DNA from: a virus
Taxonomy: Duplodnaviria > Heunggongvirae > Uroviricota > Caudoviricetes
Length of the DNA stretch: 64,000 nt
Direction: 5' to 3' (one strand)
IMG/VR virus record: IMGVR_UViG_3300037423_001636
Coordinates: 141,169-205,168 of that record
Shown: positions 1-64,000 of the stretch, in pieces
Position numbering within the stretch: the first letter of the stretch is position 1
Layout of the letters: the number at the start of each line of letters is the position of its first letter
Position numbers and translations under genes: made by a program
Notes under the pieces: model-generated
Database searches by the model: none
What the model was told of the DNA's origin: nothing
The model's input: the letters and a program-made list of their open reading frames with translations, nothing else

Positions 1-2
1 AA

Positions 3-287
3 GGCCACATAGTTTTAGAAGAGTTCCGCATCCCCGGTTCTCTTCTCCGCATCGATCTACTCAACCTAACCCGGCGCATCGCTATTGAGGTCTCTCCGTC
101 TAGCTCTCACAGTTTCAACAAATTTTTCCACAAAGATCGCTTCCGGTTCGGCCGGGCGGTCGGCCGCGACTTACAGAAGCGCCCGTGGTGCGAGCAGAAC
201 GACATCCAGCTCATCGAGATTTTCGACACGGACATTCCACTCCTCTCTCGCAAATGGTTTAAGGACGTTGGTGAGATAGAGCTATAA
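3..287 (+). CDS. Partial CDS, C-terminal end only; DUF559/Vsr-like (PD-(D/E)xK fold) endonuclease domain
   Basis: Open frame 3 from the window start to the TAA at 285-287. The translation ...IAIEVSPSSSHSF...WCEQNDIQLIEIFDTD resembles the AIEVDG...D...GW.V.R pattern of DUF559-type endonuclease domains. There is no start codon in the window. Confidence 0.35.
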   Translation, partial: GHIVLEEFRIPGSLLRIDLLNLTRRIAIEVSPSSSHSFNKFFHKDRFRFGRAVGRDLQKRPWCEQNDIQLIEIFDTDIPLLSRKWFKDVGEIEL

Positions 288-377
288 TGAGGGCTTTTAA
301 TACTCCGGTCGTCCGCCGGTTTGGCCGCACAACTCCGGTCAAGTCCAGTGTAAACTGATACAACCTTTTTCCTGCAT

Positions 378-1778
378 ATGATACACCCAAAGCTGACCGC
401 TGACGTTATATCTCGTCTTAAGCAAATTAACAAATCCAAAGGAATCAAAGACGCTAAAGACTATCTCAGGTCGGCCTTAGGAACCAAGAAGACTCAGACG
501 AACCATTGGTACGCCGAGATATTCGGCAAGAATATCCGGCCGCCGGTTGGAGCGTTTGCCCCAGTCGATGAAAAACCGGAAAGACCACCGCAATCTCATG
601 CCGCCAAAGCCACATTCACCGGAAACATCGGAGTCGCAGAGGTGGCCGGAAAGCAAATCAAGACGCTGGACGATCTAATTGAAGCATGCCAGATCGATCT
701 GGATGTTTGGCGCGTGGACAAATTTGTCGTGAACAAGTGGGAGGTTGCCATGCGTGAACCGGCTACGACGGTCGGCGGCGCAGGCAATTCGGCTTTTATA
801 GTGGAAAACGAGAAAGGCGGCAAGCACACTCTTTGGACCCGTGGCAGCAATATCCCATTGCATGAGCCGTTGTATCAGGTCAAGGCATGGCTGGTGAAGA
901 AAAAGGAAGAGGGTGAGTTAAAAGCTCTGCTTGAAGCCTTCGTGAAAAGCGCCGGTTCTCATGCGCCAAAGTCTTTCAGCTGGAAGCGCAGCGCGCCCAA
1001 GACCGGCCGTCTGCTTGAGGTGTCTGTGATGGATGCTCATTACGCTAAGCTCTGCTGGGCGAAGGAAGTAGCCAAACCATACGATATCAAGATCGCTGTG
1101 GAAGAGCATCGCGCGGCCGTCTACAATCTTGTCAACATGGCGCGAGAGAATGGGATCACAAAGATCTTGATGCCAGTCGGGAACGACCTGTTCAACAGTG
1201 ACAACTTGATGGGAACGACAACCGCTGGTACGCCGCAGGCCACCAGCGAGGATTCCCGCTGGCAGAAGACTTTTACTACGGGTTGTGAATCTCTGTCGGA
1301 CATTATAGAAACGCTTGCATCCGAGTTTGAAGTGGACGTTTTAATCGTGCCCGGCAATCACGATTACGAACGGTGCTACTATCTTGGGGAGTATTTGCGT
1401 GCGTGGTTCCGTAATCATCCGAAGGTAACGGTAGACAATGCCCCAACCCAGAGGAAGTATTACACGTTCGGCAGCAACCTGCTCATGTTTACCCACGGCA
1501 ACGAGGAAAAACATACAGACCTACCGCTTATCATGGCTACAGAGGCCAAAGAATCTTGGGCCAAAACGACGTGTCGCGAAATCCATGTCGGTCACCTTCA
1601 TCAAGAGAAAGTGACGGAAAGCAAGGGTGTTAAGGTTCGGGTGCTGCCATCCTTGGTGCCGTCAGATGCGTGGTCTACGTCCAAGGGATATGTCGGCAAT
1701 ATCCGCGGGGCCGAAGCATTTCTCTATGACCCCACCAAAGGTCTGTTAGCAGTCTATTATCACAACGCTGATGTTTGA
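378..1778 (+). CDS. Metallophosphoesterase-domain protein (Mre11/SbcD-like nuclease or phosphatase)
   Basis: 466 aa. Calcineurin-like phosphoesterase motifs are present: LIVPGNHDYE (GNHD/E), FTHGNEE and HVGHLHQ (GHxH). The first ~230 aa form an N-terminal domain with no recognisable function. Confidence 0.65.
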   Translation: MIHPKLTADVISRLKQINKSKGIKDAKDYLRSALGTKKTQTNHWYAEIFGKNIRPPVGAFAPVDEKPERPPQSHAAKATFTGNIGVAEVAGKQIKTLDDLIEACQIDLDVWRVDKFVVNKWEVAMREPATTVGGAGNSAFIVENEKGGKHTLWTRGSNIPLHEPLYQVKAWLVKKKEEGELKALLEAFVKSAGSHAPKSFSWKRSAPKTGRLLEVSVMDAHYAKLCWAKEVAKPYDIKIAVEEHRAAVYNLVNMARENGITKILMPVGNDLFNSDNLMGTTTAGTPQATSEDSRWQKTFTTGCESLSDIIETLASEFEVDVLIVPGNHDYERCYYLGEYLRAWFRNHPKVTVDNAPTQRKYYTFGSNLLMFTHGNEEKHTDLPLIMATEAKESWAKTTCREIHVGHLHQEKVTESKGVKVRVLPSLVPSDAWSTSKGYVGNIRGAEAFLYDPTKGLLAVYYHNADV

Positions 1779-1854
1779 GTCTTGACCACCTGACCAAGGA
1801 CGCAAGAATCGATAGACTGACCGCTCTGTCCACTCTGGCGGTCCACCACTCTGC

Positions 1855-3363
1855 ATGGCGCAAGCACTCTTTTCTATTGATCACGAGAAGCACTTCCTCT
1901 CGGCGGTCATCAAAAACCCAATCGTCCTAGCCGAATGCCCTCTCATCAACGAGAGAGATTTCAGCGATATCAACCGTCCAGTCTTTCAGACGGTTAAGAT
2001 GATTCTAGCCAGTGGAGCCGATTTCTCCAAGTTTGTGCTAATTGACCGGCTGGCCGCGATGGGATTGAAAATCGGCGGCGTAATCGAGCCAGCTACCTAT
2101 GTCAACGCTCTGGACCTGCTCAACGTCTCTGACAAAGCGGCGGCCAGCATCGCGAAGGAGATTAAGCGAACCACCGTTAGGCGCGAGCTGAACGCAATTG
2201 GCCGCTCCATTCAAAACACAACAGAGGATGACAAAAAGGGTAAGAAAGCATCGGAGCTGGTGGCTGAGGTTACGGCCATCTTCAATCAGCATATTAATCT
2301 GATTGAGGGGAGTAAGGACCATGAGCCAAAGGACCTGTACGGCACTACCGACGACTTCCTAGAGAAGGAAAATGACTTTGATGTCAAGAGCCTGCCGAGT
2401 CCGTTCCCTATCTATAACGACATGTACGGGTACTTTGACCCCGGCAATATCTACTGTTGGATAGCCCGCATGAAGGTTGGAAAGAGCAGCTTCGCCATGT
2501 CCATGTTCCAGCAGATGGCGTTAGCGGACAAAGACGGATCTTTCAGAGCTTTGGTGCTGGATACGGAAATGGGCACTGAAGAAGTCCAGAGTCGCATCAT
2601 CGCGTCTCTCAGCGGAGTGAAAGAATTTTACATTCGCCACAAGCTCTATCGCCAGAACAAGCATATGCGGGATAAGATTGATAAGGCGCGGGAATTGATG
2701 CGCCCGCTATGGGGTAAAATTGACCACGTGTTCATTGGCGGAATGAGTCTGGACGAGCAAATTAGTGTCGCGCGTCGATGGAAGGCCAAGCGTGTCGGGG
2801 CTGGCGAGCGGGGATTAATGGCTCTTGACTATTTCAAGCTTGGTTCTGCGTCCGAGTTCGATAGTCGCAACTCTCGCGATATAGTGATCGGTAAGAAGGT
2901 TGATGCATACAAGAATCTGAGCAAGGAACTGCGCATACCCATCGTGGCATTCGGGCAGGCCAACCGCGAAGGCGAGGATAGCAAGGCAGGTAGCAAGGTG
3001 CAGAACTCCAGCGTAATCGGCGGTTCCGATATGATCGCCCAATTCTGTTCGAACATCTATCTTCTATCCCGACTTTCTCCGGAAGAACGTGTCTGGCTCA
3101 ATCAGGTTGCGCCGGGTTCGGCTACTCACTCCCTCAGGCTCATCGCGCCGCGGCAGTTGGGACCAAACGAATTGGGACAAGACTGTCTAGTGAGGTATAC
3201 TGACGACAGGGGCAAGGAACGGTGGTCAGAGAACTTCCTTCTATTCTCCTTCGAAAATTTCGTGTTCCGTGAGGTTTGTACTTTCAGGGACATCGTTCAG
3301 CGTGGAGAGTTGGTCGCTAATGTCCAGCAGGGGCACGGTGGGCCGGCGGGACCAATGCTCTAA
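1855..3363 (+). CDS. DnaB-like replicative DNA helicase
   Basis: 502 aa. There is a RecA-fold Walker A motif (ARMKVGKSSFAMSM). A DnaB-like C-terminal motif (VAFGQANREGE) corresponds to the DnaB arginine-finger region. The gene lies directly upstream of the primase. Confidence 0.75.
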   Translation: MAQALFSIDHEKHFLSAVIKNPIVLAECPLINERDFSDINRPVFQTVKMILASGADFSKFVLIDRLAAMGLKIGGVIEPATYVNALDLLNVSDKAAASIAKEIKRTTVRRELNAIGRSIQNTTEDDKKGKKASELVAEVTAIFNQHINLIEGSKDHEPKDLYGTTDDFLEKENDFDVKSLPSPFPIYNDMYGYFDPGNIYCWIARMKVGKSSFAMSMFQQMALADKDGSFRALVLDTEMGTEEVQSRIIASLSGVKEFYIRHKLYRQNKHMRDKIDKARELMRPLWGKIDHVFIGGMSLDEQISVARRWKAKRVGAGERGLMALDYFKLGSASEFDSRNSRDIVIGKKVDAYKNLSKELRIPIVAFGQANREGEDSKAGSKVQNSSVIGGSDMIAQFCSNIYLLSRLSPEERVWLNQVAPGSATHSLRLIAPRQLGPNELGQDCLVRYTDDRGKERWSENFLLFSFENFVFREVCTFRDIVQRGELVANVQQGHGGPAGPML

Positions 3364-3368
3364 TTTCC

Positions 3369-4217
3369 ATGCCCCTCGACCGCTCCAAACTTCACAAGGT
3401 TGTCATAACATCCGACGGCTTTCAGGCACAATGTCCAGAGTGTGCGCGCAACGGCCATGATTCAACAGGAAATCACCTCAGAGTCTGGGGCACAGGAAAA
3501 TGGTCATGTGTGCTTTATCCATCCGACGAAAGCCACAATCGCGCCATCTGGGAGCTTGCCGGCGACGAGTCTTCAGAACCCGCATTCGACGCCGTTCAGC
3601 TACCCACCCTAGAGCTAGATCGTGTATGGGATGTCTCTCTATTGGACGGACTGGTTAAGGATTATTCGTATTGGGAGGGGCGTGGCATATCGCGCGAAAC
3701 AATAGAACCATTCCGGGGCGGCGTCGCCACCAAAGGCCAACTAGATGGGCGATGGGTCATACCAATCTTCAACTATCAAAACGATGAACAGATCATCGGA
3801 TTTACTGGCCGCGCTCTGAAACCCGGCATGCTGCCGAAATACAAGCATCTTGGCAAGGTATCCCGCTGGGTCTGGGGCGGACTTGAAGACATCCAGTCCA
3901 GCCGCCGCGCCATTCTCGTGGAATCTCCCGCTGACGTGCTGTTTCTTAGAGAGCATGGAGTCTACGATGTGATCTGCCTATTTGGGGTCAATTTGTCTCA
4001 GAACGTGCTGGGATTTCTAATTGCCGCAGACCCGGAGCAAATCATCGTATCCACGAACAATGACAGCAAGCATAGAGTGGGGCAGATGGCCGCAGAGAAG
4101 ATCAAGAAAAGTCTTGATCTATTTTTCAGTCCCGAGACGATAGAGATTATACTGCCGCCGGCTAAGGACTGGGCGGATAGTCTCCCAGAGAGAATACGAG
4201 ACACATTTCATCAATGA
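3369..4217 (+). CDS. DNA primase (zinc-binding CHC2 finger + TOPRIM domain)
   Basis: The N-terminus reads CPECARNGHDSTGNHLRVWGTGKWSCV, a zinc-ribbon motif. A TOPRIM-like segment ILVESPADVLFLREHGVYDVICLFGV follows. The gene sits next to the helicase. Confidence 0.7.
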   Translation: MPLDRSKLHKVVITSDGFQAQCPECARNGHDSTGNHLRVWGTGKWSCVLYPSDESHNRAIWELAGDESSEPAFDAVQLPTLELDRVWDVSLLDGLVKDYSYWEGRGISRETIEPFRGGVATKGQLDGRWVIPIFNYQNDEQIIGFTGRALKPGMLPKYKHLGKVSRWVWGGLEDIQSSRRAILVESPADVLFLREHGVYDVICLFGVNLSQNVLGFLIAADPEQIIVSTNNDSKHRVGQMAAEKIKKSLDLFFSPETIEIILPPAKDWADSLPERIRDTFHQ

Positions 4218-4561
4218 CAGAATCTACATCTACACCATTTGTTCGGGCGTTCAATGAGGTTGCTAAGGTCGTGAACGCGACCGCGCACGCCAAGGGCTGG
4301 TATGAAAATCCGAGTGAGGATGGAACGCGTATAGCACTTATGCATAGCGAGTTGAGCGAGGCGCTTGAAGGACTTCGACATGGGAATGGCCCAAGTGACC
4401 ATATCCCAGAATTCTCCGCGGTGGAGGAGGAACTTGCTGACGTTATTGTGAGGATTATGGACATGAGCGTAGAGAAGGGATGGAAAGTTGCAGAAGCCTT
4501 GGAGGCGAAGAGACTATTCAACGATGGTCGTGCTCACAAGCACGGTGGAAAGGCATTCTAA
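4214..4561 (+). CDS. MazG-like nucleoside triphosphate pyrophosphohydrolase (all-alpha NTP-PPase)
   Basis: 115 aa. The sequence AHAKGWYENP...ALMHSELSEALEGLRHG...EEELADVIVRIMDM matches the MazG/NTP-PPase EExx(E/D) helical signature. Confidence 0.8.
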   Translation: MTESTSTPFVRAFNEVAKVVNATAHAKGWYENPSEDGTRIALMHSELSEALEGLRHGNGPSDHIPEFSAVEEELADVIVRIMDMSVEKGWKVAEALEAKRLFNDGRAHKHGGKAF

Positions 4562-5055
4562 TGGAACAACAGCTCGAACTAGACCTGAACGATACTCCCA
4601 AAAAGTGGGAACAGAGTAATCATCGCGTTATTCTTGTGGACCTAGATCGTACTCTAGCCCACTTCACCGAGAACCATGGTCCCGACAAGATTGGCGAGCC
4701 TATTGCTCCCATGATAAACCGGGTAAAGCGGTGGTTGGATGAGGGGCATGTCGTGCGTATATTTTCCGCCAGAGTCGGCCCGCATTCTGAGGAGGGTTAT
4801 GCCGAGCGCGCCCGCCCCGCCATCATTGAATGGTGCAAGCAGCATATCGGCCGCGAGTTGGATGTGACCGCCGTCAAGGACTGGAAAGCCTCTCTGATTA
4901 TCGATGATAGGGCCGATGGTTGTGAGGCCAATACTGGCCGGCTCCAGTCGGAGCGAATCTCCGATCTGGAACATAGGATTATAGAACTGGAGACCGCGTT
5001 AGATCTCACTAATAGTATATTAGTCGGGAACGAGCGGGAAATAAACCATCGCTAA
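4561..5055 (+). CDS. HAD-superfamily phosphatase (likely nucleotidase)
   Basis: Motif I reads VILVDLDRTLA (DxDxT). A motif-IV-like LIIDDRAD is also present. The start ATG at 4561 overlaps the MazG stop (TAATG), so the six-frame ORF starting at 4480 was trimmed. Confidence 0.55.
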   Translation: MEQQLELDLNDTPKKWEQSNHRVILVDLDRTLAHFTENHGPDKIGEPIAPMINRVKRWLDEGHVVRIFSARVGPHSEEGYAERARPAIIEWCKQHIGRELDVTAVKDWKASLIIDDRADGCEANTGRLQSERISDLEHRIIELETALDLTNSILVGNEREINHR

Positions 5056-5056
5056 T

Positions 5057-5518
5057 ATGAGCCTCCAAGAATCCCCCAAGACGTACACGCTTGGCATTAT
5101 CGTATCCAAGTCCTTTGACGATCCCTCATGGCTGGAGGAAAAGCTGGGCGACAAACTCGACCGCATCAAACACATTAACACGAACGGTGTGAATCCTCTT
5201 GTCATGGAATTTGCGTTGGAGAACGGTATTCCGTTTTCAGTCTTCCCTCTGAAGGGCGGCAAGTCCGCCCCGTGGAGCAACGCTCGAATCGTGGAACTAT
5301 CTGATGTTGTCTATATAATCGGCACTCCGGGCTCCAAGAATGCGCGTGCCGCTGAGGCTGAATGCGTGAAGGAGGGTCGGCGCTGTCATGTCTTCGAATG
5401 TGACACCATCGCTCACTGGAAGGAAAAGGTGTATAAGGTAGCAGAGATATTGGCAGCGACTACGGTGGAAGACAGGGCGAACAATACGTGGATGCGGGCA
5501 ATCGACAAGGCGATCTGA
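5057..5518 (+). CDS. SLOG / DUF2493 (YspA-like) domain protein
   Basis: 153 aa. The Rossmann-like core GIIVSKSF...NGVNPLVMEFALENGIPFSV...VVYIIGTPGS resembles the paralogue at 40790-41170 and DUF2493 / DprA-like SLOG proteins. Confidence 0.45.
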   Translation: MSLQESPKTYTLGIIVSKSFDDPSWLEEKLGDKLDRIKHINTNGVNPLVMEFALENGIPFSVFPLKGGKSAPWSNARIVELSDVVYIIGTPGSKNARAAEAECVKEGRRCHVFECDTIAHWKEKVYKVAEILAATTVEDRANNTWMRAIDKAI

Positions 5519-6525
5519 TGGCCGAGCCGCCCCAAGTGACCAAACCTCTCTGGCTGTCTGCGTCCAAGATTGACACCTTCCAGAATTGCTCGGCTCTGTA
5601 CAGCGCGAAATATCTTTGGCGTTTGCCAGACCCCAGCAATGATGGCGCTCGTCGCGGCTCCGCAGTCCACGATGTCCTCGAAATCCTCCTGCGTCCGCGT
5701 CACAGACGAATCTACGACGCCGCTATAGAAGCGGGCACCTGTCAGAAAGTCCCGGCTCTATGGAGAGTTGTGGAGCGCAAGGCTCGCAAGTATCAGGTGG
5801 CCGATGACGAGAATATCGAGATGATTGATGCGTTCATCATGGTAGCCCTGAAACACGAGTTTCATGGACCCAAAGGAACCACTGAAATTGTGGGAGAAAA
5901 GCCGTTCGAAATCAGCGTCAACATGGGCGGCAAACGGTACAACGTGCGAGGCAAGATAGACCGGACCGCGACAGTGAAGGACAAGACTGGGGTCGTTATC
6001 TGGGTTAGGGACTATAAATCCTCGAAGGAAAAGTTCAAGGGCGAAAAGCTCACCTACAACATACAATCCCTGATGTACCAGCTTGCTCTGCGCCACCTCT
6101 ATCCACAGATCAAGCGGCGGAACTTCGACTTTCTGTTCGTCAAGTTCCCACGCGAGCCGATTCAAACCCAGCCCAGCTTCACCGATTTGGAGCTTGACGG
6201 ATTCGAGTGGATTCTCACGGAGCTTCAGTCTTCCATGGAGTCATTCACTATGGACAATGCTCTGGACAACGCGGCGGCCGGCGATCCAGAGCGCGGCTGG
6301 CTCTGCGGCAAAGAGGGCAAGAAGAAGAATGGTCAGCCGAATTGGATTTGCGGGATGCGTTTGCCGCGAGATTACTGGGTGTTGCTAGAAGGCGGAGAGA
6401 TTCAGGAGAGCTGGGACAATGAGCCGGCAATCACTCCAAAGCCGGGGCAGACTCTGGAGAAGCGCTATTATTCTGGCTGCCCCGCTCACTTCAACTCGCG
6501 CGGGCAGAGACGGAATTTCTCTTGA
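5518..6525 (+). CDS. PD-(D/E)xK nuclease, Cas4/RecB-like exonuclease family
   Basis: The sequence GKIDRTATVKDKTGVVIWVRDYKSSKE...YNIQSLMYQLA fits the D...(D/E)YK...Q.Y nuclease core. There are cysteines near both termini. The start codon makes an ATGA overlap with the previous stop. Confidence 0.55.
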   Translation: MAEPPQVTKPLWLSASKIDTFQNCSALYSAKYLWRLPDPSNDGARRGSAVHDVLEILLRPRHRRIYDAAIEAGTCQKVPALWRVVERKARKYQVADDENIEMIDAFIMVALKHEFHGPKGTTEIVGEKPFEISVNMGGKRYNVRGKIDRTATVKDKTGVVIWVRDYKSSKEKFKGEKLTYNIQSLMYQLALRHLYPQIKRRNFDFLFVKFPREPIQTQPSFTDLELDGFEWILTELQSSMESFTMDNALDNAAAGDPERGWLCGKEGKKKNGQPNWICGMRLPRDYWVLLEGGEIQESWDNEPAITPKPGQTLEKRYYSGCPAHFNSRGQRRNFS

Positions 6526-6555
6526 CCTGTCCACCAAGGTAGAAAGACTGATAGA

Positions 6556-7419
6556 ATGTCCAGACCGTGGGAGATTCCATCCGGTAGAATTCTAGTCTTC
6601 GGAGATGTCCATCAGAGGCTTAACTGGGCCGACGTTGTGCTGGAGCATGAAAAGGGGAACTACGATCATATTGTATTTGGAGGCGACATAATCGATTCTC
6701 ACGATGCTCCCCCCGCAGTTTCCGGTGCCAGAGAGACAGCTCGCTGGTATGCGCGGCTGATAGAATCTCCGAATACAACGGTGCTGATGGGCAATCACGA
6801 TCTGCCGCAGTTCGAATCTCACTCTCATTCTCGCGCCCATCGTCACAAGCGCCCGCTTTTCAATGCTTGTTCCGGATTCACTCATTCCAAAGCAATTGAG
6901 TTCGCCAAGGAGATGACGCATGATCTTTGGCGCAAGGTCCGACTGTTCTGTGTGGCGAACGGATGGCTGCTCTCTCACGCGGGTATTCAGGAGAATAGCT
7001 GGCAGAACCATTTGGCAGCCGAGACAAATCTAGATCGGCTGTGGAACGAAGCGGACGAGGCACTGGAGGCAGCTCCGTTTAAGCCTCATAGACTTTTCGC
7101 GTGCGGATATAATCGTGGCGGCGACGCCAATTATGGAGGACCGCTGTGGCTCGATTGGGACACAGAATTTGAGGACGTTCTTCCGTATCCACAGATTGTA
7201 GGCCACACCCACAAACTAAACGCTCACCGCCGCATTGGTCGCTCTTGGTGCATAGACTCTGGAACCGGCTATGTCATTATAGCGCCAGACGGAACGGTCG
7301 AACACAAGAGGCTCTGGCGGGCGCGCGATTGGAATAAGGACGATGGTTACGTGTGGATTTCCGGAATACCCACAATCCGCGATGATACGGAACATGCTTT
7401 TCAACGAAAGAGGAATTGA
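6556..7419 (+). CDS. Metallophosphoesterase (lambda-PPase / Ser-Thr phosphatase-like)
   Basis: The motifs ILVFGDVHQ (DxH), HIVFGGDIIDSHD (GDxxDRG-like) and VLMGNHDL (GNHD/E) are present, with downstream GH motifs. Confidence 0.7.
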   Translation: MSRPWEIPSGRILVFGDVHQRLNWADVVLEHEKGNYDHIVFGGDIIDSHDAPPAVSGARETARWYARLIESPNTTVLMGNHDLPQFESHSHSRAHRHKRPLFNACSGFTHSKAIEFAKEMTHDLWRKVRLFCVANGWLLSHAGIQENSWQNHLAAETNLDRLWNEADEALEAAPFKPHRLFACGYNRGGDANYGGPLWLDWDTEFEDVLPYPQIVGHTHKLNAHRRIGRSWCIDSGTGYVIIAPDGTVEHKRLWRARDWNKDDGYVWISGIPTIRDDTEHAFQRKRN

Positions 7420-7923
7420 TTGATTATGTGTTCAGCAACCAATCGTGGGGCAACCCGCAATGATAGAGACTTCTACGCTACGCCGGAATCAGCTTTCAAA
7501 CCGTTGCTTCCTTACCTTCACACACCAGAGAACAGATCAATTTGGGAACCCGCCTGTGGAGATGGTCGATTGGTCCGTTGGATGACCGAAGATGGGCTGA
7601 TCGCCGGTGGCACCGACCTGAGTCTAGGTAACGACTTTCTCAAGGATCTTACTCCGCGGGAATGTATCGTAACCAACCCCCCATTCTCTCTTGCGCAGGA
7701 GTTCTGCGATCATGCTTTCAGCCTCGCTCCAGAAGTTTGGATGCTGTTGCGTCTCAATTTCCTCGGGGCACAGAGACGACGGGACTGGTGGAAAGCTCAC
7801 GAGCCAGCCGCGTTGTTCGTGTTGTCCGCGCGCCCTTCGTTCACACAAGACGGTAAGACGGACGCGACAGACTACGCATGGTTTGCGTGGACCAATCGAT
7901 ATAAGGGGATTTATCACCTATGA
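7420..7923 (+). CDS. Small phage Dam-like DNA N6-adenine methyltransferase
   Basis: 167 aa. Motif I reads EPACGDG and motif IV reads IVTNPPF (the D/NPPF N6-adenine methyltransferase catalytic motif). The size fits the small phage Dam family. Confidence 0.6.
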   Translation: MIMCSATNRGATRNDRDFYATPESAFKPLLPYLHTPENRSIWEPACGDGRLVRWMTEDGLIAGGTDLSLGNDFLKDLTPRECIVTNPPFSLAQEFCDHAFSLAPEVWMLLRLNFLGAQRRRDWWKAHEPAALFVLSARPSFTQDGKTDATDYAWFAWTNRYKGIYHL

Positions 7924-8411
7924 GCCGCCCGCTTGCTCCGCGTGGCGGGAATGACTGTGTGATGACACCTCCTTTCTACGTCAATCTAATCCTCAATCAT
8001 TTCGCCCCACAAGGTCTCTGTTTGGAGCCGTGCCGCGGCACAGGAGGTTTCCAGTTGGATGGCTGGGACTGGTGCGAGATTACAGAGGGCCGGGATTTTC
8101 TCACATGGGATTTTGGCACGAAGCACTATGACTGGATCGTGACAAATCCTCCATGGTCTAAACTGCGGTTGTTCCTCGTACGTTCTATGCGGCTAGCCGA
8201 TAATGTGGTCTTTCTGTGCCTCGTGAATGCCCTTTGGATGAAAGCGCGGCTCCGCGATATAGACTCAGCTGGATTCGGCATCCGAGAGATCTTATTGCTC
8301 GACACGCCGCCCAAGCCGTGGCCCCAAGCTGGATTTGCTCTTGGCGCAATTCACATACAGCGGGGTTATAAGGGCAGTATTGAACTGAGCGACAAGAGGA
8401 CAAAGCAGTGA
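7920..8411 (+). CDS. Second small Dam-like N6-adenine methyltransferase (tandem paralogue)
   Basis: 163 aa. Motif I reads EPCRGTG and motif IV reads IVTNPPW. The start makes an ATGA overlap with the upstream methyltransferase gene. Confidence 0.55.
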   Translation: MSRPLAPRGGNDCVMTPPFYVNLILNHFAPQGLCLEPCRGTGGFQLDGWDWCEITEGRDFLTWDFGTKHYDWIVTNPPWSKLRLFLVRSMRLADNVVFLCLVNALWMKARLRDIDSAGFGIREILLLDTPPKPWPQAGFALGAIHIQRGYKGSIELSDKRTKQ

Positions 8412-9238
8412 GTGACATCATTCCCCTCTTCTCCTCGGCGGCCAGCCTCAAACAGGGCGGCATCTTCACGGTCGATAAAGTCGGTGACGTGGAAGCTCGC
8501 AAAAAGGAAGGTCGTAAGCGCGGCCCGCTGTCCCTGTGCAGTCTAGCCAAGGATGAGGGAATGAAGCGACTCTATATGGTCGAATCGAATTTCGTGAACT
8601 ATATGAGTGCGTGGAAGAACCTGAGGGAAGTTGGCTGCGACCTACACTTTGGACTTAAGCTAGTCATCTGTGAAAACATGGCCGACAAATCCGAAGCGTC
8701 CATGGACACGGAATCCAAGGTGGTGATCTGGCCGGCGTTGGATTCTACGACTGTATATAGCGCGCTCTGCAAGCTGTTCACGAAAGCGGCTAACGACGGT
8801 TTTTACTACGTGCCGCGGCTGGATTGGAAGACTCTATGCGCGATGTGGTCAGACGACCTGTTGCTCAGCCTGCCATTCTACTCGTCGTTCCTTGCCAAGA
8901 ACACGCTCACGTTCTCATCCATCGCGCCGCAACTCCCGGTGGTCCCGCTGCTCCTGCGCGAGATCGATCAGCAGCTTCCTATTGATGGTCTGCTCAACAG
9001 TGCTGTGGACCGCTATGCGGCGGCGAATGGACTCAAGGTTCAGCCGGTCAAGAGTGTATATTACAAACTGCGCGACGATGCTAAACCGTTTCAGGTGTGG
9101 CGGTGCGTGCTTAATCGCTCTGGCAAAAGCACATACGACAAGCCAAATATGGATTTCATGCAAAGCAGAGAATTCTCATTCGAGGCGTGGAAAGAATTGT
9201 CTGCGCAGCAGATAGTGAGTCCAAAGGGCAAACAATGA
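8408..9238 (+). CDS. Hypothetical protein
   Basis: 276-aa ORF on the coding strand, translationally coupled to both neighbours by start/stop overlaps. Confidence 0.45.
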   Translation: MSDIIPLFSSAASLKQGGIFTVDKVGDVEARKKEGRKRGPLSLCSLAKDEGMKRLYMVESNFVNYMSAWKNLREVGCDLHFGLKLVICENMADKSEASMDTESKVVIWPALDSTTVYSALCKLFTKAANDGFYYVPRLDWKTLCAMWSDDLLLSLPFYSSFLAKNTLTFSSIAPQLPVVPLLLREIDQQLPIDGLLNSAVDRYAAANGLKVQPVKSVYYKLRDDAKPFQVWRCVLNRSGKSTYDKPNMDFMQSREFSFEAWKELSAQQIVSPKGKQ

Positions 9239-9882
9239 GCGTTGGTGCCGACTTGCTTAGGTTTTCGGATAGGAAGCTGCTCTTTTGGGATCAGGAATCG
9301 AGCTGTCTGAATATCATGCAGTCGAATCTTCCTTTTCAATGCACGTGGCTAATCGCCGATCGCCACCATATTCACAGTACCCACAACTACTATCTGAAGT
9401 GGCCCAATTTCCGCATGAGCGCAGATGCCGCCACTATCACTCACTTTCAACAGAGCTGGGTGGACAATGGGGATGATCCGGAGTTCGTGCTCGACGTGTT
9501 TGAGGGGTACTTATTTGACCCGCAATACCTGATAATCGGGCATTCGATTCTCGCCTTCGATAGCGCTCTTCATCAGCTCTGGCGGCGGGCGCTTGGCCGC
9601 AAGCCAGACTACTCCTATCTCACTAGAATCATTGACACTCACCTCATCTCTCGGGCCATGAAGAAACGTTGGAAGCCGGATAGGTCTAGTCCGGAAGCAT
9701 TCCTCGCTTGGCAGTATAAAGTGGCTGACGCATGGGAGGCGAACGTGAAAACGAATCTAGGACTGATGGCAGAGGAGCTGGGGGTGACGGTGGACAAGAC
9801 TAAACAACATGACGCTCTGTACGATCTGGCCGGGCTGAACTACGGCGTGTATAAAGGACTGATCCAGAAGGTGGAGATATGA
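9235..9882 (+). CDS. DnaQ-like (DEDDh) 3'-5' proofreading exonuclease
   Basis: Exo I reads LLFWDQES (DxE). Exo II reads GHSILAFDSALH (H-x-x-x-FD). Exo III reads HDALYD (H-x4-D). The gene is translationally coupled to the polymerase by an ATGA overlap. Confidence 0.6.
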   Translation: MSVGADLLRFSDRKLLFWDQESSCLNIMQSNLPFQCTWLIADRHHIHSTHNYYLKWPNFRMSADAATITHFQQSWVDNGDDPEFVLDVFEGYLFDPQYLIIGHSILAFDSALHQLWRRALGRKPDYSYLTRIIDTHLISRAMKKRWKPDRSSPEAFLAWQYKVADAWEANVKTNLGLMAEELGVTVDKTKQHDALYDLAGLNYGVYKGLIQKVEI

Positions 9883-12584
9883 CTCTAGCCGACCTACAAC
9901 CTCTCAGCAAGGTCCCATTCCATGGGGTCATTTTGCCCACGTTCGACGTTAGCCTCGACCAGCGGGCCACCGCAGGAGCAAAGGAGAGCTGTTCCAATCT
10001 AGAATTCCTCACTCAGCTCTGTAGAGAAGGATACAAGCAGAAGGTTCTGAATCGTATTCCAAAGGACCAGCAGCCCACCTATACTGAGCGTGTGAAATTC
10101 GAGCTGGATACAATCAACACCCTTGGCTTCACGGACTACATTCTCATGGTCTGGGATATTTGCAGATTTGCCGACGAGAGGAAAATCCCTCGCGGCCCCG
10201 GTCGCGGTTCGGTGTCATCGTCACTCGTGTGCCATCTCATAGGGCTCACAGAACTGGACCCGATTGAATACGGTCTTTTCTTTACTCGTTTCCTATCCAA
10301 AGCCCGCGCCAAAAGCAAGACAGTCGGTGACGTGGTCTATATGGACGGTGGCCTTGTTCCCGACGTGGACATGGACTTTGACTACTACCGTCGCCACGAA
10401 ATTTTCGATTATCTCAAGGAACGCTATCCCGGCCAGACAGCGCATACACTTACGACTACAACCCTCACGTCCAAGTCTCTTATCATGGAGGTAGTCAAGA
10501 TATTCGAGGGTGGCTCCGAAGAAGATGCGCAGGCGGCCAGCGATCTGGTTGAGAAGGAGAGTGGGGTGCCAGAAGAGATCGAGGACGCCATATCAGACGA
10601 TCCGAAGAAGCAGAACGCTCGCTTCAAGGAATGGGCCAAAGACCATCGGGAAGCGGTGGAAATAGCTATGGACATTTCTGGGCTTAACAAGTCCGAAGGC
10701 CAGCACGCATCCGCTTTACTCATTTGTTCCACAAAAATCGATGAGATCATGCCGCTGCAATCGGCCACAGACGATGATGGCGTTCGTCACACGGTCTCAG
10801 GCTACGACATGTATAGCGCGCAAGAAATCTGCCTCAAGTTCGACATCCTAGGACTGAAGACTTTGTCGGTAATCGATGACGTATGTCGCCGAGTCGGGAT
10901 CAAGCTGCGGGGTATGGATGGAGTGCATGACGAAGCGATCTACAGGACTCTACAAGACTTTAAGCATCGCGTAGGAATCTTTCAGCTAGAAACGTTCGCG
11001 CAGGGTAATGCAGCAGCCAAGGTAAAGCCGCGGGACTTTGAGCAGCTTTCAGCCATCCTTGCTATCGCGCGGCCGGGAGCATTTGCCTATATCGACAACT
11101 ACGTCAAATACGTAAATGAGGGAGTATTTCAATCTGTTCATCCGCTCATCGATCCGATCCTCAAGCCAACCGGCGGTGTATCTGTATATCAGGAACAATA
11201 TTTGATGATGTTGAAGGCTGTGGGTATGCACGAAGACCGTGCTGAAAATGCGCGAAAGGTGCTCGGCAAAAAGCTAAAGGAGAAAGTCCCGGAGGTGAAG
11301 GCAGAGATTCTAGAAGTCTGCAAGCGGGAGGGGCGGCCGGTGGAGATAGTGGACTTGCTCTTGAAGATTGCGGAAGATGCTGGTGGATATGCGTTCGCAA
11401 AAGCACACGCTTTTTCGTACGCGATCATCACCGCCCGGTGCATGTATCTGAAAGCCCATTACCCGACCGAATTCTACTGGGCCGTTCTTAGGATGATCCG
11501 CCACGAGTCCAAGAAATACGAAGAACTGGGCCACGTTGACAGAGAGATGCGGACCACTGGCTTTCAGCTGCTGCCCCCTCAACTCTCCACCGGCATGGAT
11601 TTCGAGATTGAAGGCGACCGTAAGATTCGCTTTGCGTTGGGAATGGTACGCGGTGTGTCAGACAAAAGCCAGCCGCTCCTAGAGACTTTCGTCGGTAGCG
11701 GTGTTGTTAAGGAGGGAATGGATAAGTTCTCTATCTTTCAAGCACTCAAGAATGCTGGGCTCAATGTGGGAATAGGGGCGTCGCTCATTCAGGCTGGGTG
11801 CATGTGTGCTTACGACACTTACAAGGACGAGAATGGCGTGCCCTATCGCTCGCGTTCGCGGCTAGTCTTGGAGCTTCTCACATTTAATCTGCTCAACGAT
11901 ACTACGAAAAAACACCTCATGAACGTCGGCGACAAGCCCGAGGTGAATTGGGACGTGATTGCTGGACTCAAGTATCTTGCCGCCCAGCTTAACGACAAGG
12001 GCAAGCCGCTGATTCCAGAGAAGTCGCTCAACGTGATTCGGCGTGATTATAAGCCATACGCCGACATCTACGAGATGAATCGGCGCAATGAGAGATTGGC
12101 CAACTACTTCTACGAGAAGCGGGTTCTCGGCTACTCCTACTCGGAGACTCTTCGCTCGATCTTCGGCGCGCAGGTAGACGATTTGTCTAGTGTCGCCGAG
12201 GTGCTGGCGGCTCCGGCGGGCGAGCTGGTGCGGATGATTGGCTTCGTGGCTGACCCCTTCAAAGGCAAGACGAGGAAGGGGAACAGAGAATTCAAGTTCA
12301 AGCTGCTGGATGAGACCGGCGAGATTCGAGTCAAGGCATTCAATGAGCGGATAGACCTGATAGAGCAGGAGAACGGCGGGGTGTTGCCGATCAAAGAGGA
12401 CCTCGTTATTTTGAATGGCAAGGTCATGGATGGCGACTGTGTGTTCGTACAAACGGGGATCGATGGCCACTGTCTCGGCATACAAACAAATCGCATTTAC
12501 ACCCGCCTCGGCGATTTGAGCGCAAAGAGCAAGAAGGGCAAGAAGTCCGCGGCGGCGGGTGAACAGAAAACTGCCTCTGCGTAA
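9879..12584 (+). CDS. DnaE-type (Pol III alpha, family C) DNA polymerase lacking an N-terminal PHP domain
   Basis: 901 aa. The Pol III alpha catalytic region reads GFTDYILMVWDICRFADERKIPRGPGRGSVSSSLVCHLIGLTELDPIEYGLFFTRFLS. The catalytic aspartates lie in PDVDMDFD. An OB-fold-like C-terminus is present. The palm motifs begin about 100 aa in, so no PHP domain precedes them. Confidence 0.8.
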   Translation: MTLADLQPLSKVPFHGVILPTFDVSLDQRATAGAKESCSNLEFLTQLCREGYKQKVLNRIPKDQQPTYTERVKFELDTINTLGFTDYILMVWDICRFADERKIPRGPGRGSVSSSLVCHLIGLTELDPIEYGLFFTRFLSKARAKSKTVGDVVYMDGGLVPDVDMDFDYYRRHEIFDYLKERYPGQTAHTLTTTTLTSKSLIMEVVKIFEGGSEEDAQAASDLVEKESGVPEEIEDAISDDPKKQNARFKEWAKDHREAVEIAMDISGLNKSEGQHASALLICSTKIDEIMPLQSATDDDGVRHTVSGYDMYSAQEICLKFDILGLKTLSVIDDVCRRVGIKLRGMDGVHDEAIYRTLQDFKHRVGIFQLETFAQGNAAAKVKPRDFEQLSAILAIARPGAFAYIDNYVKYVNEGVFQSVHPLIDPILKPTGGVSVYQEQYLMMLKAVGMHEDRAENARKVLGKKLKEKVPEVKAEILEVCKREGRPVEIVDLLLKIAEDAGGYAFAKAHAFSYAIITARCMYLKAHYPTEFYWAVLRMIRHESKKYEELGHVDREMRTTGFQLLPPQLSTGMDFEIEGDRKIRFALGMVRGVSDKSQPLLETFVGSGVVKEGMDKFSIFQALKNAGLNVGIGASLIQAGCMCAYDTYKDENGVPYRSRSRLVLELLTFNLLNDTTKKHLMNVGDKPEVNWDVIAGLKYLAAQLNDKGKPLIPEKSLNVIRRDYKPYADIYEMNRRNERLANYFYEKRVLGYSYSETLRSIFGAQVDDLSSVAEVLAAPAGELVRMIGFVADPFKGKTRKGNREFKFKLLDETGEIRVKAFNERIDLIEQENGGVLPIKEDLVILNGKVMDGDCVFVQTGIDGHCLGIQTNRIYTRLGDLSAKSKKGKKSAAAGEQKTASA

Positions 12585-12652
12585 CAGGGCGCGGAATCCA
12601 AGATTCTCATTGACTCCATAATCAGCGCAATTAAACTCAACTCACATACAAC

Positions 12653-12892
12653 ATGAATGACACTCCTCTGAAGACCGAGGTCTTCGTCCGAGGCAGACAA
12701 AAAGCGGAAAACACAGAGTATCGTCCGGACGGTCTCACAATCCGGGAATATTTTGCGGCCCACGCCCTTCAGGGTATCCTTGCCAGCTGCAACTATACAA
12801 GGTTCGTCACACCCTCGACACGAGCGGTACAAATGGCTGACGCTCTAATCGAAGAGCTTTTGAAACCAACTAACGATACGACCACTACATGA
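12653..12892 (+). CDS. Hypothetical small protein
   Basis: 79-aa ORF in the gene-dense plus-strand series. Confidence 0.35.
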   Translation: MNDTPLKTEVFVRGRQKAENTEYRPDGLTIREYFAAHALQGILASCNYTRFVTPSTRAVQMADALIEELLKPTNDTTTT

Positions 12893-13284
12893 TTGACCTA
12901 ATTGGGCTGCCCGACGAAACGAGAGATGAAGTAAAAGCTGCGCTCAACACGATCTCCGAAGCTTTACAGGGGAAGTTTGATTTCACAGTGGAGCAAGTGG
13001 AGCAGGCTAACCCCGACTGCTTCTGGGTGGTGTGTGAAGCGGGGGGATACCAAAACGCTGGATTCGCTGGTTGGGACAAAGAGAAGAACGAGCTGGCATT
13101 CGTCTGTCTCGATCCGTCGCGAGCTAAGCACGATGAAGTGGAGGGGGTTCCCGAGGATGAGTCGAAGTGCTGGTGGCGGGCGACTGACACTGAGATATTT
13201 ATCATGCATCTAAACGGGAGCGTGCGAGAAATTTTGAAGAAGGATCGGGAGAGTGCGGCCCACACCGAGGAAGAAGCGGCATGA
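12889..13284 (+). CDS. Hypothetical protein
   Basis: 131-aa ORF whose start makes an ATGA overlap with the previous gene. Confidence 0.4.
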   Translation: MIDLIGLPDETRDEVKAALNTISEALQGKFDFTVEQVEQANPDCFWVVCEAGGYQNAGFAGWDKEKNELAFVCLDPSRAKHDEVEGVPEDESKCWWRATDTEIFIMHLNGSVREILKKDRESAAHTEEEAA

Positions 13285-13661
13285 TAAATCCTCCATCAGA
13301 ATGGGTTTATGGAGACTGGAAAGATGTGCGGGTTGAGCCGCCACGTCCGCAGGATTGCCCCATCTGGGTTTACAACCCCTGCTGGTCTACGCCAGTTCAG
13401 GCAATCAATCAGCTTCACACCACTCTTAGCGACTTTACCCACTGGAAGTCTGCTTCCAAACCAGCGCCGCCCCACCGGATGGGCATAGATGAGTATGAAG
13501 CAGCCTGCTGTTTGGAGGCGTGGCGACGGCAGAGCGTTGATTTTGCGGAGGACAGAGTAGCTGATTCGACCTTTGCGGCCGGGTGGAAAGCGGCGCTGGG
13601 ATGGGAAAAAGCTTGGAAAAATGAGAAAAGCTTTCCAGAATCTTCACGCCTAACCAATTAA
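13281..13661 (+). CDS. Hypothetical protein
   Basis: 126-aa ORF whose start makes an ATGA overlap with the previous gene. Confidence 0.4.
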   Translation: MINPPSEWVYGDWKDVRVEPPRPQDCPIWVYNPCWSTPVQAINQLHTTLSDFTHWKSASKPAPPHRMGIDEYEAACCLEAWRRQSVDFAEDRVADSTFAAGWKAALGWEKAWKNEKSFPESSRLTN

Positions 13662-14566
13662 CGTAGAAGTGGTTGTGAGTCGCACGCTCAGCGGTAAAAG
13701 ATTTTTCTTGAACAATAACACAATTTGCGGTCCAATCGGCGTAACTTCACACGACATTTCACGTCATTCGTTTTTACATCTTCTCATGAGCCAAACCTCA
13801 ACAGTCCAAGCGAACCAGCCGATTACGGCATGGTCGCCGTATTGTCTGGATAGCGAAAGCCGTCCATTCAATAGCGTGTCCCTTAAAGGGGCTACGATTG
13901 GGGCGCGGAACTAAGGAGAAGCGCAGCAGAAAGTCAAGTTCTCCACCAGTTTCGAGGCTCCAAGGCAACTTGGAGCTTTTTTTGTGTCAGCGACCGAGCC
14001 ATAGGGCACCAGTTCTTTCAGATTCACTCTAGCAACGATTCTTCAGAAACACACTTGACAGATTCAACAGAGTCTAAACAGTGGTAGAGAGTTGAGGCTA
14101 GTAGACACTTTTGGACCCGCGAGTCGGGTCCGACTCGGCGCAAGCCGAGTATTCTTTCTCAGATTCCAAAAGCGGCATTGATTACCTGTTGCCGCGACCA
14201 AACCCAGAGAGCTTGGGATACAGCTCCGAGGGATCATGTGATGAGTTCGTAGCCGGGAATGTTTCCGGTGATGAGAACCAACCCGCATTTAAGAGTTGGT
14301 GACCTTACCCTTTCCAAAGTGAAAGCTGTTTACTCTCCTCGTTCCCGCAGAAGCGGTGGAGCGGGGGGAGTCTCTTTGCTCAGCCCAAGGTGGCCGGCGT
14401 TAGCCCGCTAGAATAAGCTGAGATGATAGCGCCACTATCCCTTGGGACGTGGCACGAAGTAAATGAAAGGAAGACGACATGATTGTCATCTCCCTGATCG
14501 CTGTGCTGGGTATTCTGGTCATTTATGACCAAGACTATCGCCGCGGCGAGTAATCAGAAAACAACC

Positions 14567-14605
14567 GGCTGGAGGGACTGCAAACCTCCAGCCATCTCCC
14601 TTTGT
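14567..14605. terminator. Putative rho-independent terminator hairpin
   Basis: A 9-bp perfect inverted repeat (GGCTGGAGG ... CCTCCAGCC) with a 9-nt loop is followed by the T-rich ATCTCCCTTTGTT. It sits between the converging minus-strand HNH gene and the plus-strand upstream region. Confidence 0.45.
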
Positions 14606-14743
14606 TCCGGCTTCTATGTGCTTACTCATTTCGATGCGTAGGCTTTGTCAGCTCACCAAAGTAGGCAAGACACTCTCTTAGCGGGAGCGCCGAACTTCGC
14701 CGAAAAAGCGCTGAATCGTTCAGGGACAGCGACAATGCCCCCT

Positions 14744-15331
14744 CTAGTGCGGATCGACTATCTCGATCTCCGGGACAACTCCTTCAGTATTATATTGAGC
14801 CTCTTTCAACTCGAAATGAGTTTCCCTATGGCAGTTGGCGCATAGGATGTCGCATTTGTCTAGTTCTTGTTTTACAGCTGTACTGAAGCCGAGGCTTGAA
14901 TCCTTGGAAAGGGCAAAGTCCTTTTCTGAAGGGTCTCTGTGATGGAATTCAAGAGCTGTAATACATCGATTATAGCCGCATTTTATGCATTTGCCGCCTT
15001 TGTATTCGACGCAAAGCTCCTTGAACCGTCTTTGTCTTCGGCGTAGTTGTAGATGAGTGCATTTTTTACAATATCCAGACGCACCCTCTTTACCATTCTT
15101 GTTGTAGAACTCTGAGCGTGGTTTAGCCACTTTGCATTCGGGACATGTTCGAATCGGGGCGTTGATTATTCGTTCTGGTAGTTTCACTCCGTGTTTGTTG
15201 GCCCACCCTTCTAGTTTCGTGGTGCTCACCATTAAGGCGGCGGCTGTAGCCTTGATTGTTTTATGAATGTGGAGCGCATTCTCAATTTCGACTTTGGTCA
15301 TCGGTCTTCTATTCTGTGATGTTCCTCTCAT
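14744..15331 (-). CDS. HNH homing endonuclease
   Basis: 195 aa on the minus strand, opposite to the surrounding genes. HNH motifs: CIKCGYNRCITALEFHHRDPSEKD ... CANCHRETH. Confidence 0.75.
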   Translation of the reverse strand: MRGTSQNRRPMTKVEIENALHIHKTIKATAAALMVSTTKLEGWANKHGVKLPERIINAPIRTCPECKVAKPRSEFYNKNGKEGASGYCKKCTHLQLRRRQRRFKELCVEYKGGKCIKCGYNRCITALEFHHRDPSEKDFALSKDSSLGFSTAVKQELDKCDILCANCHRETHFELKEAQYNTEGVVPEIEIVDPH

Positions 15332-15431
15332 AGTATAGAGATTTACACCAAAGATAGTCGGAGTTTGACTGTCTCTAGATTTATTTCGAATCTACCGCCA
15401 ACACTCAGTGTAGCGGGAACAATTTATTTTC

Positions 15432-15506
15432 GCCTCTGTGATGTAACAGCAAGCATGTGACATTGCCAATGTCAGCGACCGAGGGCAGCACTCGGCAGGG
15501 GCACCA
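15432..15506 (+). tRNA. tRNA-Gly(GCC)
   Basis: Acceptor GCCTCTG/CAGGGGC. Anticodon arm TGACA-TTGCCAA-TGTCA. T arm CCGAG-GGCAGCA-CTCGG. Encoded CCA. Confidence 0.55.
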
Positions 15507-15654
15507 TTTTGAACGTCTCAATGTCGGCTTTCAATGGCTAAGAAAGCCCGCGAGAATGCGGGGAACGAATGGTGGGTGCCGTTGAGAGCCCTTTTCGCCA
15601 TTCTGCATGATGCTGCTGCCTCAACATCCAAGGCATCCGTTCAATTGAATTTTT

Positions 15655-15745
15655 GGGTCGGTGCCTAGAGTAGCGATTAGCTCGGCCTTTTAAGCCGCCG
15701 CGGGTCACACCGCCATCGGGGGTGCGAGTCCCTCCCGACCCACCA
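15655..15745 (+). tRNA. tRNA-Leu(TAA), class II
   Basis: Perfect acceptor GGGTCGG/CCGACCC. Anticodon loop TTTTAAG. Long variable arm. T arm GGGGG-TGCGAGT-CCCTC. Encoded CCA. Confidence 0.6.
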
Positions 15746-15751
15746 ATTTAC

Positions 15752-15826
15752 GGCGTGTTCGTCAAGTAGTAAGACCGGAGCTTGCAAACCTCCTATACGC
15801 TGGTGCAAATCCAGCACGCGCCTCCA
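15752..15826 (+). tRNA. tRNA-Cys(GCA)
   Basis: Acceptor GGCGTGT/ACGCGCC. Anticodon loop TTGCAAA. T arm GCTGG-TGCAAAT-CCAGC. Encoded CCA. Confidence 0.5.
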
Positions 15827-15976
15827 CTCTCCCCTCTGGGCTCTGCGCTTCAGCAGGCGTCTGACCAGTATGCGGGCCGACAAGGCAAACCGCGAAGGAT
15901 GCGAGGAACCATCGTTGTTGGTGAGGCTCTAGAGCCGAACTGACTATAGCCCCGACGTATACTGGGGCAGAATTTC

Positions 15977-16059
15977 GGGGGATGGGAATGCTATAGTGTG
16001 TTCGCCTGTTTCGCAAACAGGATATTAACAGTCCGGGGCAGATCCGGAATCCTCCACCA
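15977..16059 (+). tRNA. tRNA-Ala(CGC)
   Basis: Acceptor GGGGGAT/ATCCTCC with a G3:U70 alanine identity pair. Anticodon arm CCTGT-TTCGCAA-ACAGG. T arm TCCGG-GGCAGAT-CCGGA. Encoded CCA. Confidence 0.6.
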
Positions 16060-16143
16060 TTTTAACACACTGTTCATAAGGCACTTCTGTGATTTGTAGG
16101 TGGGTTGCACACAACCTCCACCATATAGCGTGTAAACCTATGC

Positions 16144-17007
16144 GTGGCAAAAAGACCTACAGTAACATTGGTGTGCGCATATACTGGAGAGACATTCGAG
16201 AAAGATCGTCGAGAATACCATCGTCAGCTTCGTAATGGGGCCACTCACTTTTACAAGGACAGTAAAGCAGCTGCTTTGGCCAGCGCTGAGGCAAGACGAC
16301 TGAAGCCAGTAGATAGGATTTGTCCACATTGCGGAAACACTTTCGAGGTGATACCGAGACGCCGGGCGGCGACATTTTGTTCTTCTCGTTGCGCTGCCCA
16401 CTATGGGCATGATCAGCTTAAAGCGAATCCGGAGCGAATGCTTACATTTCAAGAAAATGCGTCTGCGGCAGGAAAGAAAGCGTGGGCCGCCGGAAAACAC
16501 GATAACGCCATTCATCGAAATGGGCGTCGTCGCGCAAAAATCGAATCGCGTGGTTGCGCGGTGTGTGGTGCTGGGTTCGAATGCAAAGACAACAGCAAGC
16601 GCAAAACCTGCGGCAAGCCAGAATGCAAAAGGGAGGCTACTGCTCGCGGAGTTAGAGCCAACCCCAATTGTGGTGGAGAAAGCAATTATAGACGCTACAG
16701 ATACAAAGACATTTTGTTTGATTCGGCGTGGGAGCTTGAGATCGCTCAGTGGATGGACGGGGTTGGTATGCAATGGATTCGAGACAAAAAGATCTGGTTT
16801 CGCTGGACAGATCAAAATGGCACGATTAGACGTTATCACCCAGACTTCTACTTGCCCAGTTTTAATATTTATCTAGATCCCAAGAACAAGTTTCTACTGG
16901 AACGAGACGCTTTCAAGCTAGAGGCTGTGAAACGTGAGCATGGCATCAATCTCGTTTGGGGGAGTAGGGAAGAGATTTTAGTCTTCCTTCAGAATCTATT
17001 GGGGTAG
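16144..17007 (+). CDS. Putative homing endonuclease (N-terminal zinc ribbons + C-terminal PD-(D/E)xK-like nuclease domain) inserted in the tRNA array
   Basis: 287 aa. There are several CxxC pairs (CPHCG, CAVCG, CGKPEC). The C-terminus reads DSAWELEIAQWMD...YHPDFYLPSFNIYLDPKNK...EHGINLVW, the restriction-endonuclease-like pattern of phage homing endonucleases. It is the only ORF inside the tRNA array. Confidence 0.5.
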   Translation: MAKRPTVTLVCAYTGETFEKDRREYHRQLRNGATHFYKDSKAAALASAEARRLKPVDRICPHCGNTFEVIPRRRAATFCSSRCAAHYGHDQLKANPERMLTFQENASAAGKKAWAAGKHDNAIHRNGRRRAKIESRGCAVCGAGFECKDNSKRKTCGKPECKREATARGVRANPNCGGESNYRRYRYKDILFDSAWELEIAQWMDGVGMQWIRDKKIWFRWTDQNGTIRRYHPDFYLPSFNIYLDPKNKFLLERDAFKLEAVKREHGINLVWGSREEILVFLQNLLG

Positions 17008-17089
17008 TGGCACGACAAGTAAGGCACCGCGTTTGCAATGCGTAAGAGCGTAAGCTCGAATAGGGGCGCGATACCCCTCTACTCCACCA
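17001..17089 (+). tRNA. Class II tRNA-like unit; anticodon unresolved (loop TTTGCAA, possibly TGC)
   Basis: Acceptor GGGGTAG/CTACTCC. T arm AGGGG-CGCGATA-CCCCT. A variable-arm hairpin GAGC-GTAA-GCTC is present. Encoded CCA. The D and anticodon arms are imperfect. Confidence 0.4.
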
Positions 17090-17222
17090 TCTTGGGTATC
17101 CAATCCCGTGGCTAGAGGCCACCGTTTGGGCCGCGATAGCGTCCACCAATTTGGCTAGCGACCTTCGGGTGTCTAGCTCCCGTTTGAGTCGGGCGTTCCG
17201 CGGTGGCGATAAACCCCTTTGT

Positions 17223-17300
17223 GTGAGCGTGGGCCAGATAGCAGGCCGCCATCCTTCCAAGCTGGTTTTTACGCGGATGCGAGTTCCGCCGCTCACTCCA
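17223..17300 (+). tRNA. tRNA-Gly(TCC)
   Basis: Perfect acceptor GTGAGCG/CGCTCAC. D stem GGCC/GGCC. Anticodon loop CTTCCAA. T arm GCGGA-TGCGAGT-TCCGC. Encoded CCA. Confidence 0.5.
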
Positions 17301-17431
17301 CTTTCCCGTCCTGAGAACAAAGGCCCATTGGGACTAGCTAGCATGATTCTGGTGGGGTCAGCAAAGGCTATGGACCCGCGGTCCATATCGGATGGCTCAG
17401 CCGGATTGCAACGGCACGGGAATTCACTTTT

Positions 17432-17518
17432 GGGTTAGTCACATAGCAGCAATTGTAGCGCACTGTAAATGCGCCGAGCTAACGCTCTCCGAAGGTGCGA
17501 GTCCTTCCTAGCCCACCA
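17432..17518 (+). tRNA. tRNA-Tyr(GTA), class II
   Basis: Acceptor GGGTTAG/CTAGCCC. Anticodon arm GCGCA-CTGTAAA-TGCGC. Long variable arm. T arm GAAGG-TGCGAGT-CCTTC. Encoded CCA. Confidence 0.6.
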
Positions 17519-17523
17519 TTTTC

Positions 17524-17598
17524 GGCCCTGTCATCCAACAGTCAGGATGTCCGCTTGATAGGCGGGTCATATCGGTGCGAATCCGTTCGGGGCTACCA
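17524..17598 (+). tRNA. tRNA-Ile(GAT)
   Basis: Acceptor GGCCCTG/CGGGGCT. D stem ATCC/GGAT with loop AACAGTCA. Anticodon arm TCCGC-TTGATAG-GCGGG. T loop TGCGAAT. Encoded CCA. Confidence 0.6.
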
Positions 17599-17602
17599 TT
17601 TT

Positions 17603-17673
17603 AGGTCCGTGATGAAGCATCAACAGAGCCTCCAAAACTCTGGACGAGGGAGCGTTACCTTCCGGATCTGCCA
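17603..17673 (+). tRNA. tRNA-like unit with an apparent 9-nt anticodon loop (CCTCCAAAA)
   Basis: Acceptor AGGTCCG/CGGATCT. T arm GAGGG-AGCGTTA-CCTTC. Encoded CCA. The anticodon arm CAGAG-CCTCCAAAA-CTCTG has a 9-nt loop. Confidence 0.35.
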
Positions 17674-17814
17674 TTTTATTGCTGGGTCAATTAACCGATC
17701 TATTCCAACCTAGGTATCGGTTAGTTCGATACCGAAAGGTGTCTACAGCAGCCAATTCCTCGTCAATAAACCGAGAACGGAAGGTAAGACAGCGCCGGGT
17801 CAAATGCTGCATAC

Positions 17815-17887
17815 GGAGTCAGACCTAGTGGTCAGCGTCGCCTGAAGAGCGAAGCAGAGTGGGATGCGATCTCCCCGGGCTCCACCA
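17815..17887 (+). tRNA. tRNA-Phe(GAA)
   Basis: Acceptor GGAGTCA/GGGCTCC (6 of 7 positions paired). Anticodon loop CTGAAGA. T loop TGCGATC. Encoded CCA. Confidence 0.55.
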
Positions 17888-17993
17888 TTTTCTATTGCAG
17901 CCACAAGCCGTATGACGCTAAAGGTCCTCATAAGTCCTGCTTCGAAAGGAGCTATGCCCGGTGAAACTCCGCGGGGTCTGCAACCATTTTTAT

Positions 17994-18068
17994 ACAGACG
18001 TGGGTCATTAGCTGATCGCTCGGCTTGGGACCGAGATTAAGTGAGTGCGATTCTCACCGTCTGTACCA
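17994..18068 (+). tRNA. tRNA-Pro(TGG)
   Basis: Perfect acceptor ACAGACG/CGTCTGT. D stem GGTC/GATC. Anticodon arm CTCGG-CTTGGGA-CCGAG. T arm GTGAG-TGCGATT-CTCAC. Encoded CCA. Confidence 0.65.
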
Positions 18069-18168
18069 TTTTGATCCAACGCATGGAGGGGTGAAACTCT
18101 GTCGAGCTACTCCCCGGTTGTGCAGATAGCCGTTCGACAGCTGGCTATCATTTGGGTCAATTTATTTT

Positions 18169-18242
18169 GGGCTATTGTTGAATGAGTATCATAGGAATCT
18201 GTCTAATTCCAATAGCGAGTGCGAGTCTCGCATAGCCCGCCA
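18169..18242 (+). tRNA. tRNA-Asp(GTC)
   Basis: Perfect acceptor GGGCTAT/ATAGCCC. Anticodon arm GGAAT-CTGTCTA-ATTCC. T arm GCGAG-TGCGAGT-CTCGC. Encoded CCA. Confidence 0.6.
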
Positions 18243-18527
18243 TTTTAGCCGCACGCATTCTCTAAGATCCTTGGGGTCTTTCGGTCTCATGGGAGACGTG
18301 TTGTTGAACCGTCAGTTCAACTGATGGACTTGACGGTCCATGGCCTCCCTTTCTCTCGTGGCATAGCTGAAGCGGTACCGGTCCGCCCAGCTTCTGGCTT
18401 GCGCTGACGCCGCCCGCTTTGCGGCTTAGGGTGGCAGCCGAATCCGCCGTGCTCCTGTTGTAGGCGGGGATTAGCTCCTGCCGGTCAGGCAACGCGAATC
18501 GCGGTAGTCACGAGAGGATCTTTTTAC

Positions 18528-18603
18528 GGACGCTTGACCCAGCAGCTACGGTACCTGCCCTACACGCAGAGGTTCGGGGGTGCGAGTCCCTCAGCGTCCA
18601 CCA
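18528..18603 (+). tRNA. tRNA-Val(TAC)
   Basis: Perfect acceptor GGACGCT/AGCGTCC. Anticodon loop CCTACAC (position 33 is C). T arm GGGGG-TGCGAGT-CCCTC. Encoded CCA. Confidence 0.55.
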
Positions 18604-18610
18604 TTTTTAT

Positions 18611-18688
18611 TCCCGTCGAGGAGTCTAGCGACACCGGCGCACTGTTAATGCGTGTTCGAGCATGGAGCGTAACCATGGGCGGGAGCCA
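18611..18688 (+). tRNA. tRNA-Asn(GTT)
   Basis: Acceptor TCCCGTC/GGCGGGA. Anticodon arm GCGCA-CTGTTAA-TGCGT. T arm CATGG-AGCGTAA-CCATG. Encoded CCA. Confidence 0.55.
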
Positions 18689-18692
18689 TTTC

Positions 18693-18767
18693 GGATCGTT
18701 CGTCTATCAGTTAGGACAGAAGCCCGACATGCTTCAGAGAACCGTGCAACTCGGTTACGATCCACCA
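18693..18767 (+). tRNA. tRNA-Val(GAC)
   Basis: Perfect acceptor GGATCGT/ACGATCC. Anticodon arm GAAGC-CCGACAT-GCTTC. T arm AACCG-TGCAACT-CGGTT. Encoded CCA. Confidence 0.6.
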
Positions 18768-18771
18768 TTTT

Positions 18772-18846
18772 CGGGATATGGCCTAACAGTAGGGCGCTAG
18801 TCTGGGGGACTAGAGTGCGCCGGGGCAGCACCGGCTATCCCGACCA
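18772..18846 (+). tRNA. tRNA-Pro(GGG)
   Basis: Perfect acceptor CGGGATA/TATCCCG. Anticodon arm CTAGT-CTGGGGG-ACTAG. T arm GCCGG-GGCAGCA-CCGGC. D loop AACAGTA. Encoded CCA. Confidence 0.6.
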
Positions 18847-18852
18847 TTTTAA

Positions 18853-18928
18853 CGGTGTGTATTGTCAAGGGCAGACGGCCTTGTTCGGAACGAGGAGGTT
18901 GGGATATCGTAATTCCCCACGCCGACCA
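18853..18928 (+). tRNA. tRNA-Pro(CGG), with a canonical-type elbow
   Basis: Acceptor CGGTGTG/CACGCCG. Anticodon arm CCTTG-TTCGGAA-CGAGG. T loop ATCGTAA (T55 C56). D loop AAGGGCA (G-rich). Encoded CCA. Confidence 0.6.
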
Positions 18929-18932
18929 TTTT

Positions 18933-19046
18933 GGCTCTAAAGTTCAGCGCAGTCGTCACGAGGTTGATCGCTGGTTGATGCGCGCGAGAAGAACGCCCAC
19001 CCTGATCGAGTGGGAGGCACGGGTGAAATACCCGTTGGAGCCGCCA
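18933..19046 (+). tRNA. Over-long (114-nt) tRNA-like unit; internal arms unresolved
   Basis: Acceptor GGCTCTA/TGGAGCC with an encoded CCA. T arm ACGGG-TGAAATA-CCCGT. The body is ~35 nt longer than a class II tRNA, so it may be an insertion or two fused units. Confidence 0.3.
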
Positions 19047-19052
19047 ATTTAC

Positions 19053-19126
19053 GGACCCATAATGTAGAGTAGCATTCACGGCTTTGAACCGTTGCAGTCT
19101 AGGTGCAAGTCCTAGTGGGTCTGCCA
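19053..19126 (+). tRNA. tRNA-Gln(TTG)
   Basis: Acceptor GGACCCA/TGGGTCT. Anticodon loop CTTTGAA. T arm CTAGG-TGCAAGT-CCTAG. Encoded CCA. Confidence 0.55.
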
Positions 19127-19132
19127 TTTTGT

Positions 19133-19206
19133 TGGCTCCTAGTGTAATAGCAGCACGACACTCTCTGAAAGTGTTTGTGTGGGTGCGACTCCCACGGAGC
19201 CTGCCA
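19133..19206 (+). tRNA. tRNA-Gln(CTG)
   Basis: Acceptor TGGCTCC/GGAGCCT (position 1 is unpaired). Anticodon arm ACACT-CTCTGAA-AGTGT. T arm GTGGG-TGCGACT-CCCAC. Encoded CCA. Confidence 0.5.
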
Positions 19207-19211
19207 ATTTC

Positions 19212-19287
19212 GGGGATGTAGCTCAGCCAGTAGAGCGCCTGCATGGCATGCAGTAGGTCGTGGGAGCGAAGCCCATCATCTCCACCA
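19212..19287 (+). tRNA. tRNA-Ala(GGC)
   Basis: Acceptor GGGGATG/CATCTCC with G3:U70. D arm GCTC-AGCCAGTA-GAGC. Anticodon arm CCTGC-ATGGCAT-GCAGG. T loop AGCGAAG. Encoded CCA. Confidence 0.65.
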
Positions 19288-19317
19288 ATTTCAGTTGCAG
19301 ACGTTCGCTGTTCGTCC

Positions 19318-19430
19318 ATATCCGGACACAATGTCCGGATAAATGTCCGGATAGAGGAAGTTCGCTCGTGCTCCACTCGTAGCGGCAGAGTCTGCCATGT
19401 CTGGATATGTCCGGATTATGGCCGGATTCG
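19318..19430. promoter_or_regulatory. Palindrome/iteron cluster on the core TGTCCGGAT (operator- or origin-like)
   Basis: A perfect palindrome ATCCGGACA-CA-ATGTCCGGAT lies at about 19319-19341. Direct repeats follow: AAATGTCCGGATAG (19343), ATGTCTGGAT (19398), ATGTCCGGATT (19408) and GGCCGGATT (19421). The cluster sits in a ~340-nt gap without tRNAs. Confidence 0.5.
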
Positions 19431-19440
19431 CTAACGACCG

Positions 19441-19620
19441 CCCATCCGCACTAACCCGAATAAGCTGAGAGCGTGAGTGGCTCTTTGAAGCATGGTTGGG
19501 GCAGTCACCGGGTAAAGCCGTGACCATCGTTGCGACCGTCGATCGCCCGGTGAGAGAAATGAACGTCACTTAGGGAGACGATACCTGAGTTACAGAAGGG
19601 CGGCTATCGCGACTGAATAT
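19441..19620 (+). ncRNA. Candidate structured non-coding RNA (not tRNA-shaped) inside the array
   Basis: A 5' CCGCCC pairs with a 3' GGGCGG about 165 nt apart. Internal hairpins include GAGAGC-GTGAGTG-GCTCTT and TCACCGGG...CCCGGTGA. The unit ends ...ACTGAATATTTT with no CCA. Confidence 0.3.
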
Positions 19621-19625
19621 TTTAC

Positions 19626-19704
19626 GGTGCTCAAGCTACAGTAGACGGGCAACTCCCTCTTAAGGAGACCATTCGTGAGGCTGCAACTGCCTCGGGCACC
19701 ACCA
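19626..19704 (+). tRNA. tRNA-Lys(CTT)
   Basis: Acceptor GGTGCTC/GGGCACC. Anticodon loop CTCTTAA. T arm GAGGC-TGCAACT-GCCTC. Encoded CCA. Confidence 0.45.
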
Positions 19705-19709
19705 ATTTT

Positions 19710-19794
19710 GCGGTTCATACAAACCAAAAGGGGCACAGGTCATATGAGTGCTGAATATGGTTGAGTTTGGGTGAAATTCCCGGACGCCGCACCA
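19710..19794 (+). tRNA. tRNA-like unit (85 nt); anticodon unresolved
   Basis: The T arm TTGGG-TGAAATT-CCCGG and the acceptor 3' strand ACGCCGC with CCA are clear. The 5' strand GCGGTTC pairs at only 5 of 7 positions. Confidence 0.3.
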
Positions 19795-20104
19795 ATTTAG
19801 AGTGAGAATCAACGCATCCCAATGGGAGCAGCTAACGAGCTTAGCACTCACTCTATCCATCTTGTGTGACGGAATAACGTTTATCGTTAGGCGTAACGTG
19901 ATCGGTTGCCGAAAAGGTGACTGACGCAGGATAGACTGAACAGGAAAGGCGGATTGTCGTATGAGGTTGGCCAACCTCAGCGGGAATCGCTCTAAGGTAT
20001 TATCTCTGATAACGACCTTGGTTTTGGGGCGACGGCCCCTTCTAGCCTAAGCTCCTATTCGGTTGAAGCCTTGGGAGTAGTCAGGATTCTCCCCACATAT
20101 TTGC

Positions 20105-20192
20105 AGGAGGGTGGCTCGACAAGTAAGGCAACGGTTTCATAAGCCGTGGGGAGAAATCCCTTATACGGGGGCAGTACCCGTTCCTCCTACCA
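20105..20192 (+). tRNA. Class II tRNA with apparent anticodon CAT (loop TTCATAA)
   Basis: Acceptor AGGAGGG/TCCTCCT. The D region TGGCTCGACAAGTAAGGCA is shared with the unit at 17001. Anticodon arm ACGGT-TTCATAA-GCCGT. Variable-arm hairpin GGGA-GAAA-TCCC. T arm ACGGG-GGCAGTA-CCCGT. Encoded CCA. Confidence 0.45.
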
Positions 20193-20198
20193 ATTTAC

Positions 20199-20273
20199 GC
20201 CGCCAACTCATAGAAAGCGATGAACTGACTTGGTAAGTCAGGCAGCAGGGCGCAAGTCCCTGTGGTGGCTCCA
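20199..20273 (+). tRNA. tRNA-Thr(GGT)
   Basis: Acceptor GCCGCCA/TGGTGGC. D stem TCAT/ATGA. Anticodon arm CTGAC-TTGGTAA-GTCAG. T arm CAGGG-CGCAAGT-CCCTG. Encoded CCA. Confidence 0.65.
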
Positions 20274-20346
20274 TTTTGATCCTGTACACAGGATCATACA
20301 GCGGTTGACAGTCCCCGCTGGGAGTGGTTAGAGTCCACAGGACCGA

Positions 20347-20429
20347 GCCGATGTGGTGGAACGTATACACAACAGGTCGAGAGCCTGTCGCCGCAAGGAT
20401 TGGGGGTGCGAGTCCCTCCATCGGCACCA
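20347..20429 (+). tRNA. tRNA-Leu(GAG), class II
   Basis: Perfect acceptor GCCGATG/CATCGGC. Anticodon arm ACAGG-TCGAGAG-CCTGT. 13-nt variable arm. T arm GGGGG-TGCGAGT-CCCTC. Encoded CCA. Confidence 0.6.
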
Positions 20430-20435
20430 ATTTAT

Positions 20436-20520
20436 GGGCAGTTGGCGTAACAAGCAGCCGCGCGAGTCTTAGAAGCTCGTGGAGAAATCCGTATGGGTGC
20501 AATTCCCTTACTGCCTACCA
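20436..20520 (+). tRNA. tRNA-Leu(TAG), class II
   Basis: Acceptor GGGCAGT/ACTGCCT. Anticodon arm CGAGT-CTTAGAA-GCTCG. 13-nt variable arm. T loop TGCAATT. Encoded CCA. Confidence 0.6.
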
Positions 20521-20526
20521 ATTTAT

Positions 20527-20611
20527 GCGCGTATGGTGGAACTACTATACACAGCAGTTTCAGGAACTGCCGACTTCGGTCTTGGGGGTGGAAATCCCTC
20601 TACGCGCACCA
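20527..20611 (+). tRNA. tRNA-Leu(CAG), class II
   Basis: Perfect acceptor GCGCGTA/TACGCGC. Anticodon arm GCAGT-TTCAGGA-ACTGC. 13-nt variable arm. T arm GGGGG-TGGAAAT-CCCTC. Encoded CCA. Confidence 0.65.
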
Positions 20612-20745
20612 ATTTCCCCGTAGCTGAGAGAGATGCAAGCGCCATATCGAAACGTCGCAAGATGGATTCCGCAAGGACGGTATGGGACGATGTGCAAACA
20701 TCAGAACAGAGTGGAACTCACACTCTCGGGGAAAAATCTTTTCAC

Positions 20746-20823
20746 GGCCCGTTAGTATTACGTTCGCTAGATCGCTGCCCTTTCAAGGCAGAGGAGACGG
20801 AGCATCACCGTCACGGGCTGCCA
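20746..20823 (+). tRNA. tRNA-Glu(TTC)
   Basis: Acceptor GGCCCGT/ACGGGCT. Anticodon arm CTGCC-CTTTCAA-GGCAG. T arm GACGG-AGCATCA-CCGTC. Encoded CCA. The D region is oversized. Confidence 0.5.
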
Positions 20824-20828
20824 ATTTT

Positions 20829-20903
20829 CCCCTCGTCTTCTATACAGTAGGAAAACAGATTCTCAATCTGAAAAAGCGGATGCAAGTTCCGCCGAGGGGA
20901 CCA
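20829..20903 (+). tRNA. tRNA-Glu(CTC)
   Basis: Perfect acceptor CCCCTCG/CGAGGGG. D loop TATACAGTAG. Anticodon loop TTCTCAA. T arm GCGGA-TGCAAGT-TCCGC. Encoded CCA. Confidence 0.6.
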
Positions 20904-20907
20904 ATTT

Positions 20908-20961
20908 GACTCCACGAAAACTATCAAGTTAGCGAGGGTGAGAATCCCTTTGGAGTCGCCA
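20908..20961 (+). ncRNA. Mini tRNA-like unit (54 nt): acceptor stem + T arm + CCA, with the D and anticodon arms replaced by a short hairpin
   Basis: Perfect acceptor GACTCCA/TGGAGTC. Discriminator G and an encoded CCA. T arm GAGGG-TGAGAAT-CCCTT. The central 19 nt fold only as AACT-ATCA-AGTT. Confidence 0.4.
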
Positions 20962-20967
20962 ATTTAC

Positions 20968-21057
20968 CGGCTCGTGCTTGGAATGTATACAGCGGGGTCT
21001 TAAAAACCTTGGCTCCTTCAATGGAGATTGTGGGTGCGAGTCCCATCGGGCCGACCA
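20968..21057 (+). tRNA. Class II tRNA, Leu-like (anticodon loop CTTAAAA, TAA)
   Basis: Acceptor CGGCTCG/CGGGCCG. Anticodon stem GGGGT/ACCTT (two G-U pairs). 19-nt variable region. T arm GTGGG-TGCGAGT-CCCAT. Encoded CCA. Confidence 0.4.
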
Positions 21058-21216
21058 ATTTGAGTGTAGTGTAACAGTGAGCACGTTGGTGAGAGCAGGT
21101 TTCCTCAATCGTGACACCGCTGGCTCATAACTGGCAAGGACATGATTTGATAACTGTAAGCCTTGAATACATGCCAAAGGTCCGGTGCAATTCCGGCGCT
21201 CAACCTAAATTTTCAT

Positions 21217-21300
21217 GCCGTTGTGGTGAAATAGTAAACACAGTAGTCTCAAAAACTACCGACGAAAGTCTTGTGGGCGCGACTCCCACCTTCGGCACCA
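21217..21300 (+). tRNA. tRNA-Leu(CAA), class II; acceptor imperfect
   Basis: Anticodon arm GTAGT-CTCAAAA-ACTAC. 13-nt variable arm. T arm GTGGG-CGCGACT-CCCAC. Encoded CCA. Acceptor GCCGTTG/CTTCGGC has two U-U mismatches. Confidence 0.45.
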
Positions 21301-21468
21301 ATTTCACGGTCATTGAGGGCGACGAAATCAACCCATCCGAGGCAAAGTCGAGCGACCTGAGCCGTGAATCCATTATGGTCCCGTGTCGCAGCAGACCCGA
21401 GAGATTTATACCCTCTAGCGCGCCAGATTAGCGCCGTGATCAGGGGCAGCACCTGACGGGACTACCAA

Positions 21469-21570
21469 TTTCTCTGTTCCCGAAGGAGTGCATTCCAAAG
21501 TAGCCCATGCACGGGGCGGTGAGGTTCTATCGCGATCATACAGAGCTTTTGACCCGCGCGAACAGAGATT
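21469..21570 (+). ncRNA. About 100-nt structured RNA closed by a 9-bp terminal helix (first of the Ro60-upstream structured-RNA series)
   Basis: A 5' TCTCTGTTC pairs with a 3' GAACAGAGA about 85 nt away, followed by TTCTTTTT. Internal GTGCAT/ATGCAC and other hairpins are present. There is no CCA end. Confidence 0.35.
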
Positions 21571-21576
21571 CTTTTT

Positions 21577-21653
21577 GGCTCCTACTCCTAGATAGCGAGG
21601 ACCTCGCCTCGTAAGCGAGAGCTGAGGAGACTGCGATGTCTCAGGAGCCTCCA
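21577..21653 (+). tRNA. tRNA-Thr(CGT)
   Basis: Perfect acceptor GGCTCCT/AGGAGCC. D stem TCC/GGA. Anticodon arm CTCGC-CTCGTAA-GCGAG. T stem GAGAC/GTCTC with a 6-nt loop TGCGAT. Encoded CCA. Confidence 0.55.
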
Positions 21654-21656
21654 CTT

Positions 21657-22340
21657 TAGTCAGATAGCGAAACGCATCGGTTACTTCCGCCAACCCGTTG
21701 GGCTCACGCCCGACAAAAAGCCCGTGAACATGGAACCACGGCGACCGTGCAAATTATTCTTCTGACTTTCTACTTTGCTGTGGCGATAGGAAGCACTTAC
21801 TTCTTCGTTATTCAAATGAAACTGCCTCGCAAGGGGCGTCTGTGCATCCGCCTGTTCCCAGCAATCTATTTCCTGATGTCGTTAGAGTAAACGGTTACTT
21901 CATATTGGAATGATCGGTCTGCAAGGACCATACCCGTTCTCGCCTGTTACTCAGGAAAACTATTTTTCATTTTGCCGTAGCGAAGATCGCGGTTACTTCA
22001 TTGCAAACGAAACAACACCGCTATCGTTTATTCTCGGCAATCCACTTTCCTCAGTAGCGCAGATTGGGAGTTCTTCTATTATCACAAAAGGCCCGGTCGT
22101 CTATTCTCTGAGGGATCAATTTGGAGTGGCGTTAGAAAAGGAGTTCTTCGTATCATAAACGAGTAGTGAGAGTTCGAACCTCTCGGGGTCCACTATTACG
22201 GGCCTTTAGTGTAATGGCAGCACACTTTGGGGCGCAAGCCCCGCTCGCCTTTTCGCCTGTTCCCTCCAATCTTTTTCACGGTAGCGTAGAATACGATTTC
22301 TTCGTGAGTGCAACACCCCACCAGCCCCGCCATTACTTTT
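21657..22340 (+). ncRNA. Series of about six ~100-110-nt structured RNA modules immediately upstream of the Ro60 gene (candidate Y RNA / YrlA-like paralogues)
   Basis: Each unit repeats a hairpin of the form GCGxAGAxCGC followed by GTTACTTC or GTTCTTCGT (at about 21665, 21790, 21885, 21975, 22045, 22135 and 22280). Several units are closed by long-range 5'/3' pairing (for example AGTCAGA at 21657 with TCTGACT at 21762). The last unit has a canonical T arm GAGAG-TTCGAAC-CTCTC (22168-22184) and a CAT anticodon-like loop (22147-22163) but does not close into a tRNA acceptor stem. Confidence 0.4.
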
Positions 22341-22431
22341 TATGGGGCTGCTAGCGTATTCGCTAATTCTCCGTGATATTCTCTATACAATTCCCCACGG
22401 GCAATCAAGCTTTGTGGTGGCGCTAATAAAC

Positions 22432-23850
22432 ATGAAGACCAATAAAAAGTCAGTATCGACATTCAAGACCGCCCCGGCCGCCAAGCGTGTTGCCGGTGGT
22501 TCCGGCGCTGTCGCCGACACGATTACTGCGGAGCAAACTCTCCGTCGTTGCGTGCTAACCAATCTCCTGTGGGAAGATTGTGCGTATGAATCCGGAGTGG
22601 AGATCGCACAAAAAATCCGCGAGACCATTCCGCAGGTTCCCGCCGATCGCGTCGCAGCAATCGCCATCGAAGCGCGCGGCCAGCAAAAGCTCCGCCACGT
22701 TCCGCTGCTCCTCGTTCGCGAGATGGCGCGGTTGGATACACACCGCCATGTCGTGGCTGACACTCTTCCCCAGATCATTCAGCGGGCCGATGAGCTTGCT
22801 GAGTTTTGCGCAATCTGGCAGAAGGACGACAAAAAGCCGTTGTCCAAGACCCTATCAGCGCAAGCCAAGAAGGGTCTGGCCCGCGCCTTCGTCAAGTTCG
22901 ACGAATATGCTCTTGCGAAGTACAATCGCGACAACGCGGTCAAGCTGCGCGATGTGCTGTTCCTTTGCCACGCCAAGCCGGAAAACAAGGCTCAAGAGAA
23001 GCTGTTCAAGCGGCTGATCAACGATGAGCTGAAGACCCCGGACACGTGGGAAGTTGAGCTGTCGGCCTCCACCGACAAGAAGGCTTCATGGACTCGTCTC
23101 CTCGAAGAGGCCAAGCTTGGCGCTCTAGCCTTCATCCGCAACCTGCGCAATCTGACTCAGGCTGGCGTCGAGAAGAATCTCATCCGAGACTACTTCAAGA
23201 CGGTCAACCCGGAACGCGTTCTTCCGTTCAACTTCTTGTCCGCAGTTCGTGAGGCTCCAGAATACACCGCTCAGCTTGAGACCCTCATGCTGAAGTGTCT
23301 GGCAACCTTCCCGAAGCTGAAGGGCAAGACGGTGTTTATTGTTGACGTGTCGGGCTCGATGACCAGTGGGTTAGCCGGCAAGTCGTCCATGAACCGACTC
23401 GACGCAGCAGCGGCACTGACTGCGCTGATGCGGGAAGTCTGCGAAGAGCCAGTTATCTACGCTACGGCTGGATGTGACGGTTCTCGCAAACACGAGACGA
23501 AGGAAGTCCCAGCGGCCCGCGGTTTCGCGCTGATGGAAGAGATTCGCAAGATGCAGCACTCCCTCGGGGGTGGTGGTATCTTCCTCTGCCAGAGCACGAA
23601 GTTCGTTAAGGAGCTGGAGAAGACGGCTGATCGGCTTATTGTCCTGAACGACAGCCAAGATTGTGACTATGTGAAGGACCCGAATCAGGCGGCAGCGTTT
23701 GGTCGGTTCAACTATCTCATGGACGTTTCTTGCCACACGAAGGGTGTAGCCTACAAAGCTTTCACTCACATCGACGGCTGGAGCGAAAGTGTGATTAACT
23801 TCGTATATGAGACGGAGCGCATGGCGCTTCAATCGCGGCAGAAGAAGTAG
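22432..23850 (+). CDS. rsr: Ro60 / Rsr orthologue (TROVE domain + C-terminal vWA domain)
   Basis: The N-terminal TROVE-like region reads ...RRCVLTNLLWEDCAYESG...HVPLLLVREMAR.... The C-terminal vWA/MIDAS reads KTVFIVDVSGSMTSG. The architecture matches Ro60. The start was moved from the six-frame ORF (22342) to the ATG at 22432 because the extension overlaps an RNA hairpin. Confidence 0.75.
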   Translation: MKTNKKSVSTFKTAPAAKRVAGGSGAVADTITAEQTLRRCVLTNLLWEDCAYESGVEIAQKIRETIPQVPADRVAAIAIEARGQQKLRHVPLLLVREMARLDTHRHVVADTLPQIIQRADELAEFCAIWQKDDKKPLSKTLSAQAKKGLARAFVKFDEYALAKYNRDNAVKLRDVLFLCHAKPENKAQEKLFKRLINDELKTPDTWEVELSASTDKKASWTRLLEEAKLGALAFIRNLRNLTQAGVEKNLIRDYFKTVNPERVLPFNFLSAVREAPEYTAQLETLMLKCLATFPKLKGKTVFIVDVSGSMTSGLAGKSSMNRLDAAAALTALMREVCEEPVIYATAGCDGSRKHETKEVPAARGFALMEEIRKMQHSLGGGGIFLCQSTKFVKELEKTADRLIVLNDSQDCDYVKDPNQAAAFGRFNYLMDVSCHTKGVAYKAFTHIDGWSESVINFVYETERMALQSRQKK

Positions 23851-24700
23851 CCTTCTGTATAGCAGCATACGCTTCCTCCTCGCTCGGAAAGTAGCCCACA
23901 AAAGCTCTTCCTAGCCGGGTTGGAAGCTGTGCTTTCCATGGGTCCCGAGTGCGCGCCTTCACTCGGGAAACCCCTTCAAATCTAGAGCTGAGCTTTAGCG
24001 CTTTGTCTCGAATCGTCATATAGGCGGCTTGCTTGCGAGGCAGAGCGAGATCGGTTCCAGAGCCCCAAATGTAGTCTCCCAGAGCATATACGGGCCGACG
24101 CCCGTTGACTCGGAAGACACTCCCTTTCCCTCGTTCGTTCGTTGTGATGTCGATTCGATATTCGACGCTGAGTCGTTTACAGAGATCGCTCAGAAAGGAC
24201 CAATCCTGATCGGCTGGTCCCGCAATCTGGATCTCATGAGTGCCAAATCGCGGGTCAACACATACGCATCCATCTCCATCAATCAATCCCAGATACCAGT
24301 AGCACTGTAGATGTGACGGGATGGTGTCTAGTATCGCCCGTGGAGAACTCGACTTAGAACAGTAGCCAAGAGCGCTCAGATGTTCGACGAGATAGTGGTT
24401 GGTTGTCGTAATCACCCACGCATTTTTCCACCCCTCATTTCGAGAGGGTTTAGAGTAGCATCCCCACCGCCCGGTGCGCAGCATAATGGGTCTGAAGTGT
24501 TCAACGTCTGGCGATGTCGTGGATAGGACTACGCTTTGTGTTCTATGTGTGTTTCGGATGTGCCCATCGGCCCAAAGCAGGCCGAGGATATAGGCGTGAA
24601 CAGGCTCTGTCACGTGAATGAATGGCTGTGGATTCACAGCGTATTGGTCGAACGGCTTGAGCCGGCGTTTGACTGGTCTGGGGATGGTATTGGTCTGCAT
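23795..24700 (-). CDS. LAGLIDADG homing endonuclease (two LAGLIDADG motifs, AP2-like C-terminus)
   Basis: Minus strand. The motifs are YILGLLWADGHI and YWYLGLIDGDGCV. An AP2-like DNA-binding tail GYFPSEEEAYAA follows. The gene is free-standing between the Ro60 gene and further tRNAs. Confidence 0.8.
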   Translation of the reverse strand: MQTNTIPRPVKRRLKPFDQYAVNPQPFIHVTEPVHAYILGLLWADGHIRNTHRTQSVVLSTTSPDVEHFRPIMLRTGRWGCYSKPSRNEGWKNAWVITTTNHYLVEHLSALGYCSKSSSPRAILDTIPSHLQCYWYLGLIDGDGCVCVDPRFGTHEIQIAGPADQDWSFLSDLCKRLSVEYRIDITTNERGKGSVFRVNGRRPVYALGDYIWGSGTDLALPRKQAAYMTIRDKALKLSSRFEGVSRVKARTRDPWKAQLPTRLGRAFVGYFPSEEEAYAAIQKATSSAAIEAPCAPSHIRS

Positions 24701-24753
24701 ACAGGATTGCGACTGGATTTACACGCATTCCGAGCAGAGTTTTATTGATTTTC

Positions 24754-24825
24754 GCCGATTGCTTCAGCAAGCCCGCGAGTTTTGTAAACTTGAGGAAGAG
24801 AGGGCAGCACTCTCAGTCGGCTCCA
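24754..24825 (+). tRNA. tRNA-Thr(TGT)
   Basis: Acceptor GCCGATT/AGTCGGC. Anticodon arm CGAGT-TTTGTAA-ACTTG. T arm GAGAG-GGCAGCA-CTCTC. Encoded CCA. The D region is short. Confidence 0.45.
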
Positions 24826-24831
24826 TTCTAT

Positions 24832-24920
24832 GGTGGTAGAGGCAGAAGTAACTCAAAGCACCGCCCTGTGAAGGCGGGTCCGCAAGGACATAGCGAGTGT
24901 GAGACTCGTCTACCACCCCA
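24832..24920 (+). tRNA. tRNA-His-like (GTG) with G-1 and a C73 discriminator, atypical body (long variable hairpin, weak D arm)
   Basis: Acceptor GTGGTAG/CTACCAC with an extra 5' G at position -1 and a C discriminator (the His identity set). Anticodon arm CCGCC-CTGTGAA-GGCGG. Variable hairpin GTCC-GCAA-GGAC. T arm GCGAG-TGTGAGA-CTCGT. Encoded CCA. Confidence 0.4.
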
Positions 24921-24926
24921 ATTTAT

Positions 24927-25001
24927 GGGCCTATAGTTCAATAGACAGAACCTCAGTTTGCGGAACTGACGATCCCAGTGCGAGTCTGGGTGGGCCTACC
25001 A
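24927..25001 (+). tRNA. tRNA-Arg(GCG)
   Basis: Acceptor GGGCCTA/TGGGCCT. Anticodon arm TCAGT-TTGCGGA-ACTGA. T arm CCCAG-TGCGAGT-CTGGG. Encoded CCA. Confidence 0.5.
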
Positions 25002-25029
25002 TTCTACGCTTGACTCCGGCCGCTAGGCT

Positions 25030-33680: not shown

Positions 33681-33894
33681 CATCGGCCCAAGAATCACGT
33701 CTCCGTTACCTCCTGTCTAAGATGGAGGAACGAGCTGCTCCCGTAGGCCCAATGCACGCATGGTGGGATGATATCTTCGACATTCGTCTGCTTTTAGCTG
33801 GACAGCCAGAGAAAATGTGGTTCAAGTGGAGTGCAGAGCAGTGGATCGAAGAGTCTGAGAAGAATCTGAGGTCCGCTGGCATCGAAATACCTTC

Positions 33895-34980
33895 ATGACT
33901 CCTCCCGTCTCCATTCCTACAGCGCTTGAACTTCTTCGCACCATGACGCGGCCAGAAGAGATCTTCGGCGCGAACCCCGCCGACCTAGAGGACGTGTGGA
34001 AACTCTGGGCAAAGCGCGTTCATCCCGACATGGCTCCGACTGCGAAGCTAAAGGAGTTAGCCGACGAAGCGTTCAAACTGCTTACGGCCCTCAGAACGCA
34101 GGCCGAAGACAGAATCAGCCGCGGAGTTTACGGTTCCAAAACCCCCACTGTACTCGCAACTCTACGCACCAAGACCGCGGCCTATTCTCTCCACGTTCAA
34201 TCTGGCTCCGACGACATCTCAGACTATTTTGAAGGAGAGTCAGACAAGGCGGCGCAATGTGTCGTGCGGGCTGGCCGGGACCCGCGGAACAACGATCTTA
34301 TGAAGACCGAGGCTGATGTGCTGGCTGCACTCCCCGCCAAGCTGGAGCCCAAGCATGCGGCCTATTTCCCCGTTTTACTCGACTCATTCGAGGTTCAGGA
34401 GGGTAGCACGAAACGACGAGCGAATGTGTTCGTTCCTTCCGTCGGGGCCGTGACTCTGGAAGCGGTGCGAGCTGCATATCCCAAAGGGCTTGATGTGAAA
34501 GATGCGGCGTGGATGTGGAACCGAATGTTGGAGGCGCTGCATCTGCTTCACGGTCAGGGCTTCGTCCATGGGAACGTTACCCCAGACAGATTCACCATCA
34601 TTCCAGATACTCACGTTGGGACTCTGCGAGACTTTGCCTACGCGGTGAAGGCCGGCGGAAAGGCTAAGGCCATCAGCCCCAAGTGGCGTACATTCTATCC
34701 ACCAGAACTGACGGAGAAGAAAGAGCTTGACTTTAGCGCCGATCTGTTTTCTGCTGCCCACTGCATGAATTTCCTCCTCGGCGCAGACCTCGGCTCGACT
34801 CGCATCCCCGCTGGTATTCCAGTGGCGGTTGCGGGGCTCTTGCGGGCCTGCTGGTTGGGAAAGGCTCATCGGGTGAAATCTGCTCAGGAATTGCACGCGG
34901 ACTTCAAGGAGGTTCGCAAGGGTCTTGGCTGGAAGAGTGAGTTTAGAGCGTTCAGTGTCCCAACCGCAGTTTCAGTCTAA
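33895..34980 (+). CDS. J-domain (DnaJ-like, HPD motif) fused to a protein-kinase-like domain
   Basis: The N-terminus ...DLEDVWKLWAKRVHPDMAPTAKLKELADEAFKLLTAL matches J-domain helices II-III with the HPD motif. The C-terminus has a kinase-like catalytic loop LHGQGFVHGNVTPDRF (HGD/N-x4-N type) and a DF(G)-like LRDFAY. Confidence 0.5.
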   Translation: MTPPVSIPTALELLRTMTRPEEIFGANPADLEDVWKLWAKRVHPDMAPTAKLKELADEAFKLLTALRTQAEDRISRGVYGSKTPTVLATLRTKTAAYSLHVQSGSDDISDYFEGESDKAAQCVVRAGRDPRNNDLMKTEADVLAALPAKLEPKHAAYFPVLLDSFEVQEGSTKRRANVFVPSVGAVTLEAVRAAYPKGLDVKDAAWMWNRMLEALHLLHGQGFVHGNVTPDRFTIIPDTHVGTLRDFAYAVKAGGKAKAISPKWRTFYPPELTEKKELDFSADLFSAAHCMNFLLGADLGSTRIPAGIPVAVAGLLRACWLGKAHRVKSAQELHADFKEVRKGLGWKSEFRAFSVPTAVSV

Positions 34981-35481
34981 TCACAACTCGTTACATGGAT
35001 TCGCTAGCAAAACTCCTTTTCTCCAGCGTAATCGCCGCTCCTATCTCAGAGCGTCGGGTAGCCCTCAACGAAATCGATGGCTTCAGCATCAGCACGGCAT
35101 ACACAGACGATCAAGGCTATGAGACCGCCGTGTCTGGAACCGATGGTCACTGGCACCCCGTAGAGCGCTACGGGTCCAAGGAGATGGCCGCCGCTGGTCA
35201 CTTCAAGTGGGTCCAGTTAATCAAGGACGGTAAGCGTGACATCACAGTACTGGGGTACGACGACATCATAGACCCTCAAAACATCACTCTCAGTTAAGAT
35301 CAACCATTAATCCACTAAATCCTATGGGCGCTCCCTCAACCTATGACGAGCCCGCTGAAAAGCCGGCCACACCCGCGGCACCCGCGGCACCCGCCGCTCC
35401 AGCTGCTACAGAGCCAACTGTGTCTGCCACTCCCGTCAGCACAACCACCACAACGCCTACCGGCGAATAATCACTACTCAA

Positions 35482-36501
35482 ATGGGCTCCAGTTCATATT
35501 CACACGATGTATTCAGCGCCCGCATGGCATCGCACGATGCCGCCGGCACTTCAGCCTTCACCCACGACACTGATGTCAAGACTGGCAAAGCTGCACGCGC
35601 AGTTCATGCCACCCTCGATCCAAAATTGGTCGCCGGCCCCAAGTCTCCTTACGCTGGCAAGGTCATGCGGGAATCCCGCGACTCTGATGCGCATCCAAAC
35701 AGCGTCGCCATCGGCGTCCTTTTCGACGTGACTGGCAGCGTCGGCAACGGCCCACGTACATTCATCAAAAAGCTTGGTCCCCTGATGAGCCTCATCGTTA
35801 AGAAGGGCTATCTTGCCGACCCACAACTCCTCTATGGAGCCATTGGGGACGAAACCTCGGACGATGTGCCCCTCCAGATTGGTCAGTTCGAGGCGGGAAA
35901 CGAGCAAGAAGAATCTCTCTCGAAAATCTTCATCGAAGGAAATGGCGGCGGCCAGCATTACGAGAGCTACGAACTCGCCATGTACTTCATGTCCCGCCAT
36001 ACCTCAGCTGACTGCTGGGAGAAGCGCGGTAAGAAGGGCTATCTGTTCATTGTCGGCGACGAGCTGCCGCGCGAGAAGATTGATCGCAAGGCCGTCGAGC
36101 GGCTGATCGGTGACAAGCTGGACGAGAATCTGTCCACCGCCGAAGTCCTTGAGGAGCTGCGTGAGCACTATGAGGTCTATTGGATCTTCCCAAACTGCTC
36201 GTCCTACTACACGATGACGCTCACCAGCGAGCCGCTCATCCAGATGTTCGGCCAGAATTTCATCCGTCTGGAGAACATCGAAGAAATCGCGGAGGTTGTC
36301 GCGGCCACGATCGGTATCTCCGAGGGATTTAATCCAAAGGACATCGTGGACGACCTGATTGATGCCGGCCTCTCCAAGGCTGGGGCCAAACGCGCGACCA
36401 CTGCTCTTGCCACTATCGCTTCGACTTCCGTTACGAAGAAGTCTGCGACCGTGGAAGGCAAGTTGCCCAAGCGTGGCAAGGATTCGGCTGAACGGCTGTA
36501 G
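35482..36501 (+). CDS. Hypothetical protein with a vWA-like (MIDAS DxTGS) segment
   Basis: The sequence IGVLFDVTGSVGNGPRTF resembles a MIDAS motif. It continues with a C-terminal acidic/AKR-rich tail. Confidence 0.4.
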   Translation: MGSSSYSHDVFSARMASHDAAGTSAFTHDTDVKTGKAARAVHATLDPKLVAGPKSPYAGKVMRESRDSDAHPNSVAIGVLFDVTGSVGNGPRTFIKKLGPLMSLIVKKGYLADPQLLYGAIGDETSDDVPLQIGQFEAGNEQEESLSKIFIEGNGGGQHYESYELAMYFMSRHTSADCWEKRGKKGYLFIVGDELPREKIDRKAVERLIGDKLDENLSTAEVLEELREHYEVYWIFPNCSSYYTMTLTSEPLIQMFGQNFIRLENIEEIAEVVAATIGISEGFNPKDIVDDLIDAGLSKAGAKRATTALATIASTSVTKKSATVEGKLPKRGKDSAERL

Positions 36502-36781
36502 TCTTATGGCCGACAAGAAATCAGCTTACACAGTCAATGACCGGCGGGGCAAGGACCCGAAAACCCTTCCCTGCCGAGTCTGCGGCTGTCCCACCGTAGA
36601 GCACTCCAAGAATTACAATAGCCCTACTATGGAGTGCGTACAGTATCTACGTGGCAAGCTAGGCGCGTTGCAGGATGATGTGCGGGCTGCTTTGAATGAT
36701 TCTACCAAGTATCCACAGCTAAAAATGCACAAGATGCAGGAAGAGCGGTTGGAACGCGCACTCAAGAATCTGTGAATAACG

Positions 36782-38110
36782 ATGCCACGCGCATGGACAG
36801 TAACTGACCTACTTTTTGGTGACAGCGGAAAAGGAACGCTCACCGAAGCGTTGGTCCGTAGGTATAAGGTCCCGCTTGTGGTTAGGTATTCTGGCGGCCC
36901 GCAGTGCGGCCATAACGTGGTGCTGGAAAACGGTACTCACCACGTCTTCAGCCAATTCGGCGCTGGAACCCTAGCGGGCGCTCGCACTCTACTCACCAAA
37001 CACGTCCTCATCGATCCGGTTCGCCTGATCAATGAGGGCGATGTGTTGGAGAAGAAGGGTGTGTCAGATCCGTTCGGCCGTGTGATGATAGACACTCAGT
37101 GTCTCGTCATCACGCCTTTCCACCGAGCTGTAAACCGACTGAAAGAGCTGTCTCGTGGTGCCGCCCGGCACGGGAGCTGTGGAGTGGGCGTGGGGGAGAC
37201 CGCGGCTTATGCTCTCAAACATCCTGACACGGCGCTGCGAGTGGAAGATCTCTTGTTTCATAGAAAGACTAGAGAGAAGCTTGAGCAGATTTCCAAGGAC
37301 TGTGGGGAGGAGATTGTCCAGTTTTGCGGGGGAGCGATGCCTCCCGAAGGCGCGGCCGAATGGGGGGTTTTTACCAGCCCCGACACCATCGACGCGTATC
37401 TCAATCGCTACCGCACGTTCTGCGAATCTGGAGTTATATTCGTGTCTACTAAGACCGCGCTAAACCGCATTCGCACTCAGGACACTGTGTGGGAAGGCGC
37501 GCAAGGTGTGCTGCTAGATGAGTGGGTAGGATTCCACCCGTTCACAACTTGGTCCACAGTCACTTTACAACACGCCATCGAACACCTCGCGCTAGCCGGC
37601 GTTTCGCGTGACGATATCACGAATATCGGCGTCCTGCGCTGCTATGGCCACCGCCACGGTGCCGGCCCATTCCCCACGGAAAACGAGAGCCTCCGTCCTA
37701 TTCTCGACGACAAATACAATCCAGAGAATTTGTGGCAGGGACAGTTTAGAGTTGGCTGGTTTGACGCGGTGATGGCGGACTACGGGAAACGAGTAGCCGG
37801 GCCGATAGACCAGCTTGCGCTCACCCACATAGATAGATTGGCTAGCCGGGACAAGTGGCTATTGGCTACAGGATATCCCGGCGGCGAGATCCTACCGCCA
37901 CATCCAGAGGACTTCACAGCACGAGAACATCTGACAAACGATCTAATGAAGCTGCGTTCAGACGACTTGACCGTGGAGAACGTGGTCAGCTCGCGGGTGC
38001 CAGCAATTATCTCAGACTATCTTGATCTCCCGGTAACTGTCACGTCCAGTGGGCCGACATATGCCGACAAGCAGTTCTCGCAGACTCTTGTAGAATCAAT
38101 ATCTGCATAG
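36782..38110 (+). CDS. Adenylosuccinate synthetase homologue (PurA family; candidate PurZ of the 2-aminoadenine pathway)
   Basis: 442 aa. P-loop LLFGDSGKGT (PurA GDEGKGK). GGPQCGHN (PurA GGHNAGH). VWEGAQGVLLDEW (PurA FEGAQGTLLDID). An identical GAGPFPTE. VGWFD (PurA TGWLD). Confidence 0.75.
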   Translation: MPRAWTVTDLLFGDSGKGTLTEALVRRYKVPLVVRYSGGPQCGHNVVLENGTHHVFSQFGAGTLAGARTLLTKHVLIDPVRLINEGDVLEKKGVSDPFGRVMIDTQCLVITPFHRAVNRLKELSRGAARHGSCGVGVGETAAYALKHPDTALRVEDLLFHRKTREKLEQISKDCGEEIVQFCGGAMPPEGAAEWGVFTSPDTIDAYLNRYRTFCESGVIFVSTKTALNRIRTQDTVWEGAQGVLLDEWVGFHPFTTWSTVTLQHAIEHLALAGVSRDDITNIGVLRCYGHRHGAGPFPTENESLRPILDDKYNPENLWQGQFRVGWFDAVMADYGKRVAGPIDQLALTHIDRLASRDKWLLATGYPGGEILPPHPEDFTAREHLTNDLMKLRSDDLTVENVVSSRVPAIISDYLDLPVTVTSSGPTYADKQFSQTLVESISA

Positions 38111-38742
38111 CAGATTGTCAAAGCTGTGCTTTGGCGCTTGACAGATAGTGCAGAGTGTAGATGATGGTTCTCATGCCGAACCTACTGCGTGAAGGTATTT
38201 CCGCAATTCGACTCTCCTACGTAAAGCGGTTTGCTTCATTCGTACTGAGCTTGTCCGGCTATTCAGTTTTATTCTGGGCGGACTGGAGAGTCGCGCTTGG
38301 AGTCTGGCTCCTGCAATGGGGCGGCAATGTTTATCGTTCAATCGGCAGCTAATCTCAACCCTTTCATTCATTCTCATGGAAATCCGGCATGTAGACGGTT
38401 CCGTATCGGATACCGACAAACTCCCTGACACCACGGCCTTAGTTATGGAGAAAGTCAAGGAACTCCTTGACCTCTGTGAGGCGCATAAAATCCCGCTTCT
38501 GCTTAGGTTCAGTACCCATGATGGCAAGCACTCCGGCGCGCACTGCGCTCTTCATCCCACGAAGGAGGCCGGGCAAGTGATTATTGAGTTGGTGAGCGAT
38601 TGGTGCGATTTGATTGAGAGGTTCTGGCCGGGTTGTCGGGTCATGATCGTGCATGGAGAGCCGCCGGATGACTTGGACGACACAATGCGGAGATTGGACG
38701 AGCCGCCGCCGCCCACAATCTAAGCCTAGACTTAATCTCGTC

Positions 38743-40239
38743 ATGATTCTTCCCGAGCTTTCCCTGTCTAGCTGGGCGGGTATCACCGCGGCATTTGCGC
38801 TTCTCGCCGGGTTTTGGCGAAACGCGGTAGGTGTGGCACGCTGGTTTTCCAGCCTCATCATCTGCCGAACGATCATCAAGGACGAGGCGGCCCGTGCCGT
38901 CATGACACATTGTTGGAAGCATGGCCGACGTTCGCCTTTCGGCGTCCGGGCGTTTGGAGGTTTGCAGCACTACGTGTTTCCTCACAAGCGGGTTGAAGTG
39001 GTTGCGTTCGAAGGGGTCACTTCCGATCCTACACTTTTTTTCTTCGGCCGCGTACCAGCGTTGGTGTGCAATGGGCTTACCGGGAAGCAGCACGAATCCA
39101 TCAACATCGGAAGGCAGTGTGGAGACATTAACCCAGTGATCATCTGGTCTATTCGAGGCACACTGGATTTGGATGGCCTAATCGAACAGGCTGTCACCGA
39201 GTTCAATCAGCTGCGTCAGCAGCGGGTGGCCGGCAAGATGAAGGAGAAACGGTTCAACGTGTTTCGAATGGACGGAGATGGAGGCTACGCCCCGACGAAC
39301 GCAGGTTCTAAAAGCGATGAAGTTCCAACGGCCCGTAGCAATATGGAAGAGATGGTGTCCAGTATCCAGCACGGAGAATTACGGCTGATTAGCTGGAAGT
39401 TCGAAGACCTGATTGAACGGAACAGCGATATGCCACCGTTCAGCCTATATCCGACAGATCCGGAAGTCCTCGCCCAGTTCGACGAAATCGATACATGGCT
39501 AAAGAAAGAAGAATGGTTCCGGGCGAAAGGGGTGCCGTGGCGGCGGGGCTATCTTCTCTATGGACCGCCCGGCGCTGGTCGTTCGACTTTGGTAAAGAAT
39601 CTGGCAATCAAGCATGATCTACCTATCTACTCATTCGATCTTTCCACGTTCTCCAATCGATCATTCGTAAACGCGTGGAAAAATGCGCAGCAGAATGCGC
39701 CAGCCATTGTACTGCTTGAAGATATAGATAGCGTGTTCCTCGGCCGCACGAATTGCCTACAGGCCCAAGCCACCACGAAACAGTTACTCACTTTCGACTG
39801 TCTTCTGAATACCATTAGTGGGGTCGGCTCTTGTGATGGCATATTACTCTTTGTAACCACAAACAAGGTTGAGACTCTCGATTCTGCGTTGGGCACGCCT
39901 AATGACGGAAACCATTCCAACTGCTCTAGCTCACGTCCGGGGCGCTTGGATCGCTGTATCTATCTGGGAGAAATGAAGGAGCCACAGCGGCGCAAACTGG
40001 CAAATCTGATTCTTGGAGAGTGGCCTGATGTCGTGGATGGAGTGGTGGCGGCTGGTGATGGAGAAATGGCGGCGCAGTTTCAGGAGAGATGTGTGCGTGA
40101 AGCGACTAAGCTATTTTGGACGCGCGGTGGGGTGGAGTGTGATCCACCTAAAAATAGAGGGGCGGCGACAATATCAGTAGCTACCACTGTTGATCGGTTA
40201 AAGGAGCTATTCGATGAAAAAGATCGTATTATGTCATGA
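38743..40239 (+). CDS. Membrane-anchored AAA+ ATPase (BCS1-like)
   Basis: N-terminal transmembrane segment LPELSLSSWAGITAAFALLAGFW. Walker A YLLYGPPGAGRST. Walker B VLLEDIDS. Second region of homology PGRLDRCIY. Confidence 0.65.
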   Translation: MILPELSLSSWAGITAAFALLAGFWRNAVGVARWFSSLIICRTIIKDEAARAVMTHCWKHGRRSPFGVRAFGGLQHYVFPHKRVEVVAFEGVTSDPTLFFFGRVPALVCNGLTGKQHESINIGRQCGDINPVIIWSIRGTLDLDGLIEQAVTEFNQLRQQRVAGKMKEKRFNVFRMDGDGGYAPTNAGSKSDEVPTARSNMEEMVSSIQHGELRLISWKFEDLIERNSDMPPFSLYPTDPEVLAQFDEIDTWLKKEEWFRAKGVPWRRGYLLYGPPGAGRSTLVKNLAIKHDLPIYSFDLSTFSNRSFVNAWKNAQQNAPAIVLLEDIDSVFLGRTNCLQAQATTKQLLTFDCLLNTISGVGSCDGILLFVTTNKVETLDSALGTPNDGNHSNCSSSRPGRLDRCIYLGEMKEPQRRKLANLILGEWPDVVDGVVAAGDGEMAAQFQERCVREATKLFWTRGGVECDPPKNRGAATISVATTVDRLKELFDEKDRIMS

Positions 40240-40789
40240 TCTACTTCCCCCAACGTTCCCTTACAGACTGCTTGCTCACTGGGCTTGAATGTCTGCTGCA
40301 AAAGCCCCGTGAATCGATGAATCAAAGCGCTCTCGATTTCTATGAGGGTGGCTATCTGTCCTACCGTTCAGTCGGCAGGATTCTCTCCATAGAATGCAAG
40401 CGCTATGGTGTCATGCAAGCGGACATCGTGCCCCACCTCTGGAGAGAATCCATTCCCATGCTCATCGGTGCCCGCATGCCGCGACACAAGCTGAGTGAAC
40501 ATGGGCGCGCACTCCATTGCGTGTTTTGGGATGGTCGCGGCTGGCTGTGGGAACCACATGAACAGAGATTCATGGATGAGGATTTGAGAGAGCTGAGGGT
40601 GGCGTATGCGATAGTTTCTGAGGACAGTAAGATGAATAGAAAATGTGGCGATCTCTCTTGGTTCGATGCGTGGGACAAGAATTGCCGGCGGTTTCATGCG
40701 TTACCTCCGGGCGAAAGACAAGCGTTGACGAAGCAGGCGAACGAGATTGAGATGAGCGGAGACCGTTCGTGTTGGTTGGAGGTGGTGGG

Positions 40790-41170
40790 ATGAAGCTCGC
40801 CATAATCGGCTCGCGGTCCTTTCAGGACTACGATTTACTCTGTCAGACCATGGACAAATGGTTTTACGAGCCTCGTGGCGGAACATCGTGTCCGATGTGG
40901 CTCTACAACGTTCGTGAGATTGTATCAGGCGGCGCGGCTGGAGCAGATAGCCTTGGTGCCCGCTGGGCCAGAGAGCAGGGGATCAAGCTGACCGAATTCA
41001 AACCGGATTGGGAGAAACATGGGAGGCGAGCTGGTTTTATCCGGAACGAGGATATAGTGGCCGCTTCAGACGTGGTGCTTTCATTTTGGGATGGGGTAAG
41101 CCGGGGCACTGCAAACAGTTTATCGATTGCCAAGAGACTCAAGAAGCCGACGATCATCATCTATTTCTGA
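40790..41170 (+). CDS. SLOG / DUF2493 (YspA-like) protein, second paralogue
   Basis: The sequence MKLAIIGSRSF...VSGGAAGADSLGARWAREQGIKLTEF...VVLSFWDG matches the SLOG Rossmann signature (GSR...GGA.G.D). Confidence 0.55.
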   Translation: MKLAIIGSRSFQDYDLLCQTMDKWFYEPRGGTSCPMWLYNVREIVSGGAAGADSLGARWAREQGIKLTEFKPDWEKHGRRAGFIRNEDIVAASDVVLSFWDGVSRGTANSLSIAKRLKKPTIIIYF

Positions 41171-41172
41171 CC

Positions 41173-42822
41173 ATGCCAGACAACATCCTCGAAGCCTCTT
41201 TAGTCTCTTTAGAAGAAGCCGAACGTCTCGACAAGTGGGCCGCGCTTCATGAGAAAGCCCAATCCCGCGCATTCGTCCGGCTAGAGCTGGCGCATGAGGA
41301 CCCGGTGAAAGGTGGGCGCATCTATAATGTGCGCTATCGTCGGTTTTGCTACAAGGATTATAAGCATGCTCGCTGCCAGATTTACGAAAGCCCTCATTCC
41401 CTATCGTTCTCCTATCAGACGCAGAGCAATGGGCGAATGAGTGAGAGTTGGCGCTACGTCTGCTCGTTTAGATCTGGACGGTTGCGGCTGTTCAAGGTGA
41501 GTCCTCCACGTGACGCCGCTGATGTTGGCAAAAAGGTCATTCGTAGTGGGTTCCCAGAGCGCTTTGACCTCATGGCGGCCATCAAAGAGCCTTATCCGGC
41601 CGCGAAAAAGCGGTTTGCTCGTCGGTTCATAAAAATGTTGAGGGCCAAAGCGCGGACTAATGGCGCGACCCTACCAAAAGGGGATTTCGACGATCTCACC
41701 GAGTTTCTCATTCAAGCACTCTGGCCGGCGGCGAAGTCTGTGCGGGAGCAGTTTAAGGCGATTCGCGGGACCGAACTCAATATTGATCACAATCTCCGCT
41801 GGATTCTTCGGCGGCTCCGTGGAGCGCCAGACTCCATCGTAAAGAGCATGACAGGATATGACTCTCGTGTAGTGACTCGGCTATTCTGGGAGGCGATAAA
41901 ATGCCAACCTCGTGATTCAAAGCGTCCCTATGTCCCTAATCTTAACGAGGATAACTGGGAATCCAAATGGAGCTGGCTGGCCCTCCTGAGGACCTATCTA
42001 CCCGTGGACTATACTCAGCAAATCCTCAAATCCGAGAAGATTGCTGAATGGTGCATTCGGTTCAGCGAAGACCCCTCCGCGCTTCGCCGCTTCCTGAAGC
42101 AGTGGGACGCGAAGAAGGTGACGAGAATGTTGACCGATACCTGCGCGGATGGATTCACGATTCGCGACACAATGCAGATGCTGGATCAATGGCCGAATCA
42201 ACACAACGGCGAACAGCTCACGCGACGATTTAAGGACATTCCTGAGATGCACGAATGGTTGTCAGCTGAACGTAATCGCGCCGTCGTAGAACGACAGGCG
42301 GCATGGGTACGCCGCATGCAGAACCTACAGAACCAGATGACGCCAGAACAACGGGCGGAGGAAGAGGCCCGGGAAGCCGCGTGGAAGAAGAAGCAGGAAG
42401 AACCTCTCTCCCGGATGGAATGGGCCAAGGAAATTGATGGCGACATGGTCATGACTCCAGACGGTAAAGTCTACATGATAGTCGCGCCGAAGACGGGGCT
42501 TGACCTCGTCGCGTGGGGAGAGTCCATGAGGAATTGCATCGGGTCTTACCGCGCGCAGATTGAGACAGGATATTCACGAATCCTTGGGGTCATAGAAGGC
42601 AGTGAGATAAAATGGGGTATAGAAATTGATCCTAAAACCCGGCGCGTTATTCAGTTTAGAGGAGTCTGCAACAAGGAGGCTCCACTAGAAGTGAGGAATG
42701 CGGTAGAGAGTGAACTGGTCAAGCATAGGCTGATCGACTTTGCGTATCACCAGAAAGTAACACTTGAACCGGGCGCTTACGCTGCGATAGCCGCCCTAGA
42801 CCCTGCTGAAACGATTTTCTAA
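41173..42822 (+). CDS. Hypothetical large protein
   Basis: 549-aa ORF from the ATG at 41173. The six-frame ORF starting at 41008 overlaps the SLOG gene in another frame and was trimmed. Confidence 0.45.
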   Translation: MPDNILEASLVSLEEAERLDKWAALHEKAQSRAFVRLELAHEDPVKGGRIYNVRYRRFCYKDYKHARCQIYESPHSLSFSYQTQSNGRMSESWRYVCSFRSGRLRLFKVSPPRDAADVGKKVIRSGFPERFDLMAAIKEPYPAAKKRFARRFIKMLRAKARTNGATLPKGDFDDLTEFLIQALWPAAKSVREQFKAIRGTELNIDHNLRWILRRLRGAPDSIVKSMTGYDSRVVTRLFWEAIKCQPRDSKRPYVPNLNEDNWESKWSWLALLRTYLPVDYTQQILKSEKIAEWCIRFSEDPSALRRFLKQWDAKKVTRMLTDTCADGFTIRDTMQMLDQWPNQHNGEQLTRRFKDIPEMHEWLSAERNRAVVERQAAWVRRMQNLQNQMTPEQRAEEEAREAAWKKKQEEPLSRMEWAKEIDGDMVMTPDGKVYMIVAPKTGLDLVAWGESMRNCIGSYRAQIETGYSRILGVIEGSEIKWGIEIDPKTRRVIQFRGVCNKEAPLEVRNAVESELVKHRLIDFAYHQKVTLEPGAYAAIAALDPAETIF

Positions 42823-43959
42823 TGGTTCCATCCACACCATACCTCTTCGTTGAGATCTGGGTCCCGAAACGCGCACCCTACAATCACCCAGACCACGGCT
42901 GGCCCTCTATCGTGGGGGACTTTGTTAGGCCATTGGCGGAGGCTCATCCGGGACTGCTGATCTGGTTTCTTCGCGAGGGACCATGGTTCCAACTCTGTTT
43001 TGCGGCTCCGCCACAGTCTTTTCTAAGCGGGTTGGGTTACACTCTCACCGACGTGCAGAATAGTATGCGGAATATTGCTAGAGCCCGTGGATTCCACATT
43101 AAGCGATATATTCGCGGCAGCACTCTCGGCGGCGCGCTGGGCGGTTCCCGCTGGAATGCAGTGTCTGAACAAGGGCGGCCTAATGAGGGGGTGCGCTCTC
43201 TATTGCTTGCGCAAGCTTGTCACGCGGTCTGCGCTGTTTACATGAACACTCTCGTGCGGGAAGGCCGTGGCAAATCTCGACATTGGGAGGTGGGCCGCCC
43301 CGAATGCACGAAACAGAATCCTCATGGCAATCTGTTCGAATCATTTATGCATCTTGTAGCCAATATCACCGACGCTCAGTTCGACGTGCAGATTCAAGCT
43401 CGGACCCGATGGATGCATGATGGCTGGCAGAAGACGAGTGTGACGTGTCATCTTTGATCTCCATATGAACGAACCCGACTCACCCGATCTTCCCGCGATT
43501 CCAGAGACTCTGGAAGAAGCCGTGGACCAAATTGTGAGTGTAATGGACGAAACGACCAAGGTTCAGTGGCGGGCGGCCAAGAGCCCAGAGTTCACTTCAA
43601 ACTTTCATTTCGGCGGCGGCATGTCGATGAGAAACGGCTGGGGACTCTGGCATCACAAAACCCCACTTTCACGCTGGCTCTTAGAGCGCAGGATATTCCA
43701 CGGCGATGACGCTTCGCAAGTTATCTTCAACGCTGTGTGGCGGCGACTAAAAGGTCTGTCTATTGATGACGCTTGGTTGGCAGAGCGCGCGGCATTCTAC
43801 GAGGACTATTGGGCACGAACTGCTGGACTGACTTGGGACCAAAAGCCTATCCCGGGCTGGAAGGCTCCAAAAAATGGGTGGAAGTATCGTAGGAACCGGG
43901 CTACGGGAGAATGGGAGATGGAACGAGATGATGGGGATGAGGCAGAATCTCCTTGACGA

Positions 43960-44643
43960 GTGGCCAGTAGTCTGCCAGTCTACACTTTCATGCTTAGGAC
44001 TCTCAAAATCAATCATTCTGAGGACGACATTTTCTTCTATAGCGATCTTCACATTCATCACGACCGAGACTTCATTTGCAAGCCCCGCGGCTTTACATCT
44101 GTGGTCGAGCACGATAAAACTCTGATTGAGCGATGGAATGATACGGTCAAGGATACGAGTGTAGTCTTCCATTTGGGCGACATCATCTTCAAGTCTGATG
44201 AAAACGGCTTCTGGCAACTGATGGCTAAGCTGCGGTTCGGGCACCTGTATCTGATGCTCGGGAATCATGTGTCAGGTCAGAAACAAGCCTATCAGATTGC
44301 TTGCGCTGGACTTCCACTTCAGCCGGGGCAGGAGGTCTACCCTCTTACCGCTCTGACTTGGGACGATCGTCCTTATACCTATCTGCCCGAATATATTGAG
44401 ATTGAAGTGAACAAGCAGAGCATGACGCTTTGCCACTACCCCATTGCTTCGTGGCATCACGTTGGTCATGGCAATATACATCTTCACGGTCATTGCCACG
44501 GTTCTCTCAAGGAGAAGCTCCCTCGTCGTCTCGATGTTGGAGTGGAGAGTGTGAAGCGTCCGATCTCGCTCAAAGAGATTAATGTGATGATGCGTGGGAT
44601 GGAGCCGGCGCTGGTGGATCATCATGGGAAAGATACGACATGA
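43960..44643 (+). CDS. Metallophosphoesterase (YfcE-like)
   Basis: The motifs DLHIHHD, HLGDIIFK (GD), LMLGNHV (GNH) and HLHGHCHGS (GHxH) are present. Confidence 0.55.
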   Translation: MASSLPVYTFMLRTLKINHSEDDIFFYSDLHIHHDRDFICKPRGFTSVVEHDKTLIERWNDTVKDTSVVFHLGDIIFKSDENGFWQLMAKLRFGHLYLMLGNHVSGQKQAYQIACAGLPLQPGQEVYPLTALTWDDRPYTYLPEYIEIEVNKQSMTLCHYPIASWHHVGHGNIHLHGHCHGSLKEKLPRRLDVGVESVKRPISLKEINVMMRGMEPALVDHHGKDTT

Positions 44644-45095
44644 ATGACGATATCCCCACGCCACTCACCGATGCTGTGAGGGCCAAGTTTCCCCTTGAAG
44701 GCTCAGAAGCGATTGAATTGGTCGAGAGACTTGAGCGCGAGAACATTCAGCTACGGACCGCCCTTGCGGATTCCGCTCGTCGCGAGCAAGCTGAGCTGGA
44801 CTGTCGGGTCGCTAATCAAGATGTGGTGAGAAAACTGGAGAACCAGCTCCACGAACTAAGTCTCGCCAAGAGCGCTCAAGCCATCCTTGATCCATGGGTG
44901 AAGTCTGGTGCCGGGCGTAGTGACCCATCGCTGGGAGATTTGCAGACTCGTATTGCCGCGGCGCTGGCGGCGAAGGACGATCTCATCCTTCGTCTCGCCG
45001 TTCGGCTGGAAGATGCTGTTATTGAGAATGGTCCAGTCATCGGCGACGAACAGAAATTGATCGCCGAGGCAAAGGCTGCGCAAACAGTGAAGTGA
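44640..45095 (+). CDS. Hypothetical coiled-coil protein
   Basis: 151 aa rich in heptad-like Leu/Ala/Glu/Arg. The start overlaps the previous stop. Confidence 0.35.
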   Translation: MNDDIPTPLTDAVRAKFPLEGSEAIELVERLERENIQLRTALADSARREQAELDCRVANQDVVRKLENQLHELSLAKSAQAILDPWVKSGAGRSDPSLGDLQTRIAAALAAKDDLILRLAVRLEDAVIENGPVIGDEQKLIAEAKAAQTVK

Positions 45096-45619
45096 TAGAC
45101 TTCGCCACAATCGACTTGACACTCTCTCCAGACTCTGATTCACCATCATCCTCATGAACTCTCCCACACCCACTCTCTCTGTTTCTCCGGCTGCCCCCAG
45201 CAAAACCGTCACTCCCTCCATCCCTACGGAAGCGCTGGCACCAGTCCGCACAGTTTCTGTTCGCTACGACAAGAACTCTTCCAATTGGGCCATCATTGAT
45301 CCTAAGAATCCGGAAAAAGTGCTTGAGACTATTACCGCGTATCCAGCCTATCTCACAAACGTCCGTTTCAGTTCTCAGGAGAAGCGCAGCAGCGGCGGTG
45401 GATTTTGCGGCGCTCCCGTCGTCCATGACGTGCAAATTGTCGGTATCGCCACTGGCAACCTGACCTTCAATCGACCCAAGGAGACTCAGGATTCTGTTCC
45501 TTGCAATCTGTCATTCAAAGACGGTCAGTTCCGTTCGTGCGCTACGGCCATCACGAAGGCCCGTGCCGTTCGCCTGTCGGCGGACCGTTTTGCGACAATC
45601 TGGATCTGAGCCTGAGCCA

Positions 45620-46381
45620 ATGCCTCGTAATCCTAACGATCCTTGGTGGGACATATGGGGCGAGCCAACATCCACGAGATACCGAGACCGATATGGTCAG
45701 TTGATAGACCTTACAAAGGCCATTCCGATTGTCCCGTCCACCCACCACACACTTTACACCGAACAATCCAAACAGCCGAAAAGATCCATGAAACTCGTTG
45801 AGCCACTCCGCACCGCTCTGATTGAAACCCTAAAACGCCAGACCGCCGAAATGGTGAAGCTGGGGTACTCGACAGATAACGAAACTGTCTATTCCGATAT
45901 CGACGAATATGGCACGACGGAGAAGCAGCGCGAAATGATTTCATACTTTGTACAGCATTCGGTGCTGCAAGCCATGCTGGCGGCGCTCGCGGTCAATCCC
46001 AATCTTCTCTCGCTTGGAACAGAAGGATTGTCAGCCTATGTGAAAAGGCTGCTTGAGAATCGCGGCAAGCAGAACTTCGCCAAACTCCTTCCACTCGCCG
46101 CTCTCTACATGATTCGGATTTCTGGCGGCGGTGGTAGTGATTTCCCGCTGATTGTCACCCATCAAGATAAGGGCACTTGGCTTCAGTCTAATGGTGCGGC
46201 AGAGAATGGCCAGATTACGGTCAAAGACTCTTTCCGGCTTTGCAAGGACGAAGAAATCGTTGCCATGGTGGATTCTTTGACCGAACAGCAAATTGCCACG
46301 ATCATCAACCACCGCTATTTCGAGTCGGTTCGCTTGGACGCGTTGATGGTGGAAGATGCAGCAGCGGAGACCGCCTCATAA
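45620..46381 (+). CDS. Hypothetical protein
   Basis: 253-aa ORF from the ATG at 45620. Confidence 0.4.
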   Translation: MPRNPNDPWWDIWGEPTSTRYRDRYGQLIDLTKAIPIVPSTHHTLYTEQSKQPKRSMKLVEPLRTALIETLKRQTAEMVKLGYSTDNETVYSDIDEYGTTEKQREMISYFVQHSVLQAMLAALAVNPNLLSLGTEGLSAYVKRLLENRGKQNFAKLLPLAALYMIRISGGGGSDFPLIVTHQDKGTWLQSNGAAENGQITVKDSFRLCKDEEIVAMVDSLTEQQIATIINHRYFESVRLDALMVEDAAAETAS

Positions 46382-46423
46382 TCCGCTTGACAGATTCCCC
46401 GCACTCTGTTCGCCTAGCCGGCC

Positions 46424-46921
46424 ATGAAGCTCGAAGGATCAGACCTCGTTTGCAAGGCGCTCGATATTGCGCTCATCGCGCATAAGGACCAGTTCCGGAT
46501 GGGCGGGGCACCATATCTGGACCACCCACTGGACGTTGCAAGGCGCTATAAGGATCTCATTAATAGCGCTCTTCCACCTGAGCCACCACGCAGCCCGTGG
46601 AGAGCACGGGGAGAGGCGTTGGCACTGCTGCACGATAGCCTCGAAAAAGATGCTAGCCGTCCCTACACTCAGTTGGAACTGGCCGAACTGGGCTTCCCAG
46701 ATGAGGTTGTTATTCCTCTTGGGCTCGTAACCAAACTGCCCGGCGAGACGTATTTGGCATACCTGCTGCGATTAAAGGCTTCTCACAACAGATTAGCGCT
46801 CGATGTCAAGGGCTGCGACCTTGACTCGAACGAGGCCAGCGCTTGGGACATACCAAACGAGAAGATTAGAAAAAGTCTCGTTACCAAGTGGCAGATGGCC
46901 CGGCACATTCTATTCGGCTGA
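46424..46921 (+). CDS. HD-domain small alarmone hydrolase ((p)ppGpp hydrolase, RelA/SpoT-HD / Mesh1-like)
   Basis: The sequence IAHKDQFRMGGAPYLDHPLDVA ... ALLHDSLEKDA matches the RSH hydrolase H...HD...D signature. The 165-aa size is typical of small alarmone hydrolases. Confidence 0.6.
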   Translation: MKLEGSDLVCKALDIALIAHKDQFRMGGAPYLDHPLDVARRYKDLINSALPPEPPRSPWRARGEALALLHDSLEKDASRPYTQLELAELGFPDEVVIPLGLVTKLPGETYLAYLLRLKASHNRLALDVKGCDLDSNEASAWDIPNEKIRKSLVTKWQMARHILFG

Positions 46922-47428
46922 GACCGCCCACCCCCGACAATCCTAATCTCCCATGTCTCGCTATCCATTTACCAAACCCGCTCCGGGCACCGAGCGGCTG
47001 GAACGTCTGAAGCGCTGGCCGGGGCTGAAGCGCAAGTGGGCAAGCCGATCCGTTCTAATCTGGTCTGGTGAGCATAGGGCTTACTGGCGGAAGGACGGGT
47101 GCGGTTATACCACTGATTCCGCTGAAGCTGGTGTTTACGACTTCGAGGACGCCTTGACTTACACCTATCACTGCGATCCATCCAAACAAATCTGTTACGA
47201 ACTCATTCCCATGAAGAACCAAAGCACTCTCCGCGATCTAGAGCGCATTAACACTATCACCAGACTCTCCCACGATCTGGCCGATGCCAAGTGCCGGCAG
47301 GCTGATTTCAACATCGGCACTCGGGAATATAAAGCGTTTGCCGAGCAGATTGCGACGCTCAACAAGCTTCTAGCTGAGCTGCAAGTCGGCACCAGCACTG
47401 AACCCTGAAGAATATATCACAATTTCTC

Positions 47429-47457
47429 TTGACGGGCGGCTGGCGTTCTGCTAGAGT
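47429..47457 (+). promoter_or_regulatory. Sigma70-like promoter candidate (TTGACG-N17-TAGAGT) upstream of the AAA+ gene
   Basis: The -35 TTGACG at 47429-47434, a 17-nt spacer and the -10 TAGAGT at 47452-47457 lie about 90 nt upstream of the ATG at 47548. Confidence 0.45.
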
Positions 47458-47547
47458 CTGCCAATCGTCAGGAAATAGTCCTGAATCAACCATCACGTCA
47501 GTAAAACCAACAGTCAAACGTCTAGTCTAACAGACACTCCTATCGTT

Positions 47548-49092
47548 ATGAGTCTGCACAAATCGAATCCGGGTAAAACCGCTGCCAAAACCGAGGGCGA
47601 AAAGATGAAAGCCGCCCTCTTGTCCACCCTGCAAGAAATCACCCGCGGCCCCGGCGTGGCCACCTCCGACGTGAATATCGTCCATCGCGGCACGAAGATC
47701 GTTCTGCCGGGCGAGCCGCACCCCATGGAGCCGCGTGAGGCTATCGAGCATCTGGAACGGCTTGATGAAGCGATGAACACGGAAGTTTCTGTCCGTGAAG
47801 AGATTCGCGCGTTCCCTCTCGACGGTGCCGTCGCGCTAATGAAGGCCATGCAGGAGAAATTCGGCTGGGCCACGCCGCGCCCGACGATGGGCTTCTTTGG
47901 TCCCAATCCCCCGCAGATGGTGACTGTGGAGACCTCCACCAACCCGGCCGACTCCATTCAAGTCCTCTGGGGCAAGTTCGAGCTGCCCGGCATTGAGGGA
48001 GACCTCCAGTGCGGCGCGGATATGACCGCGGACAAGGAGTTCATCTTCGTCATCCACGGCACTGTCCTCAAGCGTGAGGCCGGGCTCATCCGTGAGCTGG
48101 CCGAGCTGACTCGCCAGTTCGTCGTGGCAGAGTCCATTTACAAGGGCAAGGCTATTCGTGTTCGCACGGATGGCAACGGTGTCCTCACTGCCGACGCGCC
48201 ATCCTTCATCCACACGACTCGGAAAGATCCGCTGATTCTGCCGAAGCTCACGGAAGCTGCGTTACAAGCGAACGTCTTCGCCCCTGTCGAGCGCGCCTCC
48301 GAATGCCGGAAAGCCGGTATTCCGCTCAAGCGCGGCGTCATTCTCGCCGGCCCTCCGGGCACAGGCAAGACTCTCGCCAGCCAAGAGCTGGCAGACAAGG
48401 CAATCAAGAGCGGCTGGACCTTCATCCTGCTCCCAGATACCCGCGGTCTGGCCTCGGTCATTCACTTCGCCCGTCGCTACGCCCCGTGCGTGGTGTTCTG
48501 CGAAGACATTGATTGCGGCCCGGCGTCTGAACAGCGCGGCTTCAAGCTGAACGATCTCCTCAACACCATCGACGGCATTCAGACCAAGGACGCCGAGGTC
48601 ATGCTCTGCTTCACAACGAATGACGTGAAGAAGATTGATCGGACTCTGGTTCGTCCCGGCCGCATCGATGCCATCATCGAGTTCCCGAAGCCGCAGGACA
48701 CCGAGACCATCGAACGGTTCCTCCGGCACTACGGTAATGGTCGTATCGCCATCAACACGTCTCTCACCAAGAGCTGCCAGCTCCTCGAAGGTCAGTTGCC
48801 AGCCATCATCCGGGAGGCCGTGGAGCGTTCAAAGCTCTATGCGCTCGCCCGCGGTGTCAACGCCGACGACATCAATCTCGTGGACGACGACATCGAAGCG
48901 GCCATCGTGACCATGAAGGCGCACATGGACTTCTTCCACTCGAAGAAGGAGATTCAGCCGAGCCCTGAGGAACAAGTCGGCATCGCCATGCGCAATCTGC
49001 TTGAAACGTCCGCCAGCAATATGATCACGAGCGGCAAGCTGGACAAGCGACTCACGATCATGATGGACGCAATGCGTGTGCCGCAGGGCTGA
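47548..49092 (+). CDS. AAA+ ATPase (classical AAA clade) with an N-terminal ~230-aa domain
   Basis: Walker A VILAGPPGTGKT. Walker B CVVFCEDID. Second region of homology TNDVKKIDRTLVRPGRIDAIIEF. Confidence 0.7.
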   Translation: MSLHKSNPGKTAAKTEGEKMKAALLSTLQEITRGPGVATSDVNIVHRGTKIVLPGEPHPMEPREAIEHLERLDEAMNTEVSVREEIRAFPLDGAVALMKAMQEKFGWATPRPTMGFFGPNPPQMVTVETSTNPADSIQVLWGKFELPGIEGDLQCGADMTADKEFIFVIHGTVLKREAGLIRELAELTRQFVVAESIYKGKAIRVRTDGNGVLTADAPSFIHTTRKDPLILPKLTEAALQANVFAPVERASECRKAGIPLKRGVILAGPPGTGKTLASQELADKAIKSGWTFILLPDTRGLASVIHFARRYAPCVVFCEDIDCGPASEQRGFKLNDLLNTIDGIQTKDAEVMLCFTTNDVKKIDRTLVRPGRIDAIIEFPKPQDTETIERFLRHYGNGRIAINTSLTKSCQLLEGQLPAIIREAVERSKLYALARGVNADDINLVDDDIEAAIVTMKAHMDFFHSKKEIQPSPEEQVGIAMRNLLETSASNMITSGKLDKRLTIMMDAMRVPQG

Positions 49093-52026
49093 GTCTAGGC
49101 GAACACTGTCTGTTAGGTCCGAACTAGGCATAACGAAGACAGGGGAGGGCGGCTTAGGAGTAGGCCGCTCTCCCCACATTTTTCAGTATCATGACGCTAT
49201 CACCAGAACAGCTTGACATTCTAGTTCACACCAGCCGCACCGGCCGCTACGTCTCTGACGAATGCGCCCCACTGGTCGAGTTGGTAAACGGCGGACTTCT
49301 TTTCGATTACGGCCCACAGAAGCTGGCGGGTGGTATGCATTATTTCACTCTAACTACGGCTGGGTCGGAAGCTCTGGCGGCGCATCGTGCGACTCTACCT
49401 AAGCCGAAGCCTCTTACCCGCGCCCAGCGCCGCTATAGAGAGTTCCTCTCCAGTGGTGGCATCCATGGAAGATTCGGCGACTGGTTGAAACACCGGATGT
49501 ATTCCGCTTGACCCCATGACCGCTTTAGCTATCATTATCAATATCGTCATTCTCGGCGTCCTCGCTCTTTCATGGCTCATTGTCCAAGACTTCAATGGCG
49601 GCAATGACGGCGACGATGATGCTTGGGGCGACTGACTCAACCACCATTAGCATTCACTCTCTATGGACTCTTCATCCTCTTCCTCACCTCTCGCCAGCCC
49701 CGTTCTCTCCCAGATTCCCAAAGCGCAGGACGCTTTCATGCGGACCATCGCTAACTATGCTAACGTGGACACGAATGATCTGCTAGCGAAATCAGCGACG
49801 CTCATCAATGGTGCTATTGACGCTGGCCGGCTAGCCGCAACTCTCATGCCCATTGAAGATCCGATGGTCGCGGAGAAGCTCTCCCTTCAACTGAAAGAAT
49901 TGGGCTATGCTACTGGCGTCGTGCAGGTCGGCAGCCAAGGGAGGCCAGATGGTTCCACGGTTCCAGTGCTGGGCGTGCAGATAAATTGGCTCTGGTCATC
50001 AATGCCGTATCGTGACGCCTATTCCGTTTGACGCGGTGCCCATGAGCGCCAACACCGATCGTCGCTTTCCCATCATCTCCACTGCCGACAAACTCGACGA
50101 TGAGGTGAAGAGAATCCTTTCTACCGTCGGCATCAAACGGCCCAACCTGCGTTTCTCCATTTTCAATGATCTCGGCTGGACGCCCAAGCGTTGGAAGATT
50201 TCGCATCCCGATTTGACGAGTGTGTTCCATCACGGCAAAGCCCGGTTTTTCTGCCACGGCTGGTGGCAGGGTGAGGATTCCTATGGCAGTTCAGTCTACG
50301 AGAATCCCCTCTGGTCTGATGTGGTGATTGAAGCAGAGCGCGCCATTCGGTTTGCGGGTGGCGGAGACCACGTGTTTCTGGAGTCCGTTAATCCGGCCCG
50401 CATTCAGGCTCACGATGTGCAGTGGTTCGACCTGATATTCGGCTCATAAATCCTTTACCCTCACTTATATGAAAGCTGCATTCGAAAAGCTCGACGGAAC
50501 CGTGTCCGTCCAGAATGTCCCGAGCGTGAAAGAAGGTTCCGACATCATCCTCACCCCAGCGCGAGCTGGCATCGGCGGCGAGGTCATTGGCTACTTCCGA
50601 TACGATCTCACGAAAGAGCGTTGCGATGATCTGCCTCTCTACCGACAATCTCGGCAGCCACTTGACGGCTTTCCCTATCCACTGCTTACGACCCCGCCGG
50701 CTGTTTCTATAAACTCAGCCAATCCCACTTCATGAATCTTCCGCAACCGCACTCCAATCCAGATCGCAATCACGACAACATTCGCATGGGCGTCTGGTGC
50801 CACGTTTGGGTGAATGTCGCGCGCTCTGATAATTGCGACGACCCCAAAATTGCGACCAATTGGGCAGATCGTGCTCTCGAAGACTTCGACGCTCGGTTCC
50901 TATCGCCAGCTGAGCTGGTGGAGCAGGAAGCGGCAGAGCGTGAAAAAGAGAAGACAGCAAAGTCCAAGAAGGGAAAGTAGCCGAATCGTCTTGACTCTAC
51001 AGCTAATCTAGCGACGGTAATTGATTCATGTTCCGCTGGCTTCGCTCACTCTTCTCGTCTAATCCAGTCCCTCCTACAGAGACCGCCGATGGTCCATATC
51101 GATTCGACAAGCCAGCCACGAAATCTCAGCCACCCAAACAGTCTACGCTCTTTGCCCCGCCAGCGCCATTGCCAAAAACTCAGAGGGTGGAGGTCGTTCG
51201 ACCACCCATTGAGTCAGACTCCTATCAGTGGATCGATTATGGAGAGCCGACGGTTATTCAGCCCACTAAGCCGGCTGAACCGCCCGAAAAACCAGTCTTT
51301 AAGAACGAGCAGGCCGAGCTAGAATCAGAGGGGTCTCGACTGGGCCGCTTGGCTTCTGGCATATGTAGCACGGGTGCAAATTGGTTTATCACAGGAATCT
51401 GCATGATGTCAGGTTCGTATCGCTGGGACGAACCAGCGCCAAAGCCCGCTCCCGTCTATCGTCGCAATGGAGAGCCATTCAACGAGGACGTTCCCAAGGT
51501 AGAAAAAAAACAGACTTCTAATGGACGCAACTACTGGACAATCTCGGGTTAAGTCTCTTACGGTCCGCAGGACCATGCGGCTTCGTCATTTTGTCGGCCA
51601 CAGTCTCGTTACAGTAGCTCATTTCGACCGCACGTTGTTTCGTCCCGTTGAAGACTATGGCTTTGTCAAGCCCAGTGGCGGCCTGTGGACCTCTCCTATT
51701 GACTGCGAGAATGGTTGGGAGACGGAGGGCGCAGAGATGTTTGGTCCTGAGGCGGTCGCCCATTGGTTTGATATCGAATTTACGGGAAACTGTCTGACTA
51801 TTGACTCTCTAGCTGATCTGGATAAGCTGGACTATCGTCATTTTGCAGATGGATTGCACAGTCGGTTTCCTATATTCGAGCCGCTACTAGCCGCAGGAGT
51901 GGACGCAATACACTTGACGTGGCGCGGGCAGTGTGAGACACGTTTATCGTTTCCCCGCAATCTGTATGGCTGGGACTGCGAATCTGTCTTCATCATGAAT
52001 CCTGATACTATCACACCCATCACTCT

Positions 52027-52596
52027 ATGAACACACTCCTCCAATCCGGCCAGTTCATCACCTTTCTGACTATCCTCTGCGTGGGATTTGTCTACATTGT
52101 AGGAGCATGGCTCTTTGGTTCGCTCTCTGGCGGAGCTGACTCTCATGACGGCGATGTTCATGACGGTGACTCAAGCAACAGTCATACGGACACCATTTCC
52201 ATCTTCAGCCCCAAAATCGTTGCTATATTCCTCGTGGGCTTTGGCGCGGCCGGCTGTGTAGGAACTCATTATGACGCCAGCGTCATCGTGTCTACTGTCC
52301 TTGGGCTTGCGGCGGGCGCAGCGTTCGGGGCTCTCGCATTTGGGTTCATGCGACTTCTCTACTCTCAGCAGTCGTGTTCCAATGTCCCAACGTCAGCTGC
52401 TGCTGGCCAACGCGCTATTGTCACCACAGATATCACGCTTGGACGACAGGGCGAAGTCAGTCTTTATCTCAACGGTCAATACATGACCTACCCAGCGTCC
52501 ATCTGCACGAAATCCGCTCCTTCCGTAGTGTGGCTACCTCGGGGGCGCGAGGTCAAGGTCATTTCGGCCACCGGCCCCGTGTTGCTCGTTGCCTGA
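52027..52596 (+). CDS. NfeD-like membrane protein (C-terminal OB-fold)
   Basis: N-terminal transmembrane helices FITFLTILCVGFVYIVGAWLFG. The C-terminus GRQGEVSLYLNGQYMTYPASICTK...GREVKVISATGPVLLV resembles the NfeD beta-barrel. It lies directly upstream of the flotillin-like gene. Confidence 0.45.
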   Translation: MNTLLQSGQFITFLTILCVGFVYIVGAWLFGSLSGGADSHDGDVHDGDSSNSHTDTISIFSPKIVAIFLVGFGAAGCVGTHYDASVIVSTVLGLAAGAAFGALAFGFMRLLYSQQSCSNVPTSAAAGQRAIVTTDITLGRQGEVSLYLNGQYMTYPASICTKSAPSVVWLPRGREVKVISATGPVLLVA

Positions 52597-52623
52597 TTCC
52601 ATTTTCATTCAATCCATCAAAAC

Positions 52624-54402
52624 ATGATCTCATCACTCCTCTCTCTCGCTGTTATCGGCGGCTTCTTGATTCCCGGCATCATCATCGCTGCGGTTATCGC
52701 GCTTCTCGTTCTAGGCATGGTTGTCGCTTCACGCTACAAGACTGTTCCGCCTAATGCCATAGCCGTATTCTTCGGTCGCAAATACAAAGTCAGGGGTGCT
52801 GATGGCTCGCTCATCACTCGTGGATTCGACATCATGACTGGCGGCGGTCGTATCCTTCTGCCCATCGTGGAACAATATCAAGTTATGAGCACAGCTGCCT
52901 TTCAAGTTGTTATTGAAGAAGAGTCTGTGCCCACATTGCGCAATGTTCCTGTCCGAGTGAAGGCTGTGGCCACGTGTCGTATTTCCCCCAATCCAGACGA
53001 ACAGTCCAATGCGGTCCAAGCGTTTCTAGGCAAACCAGAGTCCTCTATGGCGTCCACAGTGAATGAGATTCTGCGGGGCCACGTTCGCTCCATCATCGCC
53101 AGCTTGGCTGTCGAGCAGATTCTCCGAGATCGCGCTGAATTCAATCAAAAGGTCCTTCAGGAGTCTGCTGAGGAGTTCCGCAAGCTTGGAATTCAGATCG
53201 TAACCCTCGTCGTGCAGGACGTGACCGATGAAGTCGGCTACATCGCTGCCCTTGGCAAGCAGGAGACCGCGGCCAAGATTCGGGACGCAGCTATTGCTAC
53301 GGCCCAAGCAGAGAAAGAGACGAAGGTCAAGGTGTCTGATGCGCAGCGTGAGGCCGCTGAAGTAGCCGCTCAGAACGCTGTAAAGGTTGCCGACGCCGAG
53401 AAGATCCGCGATGTTCAGGTTGCCCAGTTCAGAGTCGAGACAGAGGGAAAGCGGGCTGAGGCCGATATGGCGAATCAGATCGCTAAAACGACACAAGAAA
53501 CCAATCTCCGTGTTTTGGAGGCAAAGCGCGACGCCCAAGCCGCTGAAGCTGGTATCGTGGTGCAGGAAAAGCGAGCGGCATTAAAACAGAAAGAGCTGCA
53601 AGCCACGATCATCGTGGAGGCCGAAGCCAAACGGCAAGCTCAGATCATCGCCTCCGAAGCGGCTCAAGAAGTAGCTCAACGCACCGCTAAACAGCTCGCC
53701 ATCGAAGCCGACGGTAAGGCTAACGCAGCCATCCGTGAGTCCGAGGGTATCGCTCGCAAGACTCAGACTATCGCGGCGGCTGACGCTGACGCCACTCGTG
53801 TTCGCATGGCAGCCAACGCCGAGGGCACCCGCGCCACTGGTCTGGCCGAAGCTGATTCAAACAGGGCTCAGCTGCTGAGCGCGGCGGAGGGTAATCGCAT
53901 GGCGCTCTTGGCGGCGGCCGAAGGTGAGGAGAAACGTCTACTCGCAATCGCGAACGGCAAGAAGGCTGCTTTGCTTGGTGAGGCAGCTGGAACACGCGAA
54001 CTGGCGGAGGCTCTGAAACAACTCTCTGAACAGGGTCGCCTCATTATGATTCTAGACAGGCTCCCGACCCTACTCGAAAAGGGTGGCGACGCTGGGGCCA
54101 AGATTGTCAGCGCGGCATTTGAGCCCCTCGGCAAGTCGCTTGGAGCTATCAAGAACGTGTCTATCGTGGACATGGGCGGCTCAGAGAAGGGTGGTGGAGT
54201 CGCGAAGTTCGCCGGCTCTATCCCACAAGCTGTGGCGGCCATGGTGGCGAATGCCGAGGCTATCGGTATCGATGTTAAGCCGCTGCTAAAGCTGGCCAAA
54301 ATCGATGCGAGCAAGCTGCAATCCATGATCGGGCTCATCGATACAGCCATTCCCGCAGAGACGCAGCCAGCCAACGATACGTCCGCTCCATCGCGCAACT
54401 GA
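52624..54402 (+). CDS. Flotillin-like SPFH/band-7 protein (YqiK-like)
   Basis: N-terminal transmembrane segment. The SPFH core reads PIVEQYQVMSTAAF...ILRGHVRSIIASLAVEQILRDRAEFNQKV...LGIQIVTLVVQDV. A long Ala/Glu/Gln-rich coiled coil typical of flotillin follows. Confidence 0.75.
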   Translation: MISSLLSLAVIGGFLIPGIIIAAVIALLVLGMVVASRYKTVPPNAIAVFFGRKYKVRGADGSLITRGFDIMTGGGRILLPIVEQYQVMSTAAFQVVIEEESVPTLRNVPVRVKAVATCRISPNPDEQSNAVQAFLGKPESSMASTVNEILRGHVRSIIASLAVEQILRDRAEFNQKVLQESAEEFRKLGIQIVTLVVQDVTDEVGYIAALGKQETAAKIRDAAIATAQAEKETKVKVSDAQREAAEVAAQNAVKVADAEKIRDVQVAQFRVETEGKRAEADMANQIAKTTQETNLRVLEAKRDAQAAEAGIVVQEKRAALKQKELQATIIVEAEAKRQAQIIASEAAQEVAQRTAKQLAIEADGKANAAIRESEGIARKTQTIAAADADATRVRMAANAEGTRATGLAEADSNRAQLLSAAEGNRMALLAAAEGEEKRLLAIANGKKAALLGEAAGTRELAEALKQLSEQGRLIMILDRLPTLLEKGGDAGAKIVSAAFEPLGKSLGAIKNVSIVDMGGSEKGGGVAKFAGSIPQAVAAMVANAEAIGIDVKPLLKLAKIDASKLQSMIGLIDTAIPAETQPANDTSAPSRN

Positions 54403-54635
54403 TTTGTCCGTGAGCAAACCTCGCTACGAATACAAGGTTGTTTTCGGTGGTTATGATTACTTCCCGGAGATCACGCTCAACGAGTTGGCTCAGCTGGGAT
54501 GGGAGTTAGTCACGGTATCCGCTGCGACTCCCCATGGCGGGGGTTCACACATCTACGGATACTTCCGGCGAGAAGTCCAGCCTACCGTGGCCACAGCTAC
54601 TTCTGTACAATAGACTTCATTTCCACCTTGACAGT

Positions 54636-54648
54636 GGACGCAAGAATC
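54636..54648 (+). promoter_or_regulatory. Conserved 13-mer GGACGCAAGAATC downstream of a CTTGACA motif (second copy at 1798-1810)
   Basis: The exact 13-mer follows CTTGAC at two distant intergenic sites (1782-1810 and 54628-54648). Each precedes a gene start (1855 and 54695). Confidence 0.4.
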
Positions 54649-56369
54649 TACAAGAGTCCCCATCTTAAACATCAATCTACAACCACATATATTCATGAGC
54701 AATCAATCTAAAAAACGTCTGAATCTAGCCGAGAAAAACCCCATCAATCTCGCCCTTGCCCGCAAGGTCGCCGATATTGTGAGCAAGGGGCTCACCTCGG
54801 GAATGGACGACGGCACGACGGACGAAGCTGGTAATCCTGTTCCCGGCCACATGTGCGTGGAAGCCGCGGTCTCGTTTGCCTGTGGAGAAGACCATGACGA
54901 CCATCCGAAGTGCGTGGCTAGATTCGTCGCCGACTACAAGATTGGGTTGAATGATGAAGGCACATATAAGAGCAAAAAGGATCGCGGCGAGTGCCTGCGC
55001 CGTATTGCGGTAGCCCAGTTGGGCTCGAAACAAATCAGCCATAGTGATTGGGAGGAGGCTCTCGGAGCCGCGGTGGAAGCCCACATACCGACGCTGGCCG
55101 TTCGTCTGAAACAGTGGGGCAAAAACTATGGTAATGAGAAACTGGCCGGGGTGCTTATCTCGGCGCTTAACGCCGTCGGCGAGAAACGAATGATGGAGGC
55201 TTTGGACGAATTGAATTCCAATGGAGTTGATGGAATGTACTATATCTGCCCCCTTGATTGTCAATCAGTCGAGGCAATCATTAATCTCTGGGGTGATGAT
55301 CGCAAGGGCACCCTCGCCGCCATCGAAATCGGCATTGACGCGCTGCGCCGCTGCAAGTCGCCGGGAATCAAGTTGATGGACAAGCTGATCGCGGAAGGAG
55401 TTATCTAACACCTGTCGGTGCTGGTTAGTGTCTTCGACACGAATTTCTATTTCAATGGCTAGCAAGCCTTACAGAGAAGTTCATAATCCTATCGACTGGA
55501 GCTGTCAGGGCGTAGAATCCGAGTTTATCCCCCCATCAGACTTCGCTTGGGAACTGATGGAGCATATGAGAACTCATAAGCTGGAGTGGTTGCATATGCA
55601 CTATCCTGAGCTTACATTCCAGCGTATAAATTCGGTCAAAACGCCCCGCCGACCAGATGGGACGCGGTTCGACTACTATACAAGAATCCGCGGCGGGGTT
55701 TGGATTGTGGCCGAATGGCAGAAAGCGCCACAAACCTCATGAGCGGAATCTTTCACGAAGACTCTAATCTCGGGGGCATCACTCGCTATCGAAGGGTTCC
55801 CGCCCCTTTCAGCATCGGCAATCCGGGACACTCAGTCATTCAAGCCGTGTATCTAGCGCCCGACGAAGACGTGATTTGGAACTGGGCTCATACACCGGAT
55901 GGGTCGTATGTCTGTGGCTACTCGATTCATAAACGCGACGAAACATCTCAATGAACACAGATTCCCCAGTATCACCAAAGCCCAAACGCACTTTCAACGA
56001 TCCCCTTTCCAAGATTCAGTCGCTCATTGACAAGCTACGGGCCAAGGGATGGATTTGCAAGGAGGGATCGGCTTATGGTGACGACTGGTGGTCAATTCGT
56101 TCGCCCCGCCTAACCAGCTCCGCCAGCTTCGACATTTATTGGGTTGGCGATCCCGAGCCGACGATGGATGAAGTGATTCGGCTAGAGTGCCAGTACTATG
56201 CTCGGCAGGAGCATGGAAAGCATATTGACGCGTCGCTTGAACTGATCAAGAACGATATTCTGAATAATCTGTCTATGGCGTATTATGCATCAGCATCAGC
56301 GGGGAAGGACTTTCCGATACCAGATGAGCTGGTAGTGAAGGATGTGACCGTGAAACTAAAAGGTGACAA

Positions 56370-56882
56370 GTGAGCGTAGAACATCTGTCTGGTGACTTCC
56401 TGTCATTTCCTCATGGTGTCAATGTCATAGCGCACATAGCGAATTGTCAGAACACCATGGGCGCAGGAATCGCCGCTCAGATCAAGGCCCGTTACCCTGA
56501 AGCGTTTAATGCCGACACGGTAGCCTACCAGACCGGTATGGCTCAGCTAGGGCTCTTCTCCCACGCCAGAGTCGGCGAGAATCGGGACAAGCGAATCGTC
56601 AATTTGTACGCTCAGTTCAGATTCGGGCGCGAGCGCCGCCATCTGGACTACGAGGCTCTCTACCAATGCCTGTCTGAGCTGAATGCTCTGCTGCGAGCCA
56701 AGAAGGACGAGGAAGGGTTGGACTTTGCGCTGGGGCTGCCATACAACATGGGGTGTGTCAATGCTGGAGGAAGCTGGATCGTTGTCGAAGCGATGATCCG
56801 CGACATTTTCGTTGACTCTCCAATCAGAGTTGTGATAGTAGAAAAAACTGAAACTCCACTAGACACCACTTCCACTCCATGA
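56370..56882 (+). CDS. Macro-domain protein (ADP-ribose binding/hydrolase)
   Basis: The sequence VNVIAHIANCQNTMGAGIAAQIKARYPEAF fits the macrodomain N-terminal glycine-rich ADP-ribose-binding motif. 170 aa. Confidence 0.6.
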   Translation: MSVEHLSGDFLSFPHGVNVIAHIANCQNTMGAGIAAQIKARYPEAFNADTVAYQTGMAQLGLFSHARVGENRDKRIVNLYAQFRFGRERRHLDYEALYQCLSELNALLRAKKDEEGLDFALGLPYNMGCVNAGGSWIVVEAMIRDIFVDSPIRVVIVEKTETPLDTTSTP

Positions 56883-58823
56883 CCAAACCGTCTAACCGAT
56901 TCGTGGCAGTCATCAACGACAACTGGGATGAGATTGAGAAGGACTGTTTTGAGGATACTGCTGAAGCCGCGCTGAAGTTCGTCGCGGAGAATCAGGACAT
57001 CACTCTACCCGGCGACAAGGTAGTCGTCTATCAGGTCACGCCCGTGCTCGCCGCCGAAATTGAGCGGGAGATTGTGACGCATACCAACGTTCAACGATTC
57101 TGATCTATATCCATGCGCAAACAAACTGCCCTTCGTCTTAAACAGTGCTGTCTCATGACCTCATCTGACATCCAGACCGCCCGCCGACGATATCGGCGGC
57201 TAAAGAAGGATTGGAACAAAACTCCGTCGAACGCCCGGCACCAGCTCATGCAGACGCTAGAGAAAGCTGCGTATGCCATGGCCGCCAGCAGCTTGCAACG
57301 GGCCGCGGCGTAGAATCTCTTTTTTTTCTCGACAATCTGACTGTCAGATCCATTCTAGCTCAATTCTGCCCATGATCTACCGCATCCACTGGGAAACCCG
57401 CTGCGTAGCAGCCAATCCAAAGCTCAACGCGCCCAGCCGGCCAGAGTCCCGCGAACTCACTTGGTGCGCTGGCTTCACTCCGATTGAAGCAGAGAGCCGA
57501 GAACAAGCGGTGAGACTATACCGTTCGACGTTTCCCGATGATTGGATTCTAGATGTGACCACTTGACCGCATACCCCCCTATTTCATTCCACTCTATTTA
57601 CCATGAACACATCCGACCTCGTTTCTACTGTCATCGCCAGTTTACGGGCTGAGAATATCGACGCCGATACCATCAAACGTGTTGTTGAACAGTTGCGGGC
57701 CAAGGCTGCTCGTGAGAAGGCTCACAAAGACCCAACCCCCAAGCAGAAAAACCAGTATACCGTCCTTCTACTCGATGAAGACGGCAAGCTTCCTGAGGGG
57801 CTAACTGGTTGGATCTGCCAGTTGCCAGAGAATGAAAACCCGCTAGAAGCGATTGACCGAATCCGAGATGGAGTCATCGCCTTTAACAACAGCCGTGCCG
57901 GCCGCCACGCGCCCATCTATCGCATTCAGGATGCCTTGGAGAACTTGCCAGCACGATTCTTGAAGCGTGAGGCAGACGGTACAAAAATGAGCGTGAAGAC
58001 CAAAACGCCTTGCCAGCTCGTCCCACTTTCCACGGCCAAGGTTCCCTGATGCCGACCACCCGTCACACTCTCTTTCAGTCCCGCGATCACCGGGCAGTCT
58101 ATGCCGAGCTTACCCGGCTCGACGAATTGTACCGCTCTCTTTTTCGCCGCAATCTGACTGTCCGACTGTTCTTCTGCTCTGAGGGGCCAGAGCGCTCAAG
58201 CATCTACTCTATCACTGTTTACGTTGATTCTGTTGAACAGGAATCTGAGTTGAAGTGGCTCGCCGAACAAAGCCTGCAACCAGTCGTTCCCCTTCTCTCC
58301 TCTTTCCTCGAATCATCCCCCACACATCTATGACCAGCCGCGCTTTACGTTTCGTCGTCATCAATCCCTATCAGGATATTCCCACCTCCTATCACTGTGG
58401 GCTCGGCAACAACAACGCTGAGTCATGGGCGCTCTACAACGGTAGAATGAATCATGGCCGGGTTCTCGTCGAAATGTCTGATGGATCAGTCGAGGTTCAT
58501 GCGGATTTCAGCCGACGTGCGACACGCGACACGCAACCACAGCCAGAATCCGTGTAAATCATGATGAAATGGGCGAAAATTCTCAGCCCCCGAAGCCCGA
58601 AACCGCCGACCCTTACACGGTCAAGCGGACTTTGCTCTTCCTCGCGCGAGAACTCCGCACCCAACAGTTTATATTACGGGCTCAGGTCCAAAAGCAGGCC
58701 AAGCTCAGGCGACAGGAAAAGGAGACCCGTCGGCATATTCGCGAGATTGTCGCTCGCATTCAGCGAGAGATGGATTCTCACCCTGACATTTTCCGCAATT
58801 TAGGAGATTAGCACAACACATTT

Positions 58824-59198
58824 ATGTCTTCTCTCTACATTTTGATCCCCGCCGCGCTAGTCGGCATTCTCATCATTATCCGACGGCTTTGGATTCTGGC
58901 GAATATCGAGACATACACTTTGACCGCCAGCTGGTATTGCTGGCGCACCAAACAGCCAAATTATGTGACGAAGGAAATGGGTGAGCTGTGGCCCACATCC
59001 TATATGTTTTGGGAATTTTGGCACTGGGATTTTCGACGCTATATCGTTCACCAAGAGCATCATGATGCCATGGTAGAGCAGATTGTGGAAGATCTATCCA
59101 AGACTGACTTGGGGTGGGAGATTTTTCAGGACAAAACAACGCCACCAGCCCCGCCAGTGAACAACAACGATTCTAACTCGACTCACGGCTCAAACTGA
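58824..59198 (+). CDS. Hypothetical small membrane protein
   Basis: 124 aa. The N-terminal hydrophobic helix reads LYILIPAALVGILIIIRRLWILANI. Confidence 0.35.
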   Translation: MSSLYILIPAALVGILIIIRRLWILANIETYTLTASWYCWRTKQPNYVTKEMGELWPTSYMFWEFWHWDFRRYIVHQEHHDAMVEQIVEDLSKTDLGWEIFQDKTTPPAPPVNNNDSNSTHGSN

Positions 59199-61135
59199 TG
59201 CTCAAATCAACCATCATTCAGCTCAAGCACGCCGAATACATTATCAAATGGGAGCACCTCGCCTGTCTTGCCGAGGAGTTCTTCGGTCATGTGGTCGAGA
59301 ATGTGCCGCCCGACAGTTCTGTCTTCACGATCGAGTTTAGCGGTGACGATTCCACATCTCATTCCAAAGCTTTCAAACTCACTCTAGATTCGGGGTTCAC
59401 GCCGCGAAGCTAGCGACCCCACACTCCAACATTCAAACACACCACACTTATGATCCGTCTCAACGAAGAGATCGGCCAATTTCTGCTCTCTTGGTACGGC
59501 AACGGTTACGCCCTTGGCTTTGCTGGCGATGAAGACTTCATCGAACGTTGTTTCAATTGGACACATAATACGGGAGTCATCTCCCTCAATCAGCGGCTTG
59601 AATGGTTCTATGGAAAAGGCGGCCGATTCGCTTATGTGTGCCCACAGACCACAGAAGACATTCTGATTGGACTCACGGCTCAGTTCAGAGTGGAGATTAT
59701 TCAAGATAAAGAAGTTCCGCTATTGAAGGACGAGTGGGACGATGAGAATGAGTGTCCTATTTTGGAATATGATGAAAAGGCAATCAATCGACTTGCTCAT
59801 GAGCGTGCCAAAGCGTTCTTCGAGGACCGAATCGTTCTAGAAAATTTTATGTGCCGACAACCAGTCTTTTTGGCTCCAATCTACGAGATGGGCGTGGCGG
59901 GACGGGCGGATGTTGCGGCAGAGGCATGACTTGGCGCATAGGCAGAACGAATCCACTTCCAGTGATTGCCCCACCCGCGTGGAGTAGCGAATGACTAGGC
60001 AAGCTCGGTGGCAGGCAGATCATCGCAGACGAGGTTTATGCCTACTCTGCTCTGCCCCGGCGTTCCGGGATTCTCCATATTGTGAGCCCCATCTTGTAAA
60101 GCGTCGTTTGCGCACTCGCCAAGCCCAAGAGAGTAGAGAATGGCAGCCGGGTCGAGCTGGCAGACCTCCGAAAAACGAAAAATAGGTTTGGCGACTTCGG
60201 TTCCGCATTAAGGCTTGACACGGAGATATCTTTCCGCACCCTCATAGCCCTATGTTCGGATGAAAAATCCCTTTGCCTACCGCTCCTCTCTTTACGTTGG
60301 CACTGTCCACGGTTATATGCCTATCGGCTACATGATGAATTGTGGATTTCCGGTTCTTTATGGACTGTTTTGGCAGATTCTACATTTGGACCCATCACTA
60401 CCGCGGCAGAAACATGAGTCCTATCCAGTCATATGAAGACAACAAAAAAACAATCCCACGAACCGCTCCGCATTTTCGGTCTCGACAAAGACCAGTTGAT
60501 CAAGCTGAATGAATGGATCAAAACCCACGATAAGACGTGTCCATATGCTAATCCGTTAAAACAGGGCGCAATCGGCGGCCGGCTGTCCTATGAATTCACT
60601 CCATCCAGTCTCGGCACGTTCGCTGTGGTGAAATGTGCGTGTAAGGCAGAGTGCAATGTGACTGATTATGACGCTTTTTAAGCATGACTACCGACGAAGC
60701 TCTCAATCTCGCTGATAGCGGAGACTATCATTCTGATGATCCTCTTGTGGTTCTCGCGGAGGAGGTGAAGCATTTGCGCAGTGTTCTTAAACCCCTCTGC
60801 AAACTGGACGAGCCACCCACACGGGAGGAACGTATGCGAGCACGGGCAGTTCTCTATCTGTGATCCAGATTGTTATCGTCGTCAGCAGAGTTCGGAATCC
60901 GCTTATGAATCTGCGCGTCTACACTCCAATCAAGATGCCTTTTCGCTTTCTCGGCTCCTTTCTCTTTTGGCGGCGCTGGTCTCGTGAGAACAAGGCGCGA
61001 CTGACTTTAAACCTGTCATCATGACGCTAATTCCCAAGCCGGCGGGGGAAAGTCTCCAAGAATCGTTCTTGACATTCTATCACACTTCTGCACATCATCG
61101 CTTATTCACCGATTCACTCATCGCTTCATTCTACC

Positions 61136-61918
61136 ATGTCGTCACTACCTCTCACTCCTGAACAACGCGCCCAGAAATGGGGCACAGTCGCAAAATGCGC
61201 CGCCATTCTTGGGATTGGATGGCTGGTAGCTCCAATAGTCTTCACTGCGATCACTGGACTCTTTGGCCTTCTAGCTGCCGGAGTCATCATGCTTGCTACA
61301 TGGGTAGCCCTCCCCGCCATTGGAGACGTGGCCAAGAATCTTCGGTTGAAACTTATCAAGGCCGAAGCAGCGCGGAATCCAATTGAAACCCTTGAGGGAG
61401 AGTATCTGCGCCGGTCCCAACTGCTTAACGAGCGCAAAAATAAGATTGAGACTCTTGCTGCCAAAACAAATGGTTTCGGGTCCAAGCTGGCCACGTTCAA
61501 GCGTGACTACCCCGGCGAAGCTCAGACATTCCAAGACATCTACGATAAGATGGTACTCCTATTGAAACGGTCCCGTGAACAGTGGGTCCTAGCCGAGAAG
61601 CAGCTCGACGCATTTGAGGGCGAAATAACGAAAGCTAAGGCAAAGTGGGCGATGGCGCTGGCCGCCGCTGACCTCCGTCAGGATGCTGGCCGGGTTGAAC
61701 AGGAATTCCTCGCGAAGCTCAAAGTCGAATGCTCTTTCGACACGATTGAGATGGGCATGAACTCAGCATTCGCGCAACTGGACACTCTTCTCATGGAGAG
61801 TGAGTCCGTTGAGATTAACGTGACGCCCGCGTCAACTCCGGCCGCCCTTCCCGCCCCTTCGTCCACGGCTATCGACGCCGAGGTCCTCAACGCCAGCAAG
61901 ACCCCGATCCGTCGATGA
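61136..61918 (+). CDS. Hypothetical membrane-anchored coiled-coil protein
   Basis: 260 aa. Two transmembrane helices (ILGIGWLVAPIVFTAITGLFGLLAAGVIMLATWVAL) are followed by an extended coiled coil rich in Lys, Glu and Ala. Confidence 0.45.
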   Translation: MSSLPLTPEQRAQKWGTVAKCAAILGIGWLVAPIVFTAITGLFGLLAAGVIMLATWVALPAIGDVAKNLRLKLIKAEAARNPIETLEGEYLRRSQLLNERKNKIETLAAKTNGFGSKLATFKRDYPGEAQTFQDIYDKMVLLLKRSREQWVLAEKQLDAFEGEITKAKAKWAMALAAADLRQDAGRVEQEFLAKLKVECSFDTIEMGMNSAFAQLDTLLMESESVEINVTPASTPAALPAPSSTAIDAEVLNASKTPIRR

Positions 61919-64000
61919 AAACTACCGGCCCAATCCTCACAATGGCCGGGGTCGCAGTAGTCCTTGGCTGTTTCGCCCTTTGTCTCCCAGCTAAAGAGCG
62001 GCTTCACGATGGCCCCATTGTGATTGAGCGTAACGGCTTTGGGGACGATTCAGCCCGAATCCGGACTTTTACCTTCGAAGGCTGCCAATATATCGTTGTC
62101 ACGGGTGGCCGTGGTAACGATATATCAGTGGCCATCACCCATCACGCCGGCTGCCAGAACCCGATCCATTCCAAACCATGATCCTTGCAACCTCCATGAC
62201 GTGGCCCGAGGCTTTCGCTTCCGTTATCGGCGTGATCTGTATCTACCTTTTCCTGTGCGTCCTAGTCACGGACAAGTGGCCGTGGGGCCGCAAGTAATCC
62301 TCCTCTCCATGAAATCCCGCATTCTCCAAGCCTTCGCGTTGATTACACTCTTCCTTATTGGGGTCGTCCTGTTCCGTGGGTGCAGTGACTCTGGTTTTCC
62401 CGAGTCCACGAGCGCCAGTGAGTATGTGCCGCCATCACCATGAGTGAAAGCGAGCCTGTGAAAACCGAAACCTACCTCAACTCCCCGGTTAAGAGTTGCG
62501 ACAACTGCGCCTATCAGCGGGGAACCGGCGAATACGCGAAGTGTGCTCGCGAGGGTTACTACTGTTTTGTTGTTCGTCAAGGCGCGCATGCTTCACATCG
62601 CCAATGTGACGCAGAGTTTAGCGGGTGGAAGTTGCGGCTACCATCACCGCCGCGCAGGAGTCTGCGCCGATGGCTTGCCGATCTCCTTTGGAACTAAACC
62701 TCAAGCAAATGAGCATTAAACAACGCATCGAGCAGTGGTTTTGTCGGCAGCTATTCGCGCGTGGCTACGTCGTCATTCCGATCGCTAGAATCGAGCGATT
62801 GGAGTGGTCGGCGCTCGCCAATCACGCGGCCCAGAAAAAGCACCGGCAGGACTCGTGGGATCATGGCTACTTTAACGGACTCGCGGACATGGCGAGCAAG
62901 ACAGCCTACGAGCTGAGACAATTTTATCCCGCAGGTTGCAAGGATGAAGGGCCGCGGGCTCGTCGTCTGTCAGGACTCTCGAAACCACTCACAACACTTT
63001 AAGCCATGAATCCTAAGACATTAAAATCCATGCCGATTGAGCAGCGGTTTAGACTGTTCGTGCAGTGGTTAGGCAACCAGCCAGCTGACGGTAGGTATTG
63101 TTTCGCGGATACGCGCAACTGCGCCTTAGCCCAGTTTGCAAAGTCGCTAGATGGTGTTGCCGACTGCATCTATATCGGGGCGGGGGCCGATGCCCTTTCT
63201 TTCGTGTTTAAAGATGGGAGCCACATTAGCGTCCGTATGCTACCAGACAGTGGTTTCTTCGGCGGACTTACTCTACAAACAAATGGGTTTGGGCGCGCAT
63301 ACAACGGATTCGCAGCTCGGGCCGGACTACCGCGCCGGTCATGGGTTAGAGGTGTTTTGGCGCGACTGCTTGCGCATTGCGTAAAGCACCATCACCCACT
63401 CGCCGCCTAATCCCTCTGGAACGAAAAAGAATTCCCAATGAGCATCACTGAGCTAATCACGAAAGCAGGCGAGGCGAACGTGCGTGTTCAAAACATCGCG
63501 TCGGATCTCGTTGAAATGAAGCGCGGTAAACGTGGCGCGACCATCAAGGTTGCGACCTCGGACGAGATGGCGTCTGCGGTTTCTCGTGAAGCCGCAGGCA
63601 TCCCCGGAACCTACTTCGGATTGATCGTGTGGATTCCGCGCGATGCGACGCCAAACCCGGAAGGGGTGAAGCCCGCCGAGGGGGCAGAGCTTCAACGTCC
63701 ATACGGTGCACCCAACCACGATCTGCTCGACGGTCGCGATTGAATGAATCTATGGCCAAACTATCTGGTTTCCTGATTGGTTCTGCATGCGGCTGGGCTT
63801 TGTGCGGCGCGTGGATCACGACGCTTAGTGTTCGCGAACTCGCAACCTGCGTAGTGATTATTGCGGCTGGATTTATTCTTCGCGAGCTGCACCGTTGAAC
63901 GAATGAGCATCGACGACAAAGTTTCTCAGGCCGCTCGGAATCTCTTTCGGCTGGAAAATCCCGACCGTAAGATGACGGGGAAGCGCAGGCGACGGGCGAG

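Follow-up and report, generated by a model that had tools for sequence, protein, structure and literature searches.

A predicted tandem array of seven Y RNA genes upstream of a Ro60 gene in a metagenomic phage contig

The Ro60 gene and its surroundings

The window analyzed here is the whole 64,000-nt stretch at positions 141,169 to 205,168 of IMG/VR record IMGVR_UViG_3300037423_001636, a Caudoviricetes contig of metagenomic origin, and all coordinates below refer to it. Its plus strand encodes, at 22432–23850, a Ro60 (Rsr) ortholog of 472 aa comprising a TROVE/HEAT ring and a vWA domain with the MIDAS motif DVSGSM (residues 305–310, invariant across 21 homologs). This architecture, proposed in a preliminary description made from the sequence of this DNA, is borne out by both sequence and structure comparisons. 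The Pfam TROVE family (PF05731) matches the ORF at E 9.3e-18, which clears the curated cut-off, while the match to vWA_Ro60 is weak (17.6 bits, under the 27.7-bit cut-off). The closest PDB sequence match is phiRo60 of a Thermus phage (9KOP/9L5Y; E 3.5e-18), with DVSGSM aligned in both proteins. An AlphaFold model of the window Ro60 has a pLDDT of 82.7; the best 13 Foldseek matches in the PDB are all Ro60 (9KOP, 2.4e-18; 2NVO, 1.5e-12; 1YVP, 2e-12), and full-length fold matches to 9KOP, 2NVO, 1YVP, and 9NEN have a TM of about 0.6. The protein eluded a single-protein search of IMG/VR, which found no relative; an alignment-based search did recover relatives, and nucleotide BLAST against phage records gave matches confined to the Ro60 gene. 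Because the N-terminus (MKTNxK) is conserved, we place the start at 22432 and not at 22342, the JGI start, which overlaps RNA module Y7 described below.

The array of RNA modules that is our main subject sits at the end of a tRNA island with over 22 genes. The T loop has G55 (UGCRA) and the D loop lacks GG in 22 of 22 phage tRNAs, and likewise in the tRNAs of two related contigs. Directly 5′ of the array (21577–21653, +) is a tRNA-Thr(CGU)-like gene that ARAGORN and Rfam miss; its MFE fold is a cloverleaf whose T loop has 6 nt, the UCCA end is encoded, and by eye it has counterparts at the same place in two other Ro60 loci (L004 and L008). A further structured RNA of about 100 nt, not itself a Y module, lies at 21469–21570 (+; z −1.8), and the 9-bp closing helix previously ascribed to it is present in the fold. 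It matches neither Rfam nor our covariance model R1 (see below), and has a homolog at 1946–2046 of L008 (91% identity over 47 nt) in which the closing helix differs in sequence and still pairs. We considered 21377–21467 as an ochre-suppressor tRNA (anticodon UUA) and dropped the idea, as in the register common to L004 and L008 the anticodon is UAU, with A37; an ORF-length test for stop-codon recoding showed nothing informative. As context only, the same tRNA island includes an RNA ligase gene at 25030–26079 (+; Pfam RNA_ligase, E 4.6e-33), and RNA ligase genes also occur near Ro60 in L008 and L014.

Seven modules with one shared end

Seven tandem modules, Y1 to Y7, occupy 0.72 kb (21658–22376), all on the strand of the Ro60 gene (+) and 55–774 nt upstream of its start. 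They are 69–149 nt long and separated by TC-rich spacers of 4–13 nt that resemble the trailers 3′ of tRNA CCA ends. Earlier, about six modules of ~100–110 nt had been described here, each closed by long-range 5′/3′ pairing; the tandem structured modules and their closure are real, but both the number and the lengths required correction. The grammar of a module is, in order, a closing helix P1, a bulged U, two pairs (GG/CC), an asymmetric internal loop of conserved sequence (5′ CG(N)UA, 3′ GCCUGUU), a second helix P2, the sequence UACUUCG, and a variable apical part. P1 has 6–8 consecutive pairs in each of the seven modules, with sequences unrelated from one module to the next, and the end running from P1 through P2 is the sole part common to all of them; its conserved 3′ motif, CGCCUGUUCC, is absent from the preliminary description. 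That account had instead stressed a repeated GCGnAGAnCGC hairpin. The underlying repeats, T[A/G]GCG..AGA and GTTACTTC/GTTCTTCG, do exist, but they form no conserved hairpin: GCGnAGAnCGC is the 5′ strand of the internal loop plus the start of P2, and its partner is on the 3′ side. Where a Ro60-binding helix with a bulged C had been suggested as a check, the conserved terminal helix, the predicted docking site, has a bulged U.

The apical parts are of four kinds: a tRNA mimic (Y6), A/U/C-rich single-stranded loops (Y4 and Y5), GNRA-capped hairpins (Y2 and Y3), and larger folds (Y1 and Y7). T and D arms are absent from Y1–Y5 and Y7, leaving Y6 as the only module with a tRNA-like domain.

Five of the modules combine the shared end with non-tRNA-like apices, and all five match R1. 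Y2 (21775–21864, +; 53.6 bits, E 9.4e-12, full length) is a minimal Y RNA with an apical GCAA-capped hairpin at 21825–21836, and its MFE fold contains P1, the bulged U, GG/CC, and P2. In the likewise minimal Y3 (21869–21958, +; 43.0 bits, E 5.4e-9), with a GCAA hairpin at 21917, GU/AC replaces GG/CC, a compensatory change (pair 9–61 is U-A). Y4 (21972–22040, +; 52.1 bits, E 2.3e-11) and Y5 (22047–22115, +; 48.5 bits, E 1.9e-10, aligned with no insertion) are minimal Y RNAs of 69 nt whose MFE folds are long hairpins; Y4 has the 5′ motif UAGCGAAGA and an A/U/C-rich loop of about 23 nt, and the loop of Y5 is rich in U, A, and C. Y7 (22276–22376, +; 49.7 bits, E 9.7e-11; fold z −3.4) has a larger apical part, with an 8-bp hairpin and others, and its 3′ end lies 55 nt ahead of the Ro60 start codon. 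Y1 (21658–21767, +) was curated by sequence and is a divergent, possibly decayed Y-like module: its 5′ half is recognizable (UAGCGAAAC...GGUUACUUCC), its 3′ motif is degenerate (CAAAUUAUUCU), and its MFE fold retains the 7-bp P1 (z −3.1), with an A-U pair at the GG/CC position.

Covariation and specific detection

We built the covariance model R1 from 33 modules of 10 other Ro60 loci, excluding those of the window. Searched against both strands of the window (a 128-kb search space), it retrieves six of the seven modules at full length, with 43–54 bits and E about 1e-9 to 1e-11, and gives no further match at E<=10 elsewhere in the 64 kb on either strand, well above what chance would produce. 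Y1 is the module it misses, even with cmsearch filters off, a setting under which the long-insert modules scored below the default run. A loose regular-expression scan also matched many other places in the window by chance and was therefore used solely for locating candidates.

In the 33 modules from outside the window, paired cells make up 94.5%, compensatory changes occur in 16 of 16 pairs, and the covariation score is 0.90, compared to about 0.20 in shuffles and slid controls; with the window modules included, the values are 93.9% and 0.91. The two pairs beside the bulged U are never broken, the first being G-C in 33 modules and A-U in 7, the second G-C in 38 and U-A in 2. An alternative pairing of the docking site, GGCG/CGCC, as drawn for YrlA in Rfam, has 17 broken cells compared to none for GG/CC, and we therefore retain it only as a possible second conformation; since it fits most though not all sequences, our geometry for the docking site is provisional in its details. 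MFE folds recover P1 in all seven window modules and P2 in six (not Y7). The modules display the terminal stem with a conserved bulged or internal-loop helix that is expected of Y RNAs in general.

Existing models do not detect the array. Rfam scans at gathering threshold over the entire window, and at E<=10 over 12 kb and over 1.1 kb, place no family in 21300–22440, and the YrlA (RF02553) and Y_RNA (RF00019) models, whose use had been suggested as a check, yield no match at E<=10 over the 1.1 kb (for YrlA, also over the 12 kb). We ascribe this to the narrowness of these two models, because even the clear YrlA-like RNAs of phage CcrColossus score just 30–42 bits with Rfam YrlA, for which the gathering threshold is 69 bits. 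ARAGORN and the Rfam tRNA model find no tRNA over 21658–22376.

Y6, the YrlA-type module

Judged by its sequence, Y6 (22121–22269, +; R1 52.1 bits, E 2.2e-11) is a YrlA-type Y RNA with a predicted permuted tRNA-like domain, in which the V hairpin is followed by the T arm, then the acceptor-like hairpin, and last the D arm, and it can be aligned with YrlA-like modules of phages CcrColossus and Papperlapapp and of L004, L008, L012, and L013. The shared end consists of P1 (22121–22126 with 22264–22269), the 5′ core UGGCGUUA (22127–22134), P2 (22135–22141 with 22248–22254), and the 3′ core GCCUGUUCC (22255–22263). Within it follow, all on the plus strand, the V hairpin (22147–22163), the T arm GAGAG-TTCGAAC-CTCTC (22168–22184), a 7-bp acceptor-like hairpin (22185–22206), U8 and A9 (22207–22208), a D arm with GG (22209–22223), and an extra GCAA hairpin (22229–22242).

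Much of this had been glimpsed before: a tRNA-like Y RNA domain in one module was anticipated correctly, given the YrlA arm order of Y6, and the canonical T arm lies at exactly the place reported, although its carrier is the second nearest module to the gene and not the nearest. Two other particulars fall away. The arm with a CAT loop, taken for anticodon-like, is the V hairpin, and its loop is not conserved among orthologs; and the acceptor stem, thought impossible to close, does close, as the hairpin at 22185–22206 between the T and D arms, the permuted order typical of YrlA. The Levitt pair, read by eye in aligned sequences, is A15:U48 in Y6 and three relatives compared to G15:C48 in other modules. 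In our Levitt-pair table, N48 is listed for six relatives, two of which also have an entry for N15; the table was read in part by eye from the alignment because several modules escaped the regular expression written for the T and D arms. The T loop of Y6 was also said to differ from those of the neighboring tRNAs, which holds, with UUCG in 0 of 22; Y6 keeps the canonical UUCGA together with the D-loop GG, and the phage tRNAs do not.

Linkage to Ro60 elsewhere and interpretation of the array

Ro60 and Y RNAs are conserved from bacteria to humans, and the module accompanies Ro60 genes well beyond this contig. R1 gives 151 matches in 80 IMG/VR Ro60 loci, with at least one in 74, and 132 matches in 80 bacterial Ro60 loci, present in 64. 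All 283 modules, in 138 of the 160 loci, are on the strand of the Ro60 gene, usually in one to three copies. Given this recurrence beside Ro60 in viruses and bacteria, we regard the array as a large example of a known protein–RNA partnership and not as a new system. The earlier remark that tandem Y RNA-like paralogs would be unusual is accordingly half right: a count of seven is extreme, but several Y RNAs per Ro60 locus are the rule.

We consider it likely, with a probability of roughly 0.8, that 21658–22376 carries seven Y RNA genes in tandem, serving the Ro60 encoded immediately downstream, the binding itself being predicted. This reading is supported by the Ro60 fold and MIDAS motif, the covarying modules, their specific detection by R1, the linkage in 160 further loci, and the YrlA order of Y6.

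It is quite unlikely that the modules instead work in cis, as sites where Ro60 binds the long 5′ leader of its own mRNA to autoregulate the translation or stability of that mRNA, without being released as Y RNAs. Their uniform strand would suit such a role, as would their usual position directly upstream of the gene (132 of 151 in the viral loci, at a median of 190 nt) and, in the window, the 55 nt from the end of Y7 to the ATG with no terminator found by our scan between array and gene. Yet the other 19 viral modules are downstream of the gene and some bacterial ones are >2 kb upstream, a leader role would hardly account for seven copies whose apical domains differ, one of them mimicking a tRNA, and the characterized YrlA/YrlB and Yrn1/Yrn2 are stable RNAs cut from polycistronic precursors (PMC4201824). 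The two roles are compatible with each other and not mutually exclusive. Very improbable is an origin of the modules as decayed tRNA genes, or tRNA-derived duplication repeats of the island, with no present function. Such a history would fit the location at the end of an island of more than 22 tRNA genes, the trailer-like spacers, the degenerate look of Y1, and the tRNA arms within Y6, but the conserved part is not tRNA-like, both of its helices are kept by compensatory changes, tRNA detection by ARAGORN and Rfam is blank in the array, and the module tracks Ro60 and not tRNA genes, including in tRNA-free loci such as L014 and in the surveyed loci. Least credible is that the region encodes small proteins with the repeats as peptide motifs, as might be read from mechanical ORFs of 47–92 aa overlapping the array (including 21910–22158, +) and from the JGI start within Y7: a Pfam scan of three ORFs of 62–92 aa gave nothing at E<=1, the ORFs run across the borders between modules, and module number and order vary among relatives while compensatory changes keep the RNA pairing.

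Taking the array as Y RNA genes, the conserved end of each module would be the docking site for Ro60, presumably equivalent to the GNCGAA/CGAA motifs found in YrlA of bacteria and in the Yrl RNAs of phiLo, as well as to the bulged helix in the Y RNAs of animals. Simple scans of the array for sigma-70 promoters and intrinsic terminators found none above shuffled expectation, so its transcription units are ones that we infer: it would be co-transcribed with the upstream tRNA genes and probably also with the Ro60 mRNA. The short TC-rich spacers, so like the trailers after tRNA CCA ends, suggest that tRNA-processing nucleases would release the modules. The variable apical parts would then be effector ends, Y6 being a putative host-type tRNA mimic, each of which may gate the Ro60 cavity or link the ring to a partner of its own. 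By analogy with Deinococcus, Salmonella, and phiLo, that partner would most plausibly be the host 3′-5′ exonuclease PNPase; tethering of Ro60 to PNPase is reportedly known in the first two. In this way, one phage Ro60 could be retargeted to several RNA-surveillance or decay tasks during infection, beside the phage tRNAs and RNA ligase.

We know of no established job for the tRNA-like domain of bacterial Y RNAs. One speculative reading, which we think improbable though worth stating, is that Y6 mimics the tRNA elbow of the host and not that of the phage: the G55 tRNAs of the phage would escape an elbow-reading host factor, and Ro60–Y6 would capture, decoy, or recruit that factor. If so, the factor could be, e.g., a tRNA-directed defense nuclease or a modification or processing enzyme, the phage tRNAs would still function in translation, and the other six Y RNAs would supply Ro60 with further targets.

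With seven modules, where most of the 160 loci surveyed have one to three, the array is among the largest sets of Y RNAs beside one Ro60 gene, and it offers a ready-made panel in which one predicted docking site is fused to different effector ends. The covariation-backed consensus for that site (bulged U, two pairs, CG(N)UA/GCCUGUU loop, and P2), which current Rfam models miss, retrieves hundreds of unannotated candidate Y RNAs from viral and bacterial contigs. Two annotations are corrected along the way, the JGI Ro60 start over Y7 and the CcrColossus ‘tRNA-Gln’ inside a Y RNA. The canonical elbow of Y6, set against the non-canonical phage tRNAs, narrows the search for the binding partner of the elbow.

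Comparison with known systems

YrlA RNAs (RF02553) are known from 254 bacteria and 22 phages, where they are encoded within 4 kb of Ro60 and share its strand; the studied species have at least two Y RNAs each, which are cut from precursors that also contain tRNA or rsr (PMC4201824). The window modules resemble YrlA in having a Ro60 neighbor on the same strand, paired 5′ and 3′ ends, and a YUAY-like element after the stem (PMC4201824; preprint 10.1101/312249). Y6 additionally shares the YrlA order of the predicted permuted tRNA-like domain (V, T arm, closed acceptor-like stem, D arm), and its Levitt pair, in the alignment read by eye, changes together with that of relatives. Compared to the YrlA 5′ motif GNCGAAN0-1G, Y4 has AGCGAAG, the first G having changed to A together with its pairing partner, and Y2, Y3, Y5, Y6, and Y7 have G/A-G/U-C-G-(N)-U/C-A-G, with one or two mismatches. 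Unlike YrlA, six of the seven modules lack a tRNA-like domain, no module is matched by the Rfam YrlA model, and Y6 has the extra GNRA hairpin after its D arm. The 3′ strand is strongly conserved in the window modules, whereas only the 5′ strand was recognizable in the RNAs of Salmonella and M. smegmatis (Chen et al. 2014; PMC4201824).

YrlB of Salmonella and M. smegmatis and Yrn2 of D. radiodurans are additional Ro60-adjacent Y RNAs, long hairpins with small loops and the Ro60-site motif, which are cut from a precursor that also yields YrlA, tRNA, or rsr (PMC4201824); Y4 and Y5 can be likened to them by description. Those species have two known Y RNAs, whereas the window has five or six minimal ones arranged head-to-tail with several apical designs. 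Metazoan Y RNAs (RF00019) share with the modules a bulged Ro60-binding terminal stem, a variable effector loop, and the occurrence of several paralogs per genome, and differ in the bulged nucleotide (C instead of U) and in their motifs; the array gives no RF00019 match at E<=10.

The nearest solved relative of the window Ro60 is phiRo60 of Thermus phage phiLo (9KOP, 9L5Y), which has about 20% identity with it, and there too Y-like RNAs adjoin the gene. The phiLo Ro60 binds two Yrl RNAs, recognizing a CGAA motif within a stem-bulge, and host PNPase joins them in a ternary complex (PMC12135203). Both published phiLo RNAs are upstream of the gene. R1 leaves Yrl1 and Yrl2 unmatched and instead points to a third candidate, directly downstream of the phiLo Ro60 gene.

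Ro60 and the tandem modules upstream of it

The 472-aa ORF at 22432-23850 (+) is a Ro60 orthologue, as the preliminary description had claimed from a TROVE-plus-vWA architecture and a DVSGSM motif. It matches Pfam TROVE above the curated cut-off (E 9.3e-18) and vWA_Ro60 weakly, below the cut-off; DVSGSM is invariant across our alignment of Ro60 homologues. By sequence, its nearest solved relative is the Ro60 of Thermus phage phiLo (9KOP/9L5Y; E 3.5e-18), whose FLVDVSGSM lines up with FIVDVSGSM in the window protein. When an AlphaFold model made from 21 homologues (mean pLDDT 82.7) was used as Foldseek query against the PDB, the top 13 matches were Ro60 proteins without exception, with alignments spanning the full length; E values were 2.4e-18 for phage phiRo60 and 1.5e-12 for D. 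radiodurans Rsr (2NVO), with further matches to Xenopus Ro60 with RNA (1YVP, 2e-12) and human Ro60. JGI calls the gene start at 22342; because the N-terminal MKTNxK is conserved, the sequence comparison supports 22432 instead.

Directly upstream lie seven units of shared layout, all on the + strand: Y1 (21658-21767), Y2 (21775-21864), Y3 (21869-21958), Y4 (21972-22040), Y5 (22047-22115), Y6 (22121-22269), and Y7 (22276-22376). The repeats were seen by eye and by repeat search, and the layout was deduced from the non-coding sequence that precedes Ro60 genes in Caulobacter phage CcrColossus, Brevundimonas phage Papperlapapp, and metagenomic contigs with the closest Ro60 homologues (57-73% identity). 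From its 5' end, a module has a closing helix (P1) of 4-17 bp without conserved sequence, then U-[G/A][G/U]-[C/U]G-(N)-UA, a second helix (P2, starting G-C, A-U), (A/U)UACUUCG or a near match, a variable 20-120-nt insert, the P2 3' strand, GCCUGUUC[C/U] or a close variant, and finally the P1 3' strand. The YUAY element, which the YrlA authors located after the stem (PMC4201824; 10.1101/312249), has UUAC or AUAC as its counterpart in most family members, and UUAC in Y1-Y4. Spacers are just 4-13 nt and TC-rich (TTCTACT, TCTA, ACTATTTTTCATT, TCCACT, TCAAT, TCTTTT), looking like the N-CCA-(A/T)TT trailers found 3' of the island tRNAs. Apically the modules differ: Y4 and Y5 each form a 69-nt hairpin with a loop rich in A, U, and C, Y2 and Y3 carry hairpins capped by GCAA, and Y1 and Y7 carry larger folds, all six being without a T or D arm.

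Covariation of the shared core

Rfam 15 includes YrlA (RF02553; gathering score 69 bits), against which the preliminary description had proposed searching the array; there was no match there, even at E<=10, which on that description's own reasoning speaks against Y RNAs. Because obvious YrlA-like RNAs of CcrColossus reach just 30-42 bits with the same model, this silence reflects the narrowness of the YrlA model rather than an absence of Y RNAs.

We rely on a covariance model (R1) built on the shared P1/bulge/P2 structure from 33 modules of ten other loci, with variable inserts cut out, cores aligned, and no window modules included. Across the 64-kb window, both strands, at E<=10, R1 produced exactly six matches, all full-length, on the + strand and within the array (Y2 53.6 bits, Y6 and Y4 52.1 each, Y7 49.7, Y5 48.5, Y3 43.0; E 9e-12 to 5e-9). 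Y1 was not detected in this search and is listed as a divergent or decaying copy; its 3' motif has degenerated to CAAAUUAUUCU, and it retains a 7-bp P1 and the 5' half.

In the alignment behind R1, 94.5% of cells hold standard pairs, two-sided changes occur at 16 of 16 modelled pairs, and the covariation score is 0.90, compared to 0.20 on shuffling (0/500 reach 0.90) and 0.15-0.22 when strands are slid by 1-3 columns. Adding the seven window modules gives 93.9% paired cells and a score of 0.91. Most telling are the two pairs inside the bulged U, neither of which is ever broken: the first is G-C in 33 modules and A-U in 7 (Y1, Y4, Y5, and Y7 among them), and the second is G-C in 38 and U-A in 2, including Y3. 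Single-sequence MFE folds contain P1 in all seven window modules and P2 in six, Y7 being the exception. The GGCG/CGCC pairing of the Rfam YrlA drawing leaves 17 unpaired cells and can be a second conformation at most.

Y6 and the tRNA elbow

Y6 belongs to the YrlA type. The two halves of its putative docking module enclose, in order, a V hairpin (22147-22163), a canonical T arm, GAGAG-UUCGAAC-CUCUC (22168-22184), already noticed in the preliminary description, a 7-bp stem with an 8-nt closing loop (22185-22206), U-A, a D arm, GUGU-AAUGGCA-GCAC (22209-22223), and an extra GCAA hairpin (22229-22242). Such an arrangement, tRNA-like and circularly permuted, is what defines YrlA (PMC4201824; 10.1101/312249). 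The D arm is nearly letter-identical in orthologous modules of two other Ro60 loci (L013 and L008). By our reading of the aligned YrlA-type modules, the Levitt pair 15:48 appears to change jointly, with A15:U48 in the window, L013, L008, and L012 and G15:C48 in L004 and three CcrColossus modules; a motif-based table covers N48 in six relatives and N15 in two of those, the rest being read by eye.

The contrast drawn earlier between this T loop and those of neighbouring tRNAs holds throughout the island (15655-26410), where position 55 is G instead of U in 22/22 tRNAs (18 TGCRA, 2 TGGRA, 1 GGC, 1 CGC), compared to UUCGA in Y6; two more tRNAs have A54 (AGCGA, AGCAT). No island tRNA has the D-loop GG, most have N-A-G, and all encode CCA. 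The same G55-type pattern occurs in the related contigs L006 (10/10) and L008 (11/11), L004 is mixed, and the tRNAs of L013 and Papperlapapp have canonical T and D loops. YrlA-type modules of the same contigs retain UUCGA and GG.

Neighbouring RNAs and genes

The separate helix-closed RNA proposed at 21469-21570 is real; its one homologue (L008 1946-2046) is 91% identical in the core and has a closing helix that differs in sequence and still pairs. It is not a Y module. A tRNA-Thr(CGU)-like cloverleaf (21577-21653, +), whose T loop has 6 nt (UGCGAU) and whose UCCA end is encoded, directly precedes the array; it may be a gene with one base deleted or a product of misassembly, and L004 and L008 have counterparts, seen by eye, at this position. 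A type-II-like tRNA (21377-21467) has a 7-bp acceptor stem, 3' ACCA, a long variable arm, and an odd T loop, GGCAGCA, shared with the initiator-like tRNA at 18772-18843, which has the C1/A72 mismatch of bacterial initiator tRNAs. The register common to it, L004 (5376-5465), and L008 (~1575-1672) gives the anticodon UAU, and its T and acceptor stems show compensatory changes between window and L004. Both genes were missed by ARAGORN and Rfam; four other tRNAs (18528-18600, 18772-18843, 19212-19284, 20829-20900) were found by Rfam only. An element closed by CACGG...CCGUG (21303-21375) has ends conserved in L004 (5117-5133, 5200-5211), with a longer insert there; its single-sequence fold is no better than shuffles (z -0.55). 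Within the island, 19839-20103 matches the manA RNA motif below threshold (24.7 bits, gathering 55.2; E 0.005). A LAGLIDADG-type homing endonuclease ORF (23795-24700, -; Pfam E 3.9e-7) is convergent with Ro60 and overlaps its last 56 nt, and HNH-like ORFs break the corresponding regions in L004 (9470-10120) and L006 (5109-5789).

Occurrence at other Ro60 loci

On 80 IMG/VR contigs encoding a Ro60 relative (E<=0.01), R1 found 151 matches (median length 70 nt), all on the Ro60 strand, with at least one in 74 loci; 132 are upstream (median 190 nt from the gene) and 19 downstream. Counts per locus were 0 (6 loci), 1 (21), 2 (34), 3 (16), 4 (2), and 6 (1). Among 80 bacterial loci, mostly from Acidobacteriota MAGs, 64 hold 132 matches, at most 4 per locus and all on the gene's strand. 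These counts are lower bounds, because R1 misses most modules longer than ~135 nt. The module is thus the RNA commonly linked to Ro60 genes of this subfamily, in cells and phages alike. The preliminary description expected multiple tandem paralogues beside a tRNA island to be unusual; multiple copies are in fact normal, and it is the number, six to seven in the window, that stands at the top of the range.

Upstream of the TROVE gene of CcrColossus, eight tandem Y-like modules were counted by eye. A YrlA-like module of this phage (L001 3110-3284) encloses the 68-nt stretch that is annotated, probably wrongly, as 'tRNA-Gln' (JX100810 109217-109284; L001 3119-3186). In phiLo (MH673673.1), R1 matches a family-type Y module just downstream of the phiRo60 gene (L096 3406-3469; 32.2 bits, E 3e-7) that overlaps the beginning of a small annotated CDS. 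This module is separate from Yrl1 and Yrl2, the two RNAs published from the upstream side, to which R1 gives no match. Papperlapapp has an Rfam permuted tmRNA (L002 7742-7997; 60.2 bits, over gathering) among tRNAs ~2.4 kb downstream of its Ro60 gene.

Proposed role and relation to known systems

The array combines a conserved, covarying putative docking end with variable apical ends, in modules strictly linked to Ro60 genes in position and strand. Because no promoter or terminator signal was found inside it, the array would be co-transcribed with the tRNA island; tRNA-processing nucleases may then free the modules, whose conserved end Ro60 would dock on, and the apical parts could choose partners or gate the Ro60 cavity. 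That the modules are instead a purely cis-acting leader of the Ro60 gene is possible, but fits poorly with their seven different apical designs and with modules elsewhere that sit on the downstream side of the gene or at a large distance from it. Readings as dead tRNA relics or as small ORFs are both disfavoured by the compensatory changes and the Ro60 linkage, and three array ORFs scanned against Pfam had no match.

The proposed Ro60-bound role has precedents. YrlA and YrlB bind Rsr, Y RNAs are processed from precursors shared with tRNA or rsr, and they serve as the tether between Rsr and PNPase in D. radiodurans and Salmonella (PMC4201824). The phiLo Ro60 binds its two Yrl RNAs via the CGAA motif of a stem-bulge, with single changes to the motif weakening binding three- to four-fold, and forms a ternary complex with Yrl RNAs and host PNPase (PMC12135203). 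An RNA ligase gene 1.2 kb downstream of the locus, with others near Ro60 in L008 and L014, fits the RNA-repair context reported for jumbo phages (PMC7824862). The preliminary description was right in outline, and its finding is real: the locus is a large instance of the known association of Ro60 with YrlA-type and minimal Y RNAs, to which it adds the size of the array, a sharper consensus for the putative docking site, missed by current models, and a canonical tRNA elbow in Y6 set against the G55 elbows of all 22 phage tRNAs.

Follow-up and report, generated by a model that had tools for sequence, protein, structure and literature searches.

A phage protein combining a predicted J-domain with a predicted pseudokinase domain is encoded in a three-gene cassette shared with bacteria

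We describe a phage protein whose N-terminal domain is predicted, from family profiles and a structure model, to be a J-domain whose HPD loop is intact and whose helix II is basic, and whose remaining part is a protein-kinase-fold domain that, judged by its sequence motifs, looks catalytically dead. The gene does not stand alone but opens a conserved cassette, whose other products are a VWA protein and an enzyme resembling PurA. The reading we prefer, at a probability of roughly 0.4, is that the product is a class C J-domain protein in which the pseudokinase would serve as a binding module bringing DnaK to the cassette, and not as a kinase acting on Hsp70.

Results

The gene and its family

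The gene lies in the window, i.e., the whole 64,000-nucleotide stretch of phage DNA that was analyzed.

33895..34980, plus strand: gene of the J-domain and pseudokinase protein (361 aa, ATG start, from the list of ORFs)

The ORF and all the motifs quoted in the initial annotation (KRVHPDMAP, AFKLL, FVHGNVTPDRF, and DF) are present; AFKLL corresponds to residues 59-63, FVHGNVTPDRF to residues 223-233, and DF to residues 246-247. The start of the 361-aa ORF overlaps the stop of an upstream 73-aa ORF by 4 nt (ATGA). Since the N-terminal 16 residues are kept across homologues, the ATG at 33895 is favored over the start of a shorter JGI gene call of 345 aa (P0001), a metagenome protein from a 205-kb contig to which the 361-aa protein is a 100% match. 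The protein also matches phrog_3043 "kinase" (E 2.5e-30), and its AlphaFold2 model has a pLDDT of 91.4.

The family comprises 1,481 clusters at E<=1e-30. The fusion is found in Chloroflexota and Saccharibacteria, in Bxz1-type mycobacteriophages, which belong to cluster C, and in ~200-kb phages, and thus is not phage specific. The Chloroflexota and Saccharibacteria copies are chromosomal and sit among housekeeping genes, which speaks against the initial view of a phage invention for host takeover. Relatives are named "serine/threonine kinase," "kinase," or "phosphotransferase" in the databases, and one orthologue has been auto-annotated as "molecular chaperone DnaJ"; in ~200 deposited phage genomes the gene is labeled only "serine/threonine kinase" and the J-domain has been missed. 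Residue conservation was counted over 173 relatives. The case for both domains rests on such family-level evidence together with the structure model, the window protein taken by itself being below threshold.

The N-terminal domain

33946..34134, plus strand: J-domain, residues ~18-80, with a short helix I, helix II, the HPD loop, and a long helix III/IV ending in RGVYG
34021..34029, plus strand: HPD tripeptide H43-P44-D45, within KRVHPDMAP of the translation

Searched as a single sequence against Pfam and the PDB, the window protein did not reveal its J-domain, and family profiles were required to detect it: the protein alone had no Pfam DnaJ match, and its N terminus alone reached DNAJB8 at a subthreshold E of 0.05 only. 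When the N-terminal family profile (A2) was searched against the PDB, it matched almost only J-domains (~60 matches, the best being DNAJB8 at E 3.3e-6), with alignments spanning helix II, the HPD, and helix IV, and Pfam DnaJ (PF00226) matched 7 of 20 close homologues (best, 2.8e-6). An hhalign comparison of the N-terminal profile with one E. coli DnaJ sequence was set aside as too weak, giving 39% probability over 23 columns around the HPD. In the AlphaFold2 model, DSSP assigned helices to residues 21-24 (short), 28-42, and 50-76, a pattern that, at the model's pLDDT of 91, fits a J-domain, and the HPD lies at the turn between the last two. Helix II carries the basic residues K36, K40, and R41, and helix III carries an EAFKLL motif.

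The conservation of the loop is very strong at its outer positions, H43 being kept in 168/173 and D45 in 170/173 relatives (~97-98%), while position 44 is P in 125, E in 35, and A in 9, so that 72% of the family have HPD, 20% HED, and 5% HAD. Most of the closest relatives have HED rather than HPD, and every Chloroflexota and Saccharibacteria copy has HPD. As HPE is the sole HPD variant known to be tolerated according to a 2026 review (PMC13254874), the J-function may be altered in the part of the family (~20%) that has HED. The profile matches, the Pfam hits, the conservation of H43 and D45, and the model thus bear out the N-terminal J-domain of the initial annotation, and the recruitment of DnaK that it suggested as a possibility is still plausible.

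The kinase-fold domain

34150..34929, plus strand: protein-kinase-fold domain, predicted pseudokinase, residues ~86-345 (Foldseek, profile searches, Pfam)
34258..34278, plus strand: beta3 strand CVVRAGR, in which the equivalent of the VAIK Lys is Arg125 in the window copy
34567..34590, plus strand: degenerate catalytic loop HGNVTPDR (canonical HRDLKPEN), with the catalytic Asp replaced by Asn227 and the Mg-binding Asn by Arg232
34630..34638, plus strand: DFA, equivalent of the DFG motif, with the Asp retained (conservation of D246)

The kinase fold was recovered in several ways. Foldseek against the PDB returned NIK, YabT, PknB, VRK1, and Aurora at E ~1e-11, with TMt values of up to 0.76 for PknB and YabT; a PDB profile search matched CK2, TTK, and StkP (E 1e-9 to 1e-6); the catalytic loop of the window protein aligned to VHSDLKPANF of TTK; and Pfam Pkinase (PF00069) matched 18 of 20 homologues. 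The window protein itself scored 20.3 bits against Pfam Pkinase, below the 31.7-bit gathering threshold that some homologues pass. The domain has the bilobal ePK fold with the alphaF Asp and the APE-Glu/Arg pair, and the residues retained are the alphaC Glu, HRD His, DFG Asp, APE Glu, alphaF Asp, and the R280-equivalent Arg. Structural residues are nearly invariant among the 173 relatives (D283 in 173, H225 in 172, R326 in 169, and E271 in 163). A BFVD fold search returned only generic kinases of eukaryotic viruses. The PADLOC matches of the domain (MkoA, PD-T4-6, and mad6) were rejected as generic kinase-domain similarity, as were the NCBIfam matches to LanL and MAD6 kinase regions, which were far below cutoff.

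The catalytic residues gave a different picture. Position 227, that of the catalytic Asp, is A in 141 relatives, N in 15, S in 9, G in 7, and C in 1, and never Asp. Position 232, equivalent to the Mg-binding N171 of PKA, is H in 114, N in 37, and R in 15. The beta3 Lys at position 125 is kept in 163 relatives (94%) and replaced by R in 6, and the window copy, which has R at both of the latter positions, also has a degenerate Gly-rich loop (SDDISDYFEG). Retained across the family are the alphaC Glu E139, in 172/173 relatives (99%) and present in the window copy, and the DFG Asp at position 246, in 139 (80%; G in 22, E in 7, and N in 5). The degenerate catalytic-loop pattern is likewise found in the bacterial copies. 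By sequence definition (a kinase fold from which at least one of the beta3 Lys, HRD Asp, and DFG Asp is missing) the domain is therefore a pseudokinase, as the HRD Asp is absent family-wide and the beta3 Lys is absent in the window copy; of the features of an active kinase, the window copy lacks these two, the Mg-binding Asn, and a Pfam score above threshold, and has the DFG Asp. Of the kinase-like C-terminal half first proposed, the fold was thus upheld by Foldseek and the profiles and the catalytic loop was not. Because the catalytic-loop, Mg-binding, and beta3 residues are replaced, conventional phosphorylation is unlikely, be it of Hsp70, as first proposed, or of any other target.

K125, E139, and D246 are retained across the family, which suggests that nucleotide binding is being selected and makes an unconventional catalysis conceivable. 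The protein could accordingly be an active atypical kinase or nucleotide-transferase tethered to a J-domain, which would phosphorylate DnaK or a DnaK-bound client, AMPylate it in the manner of SelO, or itself be matured by DnaK. An ePK fold with largely kept ATP-anchoring residues would be compatible with this, and near the active site an invariant His240 and a His232 that recurs in the family could stand in for catalytic residues; moreover, some sequence-defined pseudokinases, such as HER3, JAK2 JH2, and SelO, retain weak or different catalysis. However, the catalytic base is missing from all 173 relatives and the Mg-binding Asn from all but 37 of them, the window copy has in addition lost the beta3 Lys and a regular Gly-rich loop, and no conserved partner phosphatase is encoded nearby, so we consider an active enzyme unlikely.

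The three-gene cassette

35482..36501, plus strand: VWA-fold protein, partner 1, 339 aa; MIDAS motif DVTGS at nt 35725-35739; conserved C-terminal ...RL
36782..38110, plus strand: divergent adenylosuccinate-synthetase-like ligase, partner 2, 442 aa (Pfam Adenylsucc_synt, 4.6e-58)

In 36 of the 38 loci whose contig runs on past the J-kinase gene, a VWA gene was found downstream of it, directly adjacent in all but one of them (L037). Of 36 informative loci, 33 had both partners by tblastn, in the order J-pseudokinase, MIDAS-VWA, PurA-like. The carriers were Ewok, Catera, phage contigs, Saccharibacteria, and 30 Chloroflexota loci, the order being the same in large phages, cluster C mycobacteriophages, Chloroflexota, and Saccharibacteria. 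Clustering of the flanking ORFs revealed no fourth conserved gene, and in particular no Hsp70, PP2C, AAA+, or MoxR ATPase. In the window the cassette is interrupted by two small nonconserved ORFs (34995-35297 and about 36506-36775), and no terminator-like site was found on the plus strand between 33895 and 38110. The second small ORF was considered as a counterpart of Ewok gp262 and turned out to be unrelated. The link between the three proteins is one of gene order, and any physical partnership among them is a prediction from it.

The VWA partner matches phrog_2971 (function unknown; E 1.3e-68) and gave no Pfam or PDB match by sequence or sequence profile, so that it was identified by fold search alone: its model (pLDDT 89.7, pTM 0.89) matched integrin I-domains, vWF A domains, and the SpaC VWA in Foldseek at E ~1e-5. 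The DxTGS motif is present in 35/35 VWA partners, the residues D82-x-T84-x-S86 (a MIDAS motif of the DxSxS type), T174, and D193 are kept in 34-35 of 35, and the terminal R and L are kept in 33/35 and 32/35, respectively. The PurA-like partner keeps the equivalents of the catalytic D, H, and Q, and is not a canonical PurA, scoring 152.6 bits against an NCBIfam PurA cutoff of 402 bits. Its GTTGRGIGP motif is changed to GSCGVGVGE, within a distinct conserved HGSCGxGxGE motif, and TKLD is changed to THID. Identification with the Z-genome PurZ was rejected (42.5 bits, with a cutoff of 300 bits). Neither partner matches any PADLOC model.

The neighbors of the cassette differ between genomes. One locus (L003) has NAPRTase, PRPP-synthetase-like, and NADAR genes beside it, another (L004) has NAMPT and NUDIX genes, and three Saccharibacteria loci have NrtR, PncA-like, and PncB-like genes; a NADAR gene lies at 31871-32503 in the window. 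In Chloroflexota the cassette has ordinary metabolic genes around it, and these show no consistent theme of NAD metabolism or defense.

It could be asked whether the three genes form a signaling or conflict module of the TerY-P kind, in which a VWA protein and a kinase-like switch would control the PurA-like enzyme, which would act as an effector or would restore a pool of nucleotides or of NAD-related compounds, with the J-like region as a structural or regulatory extension for which Hsp70 is not needed. Pairs of VWA and Ser/Thr-kinase genes are an established theme: the TerY-P triads (VWA, Ser/Thr kinase, and PP2C) are predicted phosphorylation switches, some of them antiphage (PMC10542128). 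As in these triads, the VWA gene of the cassette adjoins a kinase-fold gene, and the module is mobile and occurs in bacteria; the cassette moves between phages and bacteria as a unit, and NAD-related genes lie beside it in several of the genomes just named, including the window. The cassette nevertheless lacks the PP2C, the Zn-ribbon/OB fusion, and the catalytic Asp, contains a J-domain and a PurA-like enzyme instead, and is therefore not a member of this group. The missing PADLOC matches of the VWA and PurA-like proteins and the Chloroflexota neighborhoods also count against the idea, and H43 and D45 are so strongly conserved that contact with Hsp70 is likely to be what selection maintains. 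We consider such a module improbable. That the protein is an ordinary phage Ser/Thr kinase, as annotated in cluster C mycobacteriophages, with an HPD that arose by chance, is what the database names and the failure of the window protein alone to match Pfam DnaJ would suggest, but this is contradicted by the J-domain profile, the conservation, and the structure model, as well as by the missing catalytic Asp and the orthologue auto-annotated as DnaJ, and is highly improbable.

Discussion

J-domain proteins decide where Hsp70 acts. If the protein is a J-domain adaptor as we prefer to read it, its J-domain would dock on DnaK, that of the host in the case of the phages, and trigger the DnaK ATPase, and Hsp70 would then clamp onto whatever the pseudokinase holds. 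The pseudokinase domain would be a binding or sensing module, possibly a nucleotide-binding one, that performs no phosphate transfer. The most likely client or partner would be the co-encoded VWA protein with the PurA-like enzyme; the MIDAS site of the former would grip an acidic residue, and the cassette as a whole would be an Hsp70-driven device for the assembly, activation, or regulation of a nucleotide-metabolizing enzyme.

The logic of such a device would be akin to that of the MoxR-AAA+/VWA activases (CbbQO, NorQD, and RavA-ViaA), in which a MIDAS-VWA adaptor is encoded beside the enzyme that it serves and is coupled to an ATP-driven remodeler. This likeness is an analogy only, as the cassette has no MoxR ATPase and Hsp70, recruited in trans by the J-domain, would replace the AAA+ motor. 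A bolder proposal, which we put forward tentatively and regard as rather doubtful, is that the cassette is an unrecognized, horizontally mobile, Hsp70-dependent control system, in which the J-pseudokinase and the VWA adaptor would put DnaK to work on a new subfamily of PurA-like ligases whose substrate-binding motifs are altered, so that these are assembled, activated, or gated. Large phages would carry the system beside genes for NAD salvage, NADAR, or NUDIX proteins and use it during infection to restore or redirect a nucleotide pool.

Both the architecture and the cassette appear to be undescribed in the searchable literature; searches on the pairing of a J-domain with a kinase or pseudokinase, phage or bacterial, on the cassette itself, and on a link to NrtR returned nothing relevant. 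NARP3, a two-gene system, is unrelated. The closest relatives among studied phages are the products of the cluster C (Bixzunavirus) phages Bxz1 (UniRef Q852V8), Catera (gp249), and Ewok (gp260), which came up in the homologue search in other phages and belong to the same family, with ~30% identity over ~90% of the length. They share with the window protein the HPD, an "HGA" loop, and downstream VWA-like and PurA-like genes. In the records examined they are annotated as kinase only, and no mention is made of the J-domain or of the loss of the catalytic Asp. The window phage and the cluster C mycobacteriophages are unrelated at the DNA level, and 10 kb of the window, compared with phage genomes by megablast, gave no match.

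Both domains also have counterparts in unrelated proteins. The DNAJB1-PRKACA chimera (PDB 4wb7), which is among the J-domain matches of the A2 profile, has its J-domain N terminal to the kinase as here; it is a somatic fusion and not an evolved family. In this chimera and in GAK/auxilin-2, a J-domain and a kinase fold are combined in one polypeptide, but their kinases are active. GAK has the opposite domain order and, in addition, PTEN-like and clathrin-binding regions. Replacement of the HRD Asp is typified by the pseudokinase motifs HGN of JAK JH2 and HRN of HER3. The window domain resembles these two in its ePK fold, in having the HRD Asp replaced (by Asn in the window copy), and in keeping the DFG Asp and the alphaC Glu, but no specific relationship was detectable, and JAK JH2 and HER3 are eukaryotic signaling domains that are paired with active kinase domains. 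Among phage proteins, Rki of RB43 is a J-domain protein that acts through host DnaK (PMC3486835), and, like the window protein, it is phage encoded and has an N-terminal J-domain with an HPD but, in contrast to it, has no kinase-like domain. A census quoted in PMC13254874 lists 48 phage class C J-domain proteins, small and none with another known domain; unlike these, the J-domain described here is fused to a 260-aa pseudokinase and is encoded within a cassette.

If the bolder proposal of a mobile control system is true, no phage J-domain protein before this one would have had a defined partner domain, and a bacterial pseudokinase would have a role in chaperone targeting. To our knowledge, bacterial pseudokinases have barely been studied. 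Kinase activity is doubtful for a gene that carries only a serine/threonine kinase label in ~200 phage genomes. The hypothesis that a pseudokinase adaptor targets Hsp70 to an enzyme of nucleotide metabolism is testable, since Bxz1-type mycobacteriophages are well studied and Bxz1 or Catera on M. smegmatis offers a genetically tractable phage and host.

A J-domain joined to a kinase fold

The window protein joins a J-domain with an intact HPD to a kinase fold that lacks the catalytic base. Its gene and the motifs that matter here are the following:

33895-34980, + strand: ATG-start ORF of 361 aa (ORF list of the window)
34021-34029, + strand: codons of H43-P44-D45 (translation)
Residues 223-233: FVHGNVTPDRF (translation)
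Residues 246-248: DFA (translation)

The sequence strings quoted in the initial annotation were all found in this translation, which also contains EAFKLL. A 73-aa ORF lies upstream, and its stop overlaps the start of the 361-aa ORF by 4 nt. The identical protein P0001, from a 205-kb JGI metagenome contig, was called by JGI with a shorter start (345 aa); since residues 1-16 are kept in the aligned homologues, we favor the long start.

The evidence for the predicted J-domain is solid at the level of the family and not from the window protein alone, which had no match to Pfam DnaJ and whose N-terminal 84 residues reached the J-domain of DNAJB8 at an E value of 0.05 only. In the family alignment of 20 metagenomic homologues (36 to 61% identity to the window protein), seven matched PF00226 (best, 2.8e-6). 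The PDB was also searched with a profile built on ~85 N-terminal residues of the family, one mycobacteriophage member included, and nearly all of its matches turned out to be J-domains, with DNAJB8 at the top (3.3e-6) and DNAJA3, DNAJB2, DNAJB6, auxilin, DNAJC3, DnaJ, CbpA, Sis1, and HscB among the others; the aligned part begins in helix II, includes HPD, and extends as far as the R..Y in helix IV. The AlphaFold2 model built on the 20-sequence alignment (pLDDT, 91.4) has helices at residues 21-24, 28-42, and 50-76, with HPD at the turn between the latter two.

Of the 173 relatives in the residue counts, 168 have His at position 43 and 170 have Asp at position 45; at position 44, 125 have Pro, 35 Glu, and 9 Ala. 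All the Chloroflexota and Saccharibacteria copies read ..AHPDHN... Among the closest relatives of the window protein, itself HPD, HED variants predominate, and these would class as altered J-domains, because HPE is the only variant of HPD known to be tolerated (PMC13254874). The J-domain proposed in the initial annotation stands: the family profile and the conservation support it, and the model has HPD at a turn between two helices. By sequence profile and HPD, the protein passes as a J-domain protein, with DnaK stimulation as a putative activity.

The kinase-like domain is a predicted pseudokinase

The window protein was below threshold for Pfam Pkinase and Kinase-like, which were matched by 18 of the 20 homologues, down to 3e-12. 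The family profile matched CK2, CDPK, CaMKII, TTK, StkP, and YabT at 1e-9 to 1e-6, and a Foldseek search with the model returned NIK, YabT, PknB, VRK1, and Aurora (E ~1e-11; TMt up to 0.76). The Pfam, profile, and Foldseek searches confirm a eukaryotic-type protein-kinase fold, and the fusion noticed initially is borne out. Its structural residues are well kept among the 173 relatives: the alphaC Glu (E139) and the HRD His (H225) in 172 each, the APE Glu (E271) in 163, the alphaF Asp (D283) in all, and the R280-equivalent R326 in 169.

The catalytic Asp position is N227 in the window protein and Ala (141), Asn (15), Ser (9), Gly (7), or Cys (1) in the family, Asp being found in 0/173; the Mg-binding Asn position is R232, with His (114), Asn (37), or Arg (15) in the family. 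The window copy has Arg in place of the beta3 Lys, which 94% of the family keep; the DFG Asp is present in this copy and in 80% of relatives. Tested as an active ePK, the window protein fails on three features, and by the usual sequence definition the domain is predicted to be a pseudokinase. Nucleotide binding may persist, because most members keep K, E, and D. The initial annotation had the J-domain recruit DnaK/Hsp70 to a kinase or Hsp70 phosphorylated by it; this interpretation is partly supported. The fusion of J-domain and kinase fold agrees with it, the lack of the catalytic Asp in every relative speaks against an active kinase, and an unconventional active transferase joined to a J-domain is unlikely.

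His240, shortly before the DFG motif, is invariant (173/173). Most members have a D-W-C-Y motif in the DFG place (residues 246-249), and residue 232 is often His; this conserved His/Asp/Cys cluster (residues 232, 240, and 246-249) surrounds the putatively dead active site, and a metal site or new chemistry would be among its conceivable roles. The HGN loop of the window protein is reminiscent of JAK JH2-type pseudokinases.

A conserved three-gene cassette

Two genes come after that of the homologue in the mycobacteriophages Ewok and Catera, one for a hypothetical protein of ~340 aa and one for a "PurA-like adenylosuccinate synthetase" of 442 aa. The window has the same arrangement, interrupted by three small ORFs that are conserved in no other locus:

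34995-35297: 100-aa ORF
35324-35470: 48-aa Pro/Ala/Thr-rich low-complexity ORF
35482-36501: middle cassette gene
36506-36775: ~89-aa ORF with a CxxC...C motif
36782-38110: PurA-like gene

A tblastn search of 42 loci with the three window proteins gave the identical gene order in 33 of the 36 that were sufficiently long, and the gene tables of three further loci (L043, L044, and L045) follow it too. The three genes are thus tightly linked in phages and in two bacterial phyla. When all the flanking ORFs were clustered, no fourth conserved gene emerged, and no plus-strand terminator-like site was found within 33895-38110. Some phages have mobile insertions within the cassette: a Bxz1-like contig (L006, 6001-7788) has a 595-aa version of the middle gene (P0177), and L043 has an HNH_3 endonuclease (10140-10703) between the middle and PurA-like genes. 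The Pinkcreek paper likewise lists an HNH endonuclease between the kinase and PurA-like genes.

The middle protein belongs to phrog_2971 (function unknown) and had no Pfam or PDB match by sequence; its model (pLDDT, 89.7; pTM, 0.89) predicts a VWA/integrin-I-domain fold. The MIDAS-type D-x-T-G-S is invariant, and T174 and D193 are conserved. The C terminus, at the end of a disordered tail, has Arg in 33 and Leu in 32 of 35 homologues, and the tail could serve as a docking or pseudosubstrate peptide. The family has >5,500 detectable members. An N-terminal Met-Gly is invariant and an EGxGGGQ loop strongly conserved.

By Pfam, the third protein is homologous to adenylosuccinate synthetase (4.6e-58), but it scored far under the PurA and PurZ NCBIfam equivalog cutoffs. 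It retains the equivalents of the catalytic Asp, His, and Gln; the IMP-phosphate loop GTTGRGIGP of PurA is replaced by HGSCGxGxGE, and TKLD by T[CH]LD. With its motifs GD[AS]GKG, GGxQ[AC]GH, HGSCGxGxGE, TRHGAGP, and T[CH]LDR, the enzyme belongs to a distinct conserved subfamily, neither PurA nor PurZ by those cutoffs, and in view of the altered HGSCGxGxGE and T[CH]LD motifs its substrates may differ from those of PurA. The Catera copy nevertheless bears the RefSeq name "2-aminooxy adenylosuccinate synthetase."

Distribution of the family

An exhaustive profile search recovered 1,481 clusters (50% identity) with E<=1e-30. The best 150 listed are 330 to 415 aa long, and nearly all of them matched end to end. 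Homologues in other phages, which the initial annotation had proposed to look for, occur in ~200 cluster C (Bixzunavirus) mycobacteriophages (~30% identity; annotated "serine/threonine kinase") and in IMG/VR phage contigs of roughly 200 kb. The family is not phage specific: 30 species-representative Chloroflexota genomes encode it, some on contigs of 11 to 14 Mb (carriers include Roseiflexus, Oscillochloris, Herpetosiphonaceae, Caldilineales, Ardenticatenales, Anaerolineae, and Kouleothrix), as do at least one and probably three Saccharibacteria-type genomes (L005, on a 644-kb contig, was confirmed by translation; for L044 and L045, tblastn and the gene order served). The Chloroflexota loci are flanked by ordinary metabolic genes and the Saccharibacteria-type copies lie amid housekeeping genes (ligA, Mur ligase, tRNA synthetase). 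The Saccharibacteria-type proteins are similar to the mycobacteriophage versions, a resemblance compatible with gene flow between Saccharibacteria and actinobacteriophages. Database names vary from "serine/threonine kinase," "phosphotransferase," and "Protein kinase domain-containing protein" to "molecular chaperone DnaJ" and "hypothetical."

NAD-related neighbors

The cassette lies beside NAPRTase, PRPP-synthetase-like, and NADAR genes (a NARP1-like set) in locus L003 and beside NAMPT and NUDIX in L004. The window has such a gene ~1.4 kb upstream of the cassette:

31871-32503: NADAR-domain protein (Pfam, 1.4e-35; PADLOC PDC-M42C, 5e-29)

In all three Saccharibacteria-type loci, a convergent NrtR-type regulator (NUDIX plus WHD_NrtR) directly follows the cassette, and in two of them isochorismatase (PncA-like) and NAPRTase (PncB-like) genes precede it; there the cassette may belong to an NAD or ADP-ribose regulon. 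The cassette flanks examined in Chloroflexota had no NAD-gene neighborhood, and the NAD link is for this reason only a lead. In an improbable alternative, the cassette would be a sensor switch like TerY-P (PMC10542128) that controls an effector related to nucleotides or NAD, and Hsp70 would not be essential.

Proposed role

The reading we prefer, at a probability of about 0.4, is that the window protein would be a class C J-domain co-chaperone with the pseudokinase domain as its specificity module: the J-domain would trigger the DnaK ATPase, and Hsp70 would capture whatever the pseudokinase holds, the likeliest client being the co-encoded VWA/PurA-like pair. On this view, the cassette would correspond to the MoxR-AAA+/VWA enzyme activases but be driven by Hsp70; the activases serve here as an analogy and not as a membership claim. 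A plain kinase with HPD by chance is contradicted by the J-domain profile matches, the AlphaFold2 model, and the residue conservation and is highly improbable.

Among known systems, the Bxz1-type phage "kinases" are the closest members of the family. In architecture, the nearest analogues are GAK and the DNAJB1-PRKACA chimera (J-domain plus kinase; PDB 4wb7, among the PDB profile matches), in both of which the kinase is active, unlike the predicted pseudokinase of the window. Like Rki of RB43, a phage J-domain protein (PMC3486835), the window protein is a phage J-domain protein, but it has a second large domain, absent from all those in the census quoted in PMC13254874. No description of the fusion or the cassette was found in the literature searched, but the bare architecture may already be catalogued in the main census of bacterial and phage J-domain proteins (Barriot et al. 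2020). We rate the protein as a putative J-domain protein of class C whose partner domain is a predicted pseudokinase, encoded within an apparently undescribed cassette.

Surroundings of the cassette

A megablast search with 10 kb of the window found no DNA-level match among deposited phages. Other features of the window are the following:

378-12584: replication module (exonuclease, phrog_704; DnaB-like helicase; second exonuclease; DNA polymerase of 901 aa, phrog_405, 3.6e-139)
15655-26413, + strand: 18 tRNA genes interleaved with small ORFs
22342-23850: phrog_850 "RNA-binding protein," in or beside the tRNA array
25030-26079: RNA ligase (Pfam RNA_ligase, 4.6e-33), in or beside the tRNA array
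28517-29926: DFP-like/class II aldolase-like fusion
30195-31295: DUF4419 protein
32886-33680: 264-aa ORF with a weak twin-arginine signal-like N terminus (E 0.013)
38653-40239: AAA-type ATPase with weak IetA-like PADLOC matches
41008-42822: AAA-type ATPase
47548-49092: PcfJ-like protein

The tRNA array (Lys, Cys, Gly, Tyr, Ile, Pro, Asp, Val, 2 Gln, 5 Leu, and 3 Arg), with the RNA ligase and the phrog_850 gene, points to a region for tRNA supply or repair, as in Bxz1-type phages. The 264-aa ORF, weakly similar to the central tail fiber J (phrog_31, 3.7e-6), sits amid metabolic and accessory genes.
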